Below the pieces are notes generated by a model. It made no database searches. It was given only the letters and a program-made list of their open reading frames with translations, and was not told the origin of the DNA. Source: Deinococcales bacterium (GTDB taxonomy: Bacteria; Deinococcota; Deinococci; Deinococcales; JAAFIG01). Taken from it: a stretch of DNA of 40,310 bases. This document shows, piece by piece, positions 1 through 40,310 of this stretch. The stretch's first letter is position 1; each line of letters opens with the position of its first letter. Location of the stretch: NCBI GenBank assembly GCA_031414595.1, contig JANNVX010000007.1, positions 1-40,310 on the forward strand. The letters run 5' to 3'. The translations under genes were made by a program, and so were the position numbers.

Positions 1-145
1 TGAAAGTATGGAAGTAAGGCTTGGAATTCTTTTTTGGTTAGTCCAGTCAGGGCTAAGAAGCGAGTTTTATTCTTGACGAGTTTGTCGTAATGCAGCACTC
101 GAATAGTTTATCCTAATTTCCGATAACGTCTAATATATAAAATAT

Positions 146-1021
146 CTAATTTATATATTGTTCCACTAAAATTGCACAATTATTTTGAGTTTCGTTGTTA
201 AATTTTATAAGTTTTCTGTATGATAAAATTTGATTTTTTACATAGAATTGAGAATTTTGATTGCCTTTAGTGTTTAATTCATCACGAAAAATTATTAAGC
301 CAAAACTGCTATTTTTACCAAGCTTTTTTGGGAAAGTTGTTGATATAAACTTGGTATTAAAGCCTTTTTCTAAGTTGTAATATACATTTTTTCCATAAAA
401 TACAACAATATTATTTATTTTTGAGTCAAAAGAAATGCTATTGATATTACTTCTAATATCATAATAATTTACTATTGCTGGAAAAAGTAGTGTAGTTGGG
501 GCAAAAGAATTATTATTTTTAAATTTAATGGCAGTTTCTAAATGCCTTTTATCAATGTATCCGAACACAGTTTGATCACCATAGACATCAGAATCGCACT
601 TTGCAGTTTCGATTTTTTGGTAAAAAATTTCTAACCTAATAGAAATGCTAATTTCTTTCTCAGCTAAAATAATTTGGCAGTCTTCTGATTTCAACGATAA
701 CAATTCAAAAAATATGAACTCCTTGGTTATTTTTTGAATTGTTATTTTTGAATTGCAAAAATTTTTAATAATAGGTTTGGTAAATCCGATGTTATAAAAT
801 CCAATTTGAGTCTTTTTCTTATCTAAATCTATGCTTATAAATCCATTTTTTATTTTTTTGTTAATATTTTTACTCGAATTATTAGAGTTTGTTTGATTAA
901 CTATACTATTTGTTTTTCTATTGCTTGATAAATGGTGGATAAATTTATTAAACAATAGAAAAACAAATGCCCCAATTGTAATTACAACCAGACTAATTTT
1001 GAGAAAATTTTTATAGTTCAT
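146..1021 (-). CDS. Hypothetical protein with a single N-terminal membrane anchor; very AT-rich; possible immunity/accessory partner of the upstream secreted protein
   Basis: 291-aa ORF, hydrophobic stretch at aa ~8-25, Asn/Lys/Ile-rich, AAGG upstream of ATG; no recognisable family motif. Confidence 0.7.
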   Translation of the reverse strand: MNYKNFLKISLVVITIGAFVFLLFNKFIHHLSSNRKTNSIVNQTNSNNSSKNINKKIKNGFISIDLDKKKTQIGFYNIGFTKPIIKNFCNSKITIQKITKEFIFFELLSLKSEDCQIILAEKEISISIRLEIFYQKIETAKCDSDVYGDQTVFGYIDKRHLETAIKFKNNNSFAPTTLLFPAIVNYYDIRSNINSISFDSKINNIVVFYGKNVYYNLEKGFNTKFISTTFPKKLGKNSSFGLIIFRDELNTKGNQNSQFYVKNQILSYRKLIKFNNETQNNCAILVEQYIN

Positions 1022-1164
1022 TCAATTGCCTTAATGGAACATACACTGACTTATCTTCTCATAACCGTGAGGTTTATTAAATTACATACATTTGACTTTC
1101 AAAGTCTCATGAAAGAATTTTAAACTAGATCAGTGGAATAGTAGTCAGTATGCTTTAAGTGTAT

Positions 1165-1821
1165 TTAGACTAGAGGACCAAGAGAATACGTTCTCATAGT
1201 TTGTGTATATCTAAAAGTATTCGTCCCAGCATATCCAACAGAAGTATTGGTGCTTATTCGCCAGTATGCCAAAAGCTTGCTTTCTGCCCAAGATTTTTTT
1301 ACTGTGGTGCGGTAAATATATTTTGTCCCTCTAGGTGGTAAAACAGCACTGACTGTAACACCCTGACATTGTACAGCAACACCGATTGATATACCGGCTG
1401 GTATAGAGAAACCAGCAGCAGAGTCCAAGACTACTGTACAACCATCTGAGTAATACTTTGACTTGGGCTGTGATGAAAATGCGTCAGGATTCCACAGGGA
1501 ATCCCCTGTATATGCATCACTTTCAAGTGTAGTTATTACTTCATCAGATATAATAGTTTGAGAAACTTGTAATGAACAATCTGGATTTTGAACATAACAT
1601 CCCCCAGGTTCTCCTCCATCCCCTGGATCAATCACTACAACTGGGTCACTACTGCCCCCACCACCACCTGCACCAAACTCGCTCTTCAACTCTTCTATGC
1701 CAATTGCTTTGACCGCTAAGCGTTTGCTTTGGCTGGCTGCCATAGCTGGTATAAACGCTGCGCCTTGGGTGGCAACAATAGTTGCCAAAAGAATTCTTAC
1801 TGCTCGAGACCAGAATTTCAT
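1165..1821 (-). CDS. Secreted hypothetical protein (signal peptide, poly-Gly linker, Cys-containing beta-rich C-terminal domain)
   Basis: Start reassigned to ATG at 1821 (GGGGG upstream); MKFWSRAVRILLATIVATQGAAFIPAMA resembles a Sec signal peptide with an A-x-A site. Confidence 0.75.
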   Translation of the reverse strand: MKFWSRAVRILLATIVATQGAAFIPAMAASQSKRLAVKAIGIEELKSEFGAGGGGGSSDPVVVIDPGDGGEPGGCYVQNPDCSLQVSQTIISDEVITTLESDAYTGDSLWNPDAFSSQPKSKYYSDGCTVVLDSAAGFSIPAGISIGVAVQCQGVTVSAVLPPRGTKYIYRTTVKKSWAESKLLAYWRISTNTSVGYAGTNTFRYTQTMRTYSLGPLV

Positions 1822-1917
1822 TGTTGTACCCCCAAAAATGGTTTTCAGCACTGCGAAGACTGGTCAGGCTGATACAGCAGTTTTACACATCAATTACTAA
1901 TCTCCGAGTTACCTTGT

Positions 1918-1953
1918 TCACATGACCAAAGTAACGTTACTTTGGTCATGTGA
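1918..1953. promoter_or_regulatory. 36-bp perfect palindrome, candidate operator upstream of the secreted-protein gene
   Basis: TCACATGACCAAAGTAAC|GTTACTTTGGTCATGTGA; a third degenerate half-site GTTACCTTGTTCA lies at 1908-1920. Confidence 0.6.
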
Positions 1954-1977
1954 CTTCCTATAAAGCCGTTGTACACC

Positions 1978-2223
1978 TTATTTCTCGCTCGAGTCAGACT
2001 GATTAGCAAAGTGCATTTTGTGAAATTCGGCTAGGTTGGTGCGTCGGCTTAATGGTTTGGTACTAAAGGCAGCCAGTTTTAGACGAATCGTGGTTAAACA
2101 ATTTTTAACTGTTCCTTTGGAATTGCCAAGTCGTTCGGCAATCTCGAGGTCGCTTTGACCTTCGGCGAGGTGACGCAGGGTTTCGAGTTCTCGAGCTGTC
2201 AGGATTGGTTTTTTATCGGTCAT
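1978..2223 (-). CDS. Stand-alone LuxR/GerE-type HTH transcriptional regulator
   Basis: LTARELETLRHLAEGQSDLEIAERLGNSKGTVKNCL matches the LuxR HTH pattern. Confidence 0.85.
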   Translation of the reverse strand: MTDKKPILTARELETLRHLAEGQSDLEIAERLGNSKGTVKNCLTTIRLKLAAFSTKPLSRRTNLAEFHKMHFANQSDSSEK

Positions 2224-2226
2224 GAT

Positions 2227-2316
2227 TCACACCCTGTTGCCTACGAGATTTGTGCTGTGCTGTGCTGTGCTGTGCTGTGCTGTGCTGTGCTGTGCTGTGC
2301 TGTGCTGAATTTTCAT
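2227..2316 (-). CDS. Short upstream ORF MKIQHSTAQHSTAQHSTAQHSTNLVGNRV spanning the pentanucleotide repeat
   Basis: GGGAGG RBS at 2326-2331 (minus strand) before ATG at 2316; TGA stop 3 nt before the LuxR ATG. Confidence 0.5.
   Translation of the reverse strand: MKIQHSTAQHSTAQHSTAQHSTNLVGNRV
2251..2307. repeat. Simple sequence repeat (TGTGC)11, i.e. (GCACA)11 on the minus strand
   Basis: Eleven perfect copies plus TG, read directly from the sequence. Confidence 0.97.
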
Positions 2317-2382
2317 AAGAGGTTTCCTCCCGTCAATTGACTCGAGCGGGTTTTTGGTCTCGAGCTTGCAGCATTATGCACA

Positions 2383-2426
2383 AGTTGTGAATTTTTGTAT
2401 ATTCACAACTGTAATATTACAGTTGT
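2383..2426. promoter_or_regulatory. Overlapping inverted repeats, candidate operator upstream of the uORF/LuxR unit
   Basis: Perfect 22-bp palindrome ACAACTGTAATATTACAGTTGT (2405-2426) overlapping AGTTGTGAAT-N8-ATTCACAACT (2383-2410). Confidence 0.55.
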
Positions 2427-2487
2427 CATACTTTGATTAAAGATGTCTTTCACGGTGTTATTTTTTTGAACTGGGTTTATTTTGTGC

Positions 2488-3216
2488 TTACCAATCATAA
2501 TTAATTTGAGCAAGGAAGGCAATCGCTTTTTCGCGTTGCTCTGGTTTATAACCAAATAGTGCCATCAAAAATTTCAGTCGTTTCTCGGCGGCTTGGTTTT
2601 CGTTTTCTTGTAATTCCAAAGCAGGTTTTGGTTTTCTGGCTTCCAAGTACCAAAAACGCAGTAAGTACATACTCCCGTTGTAGTACCGAGCGATATGCTG
2701 GTCGGTGCTGAAGTCAAAATCAGGATGAACTGTTTTTAACTTTGGTTTGATGTCTTTGGTCAGTTGATTACGAATTGTGCCGTAACTTTTGCCTAATAAG
2801 ACACCAATTTGTCTTTGACTTTTCCCTTCGGCTACAAGTCGAATAATTGTTTTTTCTTGGGGTGTTAAGTTGGCTTTGGGTTCTGGTATTTGGTAAAAAG
2901 GCTGGTTATTGGCAACTGCTTCTACGGCTTGGGCTATTTGGACTGTACTTGGATTAAACACTATGGCTTTTGCATCAAAGGTACTTAGGTATTCTAAGTA
3001 TTCTGGGCAGGGGTTATGGCTAAAATAAATGCGTTTAGGATGCGGCTCGAGGGTTTCTAATTGGTGAAGCAAATACCCTTGTGAGTCATCAAAAATAATT
3101 TGAATATCACCACCACTGCCAAATACCAAATGATAAGGATGGTCTTTCAAAGCAACTTGAACAGCTTCAAAAAAAATCCTATGAGTGAGCAGAACAGCAA
3201 CGGTTATTTTGGGCAT
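2488..3216 (-). CDS. Atypical NarL/LuxR-family regulator (degenerate receiver-like domain, HTH, C-terminal extension)
   Basis: LTPQEKTIIRLVAEGKSQRQIGVLLGKSYGTIRNQL HTH; N-terminal domain with NPCPEYLE motif lacks a canonical acidic pocket. Confidence 0.8.
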   Translation of the reverse strand: MPKITVAVLLTHRIFFEAVQVALKDHPYHLVFGSGGDIQIIFDDSQGYLLHQLETLEPHPKRIYFSHNPCPEYLEYLSTFDAKAIVFNPSTVQIAQAVEAVANNQPFYQIPEPKANLTPQEKTIIRLVAEGKSQRQIGVLLGKSYGTIRNQLTKDIKPKLKTVHPDFDFSTDQHIARYYNGSMYLLRFWYLEARKPKPALELQENENQAAEKRLKFLMALFGYKPEQREKAIAFLAQINYDW

Positions 3217-3301
3217 GGCTGAACGTAAGTTTAACCCTAGACTGACTTTAAGAACAGTTGCAAAGCTGCGGGTTCAGAAGCGCAACCCTCGAGATACCTA
3301 A

Positions 3302-4255
3302 TTAACGCCGTGGCATCAGGGGCAAGTGCAATTTTGCAAAGGCTTCGCGGTATTCTTTTTCCTCGAGTCCACGCCCGATAATTACCAAACTCGAGTTGCC
3401 TTGGTGACGCTGCGCTCCTTTGGTGACTTTGACAATTTCGCGCACCGCTTGGAAAATAATTTCATCTGGGATTTGCCGAAACGCCAAGAAGCCTTTTGCC
3501 CTAAACACATTGCCCGGTCTAGCAAGAATTTTTTCTTCCATAAAGGCATTCCATGCCATTGCATCCAGTGGTTCGGCTTGATGTAGACTAAAGGTGGCGA
3601 TATTTTTGCTGTGGGTGTGTTCGTGTCCGCTTGGTTGCCATTCGGAATCAAAGGCAGCTTGCTCGAGGTGGGCTTTGGCATCCACTGTGGCATTGATGCT
3701 TTCGGTAACGACCCCGAGTGGATTGAGTTGACGCACCAAATTTCTTGCCGTCTCGAGTTGTTGTGGTGTGGCTAGGTCGGTTTTGTTGAGAACTATGCTG
3801 CTGGCGTATGCCAGTTGGACTGCACCTTCGGGGACTTCTTGCAGGGTTTGCTCTAAGTTACGGGCATCGGCTACCCCAATAATCCCGTCTAAATCAAAAA
3901 TGTGACGTAACTGTGGCTCGAGAACCGTTTGCGCCACAGGTACGGGGTCGGCAAGTCCAGAGAGTTCGACCAATAAATGCTGTGGTGGGTTTTTACGCAA
4001 ACTCAGTTTCAGCATTGCTTCTGCCAAGTCGTCACGCCCAGCGCAACACAAGCAACCATCGGAAAATTCAGTCACGCCGTCTTCGTCCATATTTTCGATT
4101 AACGCGCCATCCACGTTAATATCGCCAAATTCATTGACGATTACGCCAAAGCGTTTGCCCCCAGTTTTAATCAGATGATTGACCAAAGTGGTTTTACCCG
4201 CCCCCAAAAAGCCACCAATCACGGTAACGGGAATTTTATGCTTAAAAGAGAACAT
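3302..4255 (-). CDS. CobW/COG0523-family metallochaperone GTPase
   Basis: GFLGAGKTT Walker A, NEFG, GCLCC, ELSG, NKTD, HEHTH linker, RAKG in C-terminal domain; ATG 4255 preceded by TAGTCT-N6. Confidence 0.93.
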   Translation of the reverse strand: MFSFKHKIPVTVIGGFLGAGKTTLVNHLIKTGGKRFGVIVNEFGDINVDGALIENMDEDGVTEFSDGCLCCAGRDDLAEAMLKLSLRKNPPQHLLVELSGLADPVPVAQTVLEPQLRHIFDLDGIIGVADARNLEQTLQEVPEGAVQLAYASSIVLNKTDLATPQQLETARNLVRQLNPLGVVTESINATVDAKAHLEQAAFDSEWQPSGHEHTHSKNIATFSLHQAEPLDAMAWNAFMEEKILARPGNVFRAKGFLAFRQIPDEIIFQAVREIVKVTKGAQRHQGNSSLVIIGRGLEEKEYREAFAKLHLPLMPRR

Positions 4256-4368
4256 CGGCAAAGACTAATGGACAATGATGTGAAACAAGCAATAGAATAG
4301 GCTACGGGGGGTGAATCGTGTAAAATCACGATTCGTAACGGTTTTTTGACGAAAGGAAATGCTCTGAT

Positions 4369-7158
4369 ATGAATTGGCTCGAGTTACTGTACACAATCAG
4401 CGCATTGTTTATTTTACTTTGGTTGCATAGTCGGCGGGTTTCTTGGGGACGGATTCCCTTTTTATTTGGCTTGGGTTTTATGGTCACGGCTGTTTGGTTA
4501 CTCGAGCAGTTGTATACCGAGATGTGGCTGACTGATGGTTTGTATTTTGTACTGCAAGCGGCTTTAATCATTGATTATCTGCTGGAAAAAACCACCACTT
4601 GGCGAATGACGGTACTGATGACCGCTTTGGTTGGTTCAATACTGGCACTTTTTGATAACTCTGGGACTTTACTCAGTTTAGGTATCACCATGCCGCAACA
4701 AAGTTTGGTTGGTTGGCATAGTGTGTTTTTGCTGGGTGTGGCTGCCACTGTTACTCTATTTGATGTCTTACTGAAACCCCTTGGTTTAACTCGGATTGTC
4801 AGTTTAATGGCAATTTTACCTCTAGGCACATGGTTTTGGTGGAACGCCTGGGCGCGTCCATATACTTTAGAAGCCCAAATTTTGCTGTTGTTGGTGACTT
4901 TTGTGGCACTGGCGATGTATTTAGAACGCAGCAACCCAAGACAGACGATGCCAGAATCTCAGGTTGTGGCGTATCAAAATTTACTTGGTACACTCGAACA
5001 ACTGGCAAACCCGAGTAAAAGTCGGCAAAGTGCCGAAAGTGATTTGGTCACGACCCTTTTTGGCACGGCTCGAGTCATGGCAAGTGGCAGCAGCGATAAT
5101 GAACTTTGGGAAAAACTTTTGAGTACCGCCGTACTGCTTGTACCGGGGGCGGAGGGTGGCAGTTTGCGTTTACGAAGTAGTGTTGGTTTTCGGTTTGTCG
5201 CCCAACAAGGCTATAACCAAAATCTAATGGAATTAGAATTAAGCGAAAAAAATGCTCGAGAGTGGCATGGCGATGCTTTGGCATGGCATCGGGGCGAACC
5301 ACGAATTGCCCGTCAGCCCGAAGTGCTGCTGGGTTTAAGCAGCCAAGAGCAACAACAAATTCTACAAAACAAACGGATTCGTGCCAATTTATATTTGCCC
5401 GTGTTGGTCGGCAATGAAGTCGTGGCGGACTTAAATTTGGATAGTTTTAGCAATGAAATGGCTTTTAATGATGATTCGATTCGGGCAGCACGGCAATTTG
5501 CGGTTCAAATGGGAGCGCTGATGTCTGCCCAACGCGAACGCAAAGAACTCGAGGCTCGACTTCGTGAATTTGCCTCCTTAGAAGCAGTTGCCGAAGCGCT
5601 GCATGATGCCAGAACCCCAAGCCGAATTGCCGAAAGTGTTCTCGAGCAGGCAACTATTTTACTGAATGTGCCGCACAGTGCTTTTTTACTGGTTTCCAGC
5701 GATGGTCAGCTTTTAAGGGTTTTATCGGTTCGTGGTTTATTTGAAAATATGATTAGTCATGGTGTTCCTCGAGGACAGGGTTTATCTTGGGCGGCGCTTG
5801 AAGCCAGAGGCACAATTTACTCGGCGGATGTACAGCGTGACCCCCGTTCTTTTGACCCAACGCCCCATATTCGGGTACCAGCCCATTGTCAATTGACTGT
5901 TCCAATTTTAGATTCAAGTGGCGCACCACTTGGCGCATTGTTGGTGGCAAGAAATTTACCTGAGCAATTCACCAACCTCGACCAACGCCTGACCGAAGTG
6001 ATTGCCAAAGTCTCTGGCAGTGCCTTAGAGCGTATCCGTGCCACCGAGAACTTAGAACGCCAAGTCTTTGAAAGTCGCAATTTGCTCAATTTAGCCCGTT
6101 TACTCGAGGGCAACGACAGCCAAGCCTTGGAGAACGCCCTTGAACGGGTACGGCAATTGGCAATAGCAGATGCTGCCGTGTTACTACGCAACGAAAATGA
6201 TGCTTTAAGCCTGCAAATTCTGGTCGGTAAAACCCCGACTGAAGATACGATTGCTAAAAGCCTAAAACTCGAGCCGTTAATGGTTTGGGCAAGACAACCG
6301 GTGCAACGCAGTCTCGAGTTGAGTGCCGAAGTGATTGGCTTAACGATGCGTCAAATTGGGGTGCGCTCGATGTTGGCTTCGATGCTTGACAGTGGCGGGA
6401 CGCTGCTCGGCACGCTGGTGGTCTACCGCTTTGACCAAACAGGTTGGAATGCCAGTGAAAAAGCCTTGATTGCGGCGGCTGGCGGGATGATTGGGGCGCT
6501 GTTATCGCGCTTAGAACGCTTAGAAACCTTGGAGGCAGCCTATGAGGGTTCGCTCGCCATGATTGGTAAATCCTTAGAAATGCGTGATCTCGAGACTGGC
6601 AACCACACCGAACGGGTCACACAAATGGCAGTACAAATGGCACGGGCATTAAATTTAAGCGAAGCAGAAGTTCGGGCGATTCGTTGGGGGGCGTACTTAC
6701 ACGATGTTGGTAAATTTGCAATTTCTGATTCGGTGCTGCGTAAACCCGGTAAACTCGATGGTGCAGAACGCTTACTGATTCAAGAACACCCACAAAATGG
6801 CTATGACTTGATTAAAGACATTCCTTTTTTACCCTTAATCACCAAACATGTGGTTTTGTACCACCATGAACGCTGGGATGGGACTGGCTACCCAACCCGA
6901 TTAGCCAATGAAGATATTCCCTTGGCAGCCCGTATTTTTGCGGTTTGCGATGTTTTTGATGCGCTGCAAAGTAAACGCACCTATAAGGAAGCCTTTACCT
7001 TAGAGCGCACCTTAGCCGAATTGTACTCGAGCGCCCATAACGGACATTTAGAATTGCGTTTGGTGCGTTTACTTGAACGAATCCTCAAGGAAAACAGTGC
7101 TGTCCTGAGCAGCAGTTCAGCCAGTCTCGTCAGACCCACGGGTATACTCGAGCCGTGA
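4369..7158 (+). CDS. Membrane-bound multi-GAF HD-GYP phosphodiesterase (cyclic dinucleotide signalling)
   Basis: N-terminal TM helices, GAF-like repeats, LHDVGK and HHERWDGTGYP motifs. Confidence 0.92.
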   Translation: MNWLELLYTISALFILLWLHSRRVSWGRIPFLFGLGFMVTAVWLLEQLYTEMWLTDGLYFVLQAALIIDYLLEKTTTWRMTVLMTALVGSILALFDNSGTLLSLGITMPQQSLVGWHSVFLLGVAATVTLFDVLLKPLGLTRIVSLMAILPLGTWFWWNAWARPYTLEAQILLLLVTFVALAMYLERSNPRQTMPESQVVAYQNLLGTLEQLANPSKSRQSAESDLVTTLFGTARVMASGSSDNELWEKLLSTAVLLVPGAEGGSLRLRSSVGFRFVAQQGYNQNLMELELSEKNAREWHGDALAWHRGEPRIARQPEVLLGLSSQEQQQILQNKRIRANLYLPVLVGNEVVADLNLDSFSNEMAFNDDSIRAARQFAVQMGALMSAQRERKELEARLREFASLEAVAEALHDARTPSRIAESVLEQATILLNVPHSAFLLVSSDGQLLRVLSVRGLFENMISHGVPRGQGLSWAALEARGTIYSADVQRDPRSFDPTPHIRVPAHCQLTVPILDSSGAPLGALLVARNLPEQFTNLDQRLTEVIAKVSGSALERIRATENLERQVFESRNLLNLARLLEGNDSQALENALERVRQLAIADAAVLLRNENDALSLQILVGKTPTEDTIAKSLKLEPLMVWARQPVQRSLELSAEVIGLTMRQIGVRSMLASMLDSGGTLLGTLVVYRFDQTGWNASEKALIAAAGGMIGALLSRLERLETLEAAYEGSLAMIGKSLEMRDLETGNHTERVTQMAVQMARALNLSEAEVRAIRWGAYLHDVGKFAISDSVLRKPGKLDGAERLLIQEHPQNGYDLIKDIPFLPLITKHVVLYHHERWDGTGYPTRLANEDIPLAARIFAVCDVFDALQSKRTYKEAFTLERTLAELYSSAHNGHLELRLVRLLERILKENSAVLSSSSASLVRPTGILEP

Positions 7159-7526
7159 TTATTGCCATTGGGGTTGACTTAATAGAACTGCACCGAATCG
7201 AAAAGATTTTATCTTCTAGTTCTGGGGAACGGTTTTTAGAGCGCACCTTTAGCAAAGTAGAACTCGAGTATTGCCTAGCTAAGAAAAATCCCGTGCCGAG
7301 TTTAGCGGCTCGCTTTGCAGCCAAAGAAGCTTTTCAAAAAACATGGTTTGAATCGCACGGTTGGCAAGATGTTTGGGTCGAATTTGAGGGAGTTAGACCA
7401 GTCATCAAAGTCTGTTCTGGTTTAGAAAAAATTATGCTCGAGAGGCACTGGAAAGCCCATTTGAGTTTGTCGCATACCTTGGAGAATGCTGTAGCTACTG
7501 TACTGCTGGAATCCTTGGAACGCTGA
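7155..7526 (+). CDS. acpS: Holo-[acyl-carrier-protein] synthase (4'-phosphopantetheinyl transferase)
   Basis: IGVDLIE, LAARFAAKEAFQK, HLSLSHT motifs; GTG start overlaps the upstream stop. Confidence 0.95.
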   Translation: MIIAIGVDLIELHRIEKILSSSSGERFLERTFSKVELEYCLAKKNPVPSLAARFAAKEAFQKTWFESHGWQDVWVEFEGVRPVIKVCSGLEKIMLERHWKAHLSLSHTLENAVATVLLESLER

Positions 7527-7604
7527 GCCAAGTTTCTATGGAACGCTGAGCCAAGTTTCTATGGAACGCTGCCCTTAAATTCTTGGAACGTTTTTGGAAC
7601 GCTG
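7516..7604 (+). repeat. Phased TGGAACG direct repeats including a 23-bp tandem duplication, upstream of the lipoprotein gene
   Basis: TGGAACG at 7516, 7539, 7562, 7584 and 7595; TGGAACGCTGAGCCAAGTTTCTA occurs twice in tandem. Confidence 0.85.
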
Positions 7605-7657
7605 CTGTTTGTAGATTGTGTTTCGTTAGTAGAGCTAAGCGCTCGAAAAGGAGATTT

Positions 7658-8575
7658 ATGACAAAGGTATTCAAATTGGCATTGGCAATCGCGTTCGGAG
7701 CAAGTTTAATGGCGTGTGGAACAACAACACCTTCAGAAACAAACTCGAGTCCCGCCGTGGTTGAAGAAAATCAGGCTTCGGGTGATTTGGCTGCCGATGA
7801 TGCCGAAGAACTGGCTGATACCCTCGGGTTTTCGGATAGCGTGGCGGTTGGTTTTAGCACGGGTGTGACTGTCCAGAGCATTGGCTTACTGATGCTTCCA
7901 ACTGGTTGCCGTAGTGTTACGGCTGGTTCGTTTAGTACCGACACCGATGCCGATAATATCCCCGATAGTGTCACGGTTTCATTTGACAAAACCCTGTGTT
8001 TACGCAATTTGCCCGGTGGTGGCACAATCACTCGAGGTGGTAGCAAAACCATTGCGGATACCAGCCCAAGTAATGACCGCAATCACTCCGAAACCCTTGC
8101 AAATCTCGAGACCATCTGGACTCGCACGATTAACAACAAAGCTGTGGTTTGGACAAGCACCCGCAATGGGACTCGTAATATCGCCCAAGGGACAGCCACC
8201 AGTTTGTCTCGAGTCCATAATGTCAGTGGGACTTCGGTTCGCAGTGTGGATGGCGTGACCAACACCAATATTGCTTGGACAAATCAACTGACCTTTGCTT
8301 ACACCGCCGAGGCAGGCAGCACGATCAGCAACACCGCCCAATTACCCAATGGCACAGTTGTGTTAAGTGGCATCTGGAAATCTCAACGCGGCACTCGAGC
8401 CGAACGCAATTTTAGTGCTTCAAGTAGTGGCTTGGTGTTTAAGAACCGTGCAACTTGTGCTACAAACCGTTTAACGGCGGGTTCGATTACTTTAGAAGAC
8501 AGCAAAAGCACCATTGTGATTACTTTCCAAGGTTGTGGTATTGCCCCAGCAATCAGTAACACACCAAAACCATAA
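7658..8575 (+). CDS. Ser/Thr-rich lipoprotein of unknown function
   Basis: AAGGAG RBS before ATG 7658; lipobox LMAC; beta-rich body. Confidence 0.85.
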   Translation: MTKVFKLALAIAFGASLMACGTTTPSETNSSPAVVEENQASGDLAADDAEELADTLGFSDSVAVGFSTGVTVQSIGLLMLPTGCRSVTAGSFSTDTDADNIPDSVTVSFDKTLCLRNLPGGGTITRGGSKTIADTSPSNDRNHSETLANLETIWTRTINNKAVVWTSTRNGTRNIAQGTATSLSRVHNVSGTSVRSVDGVTNTNIAWTNQLTFAYTAEAGSTISNTAQLPNGTVVLSGIWKSQRGTRAERNFSASSSGLVFKNRATCATNRLTAGSITLEDSKSTIVITFQGCGIAPAISNTPKP

Positions 8576-8588
8576 AATTTTTGGCTTT

Positions 8589-8619
8589 AAGAACCTCCTC
8601 AAGTCTCGAGGAGGTTCTT
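8589..8619. terminator. Hairpin between convergent genes, likely terminator
   Basis: AAGAACCTCCTC-N7-GAGGAGGTTCTT, 12-bp stem. Confidence 0.65.
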
Positions 8620-9684
8620 TGGTTTGGGCATGGCAACAAGTAAACTCAGGGCTAAACCCGATAAAGCGGTCATGGTCAGAATACCTGTCCAGAGTTCAGG
8701 GCTGATTCCTAATCCTCCTGTGATGTCTACTGCCATAAAATGTGTTCCCCAAATAACAAGTGGTGCGAGGGCTGAAAAAATCCTTAGCTCGAGCAGACGG
8801 GTCAGACTGGGTTTAAGGGTTTGAATCAGGCTATCTATGATTATTCCAGCCAGTGCTGCCAGATAAACTCGAGGCATGAGATTGTTGTCTACAATAATCA
8901 CCAGTACAAAAGTGCTGAGTCCGAGGACAATGCCGTATGTGCCAAATGGGGTGCGCCAACGTTGCAGAATAAACAAAATGGTAAACATGATGGCGGCATT
9001 GGTAAACAGAATTCCAGCGTCTATAAAACTATTTAAGGCGTAAAGCACGGCTGGGTTTTGACTTGGCACAAGGGCGCTGAGGTTTGGGCTGGAATCTGGC
9101 AAACTGATTAAACCCCAAATGTGCAGGTTCATCAGGCTGGAAAAGCAAAAACAGGAAAAAACAACAAACAGATTCGGTAAAAACTCGAGGAAACTTGGGG
9201 CGTATTGGCTGGCTGGATCGTGCCAAGCGGCGCGAAGTGGTGCGGTAATCAGCAGAATTGCGCCAATAAAAAGCAGAATATGGCTGGGACTGCGAAGTGC
9301 ATCTATGCCAATTTCGATACCAAAAGTGCTGTGCCAAATCAGGTCGCTAATGCCGCCAAAACCAAAAATAAATGCGCCAACTAAACCAAGTTCGTAACCG
9401 ATTGGAATGGCAGATAAACCTTGCCAACCTTGGCGTAAACGTCTGTAAACCATCCAGATTGTCCAGAGCGCAGCCGCCAAAAATCCCGAATAAAGAATCG
9501 CGTGCCACGGGGTAAAGAAGCTCTCCAAGGATTCAATAAGGTTGCCGTGGGCATAGCCATCTATTAAAAAACCAAAGATTAACCAAAGTCCAAAAAAAAC
9601 CGTGGTCAGGTTTTCTTTTTTTGAAGCTCGAGCTTGGGGTTTTGGGACGAGAACTGGATTTGAGTTTACTGGACTGGATGTCAT
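8599..9684 (-). CDS. Polytopic membrane protein of unknown function
   Basis: About 10 hydrophobic segments; DGYAH...FFTPWH and DLIWH...FGIE...SPSH motifs. Confidence 0.8.
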   Translation of the reverse strand: MTSSPVNSNPVLVPKPQARASKKENLTTVFFGLWLIFGFLIDGYAHGNLIESLESFFTPWHAILYSGFLAAALWTIWMVYRRLRQGWQGLSAIPIGYELGLVGAFIFGFGGISDLIWHSTFGIEIGIDALRSPSHILLFIGAILLITAPLRAAWHDPASQYAPSFLEFLPNLFVVFSCFCFSSLMNLHIWGLISLPDSSPNLSALVPSQNPAVLYALNSFIDAGILFTNAAIMFTILFILQRWRTPFGTYGIVLGLSTFVLVIIVDNNLMPRVYLAALAGIIIDSLIQTLKPSLTRLLELRIFSALAPLVIWGTHFMAVDITGGLGISPELWTGILTMTALSGLALSLLVAMPKPKNLLET

Positions 9685-9725
9685 GGCTCACCTCGAAAAA
9701 GACCAAAAGGAAGTATTTGTGTAAA

Positions 9726-9757
9726 TTTCAAACATTTGTTTGAAACATTAGTTTGAA
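9726..9757. promoter_or_regulatory. Candidate TetR operator in the divergent intergenic region
   Basis: TTTCAAACA-TT-TGTTTGAAA palindrome plus an overlapping degenerate copy; TTGACA on the minus strand at 9768-9773. Confidence 0.65.
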
Positions 9758-9820
9758 TTATTGTTTTTGTCAAGTCCCATAAAATCCCAGACTGCAAAGC
9801 GCTAAAATAAACAGTCAATC

Positions 9821-10405
9821 ATGGCAACCCCCAACGACAGCACCGCCCAAACCATTGTCCGAGCAGCCTTAGAATGCCTCGAGCAACACGGACTAGCTGG
9901 CATGACAGTACGAAAAATTGCTATGCACGCCAAAGTTAATGTGGCAGCCATCAATTATCACTTTGGTAGTAAAGAAAAACTGCTCGAGCAAGTCTTTGAC
10001 CTTGCCACCACCAGCGCCTTTGGCGACCTTGACCAATTTGTAAACGCCGAATCAGTCGAAGTTCTCGAGCAACAACTGTATCAATTTCTGCTGCATTACG
10101 CAGGTGGTTTAGCCCAATATCCCAATGTCTCGAAAGTGATGCTGCATCAACTGATGTCTTCTCCGCAAGGACAAAACATCGTTAAAAAAAGACTCGAGAC
10201 CTTCTTAGAAAAACTCAATCAACATTTTGCCAAGCTGTACCAAAGTCACCCCACGGATTTTGCAATTCGATTCAAAACCATGCAAGTGATGTCTGTATTT
10301 ATTGGTTTAGGCATGATTCCAAATACCTTTAGTGATGTCTTAGCCATAGATATTCAAGAACCAAAGAACCGAGAACAAATCGTTAGCACCTTCTTGCAAG
10401 CCTAA
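9821..10405 (+). CDS. TetR/AcrR-family transcriptional regulator
   Basis: GMTVRKIAMHAKVNVAAINYHFGSKEKL HTH. Confidence 0.93.
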   Translation: MATPNDSTAQTIVRAALECLEQHGLAGMTVRKIAMHAKVNVAAINYHFGSKEKLLEQVFDLATTSAFGDLDQFVNAESVEVLEQQLYQFLLHYAGGLAQYPNVSKVMLHQLMSSPQGQNIVKKRLETFLEKLNQHFAKLYQSHPTDFAIRFKTMQVMSVFIGLGMIPNTFSDVLAIDIQEPKNREQIVSTFLQA

Positions 10406-10461
10406 CGCCTTAACTACAAGAACAGGTATAATCTATCCATGCACCCAACGAAGGAAAACCC

Positions 10462-11070
10462 ATGAAATATCCAAACGCTCTGATTCAACTCATCCGCGAA
10501 CTGAGCCGTCTGCCCGGAGTTGGACCCAAAAGCGCTCAACGACTGGCTTTTCACCTTTTTGCTTCACCCAAAGAAGATGTTGAAATCCTTGCCCAAGCGC
10601 TCTTGGATGCCAAAGCCCAACTTAAACTCTGCCCCGTTTGTTTTAACATCACCGACAAAGAACTTTGTGCCGTCTGCGAAGACTCCAAGCGTGACCAGAA
10701 CACGATTTGTGTGGTTGAAGAACCCGGCGATGTGATTGCGATAGAACGCAGTGGCGAATTTGACGGGCTTTACCATGTGTTACACGGGGTTCTTAGCCCA
10801 ATGAATGGGGTTGGACCTGACCAGCTTAAAATTAAGTCCTTAATAGAGCGCACCAAGAAATTCCTCGAGAGTGGCGCACTCGAGATTATTCTTGCCACCA
10901 GCACCACCGTCGAAGGAGATGCCACCAGCCTGCATTTGCAACGCAACCTCGAGCCACTAGGCGCAAATGTGACCCGAATTGCTTACGGGTTGCCTGTGGG
11001 CGGCTCACTCGAGTATGCCGATGAAATTACGCTGGGCAGAGCCATTGCTGGACGACAAAAAGTGCGGTAA
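10462..11070 (+). CDS. recR: Recombination protein RecR
   Basis: LPGVGPKSAQRLAF HhH, C4 zinc finger, Toprim with YHVLHG and RIAYGLPVGGSLEYADE. Confidence 0.98.
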   Translation: MKYPNALIQLIRELSRLPGVGPKSAQRLAFHLFASPKEDVEILAQALLDAKAQLKLCPVCFNITDKELCAVCEDSKRDQNTICVVEEPGDVIAIERSGEFDGLYHVLHGVLSPMNGVGPDQLKIKSLIERTKKFLESGALEIILATSTTVEGDATSLHLQRNLEPLGANVTRIAYGLPVGGSLEYADEITLGRAIAGRQKVR

Positions 11071-11107
11071 AACCAACAGTTCTCAAGTCGAGCCGTTATA
11101 ATCCGTT

Positions 11108-12232
11108 GTGATTCCTTTCCTTCAAGAAATTCTGCGCCTAGAAAGCCGTACTTACGCCGAAGCTGCTTTAGCGGCTCGAGTGGTGCAAGAAATGAAGTCG
11201 CAAAATTTTGATGCCGCTTGGATTGACCAGACTGGCAATGCCCTTGGATTGGTGCGTGGGCGTGAACTTGGCACGGCAACCATGCTTTTAACCCATTTGG
11301 ATCATATTGATGTAGGTGACACGGCGCTTTGGGAACATCCGCCTTTTGCTGGGGTTCTTGAGGCTGGCGTGCTGCATGGACGTGGTGCAGTGGATATTAA
11401 GGGTCCGCTGGCTGCCCAACTTTTTGCCTTGGCAGGGCTAATCAAAACTGGTTTACGCCCTAGATGCGATGTGATTATGGCTGTGCCTGTCGAAGAGGAA
11501 ATCGGTGGGTGTGGCATGGCAGAACTCGTGGCAAAGCTCCCGCTCGAGACTCCACTCGGGTTACTCGAGATTGGGTCATGTGTGGTCGGTGAACCCAGTG
11601 GTAATAAAATCATGCTTGGGCATCGTGGGGTTTGCCGCTGTACCCTGCGTTTTCATGGTCGGGCGCATCATGCCAGCCTTGGCTTACACACAGAGAATCC
11701 GCATTTTGCCTATGCTGTTTTTCTTGAACGCCTAAAACAAGTGCAGTTACCAGGTCACCCAATTCTTGGGGTCTCGAGTATTTCACCAACCACGATTCAT
11801 GCCGATACCAGCAGCAATAATCTGACCCCAAACACCATTACTTTAACCCTTGATTGGCGTACCACCTTAGAGACTGGCACAGATGTACGGCATATTCTCG
11901 AGCAATTAATAATTGGCTTACCCGCCAGTTTTGTTTCGTATGATGATTGGACAAGTGGCACAGATGGGGTTAAAAATCCCGGTTTTATCACCGAGCCAAA
12001 TCATCCGCTCGTCACAGCCTTGCAGCGTGTCAGAGATGATCTTCTTGGTGAATCAAAGTCTGGAATTTGGCAATTTGCCACCGATGGACGTTGGGCGCAT
12101 AAAATAGGGATTGCTTGTGTTGGCTTTGGACCGGGCGAGGAAAACTTGGCACATACGACCTTAGAGCAAATCACGGTGCAGCAACTCGAGGATCATGTGA
12201 AGGTCTTGCAAAAATTCTTGCTCGAGTTCTAA
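11108..12232 (+). CDS. M20/ArgE-DapE-family metallo-hydrolase
   Basis: THLDH, GRGAVDIKG, EEE, VGEPS, GFGPG...AH motifs. Confidence 0.9.
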   Translation: MIPFLQEILRLESRTYAEAALAARVVQEMKSQNFDAAWIDQTGNALGLVRGRELGTATMLLTHLDHIDVGDTALWEHPPFAGVLEAGVLHGRGAVDIKGPLAAQLFALAGLIKTGLRPRCDVIMAVPVEEEIGGCGMAELVAKLPLETPLGLLEIGSCVVGEPSGNKIMLGHRGVCRCTLRFHGRAHHASLGLHTENPHFAYAVFLERLKQVQLPGHPILGVSSISPTTIHADTSSNNLTPNTITLTLDWRTTLETGTDVRHILEQLIIGLPASFVSYDDWTSGTDGVKNPGFITEPNHPLVTALQRVRDDLLGESKSGIWQFATDGRWAHKIGIACVGFGPGEENLAHTTLEQITVQQLEDHVKVLQKFLLEF

Positions 12233-12234
12233 TC

Positions 12235-12669
12235 ATGGATAAGCTCATCTTGCTTGGGAATTTAGTGATTGGTGCGTATTTGACGGGTTTAATTTGGACA
12301 ATTCAAATAGTTCATTATCCGCTTTTTAAGTTCGCCGACAAAGCAAATTTTGTGGCATTTGAAAGCGAACATGGTTTGCGTGTCTCGAGTATTGTGCTTG
12401 TGCCAATGCTTTTGGAATTGGCATTGACTGTGGTTTTTCTTGGTTCAAAATTAGTGCCAGTCTGGTATCCTTGGCTTTGTGCAGCTTTGGTAGCGATTAT
12501 TTGGCTCAGTACCTTTTTTTTGCAAGTCCCACAACACAGTATTTTAGCCAGTGGTTTTGACCCAAAAGCCATTGCAATACTGGTCTCGAGTAACTGGATT
12601 CGCACCATTGCTTGGACCATCAAGACGCTTTTACTAGCGTGGTTGACGTACCAGCAAATAATTGTATAG
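12235..12669 (+). CDS. Small four-TM membrane protein
   Basis: Start reassigned to ATG 12235 right after the upstream stop; GLIWTIQIVHYPLF, QVPQH and NWIRT motifs of a conserved hypothetical family. Confidence 0.8.
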   Translation: MDKLILLGNLVIGAYLTGLIWTIQIVHYPLFKFADKANFVAFESEHGLRVSSIVLVPMLLELALTVVFLGSKLVPVWYPWLCAALVAIIWLSTFFLQVPQHSILASGFDPKAIAILVSSNWIRTIAWTIKTLLLAWLTYQQIIV

Positions 12670-12713
12670 CCACTCACATGGTTTTAGTTAATTGATGTGT
12701 ATAGAATAGTGTC

Positions 12714-14180
12714 ATGCGCGAGATTCATGTTTCTAGTGGTGGTCATGACTTTCCTTTTTCTAAGGGCTTGGTGGTCGAATCGCTCTTAAATGCTGATATT
12801 GCCCGCGAATCGGCAATGGTGATTGCCCGCCGAGTCGAGCAGCGCCTAGTAGACCAACGAACCAAAATGATTGACCCGCAACACCTCAAAGAAATAATCT
12901 TAGACGAAACCAAAGATGTCTTGGGAATTGCGGCGGCGCAAAAACTCGAGCGTCAAACCACGGCTTTTGAAGATGTGATTGTGCGTGATGGAGAAAGAAG
13001 TATTCCATTTTCTAAAGGCTTATTATCGAGGTCTTTGGAACTGGCTGGAATCCCAATCAAAGATGCTTTTGGTTTTGCCAAAGACTTAGAAAAACAATTG
13101 CGGGTCCAGGGTATCTCGGAAATCTCGAGGGCGAGTTTAGAAAACATTACCTTAGAGGAGTTAGAGCGGGTTTACGGTGAAGACCGCAAAGATGCCTATG
13201 TCGAGCGTTACCAACGCGCCACCCAAGTGATGGTTTTAGAGGACGACGATGGGGTGTCGTTTCCGTTTTCCAAAGGAATTCTGGCACAGAGTTTAATGGC
13301 AACGGGCTTAAACCCCGCCCTTGCCCATCAGATTGCCCGTGAAATCGAACTGCATTTACTCGAGGAAAACGAACTGGTGGTTACTCGAGACCGTCTGCGT
13401 TTAATTGTGATTGCTGCCCTGACTTCCGAAGCTGGCGAAGAAGTAGCACGGCGTTACACGATGCTGCGCTCAATTCGTCGCCCAGAAAAACCGATTCTGA
13501 TTCTGATTGGTGGTGTGACCGGCACAGGTAAGAGCTTACTGGCTGCCGAAATCGGCTACCGCTTAGGGATTACCCGCGTCGAATCCTCGGATTCAATTCG
13601 CCAAGTGATGCGAGCCATGATTAGTAAAGAACTGCTGCCAGCCCTGCACTCGAGTACCTTCGATGCTTGGACTGCGACCCTTGAACCAATCGAAGAAGCC
13701 CGTTTTAAGCGTGGTGGCGGACGGCAACATGTCAAACCGACAAGGGAACAACTGCTGAACGGATTTCGTGACCAAGTAAAACAAGTCTCGGTCGGGGTTC
13801 GCGCCATCATCGAACGTGCCAGCAAAGAACACACCAGCATGATTATCGAAGGGGCGCATATTGTCCCCGGGTACTTGCCCGTGGATTTATTTGAAAATGC
13901 GATTGTTGTACCGTTGGTCGTGGCGATTAGCTCGGCGGATACACACCGTCAGCGTTTTTACTCGAGGGATGCCGAAACTAACAAGCACCGCCCGATGCAG
14001 CGTTACTTAGAGCATTTTGAAGACATTCGCAACCTCCAAGAGTACGTCGAACGTCTGGCTCGAGCCGTTGGTGTGCCGGTCATAGATGGCGAGAGTTTTG
14101 ACGCTGCCATCGAAGGTGCAATTGAAGTCGTGGCACAACGGGTCATGACCCTACAAAACCGCAAGGCTGTCGTGGTCTAA
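12714..14180 (+). CDS. ATP-cone-containing 2-phosphoglycerate kinase-like protein
   Basis: Three PFSKG ATP-cone repeats, GGVTGTGKS P-loop, SDSIRQVMR, IEGAH. Confidence 0.88.
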   Translation: MREIHVSSGGHDFPFSKGLVVESLLNADIARESAMVIARRVEQRLVDQRTKMIDPQHLKEIILDETKDVLGIAAAQKLERQTTAFEDVIVRDGERSIPFSKGLLSRSLELAGIPIKDAFGFAKDLEKQLRVQGISEISRASLENITLEELERVYGEDRKDAYVERYQRATQVMVLEDDDGVSFPFSKGILAQSLMATGLNPALAHQIAREIELHLLEENELVVTRDRLRLIVIAALTSEAGEEVARRYTMLRSIRRPEKPILILIGGVTGTGKSLLAAEIGYRLGITRVESSDSIRQVMRAMISKELLPALHSSTFDAWTATLEPIEEARFKRGGGRQHVKPTREQLLNGFRDQVKQVSVGVRAIIERASKEHTSMIIEGAHIVPGYLPVDLFENAIVVPLVVAISSADTHRQRFYSRDAETNKHRPMQRYLEHFEDIRNLQEYVERLARAVGVPVIDGESFDAAIEGAIEVVAQRVMTLQNRKAVVV

Positions 14181-14181
14181 A

Positions 14182-14760
14182 GTGCGGTTAGAAGGTATTC
14201 TCGAGATTTCAGGGGCAACTCACCGCCATATCTGTCCGCGCCAAGTGCTGGGCGCTCGGATGGGGTTACTGGCTGGACAAACCCTTGGTCTCGAGTTACC
14301 GCGCTCCGATAAGCGTTTATTGGTACTTATCGAGACCGATGGTTGTTTTGCCGATGGTGTTTCGGTGGCAACGGGTGCTTGGTTGGGGCGGCGCACAATG
14401 CGTTTAATGGATTATGGCAAGGTTGCAGCCACTTTTATAGACACGCACTCGAGTCTGGCTGTTCGGATTGCTCCACACGCCCAAGCTAGGGCGAATGCCA
14501 AGGCTTTATTTCCGCACCTGAGCAAGTGGAGTGCTTATCTTGAAGGGTACAAAGTTCTGCCCGATGCCGAGTTACTGGTACTTCAAAGCGTAGAACTGAC
14601 TTTTTCACTCGAGCAACTTATTTCACACGCGGGCGCTCGGGTGAGTTGTTCGGCATGTCATGAAGAAATTCTTAATGGGCGCGAAGTGCTGCACCAAGGC
14701 AAAGTGTTGTGTCAATCCTGCGCTGGCGATTCGTACTGGACCGGCAACAAGCCACTGTAA
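14182..14760 (+). CDS. FmdE-family protein with C-terminal zinc finger
   Basis: HRHICPRQVLGARMG, ETDGCFADG, CSACHE...CQSC. Confidence 0.88.
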   Translation: MRLEGILEISGATHRHICPRQVLGARMGLLAGQTLGLELPRSDKRLLVLIETDGCFADGVSVATGAWLGRRTMRLMDYGKVAATFIDTHSSLAVRIAPHAQARANAKALFPHLSKWSAYLEGYKVLPDAELLVLQSVELTFSLEQLISHAGARVSCSACHEEILNGREVLHQGKVLCQSCAGDSYWTGNKPL

Positions 14761-15287
14761 ATCTGCTCGAGTTGCAAAGTGGTCTCGAGACATGGAATAT
14801 CAATTTCACCTGTATTATTAAAGGTTTCAACTTCCCATTTATCGCCATTACGTTTGTACAGCACCGCAAAAGCTGAGTTTTGCGAAAGTATTAAGTACCG
14901 TGTCAGACTAGCAATACTTTTGTACTCATCGAGTTTAATCCCAAAATCCGTGTCATAGGTGGTGTGCGACAAAACTTCGAGTACAAAACAAGGATTCTCG
15001 AGGTAATACTCATTGTCACCCGGAGCGCAAGAAACCACCACATCTGGGTAACGGTACTTTGTGCCTAGCGTCTGGACTTTTACATTCTCAAAAGCAATTT
15101 CGCATTGCAAAGCAGCAACTCGCTCGAGTAGGAAAGCATAAACTCGTCCTGCTATTTTGTTATGCCGACGTTTTTCCCCCGCCATCGCAATCAGCCGACC
15201 ATCCACAAATTCATGGCGAGTCAGACTGGTTTTTTCAAACTCGAGGTACTGCTGTTCGGTCATGGTTTGTTCAAGTAAGGCAGTCAT
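14712..15287 (-). CDS. Uma2-family (DUF820) endonuclease-like protein
   Basis: RHEFVDG, YPDVVV, EVLS, KLDEY motifs; start reassigned to ATG 15287 (TACAAT-N7-ATG). Confidence 0.9.
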   Translation of the reverse strand: MTALLEQTMTEQQYLEFEKTSLTRHEFVDGRLIAMAGEKRRHNKIAGRVYAFLLERVAALQCEIAFENVKVQTLGTKYRYPDVVVSCAPGDNEYYLENPCFVLEVLSHTTYDTDFGIKLDEYKSIASLTRYLILSQNSAFAVLYKRNGDKWEVETFNNTGEIDIPCLETTLQLEQIYSGLLPVQYESPAQD

Positions 15288-15309
15288 ACCGAAAATTGTA
15301 CACGATTTT

Positions 15310-15897
15310 CTACAAACTACCCTTGGTGCTGGGCATCTGGTCATGGGTGACTCGAGTGGCTTGGTACACGGCTCGAGCCAAGGCTTTGACAACCGCTTCA
15401 ATCACATGATGGGCTTCTTTGCCGCTTAAAACCCGAACATGAACCGTGGCTTGGGCATGGTTGCAAAAACCACGCAAGAATTCACGCAAATGATAAATGT
15501 TAAAGCCGCCAGCCTCGCCAATAATCTGTAGTTCTTCGGGGCGAAACTCGAGGTGAGCGCGTCCAGAAAAATCAATGACCACATGTGCAAGCGTTTCATC
15601 CATTGGCACAAAAGCACTCCCATACCGCTCGAGACCAGTCTTATTCTCGAGTGCCTTAGCAAATGCCATACCAAGGCTAATGCCACAATCTTCGATTAAA
15701 TGGTGCGTGTCTACATGCAAGTCGCCCGTAGCGGTTACAGTCAAACCAACTCGAGCATGGCGTTTGAATGCGTCTAACATGTGGTTTAAGAATCCCAGCC
15801 CTGTTTCTAAATTCCCCTCGAGTGGCGCATCCAAGTCAAGGCTTAAACGAATTTGGGTTTCTGAGGTCTTGCGTTCAATTGTGGCTTGTCGGGTCAT
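15310..15897 (-). CDS. hisB: Imidazoleglycerol-phosphate dehydratase
   Basis: RKTSETQI, GFLNHML, DTHHLIED, PMDE, HHVIEA; start at ATG 15897 (TACAAT-N6-ATG). Confidence 0.97.
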   Translation of the reverse strand: MTRQATIERKTSETQIRLSLDLDAPLEGNLETGLGFLNHMLDAFKRHARVGLTVTATGDLHVDTHHLIEDCGISLGMAFAKALENKTGLERYGSAFVPMDETLAHVVIDFSGRAHLEFRPEELQIIGEAGGFNIYHLREFLRGFCNHAQATVHVRVLSGKEAHHVIEAVVKALARAVYQATRVTHDQMPSTKGSL

Positions 15898-15924
15898 GGG
15901 TTTATTGTAACTCGAGACCAGAAG

Positions 15925-15961
15925 ACAAAATAAAGATGACAGGCATTTAATGCCTGTCATC
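15925..15961 (-). terminator. Rho-independent terminator after the E2 gene
   Basis: GATGACAGGCAT-N3-ATGCCTGTCATC stem followed by TTTATTTT on the minus strand. Confidence 0.8.
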
Positions 15962-15972
15962 CATTAAGTGGG

Positions 15973-17379
15973 TTAAATTGCTTCTAGTAAAAGTAAATCT
16001 GGATTCTCGAGCAAGCGCGTAACTTGTTTTAAGAACCTCGCAGCCTCTGCACCATCTATTAAGCGGTGGTCAAACGAAAGGCTTAAGTACATCATTTTGC
16101 CAATCACAATCTGACCATCTTTAACAATTGGGCGGTCTACGATGGTGTGAACCCCGAGAATGGCTGCATCTGGAGCGTTGATAATCGGGAAAGACAACAA
16201 ACTCCCAGCACTGCCAATGTTTGTAACTGCAAAACTCGAGCCACTGATTTCATCTGGGGTTAGTTTGCCCTCTCGGGCTTTTCCAGCCAAATCAGTGATA
16301 CTCTTGGCAATCTCTAAAATGCTTTTGCTGTCCACGTTTTTAACCACGGGGACGATTAAACCCGCTTCGGTGTCTACGGCACAGCCAAGGTTAAAGTATT
16401 GCTTATGCACCACTTCGCCACTGGCTTCGTCGTAACTGCTATTGACATTTGGGAAGGCTTTTAGAGCGCTGGCAACCGCCTTAAAAATAAATGGCAAGTA
16501 AGTAATTTTTACGCCCGCTTTTTCGGCAGTTGGTTTGAGGCGTTCACGTAAATCCACCAAGGCAGTCAAATTGGCTTCATCTACGGTGAGGGTACGAACC
16601 GTGTACAAATGACTGGCAATCATCGCGTTGCTAATCACGCGGCGCATTCCACGAAGCGGCGTGCGGGTCTCGAGATGCTCTAAACCCTTTGGGGTGCGGT
16701 ATTGCGGTGGGGGAACGGTCATACCGCCACCACTGGCAGCCACGACTGGCGCAGTCACCACGACAGGCGCGACACTCGGCACAAGGCTTGTACCACTGTA
16801 GGTACTGGCACTGGCGGCTTCGACATAATCTTTGACATCTTCGACCCCAACCCGTCCATTTGGACCACTGCCGGGGATTTCCATGATGTCTATTCCAGCT
16901 TCCCTTGCCAATTTACGAGCGGCTGGAACAGCCAAGGGGCGACCAAATTTGTTGACTCCGGCTGTTTTGACGGGGCTGCTCGAGGTGGCTTTGGCGGTGT
17001 TACCAAAACTTAGGGCGACAGCTTTGGTTGGCATTCCGTAACTGCTGTTGGTGGCACTTTCGGTAGCGCTCTGAGAATCATCGCCAAGTTTGACTGTATT
17101 GCTGGCAGCAACGGGGGCTGGGGCAGACACAGCCGCACTCGAGCCATCACCAATAATCGCAATGACTTTTTTGACCTCAACCACAGCGCCTTCTTTAGCC
17201 ACAATCTTCTCGAGAATTCCCGAGTACGGCGCGGGGATTTCGGTGGTGACTTTATCGGTCATCACTTCGGCAATCATTTGTCCTTCGGTGACAGTATCGC
17301 CTTCTTTAACCATCCATTTGAGGATTTCGGCTTCAACAATGGATTCTGCCATGACTGGCATCAGCATTTCTTTTGACAT
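15973..17379 (-). CDS. 2-oxoacid dehydrogenase E2 (dihydrolipoamide acyltransferase)
   Basis: Lipoyl domain EVMTDKVT, E3-binding PAARKLARE...GSGPNGRV, catalytic FDHRLIDG. Confidence 0.96.
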   Translation of the reverse strand: MSKEMLMPVMAESIVEAEILKWMVKEGDTVTEGQMIAEVMTDKVTTEIPAPYSGILEKIVAKEGAVVEVKKVIAIIGDGSSAAVSAPAPVAASNTVKLGDDSQSATESATNSSYGMPTKAVALSFGNTAKATSSSPVKTAGVNKFGRPLAVPAARKLAREAGIDIMEIPGSGPNGRVGVEDVKDYVEAASASTYSGTSLVPSVAPVVVTAPVVAASGGGMTVPPPQYRTPKGLEHLETRTPLRGMRRVISNAMIASHLYTVRTLTVDEANLTALVDLRERLKPTAEKAGVKITYLPFIFKAVASALKAFPNVNSSYDEASGEVVHKQYFNLGCAVDTEAGLIVPVVKNVDSKSILEIAKSITDLAGKAREGKLTPDEISGSSFAVTNIGSAGSLLSFPIINAPDAAILGVHTIVDRPIVKDGQIVIGKMMYLSLSFDHRLIDGAEAARFLKQVTRLLENPDLLLLEAI

Positions 17380-17458
17380 GGGGTTCTCCTCGTACCTTCT
17401 AGCTTCCAGCTTCTAGCTTAAATCAAAAGAGCTAGTGGCTAATAGCTAGAAGCTGTTC

Positions 17459-18457
17459 TTAGGCGCTTAACACTTTTTTAATAGCGGCGGCAATATGGTG
17501 CGCTTCTGGTCTCGAGAGGTGATTGAGGCTGTTAAATGGGCTTGGCATGGTGTCAAAGCCGCATACCCGTTCGATGGGGGCTTCAAGTTCGTAGAAGGCT
17601 TTTTCGATGATTTGGGTTGCGATTTCTGCACCTACACCGGCTGTTTTGGAGGCTTCATGAACAATGATTACTCGCCCAGTTTTACTGACACTCTCGAGGA
17701 TGGTTTCGATGTCTAGTGGCACAATGGTTCTTAAGTCAATCACTTCGCATTCAATACCAGCACTGGCAGCAGCTTCGGCAGCCGTTTCGATGTTTTGCAT
17801 CATGCCGCCGTACCCAATGATTGTTATGTCTTTGCCTTGGCGGGCAATTCGGGCTTTACCAAGTGGGATATTGTAATAACCCGTCGGTACGTCCATGCGA
17901 ATTTTCGGGTCGCGGTAACGGACTATCGTTTCAAAGAAAAATACAGGGTCATCATCTTCGATGGCACTGATTAACAAGCCCTTGGCATCATAGGGGTTAC
18001 TTGGGTAAGCGATTTTAATTCCGGGTAAATGGGCAAGGTGGGCTTCGGGCGAATCGGCGTGTTGCTCGAGTAAGCCAGTACCACCACCAACAGGAAAACG
18101 CACTACCATCGGCACATTGTAGCGCCCTCGGCTGCGGTAACGGTAACGCGAAACATGGCTAAAAATCTGGTCAAAGGCGGGCATCATAAAGCCACCAAAT
18201 TGCAGTTCTACAACTGGACGCATTCCAACTGCGCCAGCCCCAATCGCTGTGCCAATAATCCCAGATTCGGTCAGTGGGCTATCAAAAACACGGTCTTCGC
18301 CATGCTTTTTTTGTAAACCTGTGGTAATGCGGTAGACACCACCAAGGTTGCCAACATCTTCGCCGTAAATAATAACCTTTGGGTCTCGCTCGAGCATAAT
18401 GTCCATCGCATCGGTGATGGCGGCTGCCATGGTCATTTGTTTGGTTTCTTGGCTCAT
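17459..18457 (-). CDS. 2-oxoacid dehydrogenase E1 beta subunit (pyruvate or branched-chain)
   Basis: GEDVG...GGVYR, DSPLTESGIIG, EVIDLRTIVPLD. Confidence 0.96.
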   Translation of the reverse strand: MSQETKQMTMAAAITDAMDIMLERDPKVIIYGEDVGNLGGVYRITTGLQKKHGEDRVFDSPLTESGIIGTAIGAGAVGMRPVVELQFGGFMMPAFDQIFSHVSRYRYRSRGRYNVPMVVRFPVGGGTGLLEQHADSPEAHLAHLPGIKIAYPSNPYDAKGLLISAIEDDDPVFFFETIVRYRDPKIRMDVPTGYYNIPLGKARIARQGKDITIIGYGGMMQNIETAAEAAASAGIECEVIDLRTIVPLDIETILESVSKTGRVIIVHEASKTAGVGAEIATQIIEKAFYELEAPIERVCGFDTMPSPFNSLNHLSRPEAHHIAAAIKKVLSA

Positions 18458-19602
18458 GCGTTCACCTCCAAAATACGTTGGGCTAAAATTTCTTGTTGCT
18501 CGAGAATTTGCTGTGGTGGATTAACAAACACATACTCGAGAAGGGCTTTGGGGTCTGGCGCGGGGTGGGCATCGGCAGCATCGAGGGCAACTTGGAATTC
18601 TTCGACAATTTCGGTCATCATCGCCATTTCGCGGTCTTCGTTCCAGCGTTTTTCGTTGGTTAAAAATTGGCGAACTCGAGCAATTGGGTCGCGGTTCTCT
18701 GCCCAGAATTTTGGCTCGGCAGTCTCGTCGCGGTAGGCTTTCGGGTCATCACCCGTGGTGTGCGGACGAACACGGTAAGTCATCTGTTCGATTAAACTTG
18801 GACCTTTGCCGTCTCTGGCATCCTGCACAGCTTTTTTGGCTACAGTATGCACTGCCAGAATATCGTTACCATCTACCAAGTAACCGGGAATGCCGTAACC
18901 TTCGGCGCGGCGCATCAGGTGGTCTACACCCGACTGGACTTTACGTGGTACAGAAATCGCCCAACCGTTGTTCTCGATGATAAACACGGCTGGGGCTTTA
19001 CGGGCGGCGGCAAAATTCACACCAATGTGGAAATCACCTTGAGAAGTGCCACCTTCGCCGATATAGGTCATGGCGATTCCACCAGTCTTTTGCATCTGTA
19101 AGCCCATGGCTACGCCAGCCGCATGAACAATTTGTCCGGGGATGCTAATAATAATTGGCAGGATATTTAGGTCATCCGGAATACGCCAACCTTCTGGGTG
19201 TCCACGCCAATACATAATCGCTTGTTTCATGCTCCAACCGTGGGTAATCATGGCGGCGGTGTTACGGTACATTGGAGCCATAAAATCAAGTTTTTGGTCA
19301 AGTGCCATGGCACTGCCAATCTGACTGGCTTCTTGCCCACCAAATTGCGCGTAATTCCCGAGTTTCTGGCTTTTATACAAAAGCATAAATTTGTCGTCTA
19401 AGTGTCGTAAGCGCGACATTTGACGGTACATCTCCTCGACAATATCAAGGTCTGGGATCAAATCCTCACGCACGGGTTTGCCATCGGGCGCAAGGATTTG
19501 AAAGGGCGTAAGCTCAGAAGCAATGGGCATACTGCCAGCGAACATGGCTTCGTTCGCTTGGTCGGCAGTCCCTTTTTTGGTGGTACGGCGAGAAGTTGCC
19601 AT
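18454..19602 (-). CDS. 2-oxoacid dehydrogenase E1 alpha subunit
   Basis: GQEA, TPP motif GEGGTSQGDFH...NN, YRVRPHTTGDDP. Confidence 0.96.
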   Translation of the reverse strand: MATSRRTTKKGTADQANEAMFAGSMPIASELTPFQILAPDGKPVREDLIPDLDIVEEMYRQMSRLRHLDDKFMLLYKSQKLGNYAQFGGQEASQIGSAMALDQKLDFMAPMYRNTAAMITHGWSMKQAIMYWRGHPEGWRIPDDLNILPIIISIPGQIVHAAGVAMGLQMQKTGGIAMTYIGEGGTSQGDFHIGVNFAAARKAPAVFIIENNGWAISVPRKVQSGVDHLMRRAEGYGIPGYLVDGNDILAVHTVAKKAVQDARDGKGPSLIEQMTYRVRPHTTGDDPKAYRDETAEPKFWAENRDPIARVRQFLTNEKRWNEDREMAMMTEIVEEFQVALDAADAHPAPDPKALLEYVFVNPPQQILEQQEILAQRILEVNA

Positions 19603-19850
19603 AAGAAGTGCATATTAGTACGTTTTAGACTGTTTGTGTTTTTGTAAAAAACCAATATTTTTAGCCTTAAAATCACCTCTCGAGAATTCAATTGTCATGT
19701 CTGAGAGGCACTCAAACTATAATCTCGAGACAAGAGAAGAATTTTGTACTTGGTATAAATTCGCTACCTTGGGCTGTTTATCACAGCCAAAAAGAAACCA
19801 ATCGGTCTTAAAAGGGCGAGGGGAAAAGGTTAAAGGGTTAAAAGGTTAAA

Positions 19851-20711
19851 TCAAAGGCGGATTTTACTTTTAACCTTTTCTGCTTTTCCCTTTTTACCCT
19901 GCCCTTTCCTTTGGCAATCTGGGCAAAAATGTGTACCACGACCCGCCAAGCTGTACTTTTCTATCCCAGCCCCGCAACGGCTGCAAGGCTGTCCAGTGCG
20001 GTCATAGGCATGATGCTCAAACTGAAAATAACCAGATTCACCACTTGGTTGCTGATACGAATTATCCGATAAGGTGCTGCCGCCAGCCGCCACTGCTTTT
20101 TGCATCACTTCAATAATTGCCTGATGCAAGCGCTTGGCTGCCGCACCAGATAACTGGGAGGCTTCTGGGTGAATTTTAGCCAGCCAGAGGCTTTCGTCAG
20201 CGTAAATATTCCCTACGCCAGCCACGGGTTTTTGGGAAAGTAAAGCTGGTTTGACTCGAGAAACCTTGCTCATGAAGGCTTGGAAATCTTTTAGTACAAA
20301 ACCAGCCTCGAGCGGTTCAGGACCCATGCTCGAGAGTGCTTTGATATGCCCCCAATCGTTGCTCGGCACAATTTCCCAAAAACCAAAACGCCTCGAGTCT
20401 ACATAACTGACTTCACCATCGTGCAGCACTAACCTAAGCCGTTCAAAACGTGGTGGCTCGAGAAATGTTTTATCTTGTGGCAATCTAAAACCACCTGTCA
20501 TTTTTAGATGTACCAGACAATCCAAACCATCATCCAGCCTAAAAATCAGGTACTTGCCACGCCGCTCGAGTTTTAGGATTTGCTTACCAAGCATCGCCGT
20601 GGTGTTGCGGTAACGGTTGGGGTCGGTGTGCAGCACATCACGCACCACCCGCCCTAACAGCACAGGCTCGAGCATACGACGGGTAGTTTCGACTTCGGGG
20701 AGTTCTGGCAT
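19851..20711 (-). CDS. mutM: Formamidopyrimidine-DNA glycosylase
   Basis: N-terminal MPELPEVET, RRGKYL, GVGNIYADE, C-terminal C4 zinc finger; start fixed by the PELPEV motif. Confidence 0.97.
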   Translation of the reverse strand: MPELPEVETTRRMLEPVLLGRVVRDVLHTDPNRYRNTTAMLGKQILKLERRGKYLIFRLDDGLDCLVHLKMTGGFRLPQDKTFLEPPRFERLRLVLHDGEVSYVDSRRFGFWEIVPSNDWGHIKALSSMGPEPLEAGFVLKDFQAFMSKVSRVKPALLSQKPVAGVGNIYADESLWLAKIHPEASQLSGAAAKRLHQAIIEVMQKAVAAGGSTLSDNSYQQPSGESGYFQFEHHAYDRTGQPCSRCGAGIEKYSLAGRGTHFCPDCQRKGQGKKGKAEKVKSKIRL

Positions 20712-21035
20712 GATGTAGTCTATTCGCATTTTGGCGGATATTTTCGGCACTGGCTTTTTGTAACTAAAGTTGTAGCTGCTCAAAGGGATTCCCCAACAAC
20801 GATTCCTTTTCTAAAGTGCTGTGGGTCTATCCTTTACGGGTCTCGAGTGGCTGCATGAATGAAGTTTAAGCCAGTTTGGGTAAAAAAATGCCTTTGAACA
20901 AGTTACTCGAGATTATCAATTGCTCCTTCTTCCTAAATCTCAATCGGCTACTCAGGCTCGAATCAAAAGCTGTCATGAAAGAGGTGGGAATAAGATTATC
21001 TTGATAATTAAATAAGACAAGCATATGCTTGTCTT

Positions 21036-21500
21036 ATGATTCCACCCTTCGAGAATAACCAATGGCAAACCCTTCCATCAGGAATCCATTGGGCAACATG
21101 GCAAGACATCAATGACCAGCTTGGATTCAACGAACACCGCCAAAACCAATTATCAGGACTTCACCTTGGTTTACCGGCTTTGAAAAATGCAGGGTGTCAA
21201 ACCGCTTTTATAGATGGCAGTTTTGCCACAGGCAAACCCAACCCAAACGATTTTGATGTTTGCTACGACTTAACAGGAATGCAACGCCATTTACTAGACG
21301 ATATATTCTTTGATTTTACCCAACAACGAAAACGCCAAAAAGACAGGTACAACGGCGAGTTCTTCCCAGCTAATCTACCAGCCACACCAAGTGGAATTCG
21401 TTACCTCGAGTTTTTTCAAATTAACAAGCACACCCAAACACCCAAAGGCATCATTGGCATTCACTTAGACACAGACCTACCCAACTTGGAGGAATTATGA
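21036..21500 (+). CDS. Nucleotidyltransferase-like protein (DUF6932-like), putative toxin-antitoxin component
   Basis: LPSGIH, IDGSF...PNDFD (GS-x-DxD polymerase-beta-like signature), PKGII. Confidence 0.75.
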   Translation: MIPPFENNQWQTLPSGIHWATWQDINDQLGFNEHRQNQLSGLHLGLPALKNAGCQTAFIDGSFATGKPNPNDFDVCYDLTGMQRHLLDDIFFDFTQQRKRQKDRYNGEFFPANLPATPSGIRYLEFFQINKHTQTPKGIIGIHLDTDLPNLEEL

Positions 21501-22057
21501 TTCAGAACGAACGAGAATACAAAATCAGTAAAGCCGAAGCCCAAAAGTTCAGGCAAGCCATTGTGCAACTCGAGCAGCAAAGCACCGAGGACTGGAAAAT
21601 CGAACTACAAAAAAACGCCATGCAAAGCAGCCTAGAAGAACTCGAGCAAGAAATTCTCGAGTACAATCAATTAAAAAATAGTCCCACACCAATTGCCCTG
21701 ACCCTTTCTAGTTTTGAACAAATTCCAGATGCGCTGATTCAAGCCCGAATTGCCAAAGGTTGGACGCAAGCCGAATTAGCCAGTCGGATGGGGGTTAAAC
21801 CACAACAAGTACAAAACGATGAAATTACGCATTATCAAAGTGCCAATTTTGCCAGACTAACTCGAGTTGCCAAGGTGCTAGGTATGGAATTTGAAAATGC
21901 AAGAATTATGGTTGGGTGGATTGGAAACCCAAGCAAACCCCCACCACAAAATGGCAGGGGTTGTGTTGGCTTGAGCCAAAGCGGGAATACTCGAGTACAA
22001 AAAAGCTGTAGTGAAGGGCTTAAAATGAGGGTGGACACACTCACCCCTAGATGGTAA
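21497..22057 (+). CDS. XRE/HigA-like HTH protein, putative antitoxin
   Basis: MIQNEREY start, coiled coil, LIQARIAKGWTQAELASRMGV HTH; ATGA overlap with the upstream gene. Confidence 0.85.
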   Translation: MIQNEREYKISKAEAQKFRQAIVQLEQQSTEDWKIELQKNAMQSSLEELEQEILEYNQLKNSPTPIALTLSSFEQIPDALIQARIAKGWTQAELASRMGVKPQQVQNDEITHYQSANFARLTRVAKVLGMEFENARIMVGWIGNPSKPPPQNGRGCVGLSQSGNTRVQKSCSEGLKMRVDTLTPRW

Positions 22058-22060
22058 TAA

Positions 22061-24493
22061 TTATTGATACACCATTGCAGTTAAGCAAGAACCCCATTCA
22101 AAGACATTTGGACTGAAAACCCAACTCTGAAAACCGCATGGAGTAGACACATCAGTAGAATAGATAAAAGTCATGTCAGGTTTAATGTCATATGACAAAT
22201 TTGTTTTGGCTTTTGATACCCACGATGTCTTTATATCTTGATGCTTACCTGCCTGAAAACTCTCCCAACTTGCCCGCTGACCAGCTATGCTAGCTGGTCC
22301 ACAATCAAATTCTGTTGTTGTGTGAGTTCCAGAACCAAGCATTTCACGTTCACTCTGTCCTGATTTAGAGTATGTAGCGTTGATGCCCACCCAAATTTCA
22401 TAGCTATATTTTGCATAGCACTGTGGAGGATTAGGAGGATTACTATAATTGACTCCTGTAAAGTTTGTTATTCCAATATAACCCATTGTTATCTTCCTTC
22501 CAACAGGCAAAGCCTTACACTCGAGCGAAACGCCTACGCTTAGGCTGCCATTTGGAACTGCGTTACTCGAGATGGTGATAGTACCGTTGAGCGTACCAAC
22601 TGTGCTACCGCAAGCAGCAGTAACAGGAATATTCCTCGAGCCACCTGCTGGAATCTCGAGTGGTGCAGCAAGTGAAGCAGCAGGCAATGTTGGTGTGATT
22701 GAAGCTGTACCAAGCGAACCAACCTGATAATCAAAATTAGTTATCTTGAGAATATCAGTGCCGTCATTTCTAATGACAATGTTATCGGGTTGCGGTAAGG
22801 ACTGGTTGATTTGTAGTGACCATGACTTCGAGTCGGCTTGTATTTTCGGTTCACCATAACATTCAAGAGTCACTTTTATGGTTCTTGTTTCGTTAAAATC
22901 TGGATCAAGTGCGCCTTTGGCTTGAATAATAATTGTATCAGTGTAAACTCCCGCAATACTGGGGCATGTTGCTACAATATTAACTGTCATTACGGCGTTT
23001 TCATTTAAGGTTCTAAATCCATCTGAGCTATTAGCAGCAGACACGCCTAAAAGATTTGAAGTAAGCCACGAAGATGTATTATATGCTTCTTTAACCTGCA
23101 TGTCCCAATATCCAATATTCTGCAAAGTAGAAGACGCTGTTACGGTAAAATTAATTTTTTCACGTAATTTGATGTCATTCGGGTTTGGTTGAGTCAGTCT
23201 GTAAGGACACTGTGCAGTATTACGGCAAGTAAGGAGTCTTTCTGTAGTATCTTGTAATTTATTGAACAAATCAATGAATTCAGCGTAATCCCATCTTTGT
23301 AATGCAAGTCCAGCTATAAACACGCCAAGTTGAAATCTTGTCCCTAAACAATTGAGATTCTTGTCTCTGATACACTCAGCAAGAGATAAAGCAAAACTAA
23401 GTTCCAATCGAATAGCCATTTCTCCTAATTTGGCTTGGTCTGCTGCCCACTCAAGAAAAAGAGACTCACATTCTTTGCATTTACTCGAAGGGACTGCCTG
23501 CAAGTTTAGGCGTGTACCATTGTTGTTTTGAACAGATGTGCTTTGATAAGTTGGAAAATACTCCTTTTCTTTCTCTTGTAATGCAAACTTTTGTGCGGCA
23601 TCATTAGCACTATTTGAATCAAAATAATCAGTTAGGTTTCCAAAGTTAATTTCTCGATCATCAATTAGATTTGTTACACGTAGTACATCATTACTGTAGT
23701 CAGAAAGTCTTGCATAGAGAATGATTCCATCTTTTTCATAAATGCTAACTTTTTTGAGTGCATTGACTGCTTGAACAATTAAAAAATTCCCTTTTGGACT
23801 TAAATAAATTGTACTTTTTGGAATGTCCATACTTATACTATTTAGCTTCGTGCCAAGTTGGGTTTTCGCACGATTCCATGTAGCTTCAACATTGTTGCCC
23901 GTCGGGTAAAACCTTGCTTGTGGCACAACTTGCTTTGTGCGGCTGGCGCTTTGCCACTCGAGTTTAATCACAGCAGGATTACTTGTGTTCCTAAAAAACT
24001 CGAGCCGAATGTCGTACTTCACATTGGCTTGCAAGGTCACTTTGCCAGAATCTACTTTGCTGGTGTGGTCAGTCCAGTTGTTCACCAGTGCTTGACCATT
24101 GACCATTAGCCTAGCCCCGCCGCTCGAGGTCACAAAGAAGGTGTACTCTTGGCTGTATTGTGGCAGAATTTGCCCTGTCCAACGCACACTGTAGGTGGTG
24201 TTGGCAATGCCAGAAATCGGTGCGGCTGTTCCCCAATTGCGGTTGACATTGGCATCATAACGGGTTTTCAGTGTTCCCGTAAAATCCATGTTGTCGTAGT
24301 AATCGCCTTTTAAGCCATTTGCAGGTACTGCTTGGGCAGTTAAATTATTGCCGTTTTCGTCGGAAATCTCTATTGGGTTGTTTTGGTCGTTGTTTGGCGT
24401 GGGTGTTTGGCTACACGCCGAGAATACGAATAGGACGAGCAGTGCCGCTAGGTAACGCTGGCTGCTGTGGCTTAGGGTCGAAAGTAATTTCAT
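22061..24493 (-). CDS. Large lipoprotein with PA14 domain, variable central region and Ig-like domains
   Basis: AGGAGG RBS before ATG 24493; lipobox FSAC; GLKGDYYDN...YSVRWTG...KLEWQS PA14 pattern; IRNDGTDILKI...GTITISSNA Ig-like segment. Confidence 0.85.
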   Translation of the reverse strand: MKLLSTLSHSSQRYLAALLVLFVFSACSQTPTPNNDQNNPIEISDENGNNLTAQAVPANGLKGDYYDNMDFTGTLKTRYDANVNRNWGTAAPISGIANTTYSVRWTGQILPQYSQEYTFFVTSSGGARLMVNGQALVNNWTDHTSKVDSGKVTLQANVKYDIRLEFFRNTSNPAVIKLEWQSASRTKQVVPQARFYPTGNNVEATWNRAKTQLGTKLNSISMDIPKSTIYLSPKGNFLIVQAVNALKKVSIYEKDGIILYARLSDYSNDVLRVTNLIDDREINFGNLTDYFDSNSANDAAQKFALQEKEKEYFPTYQSTSVQNNNGTRLNLQAVPSSKCKECESLFLEWAADQAKLGEMAIRLELSFALSLAECIRDKNLNCLGTRFQLGVFIAGLALQRWDYAEFIDLFNKLQDTTERLLTCRNTAQCPYRLTQPNPNDIKLREKINFTVTASSTLQNIGYWDMQVKEAYNTSSWLTSNLLGVSAANSSDGFRTLNENAVMTVNIVATCPSIAGVYTDTIIIQAKGALDPDFNETRTIKVTLECYGEPKIQADSKSWSLQINQSLPQPDNIVIRNDGTDILKITNFDYQVGSLGTASITPTLPAASLAAPLEIPAGGSRNIPVTAACGSTVGTLNGTITISSNAVPNGSLSVGVSLECKALPVGRKITMGYIGITNFTGVNYSNPPNPPQCYAKYSYEIWVGINATYSKSGQSEREMLGSGTHTTTEFDCGPASIAGQRASWESFQAGKHQDIKTSWVSKAKTNLSYDIKPDMTFIYSTDVSTPCGFQSWVFSPNVFEWGSCLTAMVYQ

Positions 24494-24585
24494 AATTTCC
24501 CTCCTTGGTGCTTCTCGAGTCGTGGGTCTCGAGGGTTTGGGTGTCATACCTCCCGTGATATGACTTTGTTATTGTGCAGCAAGGG

Positions 24586-24603
24586 TGGGGAATGTTGGGG
24601 AAT
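24586..24603. promoter_or_regulatory. TGGGGAAT direct repeat (10-bp period) between the PA14 lipoprotein gene and its divergent regulator
   Basis: TGGGGAAT at 24586 and 24596. Confidence 0.45.
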
Positions 24604-24692
24604 CACAAGGGGTCATGTTGTGTTTCACGGCTTGGTTTTTATCAAGTGTGATTCGGATGCAAGTCTTTGGGTTGGGCTGTTAAACTGATGTC

Positions 24693-27521
24693 ATGCCTGT
24701 TCGTTCTTCGGCGTTGCGCCGTTTACCAAATTTTGTTTTGGATCGCCCGCGTTTACTTAAACGGCTCGAGGCATCCGATGCTCAGGTCTTAGCACTGATT
24801 GCTCCTGCTGGATACGGTAAAACCACACTTTTAGCCCAGTTTGCTGCAAGCCCTAACCGTCCTGTGGCATGGCTGACTTTGGATGATTCTGCTTCGGATG
24901 CTGCATGGTTAGCCGCGTCCGTGGCAAACACCCTGATGCGGGCTTTTCCGCGTGCCAAATTTGCCGCTTGGCATTCGGCTACTGCCTTGGGCGCATTGCC
25001 TGCGGGTTTGGCGATTGCTTTAGCCACAGATGTCAATCGTTTACAACGCAATGCCTTGGTGGTTTTGGATCGTATCGAACGCCTGAGTTTAGAATCTGCG
25101 CGTTGGCTCGAGGCTTGGCTTGGTGCGTTGTTGGATGGTCATCAAATTTGTTTGGCTGGTTATGCCGATTCTACCTTTTCAGTAGCGCGTTACGTGGCAG
25201 ATGGGGCGTTGCTGCTCGAGGCAAAAGAATTGGCGTTTACGCCCCAAGAAACCGCCGCTTACTTAAAATCACGGGGTTTTGTGGGAAATACCCTAGATGT
25301 TTACAAAGCGCTCGAGGGTTGGGCTGTAGGTTTGGCATTGTTGGCTGCCAATCAAGAAGCTGTTCTTGAGCCAAAGGGTTTGATGCTCGAGGTCTTAAAA
25401 CGCCTACCTGCCCCAATTGGTCAAACCATTCCCGAAGCGGCGGTGCTGGAAGTCTGGGATGAACAACTGGCACTCGAGGTTGGTTGTGCCATGCCCAAAG
25501 GCTGGTTATCCATGAGCCTAAAAGTAGGCTTGCCTTTGGTAGCGGCTGGCAAGGGTCTTTACCGTCCGCACACTGTACTACTTGAGGCTTTAACCGAGGA
25601 ATTGCGTTTACAGCCCAGACGTTTCTCGAGTCTACATACAGCTGTGGCAGAACGCGCCGAAGCTGCTGGAAATGATGTGCTGGCATTGCAACATTTTCAT
25701 TTGGCTGGCTTTGAGGCTGGTATTTTGCGGGTTCTCGAGCGGGTTGTACCCACTTTATTTGCTCGCCGCGAATACAACCGTATGCGAAATCAGCTTGAGC
25801 TTCTGCCCGAGGCTCGTTTAACCGATTTGCTTAAGACTTTTTATGCCAATAATTTGTTTGAAACCCAAGAAGCCAGTCGTGGTCAACAATTGCTATTCGA
25901 CATGCTTAAGAATGGCTATCAAAATCCTTTTGTTTACTCCATCTTGGCTGTAGTTGAGTGTCGCCGTGGTCATGGTAAAGAGGCTTTGGATTATGCCCAA
26001 CAAGGCTTAGCCCTATTAGGTACAGAAATGAGTCCAACTCGGGTTCGATTATTGGTAGCAAAATCAAGTGCTTTTCAACTTCTCGGTGAGTCTCAAAAAG
26101 ACTTATTGGCAGCTAAGGAAGCGGTACAAATTGCGGAAACACTGCAAGATTCATCGTTACTTAGCCTTGCTTTATCCTTGATTGCACCTTCTTATGGAGA
26201 TATTGGTAATCGTTTGGCTTGCGAAACCACTTTTAAGCGCTCACTTGAACTGTCTGCTCAATTGGGTTTTTCTATCCGACAAATTCAGGATTACAATAAT
26301 TTCGCAAGTTACCTTGGTGACTGGGGGCGAGTCGAAGAAGCCCTGCAAATGGCAGATTTGGGCATTCCTATTGCACGTAAAGAAAATAGTGTGTTTTATC
26401 CAATTTTGCTGGGTACTCGAGGTTTGCAGCAGTGGCGCTTGGGCAATTTAGAAGCAGCAGAAACCGACCTTGAAGAAGCCTTGGGGTTGTGTCCAGCTTT
26501 TTCATTGGATCACATGGCGAACATGTTTACGTTTTTTCTTGTGCAGGTCAAATTATTCCTTAAAAAATTGGGAGCAGCCGAACGGCATCTATTAGACTTA
26601 AAGCAAAAACCTAACATCAACCCCGAAGAACTTGCCTTTCTCGAGGGTTTGCTGGCTTTTTCTGTATCAGATTTTTCTTCGGCGCATACTTTTCTTACGG
26701 CTGTTGGCGCTCAGGTCAGCGTTTGGGATGCACCACGCAAAAAAATGTACTTGGCAGAAATCGCCCGCCAGCAACATCAACTTTCTTTTGAAATGATTAC
26801 AGATTTGGTGGCTTCTCTCGAGCAATTGGGGCATTATCGCTCACTGACTTTAGATCTTTTTTTCTTAAGTGGCTTGTATCAGCATTGCTTAGCCAAGAAT
26901 TGGTATCCAGACATCTTCCAAGAAGCCCTCAACCCCAAAGACCAATCGCACTTGCTGCTTGTGCCACTCGAGGCACAGTTGCTTGGAAAGAATAATTTCT
27001 TACTTGCTGGTCTGCCTCTGCCAACAGGCTTAGCCAAATCCAAAGAATTACTGGCTTGGTTGGTGCTGCATGGCTCGAGTACCCGCGATGAATTGATTCG
27101 TGGTACTTGGGGGCAGTTGAACTCTGCCAACCTCGAGTATTTCAAAGTCTCCATGCGAAAGTTGCGTATGGCATTTAAAGACCATTCAGTCATTACGTTT
27201 GAAGCTGTGGTATTTGAAAATGGTGTCTACAGTCTGCACTCACGTTTGCAAATTCTGTGCAGTGCTAAAAAAATTCTTGATGTTCGAGATGACCCACCCA
27301 CCGACCCAGCTCAACTTGAAGCACTCTTCTCGAGTTATCGCGGGGCGTTTATGCTTGGGGTGGACACGCCTTGGGTCTTGGAACTGCGGCAAATTCTGCT
27401 GGATACTGTGGTCATGCTGGGTGAAAAGTTGGGCGTTTTGCTGCTGGAGTCAGACCAATTTAAGGCTGCCCGAATCTTGCGCCGTGTTCGTGAATTGGAT
27501 CCTTTGTCCGAAGTGGCTTAA
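24693..27521 (+). CDS. MalT-like STAND NTPase-TPR transcriptional regulator with C-terminal wHTH and partial BTAD
   Basis: RPRLL, APAGYGKTTLL, EGWAVGL, TPR-like helices, YRGAFMLG...W and LDPLSE. Confidence 0.88.
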   Translation: MPVRSSALRRLPNFVLDRPRLLKRLEASDAQVLALIAPAGYGKTTLLAQFAASPNRPVAWLTLDDSASDAAWLAASVANTLMRAFPRAKFAAWHSATALGALPAGLAIALATDVNRLQRNALVVLDRIERLSLESARWLEAWLGALLDGHQICLAGYADSTFSVARYVADGALLLEAKELAFTPQETAAYLKSRGFVGNTLDVYKALEGWAVGLALLAANQEAVLEPKGLMLEVLKRLPAPIGQTIPEAAVLEVWDEQLALEVGCAMPKGWLSMSLKVGLPLVAAGKGLYRPHTVLLEALTEELRLQPRRFSSLHTAVAERAEAAGNDVLALQHFHLAGFEAGILRVLERVVPTLFARREYNRMRNQLELLPEARLTDLLKTFYANNLFETQEASRGQQLLFDMLKNGYQNPFVYSILAVVECRRGHGKEALDYAQQGLALLGTEMSPTRVRLLVAKSSAFQLLGESQKDLLAAKEAVQIAETLQDSSLLSLALSLIAPSYGDIGNRLACETTFKRSLELSAQLGFSIRQIQDYNNFASYLGDWGRVEEALQMADLGIPIARKENSVFYPILLGTRGLQQWRLGNLEAAETDLEEALGLCPAFSLDHMANMFTFFLVQVKLFLKKLGAAERHLLDLKQKPNINPEELAFLEGLLAFSVSDFSSAHTFLTAVGAQVSVWDAPRKKMYLAEIARQQHQLSFEMITDLVASLEQLGHYRSLTLDLFFLSGLYQHCLAKNWYPDIFQEALNPKDQSHLLLVPLEAQLLGKNNFLLAGLPLPTGLAKSKELLAWLVLHGSSTRDELIRGTWGQLNSANLEYFKVSMRKLRMAFKDHSVITFEAVVFENGVYSLHSRLQILCSAKKILDVRDDPPTDPAQLEALFSSYRGAFMLGVDTPWVLELRQILLDTVVMLGEKLGVLLLESDQFKAARILRRVRELDPLSEVA

Positions 27522-27577
27522 AGGCAAGAACAAAAACTGTTTGAACTTGCCTAAGAATATTTTGTGAATACACTGTG

Positions 27578-28231
27578 TTAGCGCTTGGCTAACAGTGCCA
27601 TGAACTTCTTTAGCTCGTCGCTTTGAACCCCACTTTTGAATGGGTTAAATGGTTTGTTGTTCTGCATCGCATCAAACAAGGCTCTGGCTCGAGGGTCTGG
27701 TGTACCAGTTTGTCCATTCTGCCCACCGGGTCGTCCGCCAAAACCTCCAGCCCCTGCGGGTCTGCCAGAAGCTGCACCTTGGGCGAGTGCGCCAACATTT
27801 GGGGCTTGTCCATTGCCTTGTTGTTGTAGGCGTCTGGCTTCGGCACGTTTACGGCGTTCTTCTTCTCGAGCAAGGCGGGTCTTATCCATCCAAATCAGTT
27901 GCTTGGCACTGACAAATTTGGTTTCTAAGGTATCGAGGATTTTTGTGGCATCTTTGGTGGCTAGAGCCGCCCGTTTACTCAAATCGGTTAGGGTTGGCAA
28001 TCCGATTTTGACTTGGGCTTTGGTGAATTCTAACCCTTTTTGTTTATCCACTTCCTGCATCAAACTCAGGCTTTCGGACAAGTCAAACCAAGGGCGGTAT
28101 TTTTCCATCACTGCCCGCATATTGCCTTGTCCACCTCCGGGTTGACCACCAGTGGGTGGTTGTTGTTGGGCAAAAGCCAGTCCGACAAGAGCGAAACTCG
28201 AGACAAGTAAAATTCCGATATTGCGTTTCAT
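27578..28231 (-). CDS. Exported Gly/Gln-rich hypothetical protein, last gene of the efflux operon
   Basis: GGAGG RBS before ATG 28231; signal peptide ending AFA; PFNPF near the C-terminus. Confidence 0.8.
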   Translation of the reverse strand: MKRNIGILLVSSFALVGLAFAQQQPPTGGQPGGGQGNMRAVMEKYRPWFDLSESLSLMQEVDKQKGLEFTKAQVKIGLPTLTDLSKRAALATKDATKILDTLETKFVSAKQLIWMDKTRLAREEERRKRAEARRLQQQGNGQAPNVGALAQGAASGRPAGAGGFGGRPGGQNGQTGTPDPRARALFDAMQNNKPFNPFKSGVQSDELKKFMALLAKR

Positions 28232-28330
28232 AAGTACCTCCAAAAAAGGCGAAGCGACCCAGCCCCGTCAGGTGGCGCTGGAAGGGTCAAGAAAGGCGAA
28301 GGGCAAAAGGCGAAAGGATAAATCTCATGG

Positions 28331-29623
28331 CTATTCGTACCGTAAGGCATCCACGGGTTGAAGTTTGGCGGCTCTCGAGGCGGGGTAGTATCCGAAGAAA
28401 ATGCCGACGAAGGCACTAAAACCAAAGGCAAGCAGGACGCTCGAGAGTCCAATCACAGGGGTGATGTTCAGGGCGCTGCCAGCCAGCAACGCCAGCCCAA
28501 TACCAATGGCTGCGCCTAGTAAGCCTCCACCGACACTCAGGGCAATGCTTTCGACCAAAAACTGGGTCAGGATGTCTCGAGGGCGTGCGCCTAGGGCTTT
28601 TCGGATGCCGATTTCCCTTGTGCGTTCGGTCACACTCACCAACATGATGTTCATGATGCCGATTCCGCCGACCAGCAAACTAATTCCAGCCACTCCGCCT
28701 AAAAAAAGGGTCAGGATGGTGGTGACTTGGTTGAGGCTGGATAAGGCATCGGCTTGGTTTTGGACATTAAAATCGTAATCATCGGGGACTTCTTTTTTGT
28801 GCAGTTTTGCCATCGCATCTATTAAATCGGTTTGCAGTTGTTTTAAGTCGTTTTTGTCTTTTCCTTGAATATAGGCACTGGATACCGTATCGGCGGTGCT
28901 GCTTTGTCTGCCTAGGCGCTGCGAATAAGTCGAGAGCGGCACAATAATCTGGGTGTTCGGACTGGCAAACCCCGCGTCGCCTTTATCGGGCAGAATACCG
29001 ACGACATTAAAAGTAATCCCACTGAGCTTAAATTTACCGCCGACACTGAGCAGTAAATCGGTGGCAACTTGGTAGCCAATTACGGCAACACGTTTGCGTC
29101 CGTTATTGTCGGTTTCGCTAAAAAAAGCGCCTTTTTCTGGGATGGTATTGCGTACAAGCGCATAGTCTGACCATGAACCAATCACCGTGGCTTGGATATT
29201 ATTTGTACCCGCTTTGGCTTGAATGTTGCGTTGCACCGTCGGGGCAATACCACTGATTCGGCTCGAGAATTGTTCACGCAGGGCTTTGACATCATCTAAG
29301 GTAATGGTTTGTTGTCCGCCGCCACGCACCAGACCAAAGCCGCCACCTCGAGCGCCCGACCCACTGCTCACGGTTAGTAAATTTGTGCCAAGTCCCTCGA
29401 GTTGTTTTTGAATCCCACTGGTTGCCCCACTGCCAAGGCTGGTCAGGGCAATCACGGCTGCCACACCAATAATTACGCCCAAGGTGGTCAGGATGCTGCG
29501 AAGCGGATTCCCGATAATCGCTCGAGCCGCAATTTGTACGGTTTGCGATAATGGCATCCCACCGCCGCCACTCGAGACCAATTCGGTAATTCGGGGTGTT
29601 TCTTGCTCGAGAACCAGACTCAT
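28331..29623 (-). CDS. MacB/FtsX-family ABC permease
   Basis: RSILTTLGVIIGV, GGIGIMNIMLVSVTERTREIGIRKALGA, PVDALRYE. Confidence 0.95.
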   Translation of the reverse strand: MSLVLEQETPRITELVSSGGGGMPLSQTVQIAARAIIGNPLRSILTTLGVIIGVAAVIALTSLGSGATSGIQKQLEGLGTNLLTVSSGSGARGGGFGLVRGGGQQTITLDDVKALREQFSSRISGIAPTVQRNIQAKAGTNNIQATVIGSWSDYALVRNTIPEKGAFFSETDNNGRKRVAVIGYQVATDLLLSVGGKFKLSGITFNVVGILPDKGDAGFASPNTQIIVPLSTYSQRLGRQSSTADTVSSAYIQGKDKNDLKQLQTDLIDAMAKLHKKEVPDDYDFNVQNQADALSSLNQVTTILTLFLGGVAGISLLVGGIGIMNIMLVSVTERTREIGIRKALGARPRDILTQFLVESIALSVGGGLLGAAIGIGLALLAGSALNITPVIGLSSVLLAFGFSAFVGIFFGYYPASRAAKLQPVDALRYE

Positions 29624-30324
29624 GCTGCCTTCCTGATTTGCCGGTTAGGGCTGTCTGACTCGAGTAAGCCATCACGCAGACGCACAATACGCTGGCAGTG
29701 TTCGCCAATCTCGGGTTCGTGGGTCACAATAATCACGGTGCTGCCTTCATTGTGCAGGGCTTGGAATAGACTCATGATTTCGATGCTGGTTTTACTGTCC
29801 AAGTTACCTGTTGGTTCATCGGCTAATAAAATGGCTGGCTCGAGGGTCAGGGCGCGTGCCACGGCGACCCGTTGTTTTTGACCGCCAGAAATTTGACTGG
29901 GTAAGTTGCGCCATTTGTCGGCAATGCCAACCCGTTCAAGCGCCCACATTGCCCGTTCACGGCGTTCTTTGGCAGGGATTCCAGCGTAAATCATTGGGGT
30001 TTCGACATTCTCGAGGACATTTTGGCGGGTTAATAAGTAAAAGGCTTGGAAAACAAAACCAATATCTAGATTTCTCGCCCTCGAGCGTTCATTTTCGTTG
30101 AGGGTCGTGACATCACGTCCGCGCAATTGGTACGCGCCTTCGGACGGTGCATCGAGCAGTCCAATAATTTGCATGAGCGTGGTTTTGCCACTGCCCGAAG
30201 GTCCCATCAAAGCCACCATTTCGCCGCGCTGAACGGTCAAACTCACGCCTTTAAGGGCTTGGAATTCTTCATCGGCTAAGTAATAACTTTTGATAACGTT
30301 TTGTAACTCAAGGATGTTGTTCAT
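29620..30324 (-). CDS. ABC ATP-binding protein (MacB/LolD type)
   Basis: GPSGSGKTT, ISGGQKQRVAVARAL, LADEPTGNLD. Confidence 0.96.
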   Translation of the reverse strand: MNNILELQNVIKSYYLADEEFQALKGVSLTVQRGEMVALMGPSGSGKTTLMQIIGLLDAPSEGAYQLRGRDVTTLNENERSRARNLDIGFVFQAFYLLTRQNVLENVETPMIYAGIPAKERRERAMWALERVGIADKWRNLPSQISGGQKQRVAVARALTLEPAILLADEPTGNLDSKTSIEIMSLFQALHNEGSTVIIVTHEPEIGEHCQRIVRLRDGLLESDSPNRQIRKAA

Positions 30325-31625
30325 GGTCTTCCGCTCGGAGTTGTAGTTGTGCTTGTGGTGCGTTCTTTGGTGGTCAGAATCACACGGTCTCGAGCCGCAA
30401 GCCCAGAATCAATCACCACATTTGTGCCGTCTTCGGCGGCTATTGTCACTCGAGTCAGTTCTTCTGTGCCGTCGCGTTTTTGAATGTTCACATAAGTACG
30501 GTTTCGCACGGTCTGCACGGCGCGTTTTGGAATCACCACCACATTCTGGAATTCTTGGGCAATAATTTCGACTTCCGAAGTCATGCCGGGGCGCAGTTTT
30601 AATTCGGGGTTTTCTATTGTTACAGTCGCATAAAACACGGCTATGTTTTGCTGCACCACTGCTTTTGGGCTTACAGCAGTGACTTTGCCCGTAAAAGTTT
30701 CGTCAGGTAGCGCATCTAAGGTTACTTCGGCAGTTTGACCGACTTTAACCTTGGCAATTTCGGTTTCATCTACCTGCACAGGGATTTTGACCCTCGAATC
30801 CTCAATGAGCGTTAAAATACTCGAGCCGCCAACACTGCCCCCAATCTGCCCCGTGACACTCGAGACAATCCCATTAAAAGGCGCATAGATTTTGCTGTTG
30901 GCAAGGTCGGTTTGGCTTGTCTGTACACTGATTTCGGCTTGGCGAATGGCAAGTTCTTGGTTGCGTAAGTCTTGGGTGTCGGTTGAAGATTTGATGTTTT
31001 GGGTGCTTTGGGTGGTCTGAAGACTTAAGCGGGTAGTGGACAGGCTGTTTTGGGCTTTTTCTAGGTTGCGTCTGGTTTCATCAAGTTGGTTTTGGCTTGC
31101 TCCACCCGCCTTATACAAACGCTGCATATTGTTGTAATTGCTTTGCGCCGTGGATAAATCAAGTTTGGCATTGCTCATTTGACTCTGGGCATTTTGCAGA
31201 CTTTGGGTTTGGCTGCTGCGGTTACTCGCTTGGTTTAACTTGGTGCTTTCCAAAGAAATTCTGGCTTTTTCGAGTTGCAGCTTGGCATTCTCGAGGTTGC
31301 GGTTAAAGGTCGTTGTGTCAAGCCGAGCAATTAACTCTCCTTTATTCACTCGAGCGCCTTCTTTGACAATCATGGCGAGTGTTCCACTGACACTGGGTTT
31401 GATGTCCATGCTGCTGACTGCCTCGAGCGAACCTGGTCCTGTCACCGAAACCCGAAAAGTGGTTAAGTCGGCTGTAGCTGTCTCGACTTTAACCAAAGTG
31501 GTCGGGTCAGCCCCAGCGCCGGGCGGTTTAACAATTCCTGTGGCAAGTAATCCGCCGCCAATTGCGGGCAGTAGCAGTAATGCCCACCACCATCTCGAGG
31601 TTTTGCGTTTCTTGGCTTTGTTCAT
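30321..31625 (-). CDS. Periplasmic adaptor (membrane fusion protein, MacA-like)
   Basis: N-terminal TM, VKEG..V.KG, long coiled coil, IYAPFNG, LRPGMT. Confidence 0.93.
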   Translation of the reverse strand: MNKAKKRKTSRWWWALLLLPAIGGGLLATGIVKPPGAGADPTTLVKVETATADLTTFRVSVTGPGSLEAVSSMDIKPSVSGTLAMIVKEGARVNKGELIARLDTTTFNRNLENAKLQLEKARISLESTKLNQASNRSSQTQSLQNAQSQMSNAKLDLSTAQSNYNNMQRLYKAGGASQNQLDETRRNLEKAQNSLSTTRLSLQTTQSTQNIKSSTDTQDLRNQELAIRQAEISVQTSQTDLANSKIYAPFNGIVSSVTGQIGGSVGGSSILTLIEDSRVKIPVQVDETEIAKVKVGQTAEVTLDALPDETFTGKVTAVSPKAVVQQNIAVFYATVTIENPELKLRPGMTSEVEIIAQEFQNVVVIPKRAVQTVRNRTYVNIQKRDGTEELTRVTIAAEDGTNVVIDSGLAARDRVILTTKERTTSTTTTPSGRP

Positions 31626-32671
31626 TTGTCACCTCCTCCGAGTTTTACCACCAAGCCAATCACGTCCACACCACTGGCAGTCGAAACAGTTGCCAAATTA
31701 CGCCAGTACGCATCCACAGCTTGGGTTTGGCTGTACGCGGCTCTGGTGTATGCCAATTCGGTTTGTTGCAAAGTAATTCTCGAGATACTGCCGCCCTTAA
31801 ACCGCGCTTGGTCTTGGTCTAAATTCGATTTGGCATTGTCTAAATCTTTGGCACTGATTCCCACACGTTCACGGGCATTGCTGGCATTGCGAATCGCATC
31901 ACGCAGGGTATTGACCGCATTGGCTTTACTGGTTTCTAAGCTGCGCTTGCTGTTCTCGAGCGTGGCTTGGTTGTCTCGTAGGGTATTTAGGGGTGTGAAA
32001 TCATTATCGGAAAGTTTGACATTTAACTCTGCCAAACTGACATTCTGTGCGGCTTGTAAGACACTCCCAATGCGACTCTCTAAACCCGCCTCAAGGGCTG
32101 CTGCATCGAGTTTGACATCCAGTTTTGCTAAATTATCCGAAGCCGCTAAATCGCCTTTAGCCCCAGTCACCAACTCGAGACGGTTACTTAACACCGGAAT
32201 CTGTGCTTTGGCATCGGCAAGGCTTTGTTTACTCGAGGAGACAGTGCTTTCGGCTTTAGAAACATCAAGCGCCGTACCATTGCGAGCCGCTAGTTTTGCT
32301 TTGGCAATTTCTAAATTCCGAAGGTCTAAACTGGTCTGTGCCTCGAGAACCGCTAGATTTTCCTGTGCCTCAAACAAATTGATATAGGCAGTTAGCACAC
32401 TCGAGAACACCGAAAGTTTTTGCGCTTCAAGCTGCACTGCGTTTAACGCCACGGTATTTTTAGCCTGACTGAGCGGCACAATTAAAGTGGTTGGGTCGGC
32501 TTCCTTGACTGCTAAATCGGCTCGAGCATTGGCTAAGGTTGCACGGCTGGTCACAAGGTCAGTGTTTCGCTCGAGGGCTAATTTTGTTGCTCCCTCGAGA
32601 TTGAGGGCAGTGGCGGCGGCAAGGGCGATTGAGATAAACGCAAAACCAATAAAAATCATTTTTTTCATCAT
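31622..32671 (-). CDS. TolC-family outer-membrane efflux protein
   Basis: Signal peptide, two helical OEP-like repeats, position in the efflux operon. Confidence 0.85.
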   Translation of the reverse strand: MMKKMIFIGFAFISIALAAATALNLEGATKLALERNTDLVTSRATLANARADLAVKEADPTTLIVPLSQAKNTVALNAVQLEAQKLSVFSSVLTAYINLFEAQENLAVLEAQTSLDLRNLEIAKAKLAARNGTALDVSKAESTVSSSKQSLADAKAQIPVLSNRLELVTGAKGDLAASDNLAKLDVKLDAAALEAGLESRIGSVLQAAQNVSLAELNVKLSDNDFTPLNTLRDNQATLENSKRSLETSKANAVNTLRDAIRNASNARERVGISAKDLDNAKSNLDQDQARFKGGSISRITLQQTELAYTRAAYSQTQAVDAYWRNLATVSTASGVDVIGLVVKLGGGDK

Positions 32672-32720
32672 GAACTCCTAAGTAGGCAAAAGTGAAAGTG
32701 GGGAAGTGCGTAAGACTTGA

Positions 32721-34025
32721 TTATTTGGTCAACCCCTTACCAAGCGAATTCTCGAGCCTAAGCCATGCCACGTAAGCGGTTACAATCGTATTTTCTAGGT
32801 CGCGTTCGGCTTGCTGCATGGCTAAACGGCTGGTCTCGAGGTCGTTTTTGGTTTGGCTACCTGCGTTGACTCTGGTTTGGGTTGTGCTAAAAGCATTCTT
32901 GGCGTTCTCGAGGGCTTTTTTACTTAATTCAATGCGTCGTATGGCATTTTGGGTTTCAGAGTATTTTTGGCGTACATCCAACTCAGCACTTTTCTTGCTG
33001 CGTTCAAGGTTTTGTTTGGCACTGTTGAGGGCGGTTTGGGCGCTGGTGATTCGTGCATCGCCCGTTGGGGCGATAACGGGTAAGCTGATGCTGGCGCTGA
33101 TGCTGATGGTTGTGCCTGTGCTTGGTGTGGTTGGCGGTTGGTATGAACCACCGATACTTAAACTGCCTGTTTGTAAATTAAGCGAGGTGTTCAGGTTTGC
33201 ACCACTGTCAGACACCCCAAGGTTAATACTGCTGGCGGGTAGCCATCGGTCACGCTGGGCGATGGTTAAATTATCTTCGGCATCTCGTAGGGCATAAATG
33301 GCTTTTTGGGTGTCAGTGCGGTCGATTAAGGCGGTTTTTAAGAGGTTCTCGAGCGGTAAAAGTGCGGCGGGGGTGGGTGGGCTACTTATGGCAAGGCTTA
33401 GTTCGATTTGGTCAAGGGTATTGGCGAGGGTTTGTTGGTTTAACTCGAGGGTATTTTCGGCTTGGTTGGCACTTATTTTGGCGCTTTCTAAGTTTTGTTG
33501 GCTGGTGGCGAATTGCTCGAGCGTGATTTGATTATTGCTGCGCTGGGTCAAAGCGGTTTTTAATTGGTTTTCACGCAAAATAAGGGTGTTACTGGCAAGT
33601 TCTAAATCCAATGCGGCAACCCGAAGATTAAAGTATTGGGTGTTGACACCAATAAAAAGTGTGTTTCTTGAGTCGCGTACATCGAGTTTAGCCCGTGCAA
33701 AAGTGCGTTCGGCTTTGCGAATATCATCAAATTGACTCGCCCACGGCAGAAGCGGCAAACTGGCAGTGGCATTGACTTTGTAGGTTGCATTGTTGACCCC
33801 TGTACCCGTATTGGTGTTGTTGCTGACATCTGCGCCAACTACTAAACGCAAACCAGCCGCCGCTAAACTACTCTCAAAATTATGTTGTGCAACCAAAAAG
33901 GTTTGGTCTATGACTTGCCATTCAAGACTCTGCGGTAAGCGTTTAAGCACCTGCTCGAGGGTTTGGTTTGTAGCTGCCAATGCCACACCAAAAAATAGGA
34001 TAAGAATGAATAGGGTTTTTTGCAT
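32721..34025 (-). CDS. TolC-family outer-membrane efflux protein
   Basis: AGGAG RBS, signal peptide, OEP repeats with beta-strand segments. Confidence 0.87.
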   Translation of the reverse strand: MQKTLFILILFFGVALAATNQTLEQVLKRLPQSLEWQVIDQTFLVAQHNFESSLAAAGLRLVVGADVSNNTNTGTGVNNATYKVNATASLPLLPWASQFDDIRKAERTFARAKLDVRDSRNTLFIGVNTQYFNLRVAALDLELASNTLILRENQLKTALTQRSNNQITLEQFATSQQNLESAKISANQAENTLELNQQTLANTLDQIELSLAISSPPTPAALLPLENLLKTALIDRTDTQKAIYALRDAEDNLTIAQRDRWLPASSINLGVSDSGANLNTSLNLQTGSLSIGGSYQPPTTPSTGTTISISASISLPVIAPTGDARITSAQTALNSAKQNLERSKKSAELDVRQKYSETQNAIRRIELSKKALENAKNAFSTTQTRVNAGSQTKNDLETSRLAMQQAERDLENTIVTAYVAWLRLENSLGKGLTK

Positions 34026-34058
34026 GGGTTCTCCTAACGAACAGTTTTTTATCTCGAG

Positions 34059-34096
34059 CCGAAGGTTCTAAGAACTCAGCGTGAAGGTATTGTGAA
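34059..34096 (-). promoter_or_regulatory. Phased TTCAC repeats (11-bp period), candidate OmpR-family binding site for the efflux operon
   Basis: Minus-strand TTCAC starting at 34096 and 34085, then TTCTT and TTCGG at the same period. Confidence 0.5.
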
Positions 34097-34133
34097 TGTT
34101 GTTTTTATGATGGTTTTCATCTATGCTTTTTAG

Positions 34134-34358
34134 ATGAATGCTGTCCTTGAACAAACTGTACGGGATTTGCCACTCGAGGAACAATTTGAGTTACTTGACG
34201 TGCTTCATGACCAAGTTGCCCAAGCCCTGAATTTACGCCTGCCCCTGCCAGAAGATGTTGAACTCGAGTTAGACCAACGAATTGCACGAATGCGCTCTGA
34301 GCCTCATGTTGGAATTCCTTGGCGAGAAGTTCCGAATTTGCAAAACCGCCTCTCATAA
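34134..34358 (+). CDS. Putative addiction-module antitoxin component, orphan
   Basis: LPLEEQFELLD.L...ELDQRIA...GIPWREV pattern; TATGCT-N6-ATG. Confidence 0.75.
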   Translation: MNAVLEQTVRDLPLEEQFELLDVLHDQVAQALNLRLPLPEDVELELDQRIARMRSEPHVGIPWREVPNLQNRLS

Positions 34359-34359
34359 C

Positions 34360-34394
34360 AAAAACCGCAACTTGAGAGACTTTCCCAAGTTGCG
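34360..34394 (-). terminator. Rho-independent terminator closing the peptide/ABC operon
   Basis: Minus strand CGCAACTTGGGA-AAGTC-TCTCAAGTTGCG followed by GTTTTT. Confidence 0.75.
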
Positions 34395-34414
34395 AATGAT
34401 TTTTCACCATGAAT

Positions 34415-35173
34415 CTATTCGTGACCAAGAATACCTTTCTGCTTTGCGATTTGCAAAGATTTTTGTAGCAAAAAAGTACCAGAGATAAAATAACCCAAAG
34501 CACTCATCAAAGCGGGGAGTAAATACTCGAAGTCTGGTTTACCACCAAAAGCAGCCCAATTAACTAAACTTGTAGCTGAAGCAATTGGAATTAAGTAGAA
34601 CCAAAGGTCTTTGATCAAGGGTAATGCAACCAACCCGAATAAAAATAGTTGGGAAAGAACTAAGACTCCACTATTATCTTTAATAAGCATTGCAACACTA
34701 CCAAACCAGAACCCAAATCCAAGCGCACTTATCATAGCGATTAACATTGGAATAACCATATACCAAGACCATTCCAATGTTGTTCCTGTCAACAAGAGCA
34801 AACCCCCAAGTAAAACGCCCATCTGTAGAATGTTGAGGAATAAACCTCCAAGCGCACGGGCTGTAAATATAGTAGCTAAGCTATGACCACTTAAAAACAG
34901 ATGTTCCAGCATACCGTTCTTTGATTCAGTACGAATTAAGCTACTGGGAAGAGAAACCTGAGAAAAGACAATCATGCCAAGCGTATAATTAAGGATTAGA
35001 CTTGCAGTGCTTGCCGTTGTAGGAGCATTACTCGATAATAAACGACCAGCACCTAAAATTAAATAAAAAATGACACCCAAAACAATTAAACCTGTAACTG
35101 TTTGGAATGGATTTCGTTTTAATTCCCAAATACTACGAATAAATTCTATCCTGAACAGCAGTAATGTATTCAT
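34415..35173 (-). CDS. ABC-2-type exporter permease
   Basis: About 6 TM segments, E..NGMLEHL motif, ATGA overlap with the ATPase gene. Confidence 0.87.
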   Translation of the reverse strand: MNTLLLFRIEFIRSIWELKRNPFQTVTGLIVLGVIFYLILGAGRLLSSNAPTTASTASLILNYTLGMIVFSQVSLPSSLIRTESKNGMLEHLFLSGHSLATIFTARALGGLFLNILQMGVLLGGLLLLTGTTLEWSWYMVIPMLIAMISALGFGFWFGSVAMLIKDNSGVLVLSQLFLFGLVALPLIKDLWFYLIPIASATSLVNWAAFGGKPDFEYLLPALMSALGYFISGTFLLQKSLQIAKQKGILGHE

Positions 35174-36078
35174 GCTTTAACCTCTGCATCTTTGATGGCT
35201 TTACGAAAAATTGTACCCAAATCAACCTCAAGTTTCTCTATATTTATGATAGCTCGTGGATGAAGTGCATCTAATATCGTATACAGTCCATGAGGGTCTG
35301 GAAGTGTAATAGTCATTTGATTGCCAGTTATTGTACTTGGAAAATGAGTTGAAAAATTTTCAAGGGAGTTTTCAAAAGTTAAACGATATGTTTGAACTCC
35401 GAATTGCGAAATCAATTCAGCCCGTGGCTTATCCAAAAGTACCTGACCACCAACTAAAATGACTACACGGTCAGCTAAGCGGTCAGCTACTTCCATTTGG
35501 TGGGTTGTCAATAGAACTGCGACCCCAGAAAGTGCCATCTCTTTTATGCGTTCTTCGAGTGCGTCACCTGCTTCTAAATCAAGCCCAAGTGTTGGTTCGT
35601 CAAGCAACATACAACGTGGTTGGTGTATCAAAGCATTTGCCAGAGCTAGTTTTGAAAGCATACCCTTAGAAAGTGTTTGTGTTGGCGCATCCCGTTTATC
35701 TACCAGTCCAAGTTCATCTGTTAACCGCAATGCTCTAATTTTTGCTTCTTTTGGGCTAAGCCCTCGCAGTGCGGCTGTGTACTCAAGATTTTCCATAACG
35801 CCAAGCCGAGCGCTACTTGAACGTGCAGTATCAAGTAATACGCCTAGACGAGCATTATATCCTTTTGTGTCAGGTGCATACCCCTCGAGCCTAACAGTTC
35901 CACTATCAGGAACTATTAAACCCGCAATCATTCTCATGGTTGTGGTTTTGCCAGCGCCGTTTGCTCCCAATAAAGCAACTACCTCGCCAGACTTAACAAC
36001 AAAGCTAACACCATCTAATGCACTAACTTTGCGTTTGTGTGCGCGAAATGTTTTCCGTAAATCAGCAACTTCTAGCAT
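35170..36078 (-). CDS. ABC-2-type exporter ATP-binding protein
   Basis: GANGAGKTT, LSKGM, LLDEPTLGLD, TTH. Confidence 0.95.
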   Translation of the reverse strand: MLEVADLRKTFRAHKRKVSALDGVSFVVKSGEVVALLGANGAGKTTTMRMIAGLIVPDSGTVRLEGYAPDTKGYNARLGVLLDTARSSSARLGVMENLEYTAALRGLSPKEAKIRALRLTDELGLVDKRDAPTQTLSKGMLSKLALANALIHQPRCMLLDEPTLGLDLEAGDALEERIKEMALSGVAVLLTTHQMEVADRLADRVVILVGGQVLLDKPRAELISQFGVQTYRLTFENSLENFSTHFPSTITGNQMTITLPDPHGLYTILDALHPRAIINIEKLEVDLGTIFRKAIKDAEVKA

Positions 36079-36162
36079 CTTTTACCTCATAGTTTTCAAT
36101 CTAAACGAGAATACGCTTACATTTTTAGTCTTTATTTTATCTCCATACTTTCGTATTTTTTA

Positions 36163-36194
36163 CTCACTGGTCTTAGCTTATTAAGACCAGTGAG
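36163..36194. promoter_or_regulatory. 13-bp-stem hairpin between the peptide genes and the exporter (mRNA stabiliser or partial attenuator)
   Basis: CTCACTGGTCTTA-N6-TAAGACCAGTGAG; no U-tract on the minus strand. Confidence 0.7.
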
Positions 36195-36262
36195 CTATTG
36201 ATTGAGCTTGAATGAGAAGGAAGTGAAGACTTTTTATTCCCAATAACTACTAGGGTAAGAGT

Positions 36263-36316
36263 CTAACACATTCCAAAAACGTGGCATAAAATTGCCCCAA
36301 TAAAATTCGCATACAT
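36263..36316 (-). CDS. Small peptide 4, MYANFIGAILCHVFGMC (17 aa, C-x5-C)
   Basis: AAGGTGG RBS before ATG; TAG stop; motif shared with three neighbours. Confidence 0.75.
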   Translation of the reverse strand: MYANFIGAILCHVFGMC

Positions 36317-36375
36317 AATTGCCACCTTGAATCCTTAAATTTATAAAACAAACCCAGAGATATGCGAACATACAT

Positions 36376-36438
36376 TTAGCAATAAATTCCTGACCAACAT
36401 AGTGCGTACATAATAGCGTTTACAATAGCTTGTCCCAT
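36376..36438 (-). CDS. Small peptide 3, MGQAIVNAIMYALCWSGIYC (20 aa, C-x5-C)
   Basis: AGGAAGGTGA RBS before ATG; TAA stop; shares AIV with peptide 2 and YALC with peptide 1. Confidence 0.8.
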   Translation of the reverse strand: MGQAIVNAIMYALCWSGIYC

Positions 36439-36499
36439 ATAATCACCTTCCTTTTGCATTGAGAAAACCAAAACTAATTCTCATCCTCACATATCATAT

Positions 36500-36565
36500 T
36501 TAGCTGTCACAGCCGCCAAATACGATACAGATAATTTGTACAATAGCAGATATAAATCGTTGCAT
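36500..36565 (-). CDS. Small peptide 2, MQRFISAIVQIICIVFGGCDS (21 aa, C-x5-C)
   Basis: AAGGAGGTGA RBS before ATG; TAA stop; shares VFG with peptide 4. Confidence 0.82.
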   Translation of the reverse strand: MQRFISAIVQIICIVFGGCDS

Positions 36566-36599
36566 AAGATTTCACCTCCTTCTAAATCTTTTGAAACCG

Positions 36600-36653
36600 T
36601 TAAAAGCAATATCCCAAGTAGTTACACAAAGCGTAATAAAACCAACCAGTCAT
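36600..36653 (-). CDS. Small peptide 1, MTGWFYYALCNYLGYCF (17 aa, C-x5-C)
   Basis: GGGGAGG RBS before ATG; TAA stop. Confidence 0.8.
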   Translation of the reverse strand: MTGWFYYALCNYLGYCF

Positions 36654-36767
36654 ATTTTTCCTCCCCTCAAAGTCCGCGTGTCAATTTTTCTTCGTTGTGG
36701 GTTATCAGTTTATACAAATGAAGTGCTTAGCCAATTAGTCATAAAGCTCAACCAAGAAAAACTCAAT

Positions 36768-36805
36768 TTCACTTAATCTTCACAGTTTCCTCGAGCCACC
36801 TTCAT
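36768..36805 (+). promoter_or_regulatory. Phased TTCAC-like repeats (11-bp period) upstream of the response regulator
   Basis: TTCAC 36768, TTCAC 36779, CTCGA 36790, TTCAT 36801, then CATAAT-N6-ATG. Confidence 0.5.
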
Positions 36806-36828
36806 TTGTTGGCTGTCATAATGGTCTT

Positions 36829-37521
36829 ATGAGTACACTACACACCATGCCAATCGTTCTGGTTGTCGAAGATGAAACTGAAATTGCCGATGTTTTAGAA
36901 GCCTATTTGCGTAAAGAAGGTTTTCGCACTGAACGGGCTGCCGATGGTGACAGGGCGCTCGAGTTGCATCGTTTGGTTAAACCCGATTTGATTCTGCTCG
37001 ATGTGATGCTGCCCAAAAAAGATGGTCTCGAGGTGCTGCGAAAAGTGCGGGCAGATGGCAACACCCCTGTTATTTTACTGACCGCTCGAGCCGAGGACAT
37101 TGATAAACTGATTGGTTTGGAACTCGGCGCAGATGATTATGTGATTAAGCCGTTCAGTCCGCGTGAAGTGGTGGCGCGGGTCAAAGCGGTCTTGCGTCGG
37201 GCGCGTCCAGAAGAAAAATTAGATGTGCTGCGGGTGGGCTACTTGGAACTCGATGTGCGGGCAGTGGCGGTCAAAGCCAGTGGCTCAAGGTTGGATTTAA
37301 CCCTGACCGAATTTAGGTTGCTCGAGGCGTTAATGCGGGCAGTGGGTCGGGCGTTTACCCGTGCAGAATTACTCGAGGTCGCACTGCCAGATTCAGATGC
37401 CTTAGAGCGAGTGGTGGATGCACACCTAAAAAATTTACGCCATAAATTAGCCGACGCGGGTGTGGGCGATATGCTCGAGACGGTGCGTGGGATTGGTTAT
37501 CGCTTGCGGTTTGAGACGTGA
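36829..37521 (+). CDS. OmpR/BaeR-family response regulator
   Basis: VVEDE, LLDVMLP, GADDYVIKPFSPREV, wHTH ending TVRGIGYRL. Confidence 0.96.
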   Translation: MSTLHTMPIVLVVEDETEIADVLEAYLRKEGFRTERAADGDRALELHRLVKPDLILLDVMLPKKDGLEVLRKVRADGNTPVILLTARAEDIDKLIGLELGADDYVIKPFSPREVVARVKAVLRRARPEEKLDVLRVGYLELDVRAVAVKASGSRLDLTLTEFRLLEALMRAVGRAFTRAELLEVALPDSDALERVVDAHLKNLRHKLADAGVGDMLETVRGIGYRLRFET

Positions 37522-37522
37522 A

Positions 37523-38800
37523 ATGCCTGTTGCGGTGGACAGTATGAACAGCATCACAGCGCGGATTATTGGGGCGATGCTATTGGTCGCCCTTGCCACG
37601 ATAGGTATTCCGGCTGCTTTTACGCTTTTTAGTGCCGAGAATCAGTTCAAGCAACCCAATGAACGCAAACGTGAATTTTCTGATGTCTTTCGCAGTGTCG
37701 AAATTCTGTGTCGGGATAAACCACCAATCGGTTTGGTTTGTCCTGCACCCCGAGATGATTCACCAATAACAGCCAAAAATCCAAGTGGTGCTGAACCATT
37801 AAGTGCGATTCTTGCCCCACCCTTAAAACCCAGTGGTGGGCGTTCTCGAGAACAGAACCGCAATCCAATTTTTGCTTTTGTTGACCCGCGTCCGTGGGTG
37901 CAGCAAACCGTGCTTTTTGGGGTTGGGATTTCCTTGGTCATGGCGGTTGGTTTGGCATTGCTGTTATCTCGGCGAATCAGTCATCCGATTCAATTGGTCT
38001 CTTTAGCCGCCGCCAAAGTTGCCCAAGGCGATTTATCGGCTCGAGCCAAAGTGAGTGGGCAGGATGAACTGGGGCGCTTAGCCCAGAATTTTAATCAAAT
38101 GGCACTGGGTTTAGAACAACAAGCCGTAACCAGACAGAACCTATTTGCCGATATTGCCCATGAACTCCGCACCCCTTTAACTGCCATTAAAGCCCGTCTT
38201 GAAGCCCTTGAAGATGGGGTTATGCCGCTCGAGATGGAAGCCATTTTGCGACTTTCAAACCAAACCAAATTACTCGAGCGTCTGGTTGAAGACCTGCGCC
38301 TACTGTCTTTAGCCGATGCCAATGCCTTAACGTTAGAACGTCATCCAAGCGATTTAACCAACCTTGCCAAAGACACCTTAGAGCATTTTCAAGCCAAAGC
38401 CGAAACCAAGAATATCCGCCTTGAATTTCATGCCGCTTCACAACTGATTTTGCCGCTCGATGCCAGCCGAATCCAACAAGCCATTGGCAATCTGCTCGAG
38501 AATGCCTTAACCTATACCCCAAGCGGCGGCACAGTCAGTCTAACGGTGCAAAAACACCAAAACCTAGCCGAAATTTGTGTTGCCGATACTGGCACAGGAA
38601 TCCCGCCCGATGCCTTACCACGGATTTTTGAACGCTTGTACCGCGCCGATGCCTCGAGAAACCGAAGCACTGGCGGCAGTGGACTTGGTTTAGCCATCGT
38701 CAAAACAATTGTTGAATTACACCACGGAACGGTAGAAGCCTCTAATTCCCCCGAAACAGGAGCAGTCTTCACCCTCACTTTACCCCTCGAGTCAAAATGA
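37523..38800 (+). CDS. BaeS-like sensor histidine kinase (TM-HAMP-HisKA-HATPase)
   Basis: DELGRLA..FN.MA HAMP, IAHELRTPL H-box, NLLENA, DTGTGI, GSGLGL; start taken at ATG 37523 (37544 also possible). Confidence 0.94.
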   Translation: MPVAVDSMNSITARIIGAMLLVALATIGIPAAFTLFSAENQFKQPNERKREFSDVFRSVEILCRDKPPIGLVCPAPRDDSPITAKNPSGAEPLSAILAPPLKPSGGRSREQNRNPIFAFVDPRPWVQQTVLFGVGISLVMAVGLALLLSRRISHPIQLVSLAAAKVAQGDLSARAKVSGQDELGRLAQNFNQMALGLEQQAVTRQNLFADIAHELRTPLTAIKARLEALEDGVMPLEMEAILRLSNQTKLLERLVEDLRLLSLADANALTLERHPSDLTNLAKDTLEHFQAKAETKNIRLEFHAASQLILPLDASRIQQAIGNLLENALTYTPSGGTVSLTVQKHQNLAEICVADTGTGIPPDALPRIFERLYRADASRNRSTGGSGLGLAIVKTIVELHHGTVEASNSPETGAVFTLTLPLESK

Positions 38801-38881
38801 ACAATCTCTGCCCTTACCTTTTGCCTTTTTGGGTAGCTTTGGCAACCTCATTGCCCTTAATTCCAGCCTAAAATACGCCTC

Positions 38882-39991
38882 GTGACCTTTTGTTCTAGCC
38901 AACTTTTTTCTTTGCCAGTTGCCCCGAATCTCGAGTTGCGACATTTTGAATTGCATCACACAGAAATGCTGTTTGACCTGATTGATAAAAGCCGAACCCA
39001 TTTGCGGCGCTACCTTGGCTTTGTGGACTTAAGCACCTCAATAACCGCCGAAGATTTTATCCGTCGGTCTCGAGCCAAATTTGTTAAGGATGGCGCTGGC
39101 GATTTTGGTGTCTGGCAAGGAGAAAAACTGATTGGCGTGGTCAGTTTATTTGACTTTTCTTTGATTCATCGTAAAGCAGAAATTGGATACTGGATTGGGC
39201 AAGCCTTTGCTGGGCAGGGCATTATCACCAAAGCAGTCTCGAGTTTAGTGGATTACGCTTTTTCCGAACTGGGTTTGAACCGCATTCAACTCTGTTGTGC
39301 GACCGATAATCTTGCCAGCCGGCGGATAGCCGAAAAACTTGGTTTTCAGAAAGAAGGTTTGGCTCGAGAAGATAGGTTTTTACGAAGCACTAGGGTCACG
39401 CATGAGGTTTGGTCGTTACTGGCAGCCGATTGGAACACCAAAGCTGTACGTTTTTCAAAGTCACTTGGGAACGGTGCAGAACTGCGCTTGCTCGAGGCTA
39501 AACACGCCAAGGATGTTTTTGCAGTGGTGGACAGCAGCCGCGCTCATTTACGGCAGTTTTTACCGTGGGTGGATGGCAATACAACCCAGACCCATTCCGA
39601 AGAATTTATTCAAAGTACCTTAGCGCAATTTAAGGACTTTGACGGTTTAGTGGCTGGTATTTGGCAAGACAATCAATTGGCGGGTTTAATCGGGATGCAC
39701 TTTATCGATTGGGAACACAAAGACACCGAATTTGGCTACTGGCTTTCTAAAAGTCACACGGGGCAGGGTTTAGTGACCAAAGCCGCCAGTGCTTTACTGG
39801 ATTACATCTTTTTTGAACTTAATCTGCACCGTGTTTCTATAGCTCACGCACTCGAGAATACCGCTTCGCAAAAAGTAATCCAGCGCTTAGGATTTAAGCC
39901 CGAATCCACGGCTCGAGATGCCGAGTGGTTGTATACCCGCTTTCATGATTGGCAGAAATACGGTTTGCTAAAACGCGAATGGCAAGGCTAA
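38882..39991 (+). CDS. Tandem double RimJ/RimL-type GNAT acetyltransferase
   Basis: Two homologous halves, each with EIGYW/EFGYW...GQG and N.AS...LGF. Confidence 0.9.
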   Translation: MTFCSSQLFSLPVAPNLELRHFELHHTEMLFDLIDKSRTHLRRYLGFVDLSTSITAEDFIRRSRAKFVKDGAGDFGVWQGEKLIGVVSLFDFSLIHRKAEIGYWIGQAFAGQGIITKAVSSLVDYAFSELGLNRIQLCCATDNLASRRIAEKLGFQKEGLAREDRFLRSTRVTHEVWSLLAADWNTKAVRFSKSLGNGAELRLLEAKHAKDVFAVVDSSRAHLRQFLPWVDGNTTQTHSEEFIQSTLAQFKDFDGLVAGIWQDNQLAGLIGMHFIDWEHKDTEFGYWLSKSHTGQGLVTKAASALLDYIFFELNLHRVSIAHALENTASQKVIQRLGFKPESTARDAEWLYTRFHDWQKYGLLKREWQG

Positions 39992-40173
39992 TTCATCTCC
40001 AGCGCATGGCGTTTCAGGTCAGCTAAGGTCACAAACTCGAGGGCTTTGATGTTGGTGCTGCCCAGTCGCACAGGCGGTGCAACCCCAGCCTCGAGTGCCT
40101 CTTGCCAACGCAGGGCGCATAAGCACCAGCAATCGCCATGTTGCAAGCCAGCAAATTGATATTCTGGACGAGA
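39988..40173 (-). pseudogene. C-terminal half of a DUF2237-like gene with no start codon
   Basis: Translates SRPEYQFAGLQHGDCWCLCALRWQEALEAGVAPPVRLGSTNIKALEFVTLADLKRHALEMN*; the upstream in-frame sequence is unrelated and closed by a stop. Confidence 0.75.
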
Positions 40174-40175
40174 TA

Positions 40176-40310
40176 GGGCTAAAAGTGTGTTGACCCTCGA
40201 GTCCTGCCCAACGGAATCACTAATGCTTCAACCCAATCCTCAGATTTTCGACCAGTCAACCGTTCCCAAGGCGATTTTCCTCGTACCAAATGATGATTCC
40301 AACGCCAAAA
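40176..40310 (-). mobile_element. Probable right end of an insertion sequence (transposase-like C-terminus), truncated by the window edge
   Basis: Open frame FWRWNHHLVRGKSPWERLTGRKSEDWVEALVIPLGRTRGSTHF* (stop at 40179-40181) abuts the broken DUF2237-like gene. Confidence 0.5.

Follow-up and report, generated by a model that had tools for sequence, protein, structure and literature searches.

Tandem two-cysteine small peptide genes linked to an ABC-2 transporter in a hypervariable island of a Deinococcales genome

Results

Organization of the cassette

The window, a 40,310-nucleotide stretch of DNA from an uncultured Deinococcales bacterium, carries on its minus strand four tiny ORFs followed by a hairpin, genes for an ABC ATPase and an ABC-2 permease, and a terminator-like hairpin. 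The features are listed below, the whole cassette first and the others 5' to 3' on the minus strand. Peptide gene coordinates include the stop codon.

34332..36741, minus strand: whole cassette, a hypervariable, compositionally foreign island of about 2.4 kb, with boundaries set by blastn against the related locus L002
36654..36741, minus strand: 5' end of the cassette, where the promoter for pep1 and the genes after it is presumed to lie; DNA identity to L002 ends at 36742
36600..36653, minus strand: pep1, 17 aa, MTGWFYYALCNYLGYCF; two Cys, C-x5-C; net charge 0; Shine-Dalgarno (SD) GGAGG
36500..36565, minus strand: pep2, 21 aa, MQRFISAIVQIICIVFGGCDS; two Cys, C-x5-C; net charge 0; SD AAGGAGGT
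36376..36438, minus strand: pep3, 20 aa, MGQAIVNAIMYALCWSGIYC; two Cys, C-x5-C; SD AGGTGA
36263..36316, minus strand: pep4, 17 aa, MYANFIGAILCHVFGMC; two Cys, C-x5-C; net charge 0; SD AGGTG
36163..36194, minus strand: hairpin between peptide and transporter genes, 13-14 pairs, -23.3 kcal/mol, z = -8.1
35170..36078, minus strand: ABC ATPase, 302 aa, with a DrrA/ABCA-like nucleotide-binding domain (Pfam ABC_tran, 7e-27)
34415..35173, minus strand: ABC-2 permease, 252 aa, predicted six-helix type V exporter fold (Pfam ABC2_membrane_3, 2.7e-5, below cutoff)
34365..34395, minus strand: intrinsic-terminator-like hairpin, 13 pairs plus a TTTTTGTTAT T-run, closing the cassette

The original prediction described four co-oriented small ORFs, each with its own SD and a C-x5-C cysteine pair, followed by a hairpin, an ABC ATPase, an ABC-2 permease and a terminator. 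The sequences, SDs and cysteine spacing were all confirmed in the window, and the downstream elements were all present (hairpin of 13-14 bp; terminator-like hairpin at 34395-34365). The four ORFs lie on the minus strand at 36653-36263, encode 17-21 aa, start with ATG and contain exactly two Cys each, spaced C-x5-C. Every ATG is preceded, at a distance of 4-8 nt, by 5-8 nt that match the anti-SD complement (GGAGG, AAGGAGGT, AGGTGA and AGGTG for pep1 to pep4).

SD-led ATG ORFs of 14-25 aa were counted on both strands of the whole 40.3-kb window. Twelve were found, 5 of them with at least two Cys, and the C-x5-C spacing occurred in 4, namely pep1-pep4 only. When the 36200-36700 region was simulated with a first-order Markov model (n=5000), at least four SD-led ORFs were obtained in 0 simulations and at least two two-Cys ORFs in 3, which argues that the pattern is not due to chance. 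Gene callers miss ORFs of 17-21 codons, making peptide systems of this kind invisible in annotations.

Conservation of the peptide genes in related loci

We compared two related loci, L001 and L002 (n=2), both from Deinococcales MAGs. The original prediction had called for the DNA upstream of homologous transporters to be scanned for small ORFs, and both of these close relatives (2/2) have, at the corresponding position 5' of the ATPase gene, three homologous ORFs with two Cys each, whose substitutions are biased toward the third codon position. Between L001 and L002 the peptide ORFs differ by 31 substitutions, distributed 9/3/19 over codon positions 1/2/3. The spacers between the peptide genes match at 42/75 and 49/105 positions, and the third spacer, with its conserved hairpin, at 64/86. 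The third peptide ORF of L001 has a GTG start and no SD. The order of peptide genes, hairpin and transporter was the same in all three loci. Together these sequence comparisons indicate that pep1-pep4 are real genes, conserved as coding sequence and linked to an ABC-2 transporter.

The ORFs are very short, and the plus strand antisense to the peptide region holds two 61-aa ORFs as well, as might be seen if all were chance reading frames in an AT-rich, non-coding spacer. Against this stand the simulations, the homologues with coding-type substitutions in 2/2 related loci and the L002 peptide region, which has no antisense ORF of at least 50 aa. We consider chance reading frames scarcely credible, refuted in practice by the simulations, the homologues and the substitution pattern.

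The peptide family was compared as 10 peptides, 4 from the window and 3 each from L001 and L002. All 10 have two Cys, with the last Cys 0-2 residues from the C-terminus (C-terminal itself in 6/10) and a Gly 2-3 residues before it. All are also of net charge 0 and highly hydrophobic (GRAVY 0.64-1.55), and their hydrophobic moments (muH 0.09-0.44) are those of weakly amphipathic peptides. In the alignment the Gly and the last Cys are invariant, and other kept residues include Ile and Ala-Ile. As judged from these shared sequence features, the 10 peptides form one family. A clear counterpart to pep3 is the middle peptide of L001 and L002 (identity 10-11/20); one-to-one orthologues of pep1, pep2 and pep4 in those two loci were not established by the comparison. 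For the five family members that are 20-21 aa long, neither Pfam nor NCBIfam gave a match at E<=10, in keeping with the original description of the family as one not recognised.

Two points of the original prediction did not survive the comparison. It had taken C-x5-C as the defining feature and likened the resulting 7-residue ring to a Rana-box. Across the 10 peptides the spacing is C-x5-C in 4/10, C-x6-C in 2/10 and C-x9-C in 4/10, with L001 and L002 both showing C-x9-C, C-x9-C and C-x6-C; in the alignment the difference is an indel of 3-4 residues. The spacing varies between 5, 6 and 9, and therefore a fixed 7-residue ring is not what the family conserves, nor is any one defined disulfide ring. 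Variation in the Cys spacing is among the findings that the original prediction had listed as grounds for refuting it. Cys pairs at i to i+6, i+7 or i+10 could not be bridged inside one continuous helix.

Hairpin and promoter region

A promoter scan of 36654..36741 gave no canonical sigma-70 match on the minus strand. A TTGACA read by eye lies 24 nt 5' of the pep1 ATG with no -10 after it. In L002, TTTACC-16-TATAAT was found just 5' of the first peptide gene.

The hairpin at 36163-36194 has no U-tract on the coding strand, while L001 and L002 carry a different hairpin at the same site with a U-rich tract after it. Between the stop codon of the last peptide gene and the hairpin there are 68 nt in the window and 19 nt in L002. 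No Rfam family matched 34000-37000 at E<=1, and folding of the hairpin region revealed no alternative antiterminator. The hairpin probably acts in processing, stabilisation or partial termination, and thereby sets how much peptide is made relative to transporter.

The ABC transporter

The ATPase stop and permease start overlap by 4 nt and the two genes are translationally coupled. The ATPase matched the NCBIfam drrA subfamily at 5.9e-54, below the family cutoff, and fell far below the cutoff of the lantibiotic protection ATPase family (114 vs 310 bits). Its best PDB sequence matches were the NBDs of ABCA4, ABCA3, ABCA7 and ABCA1. In PADLOC the ATPase showed no more than generic ABC-ATPase similarities, and neither the permease nor the antitoxin encoded nearby had a match. 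Thirteen other alleles of the ATPase were found at 60-71% identity, and the 14 ATPase clusters share 56-89% mutual identity. A Meiothermus/Calidithermus clade stands further off, at about 50% identity.

The original prediction called the transporter a dedicated exporter, and the AF2 model of the permease (pLDDT 92.4, pTM 0.88) bears out an exporter fold. The best Foldseek matches were Wzm, TarG, KpsM, ABCG2, CcmB and NosY, at probability 1.00 and TM 0.55-0.64. On the basis of the model the permease has the predicted fold of a type V ABC exporter, with a separate NBD and a six-helix TMD. At E<1e-30 the permease search recovered only 2 clusters among 1.84 billion representatives, and its profile had no match among PDB sequences at E<=1.

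Plasmids were searched by tblastn. The permease gave only 5 remote matches (26-29% identity) and the ATPase matched 16 records (31-46% identity). SD-led two-Cys small ORFs were present upstream in 0/2 cyanobacterial plasmid loci with remote ABC-2 relatives, and the peptide-pump link thus appears confined to one small clade. One remote permease relative, on an Aulosira plasmid, lies within an NRPS cluster.

A hypervariable island and its neighbours

The region from 34332 to 36741 is a hypervariable, GC-poor island. DNA of the flanks is about 90-91% identical between the window and L002, and the proteins encoded there are similarly close (regulator 99%, kinase 95.5%, OEPs 92% and 97%, antitoxin 91%), whereas the ATPase and permease share 64% and 67% protein identity and blastn could not align the peptide region. 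Relative to the antitoxin gene, the cassette is on one side in the window genome and on the other in L002. Its GC content is 0.39 vs 0.47-0.49 outside in all three loci. The palindrome CTCGAG is hyper-abundant in the host genome; our literature searches found no report treating it as a highly iterated palindrome. It occurs once in the 2.4 kb of the window cassette (0.4/kb) vs 5/kb elsewhere in the window, and in the other two loci at 3.1 vs ~6 and 1.4 vs ~5.5 per kb.

In our judgement there is an even chance that the island is a self-contained, horizontally exchanged cassette. Blastn of the cassette DNA against plasmids and phages in distant mode gave no match. Its ends have neither flanking direct or inverted repeats nor an integrase, and therefore a transposon or integron origin is unsupported.

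The original prediction saw no leader, modifying enzyme or peptidase in the cassette, and this held. Among 35 larger window ORFs, Pfam analysis revealed neither a modifying enzyme nor a dedicated peptidase nor a Dsb gene, the sole peptidase being an M20 enzyme 25 kb off, and at 17-21 aa the peptides are too short for a leader plus core. The cassette encodes no separate immunity gene, no outer-membrane export step and no receptor.

Next to the cassette, both the window and L002 have a two-component system; none was seen in the available L001 sequence. The kinase of this system differs between the window and L002 at 21 of 446 aligned positions, 4 of them in the predicted sensor domain and 5 in the first 19 residues, which belong to a GTG-start frame where L002 has a stop. 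The kinase does not co-vary with the peptide alleles. A direct repeat, likely bound by the regulator, is found 5' of both the regulator gene and the OEP/MacAB operon; these share an orientation that is not that of the peptide genes. A MacAB-TolC-like operon also adjoins the window cassette. Beside the L001 cassette there are only fragments of such an operon, and we rejected dependence on it for outer-membrane passage.

Discussion

Proposed mechanism

Our best explanation, which by analogy seems to us about equally apt to be right or wrong, is that the cassette encodes leaderless hydrophobic peptides that a type V ABC exporter drives out of the membrane, conferring immunity as well, as in PSM/Pmt or bacteriocin systems. 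Here we infer export by the pump, immunity, the disulfide, the target and the activity. The peptide genes would be transcribed from the cassette's own 5' region, with every gene translated via its own strong ribosome-binding site, and the hairpin after the last of them would cut or process read-through, leaving peptides in excess of the coupled ATPase and permease. Lacking a signal, leader or charge, the peptides would partition into the cytoplasmic membrane, from which the type V (ABC-2) exporter may pull them and expel them, at once secreting them and protecting the producer, much as PmtCD does with PSMs. Beyond the cytoplasm the two Cys would probably pair to form a disulfide loop of variable size, with the invariant Gly allowing the turn. 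The peptides might then attack the membranes of neighbours without the cognate pump, which as a proposal would account for peptides and pump diverging jointly and far faster than the surrounding genome.

Alternative explanations

The peptides are uncharged and weakly amphipathic and could equally be single-pass membrane micro-proteins, unexported accessory subunits or regulators of an ABC-2 transporter that moves some other substrate (lipid, drug or metabolite). Their 17-21 aa, net charge of 0 and GRAVY of up to 1.55 would suit a short transmembrane helix, they share an operon with the pump in 3/3 loci, and relatives of the type V fold move mostly lipids or glycolipids. We nevertheless regard this as unlikely: copy number differs (4 vs 3), the peptides outpace the pump in divergence (at best 10-11/20 identical vs 64-67%), the hairpin separates peptide from pump genes and so suggests non-stoichiometric expression, and several paralogous subunits per 2+2 homodimeric pump would be unusual. 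Slightly less likely still, in our view, is that the peptides are secreted pheromones with a receptor encoded elsewhere. Three papers (PMC5167397, PMC7564271, PMC4173765) describe export of SHP and sex-pheromone peptides by PptAB, which in streptococci exports short hydrophobic peptides. This is a precedent for small, hydrophobic, leaderless peptides paired with an ABC-2 type exporter, and the allelic diversity is pherotype-like. The signalling option raised in the original prediction is nonetheless weakened. The two-component system does adjoin the cassette in two loci, yet two genomes whose peptides differ greatly share 95.5% identity in its kinase (4/21 differences in the sensor domain), the repeat precedes the regulator gene and OEP/MacAB operon, the available L001 sequence shows no such system, no receptor is present in the cassette and three or four distinct signals per cassette would be unusual. 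We rejected the adjacent system as peptide sensor, as a leading idea, on the near-identity of the kinase despite divergent peptides and the placement of the repeat.

Both Cys are strictly kept and six of the ten peptides end in Cys, which would fit RiPP precursors whose Cys are processed by enzymes encoded elsewhere (thioether, aminovinyl-cysteine-like or metal-binding) before the pump exports the product. AviCys rings in some lanthipeptides and linaridins use a C-terminal Cys, a precedent for this arrangement. We find it quite improbable, as no modifying enzyme is encoded in the cassette or the 35 scanned window ORFs, no leader or recognition sequence is present, and a cassette moving as a unit would lose its enzymes. 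Very improbable is that the ORFs are regulatory leader peptides in which ribosome stalling at Cys codons controls read-through of the hairpin (cysteine-sensing attenuation). Each ORF does have two Cys codons, with a hairpin before the pump genes, and a two-Cys leader peptide 5' of cysS is proposed for Deinococcus deserti in part of PMC4007540. Here, though, there are three or four separate ORFs, all with strong SDs, non-Cys residues (Gly, Ile, Ala-Ile) are kept, the Cys codons are never adjacent, the distance from the last stop to the hairpin changes from 68 to 19 nt, and the fold shows no alternative antiterminator.

Implications

The cassette belongs to no described family. An extension of the export reading, which we offer tentatively and think rather doubtful, is that these are a new family and the shortest gene-encoded multi-peptide toxins known, neutral two-Cys peptides that form with one ABC-2 pump a minimal 2.4-kb module. 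Such a module would act as a strain-level weapon and, because loss of the pump would kill a peptide producer, as an addiction element, and recombination at a hot spot in the chromosome would exchange its alleles among Deinococcota. Literature searches, supplementary files aside, found no characterised bacteriocins and no such peptides in Deinococcota, and no report joining tandem small ORFs, hydrophobic peptides, cysteines and ABC-2. If exported and active, the peptides would bring leaderless multi-peptide toxins into a diderm phylum outside the Firmicutes and add to them a new chemical type, one that has no charge, contains a Cys pair and is roughly half as long as usual. Such a cassette would also serve as a very small two-protein model for extraction of hydrophobic peptides from the bilayer by type V ABC exporters. 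The ~90%-identical flanks around a 65%-identical cassette offer a natural experiment on peptide-pump specificity.

Comparison with known systems

McbEF, LanFEG/NisFEG and SagGHI are ABC-2 export and immunity pumps of bacteriocin loci. With these systems the cassette shares an ATPase and a six-helix ABC-2 permease beside structural peptide genes, and the layout of structural genes, hairpin and transporter. In the bacteriocin loci, leader peptides and modifying enzymes are encoded as well, whereas the precursor with leader or follower and the co-encoded enzyme that characterise RiPPs are not found in the cassette, nor is an enzyme among the 35 window ORFs. The Rana-box of frog antimicrobial peptides is a fixed heptapeptide ring, C-x5-C. 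The two are alike in that a Cys-to-Cys loop at the C-terminus comes after an N-terminal part that is hydrophobic or helical; here the loop holds 5, 6 or 9 residues (C-x5-C in 4/10), cationic residues are lacking and the origin is unrelated.

Known leaderless bacteriocins have 30-44 aa and charges of +4 to +7 in Table 2 of PMC6131525. Within them aureocin A70, garvicin KS and the cereucins are mutually homologous peptides of 30-34 aa and charge +4 or +5, with no disulfide in the sections of that review used here. As in that group, which in the same sections has 3-4 leaderless, paralogous tandem peptides, no modification genes and an ABC transporter nearby, the cassettes hold four (window) or three (L001, L002) tandem leaderless ORFs. 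They differ in that the peptides have 17-21 aa, charge 0, two Cys and no model match, and none of the 10 falls within the size and charge of that group (30-34 aa, +4 to +5; PMC6131525 Table 2).

Alpha-type PSMs are amphipathic alpha-helical peptides of 20-26 aa, compared with a similar length of 17-21 aa, a low muH of 0.09-0.44 and no charge here. The psm-alpha and pmt loci are unlinked, whereas the pump here lies inside the same cassette. The peptides described here are also set apart by two conserved Cys, the absence of any net charge and their low amphipathicity. The Foldseek matches listed did not include PmtD, the permease profile had no PDB sequence match at E<=1, and the host phylum is another. 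Like psm-alpha, the cassette has several leaderless peptide genes in tandem, each with a ribosome-binding site of its own and a product of about 20 residues. According to sections of PMC9974410, PmtCD exports the hydrophobic PSMs and protects the producer, and we infer that the exporter described here likewise clears hydrophobic peptides from the membrane and so protects the cell that makes them.

Organization of the peptide and exporter cassette

Four small ORFs (pep1 to pep4) were located between a response-regulator gene and an ABC ATPase gene, each with a Shine-Dalgarno (SD) consensus match of 5-8 nt placed 4-8 nt ahead of its start and each encoding exactly two cysteines spaced C-x5-C. 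The original prediction of four SD-led C-x5-C ORFs, a hairpin, an ATPase, an ABC-2 permease and a terminator was accurate. The hairpin between peptide and pump genes has no U-tract, and no Rfam family matched in the cassette region.

Features of the cassette and the adjacent regulator gene in the window
36829-37521, plus strand: response-regulator gene
36653-36600, minus strand: pep1, ATG start, 17 aa
36565-36500, minus strand: pep2, ATG start, 21 aa
36438-36376, minus strand: pep3, ATG start, 20 aa
36316-36263, minus strand: pep4, ATG start, 17 aa
36163-36194, minus strand: 14-bp hairpin downstream of the peptide genes, -23.3 kcal/mol, z = -8.1
35170-36078, minus strand: ABC ATPase, downstream of the hairpin
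34415-35173, minus strand: ABC-2 permease, 4-nt overlap with the ATPase gene
34395-34365, minus strand: terminator (hairpin and T-run), last element of the cassette

The small ORFs recur in related loci and appear to be under selection

The permease is rare. A word-indexed search of 5.8 billion clusters found three relatives; when 1.84 billion representatives were searched exhaustively with a profile, two clusters fell below 1e-30 and 419 at <=1e-3. A genome-contig scan yielded L001 and L002, each with the title MAG Deinococcales bacterium, and the family comparison is based on these two related loci besides the window. In each of them, three small ORFs with two cysteines immediately precede the ATPase gene.

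Peptide ORFs upstream of the ATPase in the related loci
L002: 3800-3862, 3938-4000 and 4106-4159
L001: a 5'-truncated ORF at the contig edge, 129-191 and 292-345 (the last with a GTG start and no SD)

Two remote cyanobacterial-plasmid relatives (27% permease and 40-46% ATPase identity), one of them in an NRPS cluster, had no such two-Cys small ORFs. In metagenomes the ATPase clade comprised 14 clusters with 56-89% mutual identity; the next relatives were from Meiothermus and Calidithermus (~50%) and cyanobacteria (40-45%).

That the ORFs are chance reading frames is extremely improbable. Counting both strands, the entire 40.3-kb window contains just 12 ORFs of 14-25 aa that start with ATG and are SD-led; five of them have at least two cysteines, and the four with C-x5-C are pep1 to pep4. 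Markov simulations of 36200-36700 produced four SD-led ORFs in 0/5000 runs and at least two two-Cys ORFs in 3/5000. Between L001 and L002 the three peptide ORFs differed by 31 substitutions, split 9/3/19 over codon positions 1/2/3, and the spacers between peptide genes matched at only 42/75 and 49/105 positions. The third spacer, which includes the conserved hairpin, matched at 64/86 positions. Such a pattern is a signature of selection on the peptides.

The ten peptides of the three loci aligned as a single family with an invariant Gly and last Cys; the first Cys aligned in nine. All ten have two cysteines, a Gly 2-3 residues before the last Cys, net charge 0 and a GRAVY of 0.64-1.55, and their hydrophobic moments are low (0.09-0.44). 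The last Cys lies 0-2 residues from the C-terminus in every peptide and is terminal in six. The C-x5-C spacing, originally taken as the defining feature, did not hold beyond the window: two of the other peptides have C-x6-C and four have C-x9-C, short and long loops differing by a 3-4-residue indel in the alignment, so C-x5-C is a property of the window allele and not of the family. A clear counterpart in L001 and L002 exists for pep3 alone (10-11/20 identical); the other peptides share 25-50%. Pfam and NCBIfam gave no match for the five peptides of 20-21 aa, those long enough for the scan. No description of such peptides was found in the main text of open-access literature.

The cassette is a hypervariable island

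The flanks of the window and L002 hardly differ: protein identity was 99% for the regulator, 95.5% for the kinase, 92% and 97% for the two TolC-like OEPs and 91% for the antitoxin-like gene, with flank DNA at ~90% over 2.2, 0.24 and 2.4 kb. Within the cassette, identity was 64% for the ATPase and 67% for the permease, or 65.7% at the DNA level; blastn gave no alignment at all for the peptide region. GC content was 0.39-0.40 in all three cassettes versus 0.47-0.49 outside. The window cassette (36741-34332) is placed between the region upstream of the regulator and the 3' end of the antitoxin gene, and that of L002 (3690-5970) between the 5' side of the antitoxin gene and the promoter region of the OEP genes; neither terminal repeats nor an integrase were found at the cassette ends. 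The cassette is a hypervariable, foreign-looking island. Near-identical flanks, divergent cassettes and 14 ATPase clusters at 56-89% argue that the alleles are much older than the host-genome split and are exchanged or maintained as polymorphism. Allele patterns of this kind are typical of bacteriocin/immunity and pherotype loci.

The antitoxin-like gene ('addiction module component', PF09720; window 34134-34358, plus strand; L002 3440-3649, minus strand) is an orphan with no adjacent toxin partner. The window cassette junction coincides with its 3' end, its C-terminal end differs between the loci, and the two genomes carry the cassette on opposite sides of this gene. At 3742-3780, L002 also has an inverted repeat whose 17-bp arms pair perfectly around a 5-nt loop, just upstream of the TATAAT and first peptide gene and overlapping a promoter-like TTTACC-16-TATAAT. 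This could be an insulating terminator or operator, and the window has no equivalent.

CTCGAG is a highly iterated palindrome in all three loci, with 201 sites in the 40.3-kb window versus 3.8 expected from shuffles (~1 per 200 bp), 4.4 per kb in L001 and 6.3 per kb in L002, a density comparable to cyanobacterial HIP1. It was depleted in the cassettes, with 1 site in 2.4 kb in that of the window (versus 5 per kb overall), 7 in 2.3 kb in L002 and 3 in 2.1 kb in L001. CTCGAG was not found described as such a palindrome in open-access literature, and the papers found to mention both iterated palindromes and deinococci concern cyanobacteria.

Neighboring two-component and efflux genes

The neighboring two-component and efflux genes are probably not part of the cassette system. 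A direct repeat, GTGAAG-N5-GTGAA (11-bp period), occurred twice in the window versus 0.1 expected, upstream of the regulator gene (36768-36783, minus strand) and of the OEP-OEP-MFP-MacB operon (34081-34096, plus strand), in identical orientation relative to each. L002 has the same arrangement at equivalent positions (~3401-3416 and 5965-5980). The BaeR/AdeR-like regulator probably binds this repeat, whose placement fits a BaeSR/AdeRS-like system controlling itself and the efflux pump. The kinase shows no co-variation with the peptides: the window and L002 versions differed at 21 of 446 aligned positions, of which five fall among residues 1-19 of the frame read from GTG and just four in the periplasmic domain as predicted.

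The GTG-start reading of the kinase overlaps the regulator gene by ~60 nt (window 37460-37525; L002 ~2675-2724), and the true start is probably ~20 codons downstream because a stop interrupts the L002 frame at codon 16. The efflux operon (28331-34025, minus strand) is tripartite. It encodes two TolC-like OEPs in tandem (434 and 349 aa) and a membrane-fusion protein, and its MacB is divided between an ATPase gene and a permease gene. No efflux operon flanks the L001 cassette, which is followed by fragments only and then by unrelated housekeeping genes; downstream of the cassette, 2100-2970 contains short OEP-start-like fragments, an OEP2 piece (69% over 35 aa) and an FAA-hydrolase fragment, so that the locus resembles a degraded form of the window layout. 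Immediately past the kinase gene, synteny with L002 is lost once more (window 38915 onward; L002 1-1264), with a double-GNAT acetyltransferase in the window (38882-39991) and a BshC-like bacillithiol synthesis gene in L002. Elsewhere in the window, a DUF6932 protein and an overlapping HTH_3 protein (21036-22057, plus strand) may form a two-gene module.

A candidate secreted-peptide module

The ATPase NBD was nearest to the DrrA subfamily, with a score below cutoff, and among solved structures to ABCA NBDs. The permease profile had no match among PDB sequences. Its AlphaFold model (pLDDT 92.4, pTM 0.88, 58-sequence alignment) resembled Wzm, TarG, KpsM, ABCG2/25, CcmB and NosY (TM 0.5-0.64) and has the type V ABC transporter fold. 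Characterized type V transporters carry hydrophobic or lipid-linked cargo outward.

The cassette is most economically read as a minimal module for secreting peptides. Hydrophobic peptides without a leader would enter the membrane and the dedicated type V exporter would expel them, thereby also protecting the producer; the hairpin may adjust the peptide:pump ratio, and the Cys pair would likely be oxidized once exported. In this reading the peptides would be transcribed, exported, disulfide-bonded and active.

Other roles were weighed. The peptides are unlikely to be membrane micro-protein subunits of the pump. To pheromones we give slightly less weight than to pump subunits, and slightly less again to RiPP precursors whose enzymes are encoded elsewhere. 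Cys-sensing leader peptides are very improbable; a two-Cys cysS leader has been proposed in D. deserti (PMC4007540).

Among known systems, membership in the multi-peptide leaderless bacteriocins was ruled out: these are peptides of 30-34 aa with a charge of +4 or +5 and no disulfides (PMC6131525), and the cassette peptides have 17-21 aa, charge 0 and two Cys. The best-studied functional analogue of the secreted-peptide module is PSM/PmtCD, where several tandem ~20-residue peptides are exported, more hydrophobic peptides favor PmtCD and cell protection is by PmtCD only (PMC9974410).

Follow-up and report, generated by a model that had tools for sequence, protein, structure and literature searches.

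Very short two-cysteine peptides encoded beside one clade of ABC exporters in Deinococcota: a candidate leaderless peptide export module

To our knowledge, leaderless peptide export of the PSM kind is found almost only in Gram-positive Bacillota. PSM-alpha and delta-toxin are described as sets of leaderless helical peptides of ~20 aa, for which a type V ABC transporter provides both export and producer immunity (PMC12623860). Multi-peptide leaderless bacteriocins such as aureocin A70, garvicin KS and cereucins X, H and V are presented in PMC6131525 as products of three to four tandem paralogous genes that lie next to transport genes and have no modification enzymes alongside; the members covered there have 26–34 aa, a charge of +2 to +5, a GRAVY of at most 0.71 and no disulfide bonds, and aureocin A70 comes with a dedicated immunity protein, AurI. 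A very hydrophobic helix at the N-terminus, a two-gene ABC exporter and a disulfide linking conserved Cys are features of the TMcin family, which is reported from Bacillota and Actinomycetota; TMcins are released from a leader-bearing precursor by a metalloprotease of the cluster and contain a 28-residue beta-hairpin (PMC12328743). In the brevinins, frog peptides of the Rana-box type, a helix leads into a disulfide loop at the C-terminus (PMC7168151).

The window studied here is the whole 40,310-nt stretch of a Deinococcales contig (JANNVX010000007.1). On its minus strand lie four ORFs of 17–21 aa, each led by a Shine-Dalgarno (SD) sequence, upstream of a hairpin, an ABC ATPase gene, a permease gene and a terminator. 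A preliminary description had noted these co-oriented tiny ORFs in an apparent gap, with two Cys each at C-x5-C and a Gly in the loop, and on these points our analysis agrees for peptide 1 (36600..36653, minus strand, 17 aa, MTGWFYYALCNYLGYCF, anti-SD duplex -11.2 kcal/mol), peptide 2 (36500..36565, minus strand, 21 aa, MQRFISAIVQIICIVFGGCDS, -17.6 kcal/mol), peptide 3 (36376..36438, minus strand, 20 aa, MGQAIVNAIMYALCWSGIYC, -14.4 kcal/mol) and peptide 4 (36263..36316, minus strand, 17 aa, MYANFIGAILCHVFGMC, -9.8 kcal/mol). Peptides 1, 2 and 4 share CxxxGxC, while the Gly of peptide 3 lies one position earlier; peptide 4 has the weakest SD of the four, at -7.4 when a narrower search span is allowed for it. 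The monoisotopic masses calculated for the reduced, disulfide and N-formyl plus disulfide forms are 2113.88, 2111.86 and 2139.86 for peptide 1, 2299.15, 2297.14 and 2325.13 for peptide 2, 2206.01, 2203.99 and 2231.99 for peptide 3, and 1888.85, 1886.83 and 1914.83 for peptide 4. A scan of the 4.49-Mb genome for ATG-started ORFs of 12–30 aa (n=36,095) found 95 with just two Cys in a C-terminal C-x5-C, and the four window ORFs hold SD ranks 1 to 4 among these. Intergenic SD-led small ORFs number 777 in the genome and form 22 arrays of at least two members, three of them with at least three; the window array alone has four members, and it alone among the 22 consists entirely of hydrophobic two-Cys peptides. 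G+C is ~0.35 across the peptide region, vs 0.47 genome-wide.

The elements said to follow the peptide genes were all located on the minus strand. The hairpin (36163..36194) has 13 bp and a 6-nt loop, or 14 pairs by scan, and probably stabilises the mRNA or acts as a partial attenuator; 15 of the 17 peptide loci have a strong hairpin, unrelated in sequence, at the same position, and an Rfam scan of 34300-36900, hairpin included, gave no match. The ATPase (35170..36078, 302 aa) is DrrA/NodI-like (PF00005, E 7e-27), its best NCBIfam match being TIGR01188, under that model's cut-off. Its stop is overlapped by the start of the ABC-2 (type V) permease (34415..35173, 252 aa; PF12698 at E 3e-5, below cut-off), and an intrinsic-terminator-like hairpin of 13 pairs followed by TTTTTG ends the series (34365..34395). 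Besides the peptides, ATPase and permease, the module holds no leader, modifying enzyme, protease or immunity gene, in keeping with the earlier remark that no modifying enzyme, peptidase or leader was visible.

Sequence comparison indicates that the cassette is a real conserved gene family in Deinococcus/Thermus relatives, tied to one exporter clade. Two paralog types, A (C-x5-C) and B (C-x4-C), are under purifying selection (pN/pS 0.285 over 10 distinct type A genes and 0.172 over 11 of type B) and almost identical in three genera; both Cys are invariant, whereas variation at the third codon position is seen in 19/19 (A) and 17/18 (B) columns. It is this selection that marks the peptide ORFs as coding. 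Copy number is 2 to 4, and extra paralogs are unrelated in sequence. Among 30 distinct peptides, lengths are 17–22 aa (20–22 aa in 23), GRAVY is 0.64–1.95, net charge is 0 to -2 in all 30, the last Cys is terminal in 27, and Gly, Pro or Asn is found near the loop end in 28. The C-x5-C spacing, put forward as the defining, Rana-box-like motif, did not hold up as such: it occurs in 15 peptides, with x4 in 11, x9 in three and x6 in one, and the closest relatives in the same genus have x9, x9 and x6. The spacing thus varies across homologs, while the two Cys stay, and the family signature read from these sequences is two Cys, one of them C-terminal, high hydrophobicity and a charge of 0 to -2.

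The window peptides differ in how closely they fit this family. Peptide 2 is type-A-like, with 42% identity to type-A peptides in the family alignment, and its helical moment exceeds that of shuffles (p=0.004). Peptide 3 has its counterpart in the 20-aa C-x9-C peptides of genomes G001 and G002, in which the first Cys comes four residues, or one helical turn, earlier. Peptide 4 matches the family profile at E 0.001, the profile being built partly from peptide 4 itself; peptide 1 has no family-profile match at E<=0.05 and is therefore taken as the most divergent copy. Of 40 peptide rows, 9 had a helical hydrophobic moment above that of shuffles (p<0.05), window peptides 2 and 3 among them; types A and B did not. 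The peptide profile, run over 364 phylum genomes, added nothing besides a match in G254 (E 0.018) that was rejected as chance, the stretch having neither start nor SD context, and no orphan copies were found away from the exporter. Six peptides of at least 20 aa gave no Pfam or NCBIfam match at E<=10, in scans whose sensitivity is low at such length and whose minimum query length excludes the 17-aa peptides. The titles and abstract openings found by literature searches yielded no description of the family, though supplement catalogues could list such ORFs undescribed; to this extent the family is, as first supposed, unrecognised. For one related locus (L037 of G042) there are assembled RNA runs: run X1 has contigs over the genes and equally over the flanks, and could be DNA, and one contig of run X3 (3582-3857) lies over the first peptide genes and begins just behind the predicted promoter; contigs of either run cannot show level, strand or start.

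Permease homologs had been suggested as the place to look for further small Cys ORFs, and 14 of the 16 genomes with a permease of the clade indeed carry 2–4 of them upstream. In a quick tree the permeases of all peptide loci group together as one clade (SH-aLRT 98), and outside this clade such arrays were found in 0/55 evaluable loci. In family f5 both peptide types occur, once each, in 11 of 68 genomes, the same 11 that have the clade permease; the 11 positives arise by construction, and what is informative is the absence in the other 57. Upstream of a sister permease clade lies a second array type, unrelated to the first; the permease family has roughly 1,100 representatives outside Deinococcota, and G327 has a distant permease match only. 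The claim of a dedicated exporter is right for the most part, but the two next-closest transporters after those of G001 and G002, in G009 and G006, have ATPases 67–68% identical and no upstream peptides, the former following a gene with a weak MerR-like match (PF00376 at E 5e-4, under the cut-off) and the latter an HTH gene and two membrane proteins. Such a pump can therefore exist without this cargo, which counts against an export model. We nevertheless regard the peptides as very probably the cargo of the exporter.

The module behaves as a unit. It appears as a clean 2.66-kb indel (34098..36760, ends uncertain by a few bases) relative to close relatives: the same site is empty in G003, G004 and G005, where the flanks are directly adjacent (94–95% identical in G005), and two of five f5 genomes checked, G206 and G188, also have empty sites. 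Peptides and pump are gained or lost together. Inside the insert, an addiction-module-component-like ORF of 74 aa (34134..34358, plus strand; PF09720, E 3e-6) is probably a separate passenger; in G001 a similar ORF lies on the opposite side of the peptide operon. Plasmids gave no match to the permease, with the window protein and P0011 as queries, and viral contigs none by peptide-B pattern or permease alignment. We considered whether an adjoining TolC/MacAB-like operon might provide the route across the outer membrane, and discarded it as part of the system: empty sites have the operon too, and the f5 loci do not have it alongside.

The insertion point lies between two inverted GTGAA-repeat boxes, in a promoter region common to a response regulator and an efflux operon, and this setting bears on the idea that the peptides are exported, disulfide-cyclised signals for quorum or kin sensing, with a receptor elsewhere, for example the BaeRS-like two-component pair that adjoins the module in G000 and G001. 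The peptides are small, neutral, potentially cyclic and sharply different between those two genomes, as signals might be. No receptor travels with the module, however; empty sites have the two-component pair as well, and the f5 loci have as neighbours a PNP_UDP_1-family enzyme and a glycerol-3-phosphate acyltransferase instead. The near-invariance of types A and B across genera is unlike specificity-group pheromones, and AgrB (PF04647) was found in 0/5 carriers tested, in a search whose controls were also blank at cut-off and which thus lacks a positive control. We judge a signalling role improbable, though it is the best placed of the alternatives.

Slightly less credible still is the idea that the pump exports dithiols acting as chelators or redox buffers (Cu, Hg, As, Zn), with thiols free or metal-bound, and removes a peptide-metal complex or places it in the envelope. 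Two invariant Cys are conspicuous in a genome of 0.7% Cys, and the peptide-free G009 homolog has its MerR-like neighbor. The drift of Cys spacing among 4, 5, 6 and 9 would make a poor metal site, though, as would just two Cys within a very hydrophobic chain, and near the mapped peptide loci there is no metal-sensing regulator or metal-resistance gene.

The AF2 model of the permease (pLDDT 94.8) matches the folds of KpsM (Z 18.4), Wzm (17.6), TarG (15.5) and PmtD (13.1), the last ranking eighth with an rmsd of 4.6 over 222 residues; its sequence profile found no real transporter match among PDB sequences. In structure the modelled permease thus resembles PmtD less than it does KpsM, Wzm and TarG, which counts against a PSM/Pmt-like reading. 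Since the nearest folds are glycolipid exporters, and 17–22 hydrophobic residues suffice to span a membrane, the peptides might instead be single-helix inner-membrane microproteins, subunits or modulators of a transporter that moves lipid or another substrate, and strict co-occurrence suits a subunit as well as cargo. Against a subunit stand a copy number that varies from 2 to 4 and extra paralogs unrelated in sequence; the intervening hairpin implies an excess of peptide over pump, close transporters do without peptides, and pumps look intact at loci with frameshifted peptides (L107, L097). We think this a poor prospect, a little behind the chelators. Least plausible by far, a role as cysteine-sensing attenuation leaders with functionless products would suit short Cys-containing ORFs ahead of a hairpin and operon, but not the full-length amino-acid conservation with free synonymous change, the several independent ORFs with only two non-adjacent Cys codons, or a hairpin that lies ~70 nt past the last window peptide stop and has no U-tract on the coding strand.

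We therefore return to export, and envisage the following. One operon would yield 2–4 leaderless, very hydrophobic peptides of 17–22 aa, each from its own ribosome-binding site, and the hairpin past the last peptide gene may hold peptide mRNA above transporter mRNA. The peptides would fold as a short helix and partition into the inner membrane, from which the type V ABC exporter of the operon would extrude them; as no immunity gene is present, the exporter may also protect the producer, much as PmtCD does. Once outside the cytoplasm, a peptide could fold its C-terminal Cys back over the Gly/Pro/Asn turn to reach the helix Cys, and a disulfide between the two Cys is likely. DsbB occurs in 5/5 carriers tested and, being common in the phylum, is merely permissive for the bond; LanC (with control genomes likewise blank) and YcaO were found in 0/5, and SPASM in 1/5. 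The products would be membrane- or surface-active effectors, either a mixture directed at competitors or biofilm surfactants. Also counting against this model are a charge of 0 to -2, unlike typical membrane-lytic bacteriocins, a helical moment above shuffles in only the few peptide rows noted, and a diderm host in which the module has no outer-membrane channel. On balance the module probably secretes membrane- or surface-active peptides, and to the whole chain, a leaderless peptide export module including membrane or surface activity, we give a probability of about 0.55.

A bolder and doubtful extension is a new class of secreted peptides in a diderm phylum, leaderless, enzyme-free, uncharged and of helix-plus-disulfide form, in which invariant A and B would form an obligate hetero-oligomer, possibly with interchain disulfides, and permeabilise or remodel membranes without positive charge. 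Were this so, the permease family would serve to flag hidden micro-peptide arrays in general, given the unrelated array type of the sister clade. The module itself points to PSM-like logic in Deinococcota, with a predicted disulfide and no positive charge. Heat-stable antimicrobials and biofilm surfactants are among the things that the peptides might be; as they are ~20 aa and conserved in near-complete assemblies, their function is directly testable, and they are cheap to synthesise. Genes of this size escape routine annotation, and the exporter clade offers a way to find more.

By analogy, the module would work most like staphylococcal PSMs with Pmt, but in a diderm host and with a probable disulfide. 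It shares with them leaderless paralog sets (17–22 aa, PSM-alpha being 20–26 aa) and, by model, the type V fold. PSMs are not known to contain Cys and Pmt is encoded apart from psm, whereas the module has two invariant Cys, a C-terminal turn and its pump in the same operon; its peptides are more hydrophobic and mostly not strongly amphipathic, and its host is environmental. Agr autoinducing peptides are likewise small and exported, with a Cys a few residues from the end, whereas here the second Cys is at the terminus and there is no leader, tail, module receptor or, in the five carriers searched, AgrB. Lanthipeptides, sactipeptides and YcaO RiPPs differ in having the leader and modifying enzyme that the module lacks. 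The Rana-box ring has seven residues, and the C-x5-C half of the module peptides resembles it by analogy only: brevinins are cationic, with Lys in the box and signal-peptide precursors, whereas here loop size is variable and no member is cationic. TMcin is like the module in its hydrophobic N-terminal segment, Cys pair (the disulfide being predicted here) and two-gene ABC exporter, and unlike it in leader and protease, the module loop having only 4–9 residues. The proposed analogy with leaderless bacteriocins survives for the 2–4 tandem leaderless genes and the lack of modifying enzymes in the module, and is weakened because all 30 peptides are neutral or anionic; with 17–22 aa, two Cys and no immunity gene, the module lies outside the cationic, disulfide-free definition of the aureocin A70/garvicin KS bacteriocins, its own disulfide being a predicted one.

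The four small ORFs of the window (minus strand, 36263-36653), with their ribosome-binding sites and C-x5-C spacing, were all confirmed in place, as were the hairpin (36163-36194), ATPase (35170-36078), permease (34415-35173) and terminator (34365-34395). The host genome has 36,095 short ATG ORFs, 95 of which end in a C-terminal C-x5-C and have only two Cys; the four best Shine-Dalgarno (SD) scores among these 95 belong to the window ORFs, which span fewer than 400 bases. That genome holds 22 intergenic SD-led small-ORF arrays, and the only one with four members is the window's. Coincidence is excluded as the origin of this array. Elsewhere in the genome, three SD-led ORFs of 38-43 aa (C21:2044-2160, C29:7058-7174 and C39:29563-29694) have a signal-peptide-like start followed by a short Cys-bearing tail, and possibly encode small secreted peptides.

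Of 364 genomes searched with a permease profile, 104 matched at E<=1e-25. A clear break follows the first 16 (E below 1e-68), the next match standing at 1e-46; 7 of these top 16 had gone into building the profile. From the full set of matches we took 87 loci and inspected the DNA upstream of the ATPase: 20 lie above the break (the 16 genomes and four metagenome contigs) and 67 below it, of which 55 were evaluable. The preliminary description had called the exporter dedicated and proposed such a scan of homologs. Two-Cys peptide ORFs preceded by a strong SD were indeed found in 14 of the 16 genomes and three of the four contigs, but not upstream of the ATPase in G009 and G006, so "dedicated" must allow for two close pumps without peptides; at locus L097 the copies are degenerate. 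None of the 55 evaluable outer loci has the array in its upstream DNA, the sole short look-alikes being single ORFs whose two Cys lie one or two residues from each other (L053, L114, L134). On the quick tree every peptide locus falls in one permease clade (SH-aLRT 98), which also takes in G009, G006, L097 and two context-less proteins. The peptide ORFs are linked to this one exporter clade.

In family f3, transporters from a sister clade within this permease family are preceded by a second, unrelated micro-peptide array, some 1.2 kb ahead of the ATPase: L053 (G020), L054 (G028), L113 (G073), L114 (G113) and L115 (G170). Its ORFs are SD-led, acidic, 41-53 aa long and without Cys, with a central hydrophobic segment; G028 has up to five near-identical tandem copies and one variant. 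Still further upstream, G113 and G073 carry a large regulator-like gene containing TPRs.

The carriers outside the host's genus belong to family f5, presumably Thermaceae, of the host's order. Two paralogs recur there: type A (20 aa, C-x5-C) and type B (19-21 aa, C-x4-C). Across 10 distinct A genes the pooled pN/pS is 0.285, and across 11 distinct B genes 0.172; third-position changes occur in 19 of 19 and 17 of 18 codon columns, respectively, and both Cys are invariant. These ORFs are genes, their coding status established; one type A copy, in G191, is frameshifted. The A and B profiles each match 11 of 68 f5 genomes, one copy apiece, the same 11 that hold the clade permease; these matches arise by construction, and the informative part is the 57 blank genomes and the absence of orphan copies away from the exporter among the 68.

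The 30 distinct peptides are 17-22 aa long with GRAVY 0.64-1.95; 18 have a net charge of 0, 10 of -1 and 2 of -2. Of the 30, 27 end in their last Cys, and a late-loop Gly, Pro or Asn is present in 28. C-x5-C had been put forward as the defining motif; however, spacing is x5 in only 15, otherwise x4 (11), x9 (3) or x6 (1), and in G001 and G002, the nearest relatives, it is x9, x9 and x6. Because of this variation C-x5-C is a local trait, not the signature of the family. Peptide 3 of the window and the 20-aa counterpart in these relatives share Gly17 and Cys20, while the first Cys, at 14 in the former, stands at 10 in the latter, a shift of one helical turn; this would fit a helix with a C-terminal tail folding back, the disulfide on one face. 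Most peptides are not strongly amphipathic (9 of 40 peptide rows beat shuffles at p<0.05).

The flanks of window 34098-36760 are directly joined, the cassette absent, in G005 (flanks 94-95% identical), G004 and G003. In G001 the site is likewise occupied by a cassette, with transporter DNA 66% identical versus 89% for the flanks, peptides unlike the window's, and the small antitoxin-like ORF on the opposite side; judging from these three features, the shared slot was filled or replaced more than once. That ORF, carried in the slot at 34134-34358 in the window, is a lone PF09720 addiction-module component with no visible toxin partner. In f5 the cassette is flanked by a PNP_UDP_1-family gene on one side and an acyltransferase gene on the other; among five non-carriers examined, these two genes are adjacent in G206 and G188, and other DNA lies there in the remaining three. 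Read from such sites, the module is evidently gained and lost as one unit.

The insert has come to lie between two inverted GTGAA-repeat boxes with 11-base spacing (34080-34097 and 36761-36790), in the divergent promoter region between an efflux operon and a BaeR-like regulator. We take these boxes to be putative OmpR-family sites, in which case this regulator may have gained control of the peptide operon. The efflux operon (28331-34025: two tandem TolC-family outer-membrane factors, a membrane-fusion protein, and a MacB-type ATPase and permease) is divergent from the two-component pair, and occurs whether or not the peptide module is there.

Between the peptide genes and the ATPase stands a strong hairpin in 15 of 17 loci, four of the loci being near-copies (z at most -2.8 against simple shuffles); hairpin sequences are unrelated between loci. 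The f5 loci L037, L039, L104, L106 and L109-L112 share a sigma-70-like promoter 40-130 bases upstream of the first peptide, with a homopolymer A or T run in its spacer, and in several a short hairpin overlaps the first SD; phase variation or thermometer-like control is possible. This promoter carries a 29-base tandem duplication in sequencing run X1 and contig L099. At L032:3594-3634 (G001), an operator-like long perfect palindrome sits right behind a TTGACA hexamer, just upstream of the first peptide gene.

The AF2 permease model (pLDDT 94.8) is a type V ABC transmembrane domain, matching KpsM (Z 18.4, rmsd 4.1, 240 aligned), Wzm (17.6), TarG (15.5) and PmtD (13.1, rmsd 4.6, 222 aligned). The permease is thus of the same class as the staphylococcal phenol-soluble modulin (PSM) exporter, but does not resemble Pmt in particular. 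At E<=0.001 the wider family counts 1,113 representatives, and look-alike clusters occur in Bacillota and archaea. The closest peptide-free transporters, L035 (G009) and L036 (G006), one behind a MerR-like gene and the other behind an HTH gene and two membrane proteins, are candidate orphan immunity or resistance modules.

The module holds no modifying enzyme or leader, as first described, and no receptor or immunity gene either. We propose that the hairpin would keep peptide mRNA in excess, and that the peptides would partition into the membrane and be extruded by the co-encoded pump. The same pump would give producer immunity, as is reported for PmtCD (PMC12623860). The disulfide would close in the periplasm (DsbB is in 5 of 5 carriers tested), and the products would be effectors active on membranes or surfaces. 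A competitive or social trait fits the patchy presence, the slot-like replacement and the turnover of paralogs; against it count the lack of positive charge, unexplained outer-membrane passage and the two close peptide-free pumps, which may be cheaters, immunity-only copies or pumps with another substrate. That the exported peptides are instead signals is unlikely, and that their paired cysteines form a metal or redox dithiol somewhat more so; a role as transporter subunit is a shade less probable again. Attenuation, which would make the array and hairpin a regulatory device, is highly improbable.

The family had not been recognised, and this stands: no Pfam, NCBIfam or Rfam family matched, and our literature search (titles and abstract openings, mainly of open-access papers) found no prior description. 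In Deinococcota these leaderless two-Cys micro-peptides, paired with an exporter clade of their own, form a real and apparently undescribed family. TMcins require a leader and protease (PMC12328743), unlike this module without leader or enzyme. The Rana box is a feature of cationic, precursor-derived frog peptides (PMC7168151), in contrast to the charge of 0 to -2 here. Multi-peptide leaderless bacteriocins have 26-34 aa, +2 to +5 charge and no disulfides (PMC6131525). The leaderless-bacteriocin candidacy survives in cluster layout but not in the peptides, which are shorter, neutral to acidic and two-Cys. Aureocin A70-type clusters are similar in arrangement and PSM/Pmt in the proposed working mode; the two-Cys module is a member of neither.
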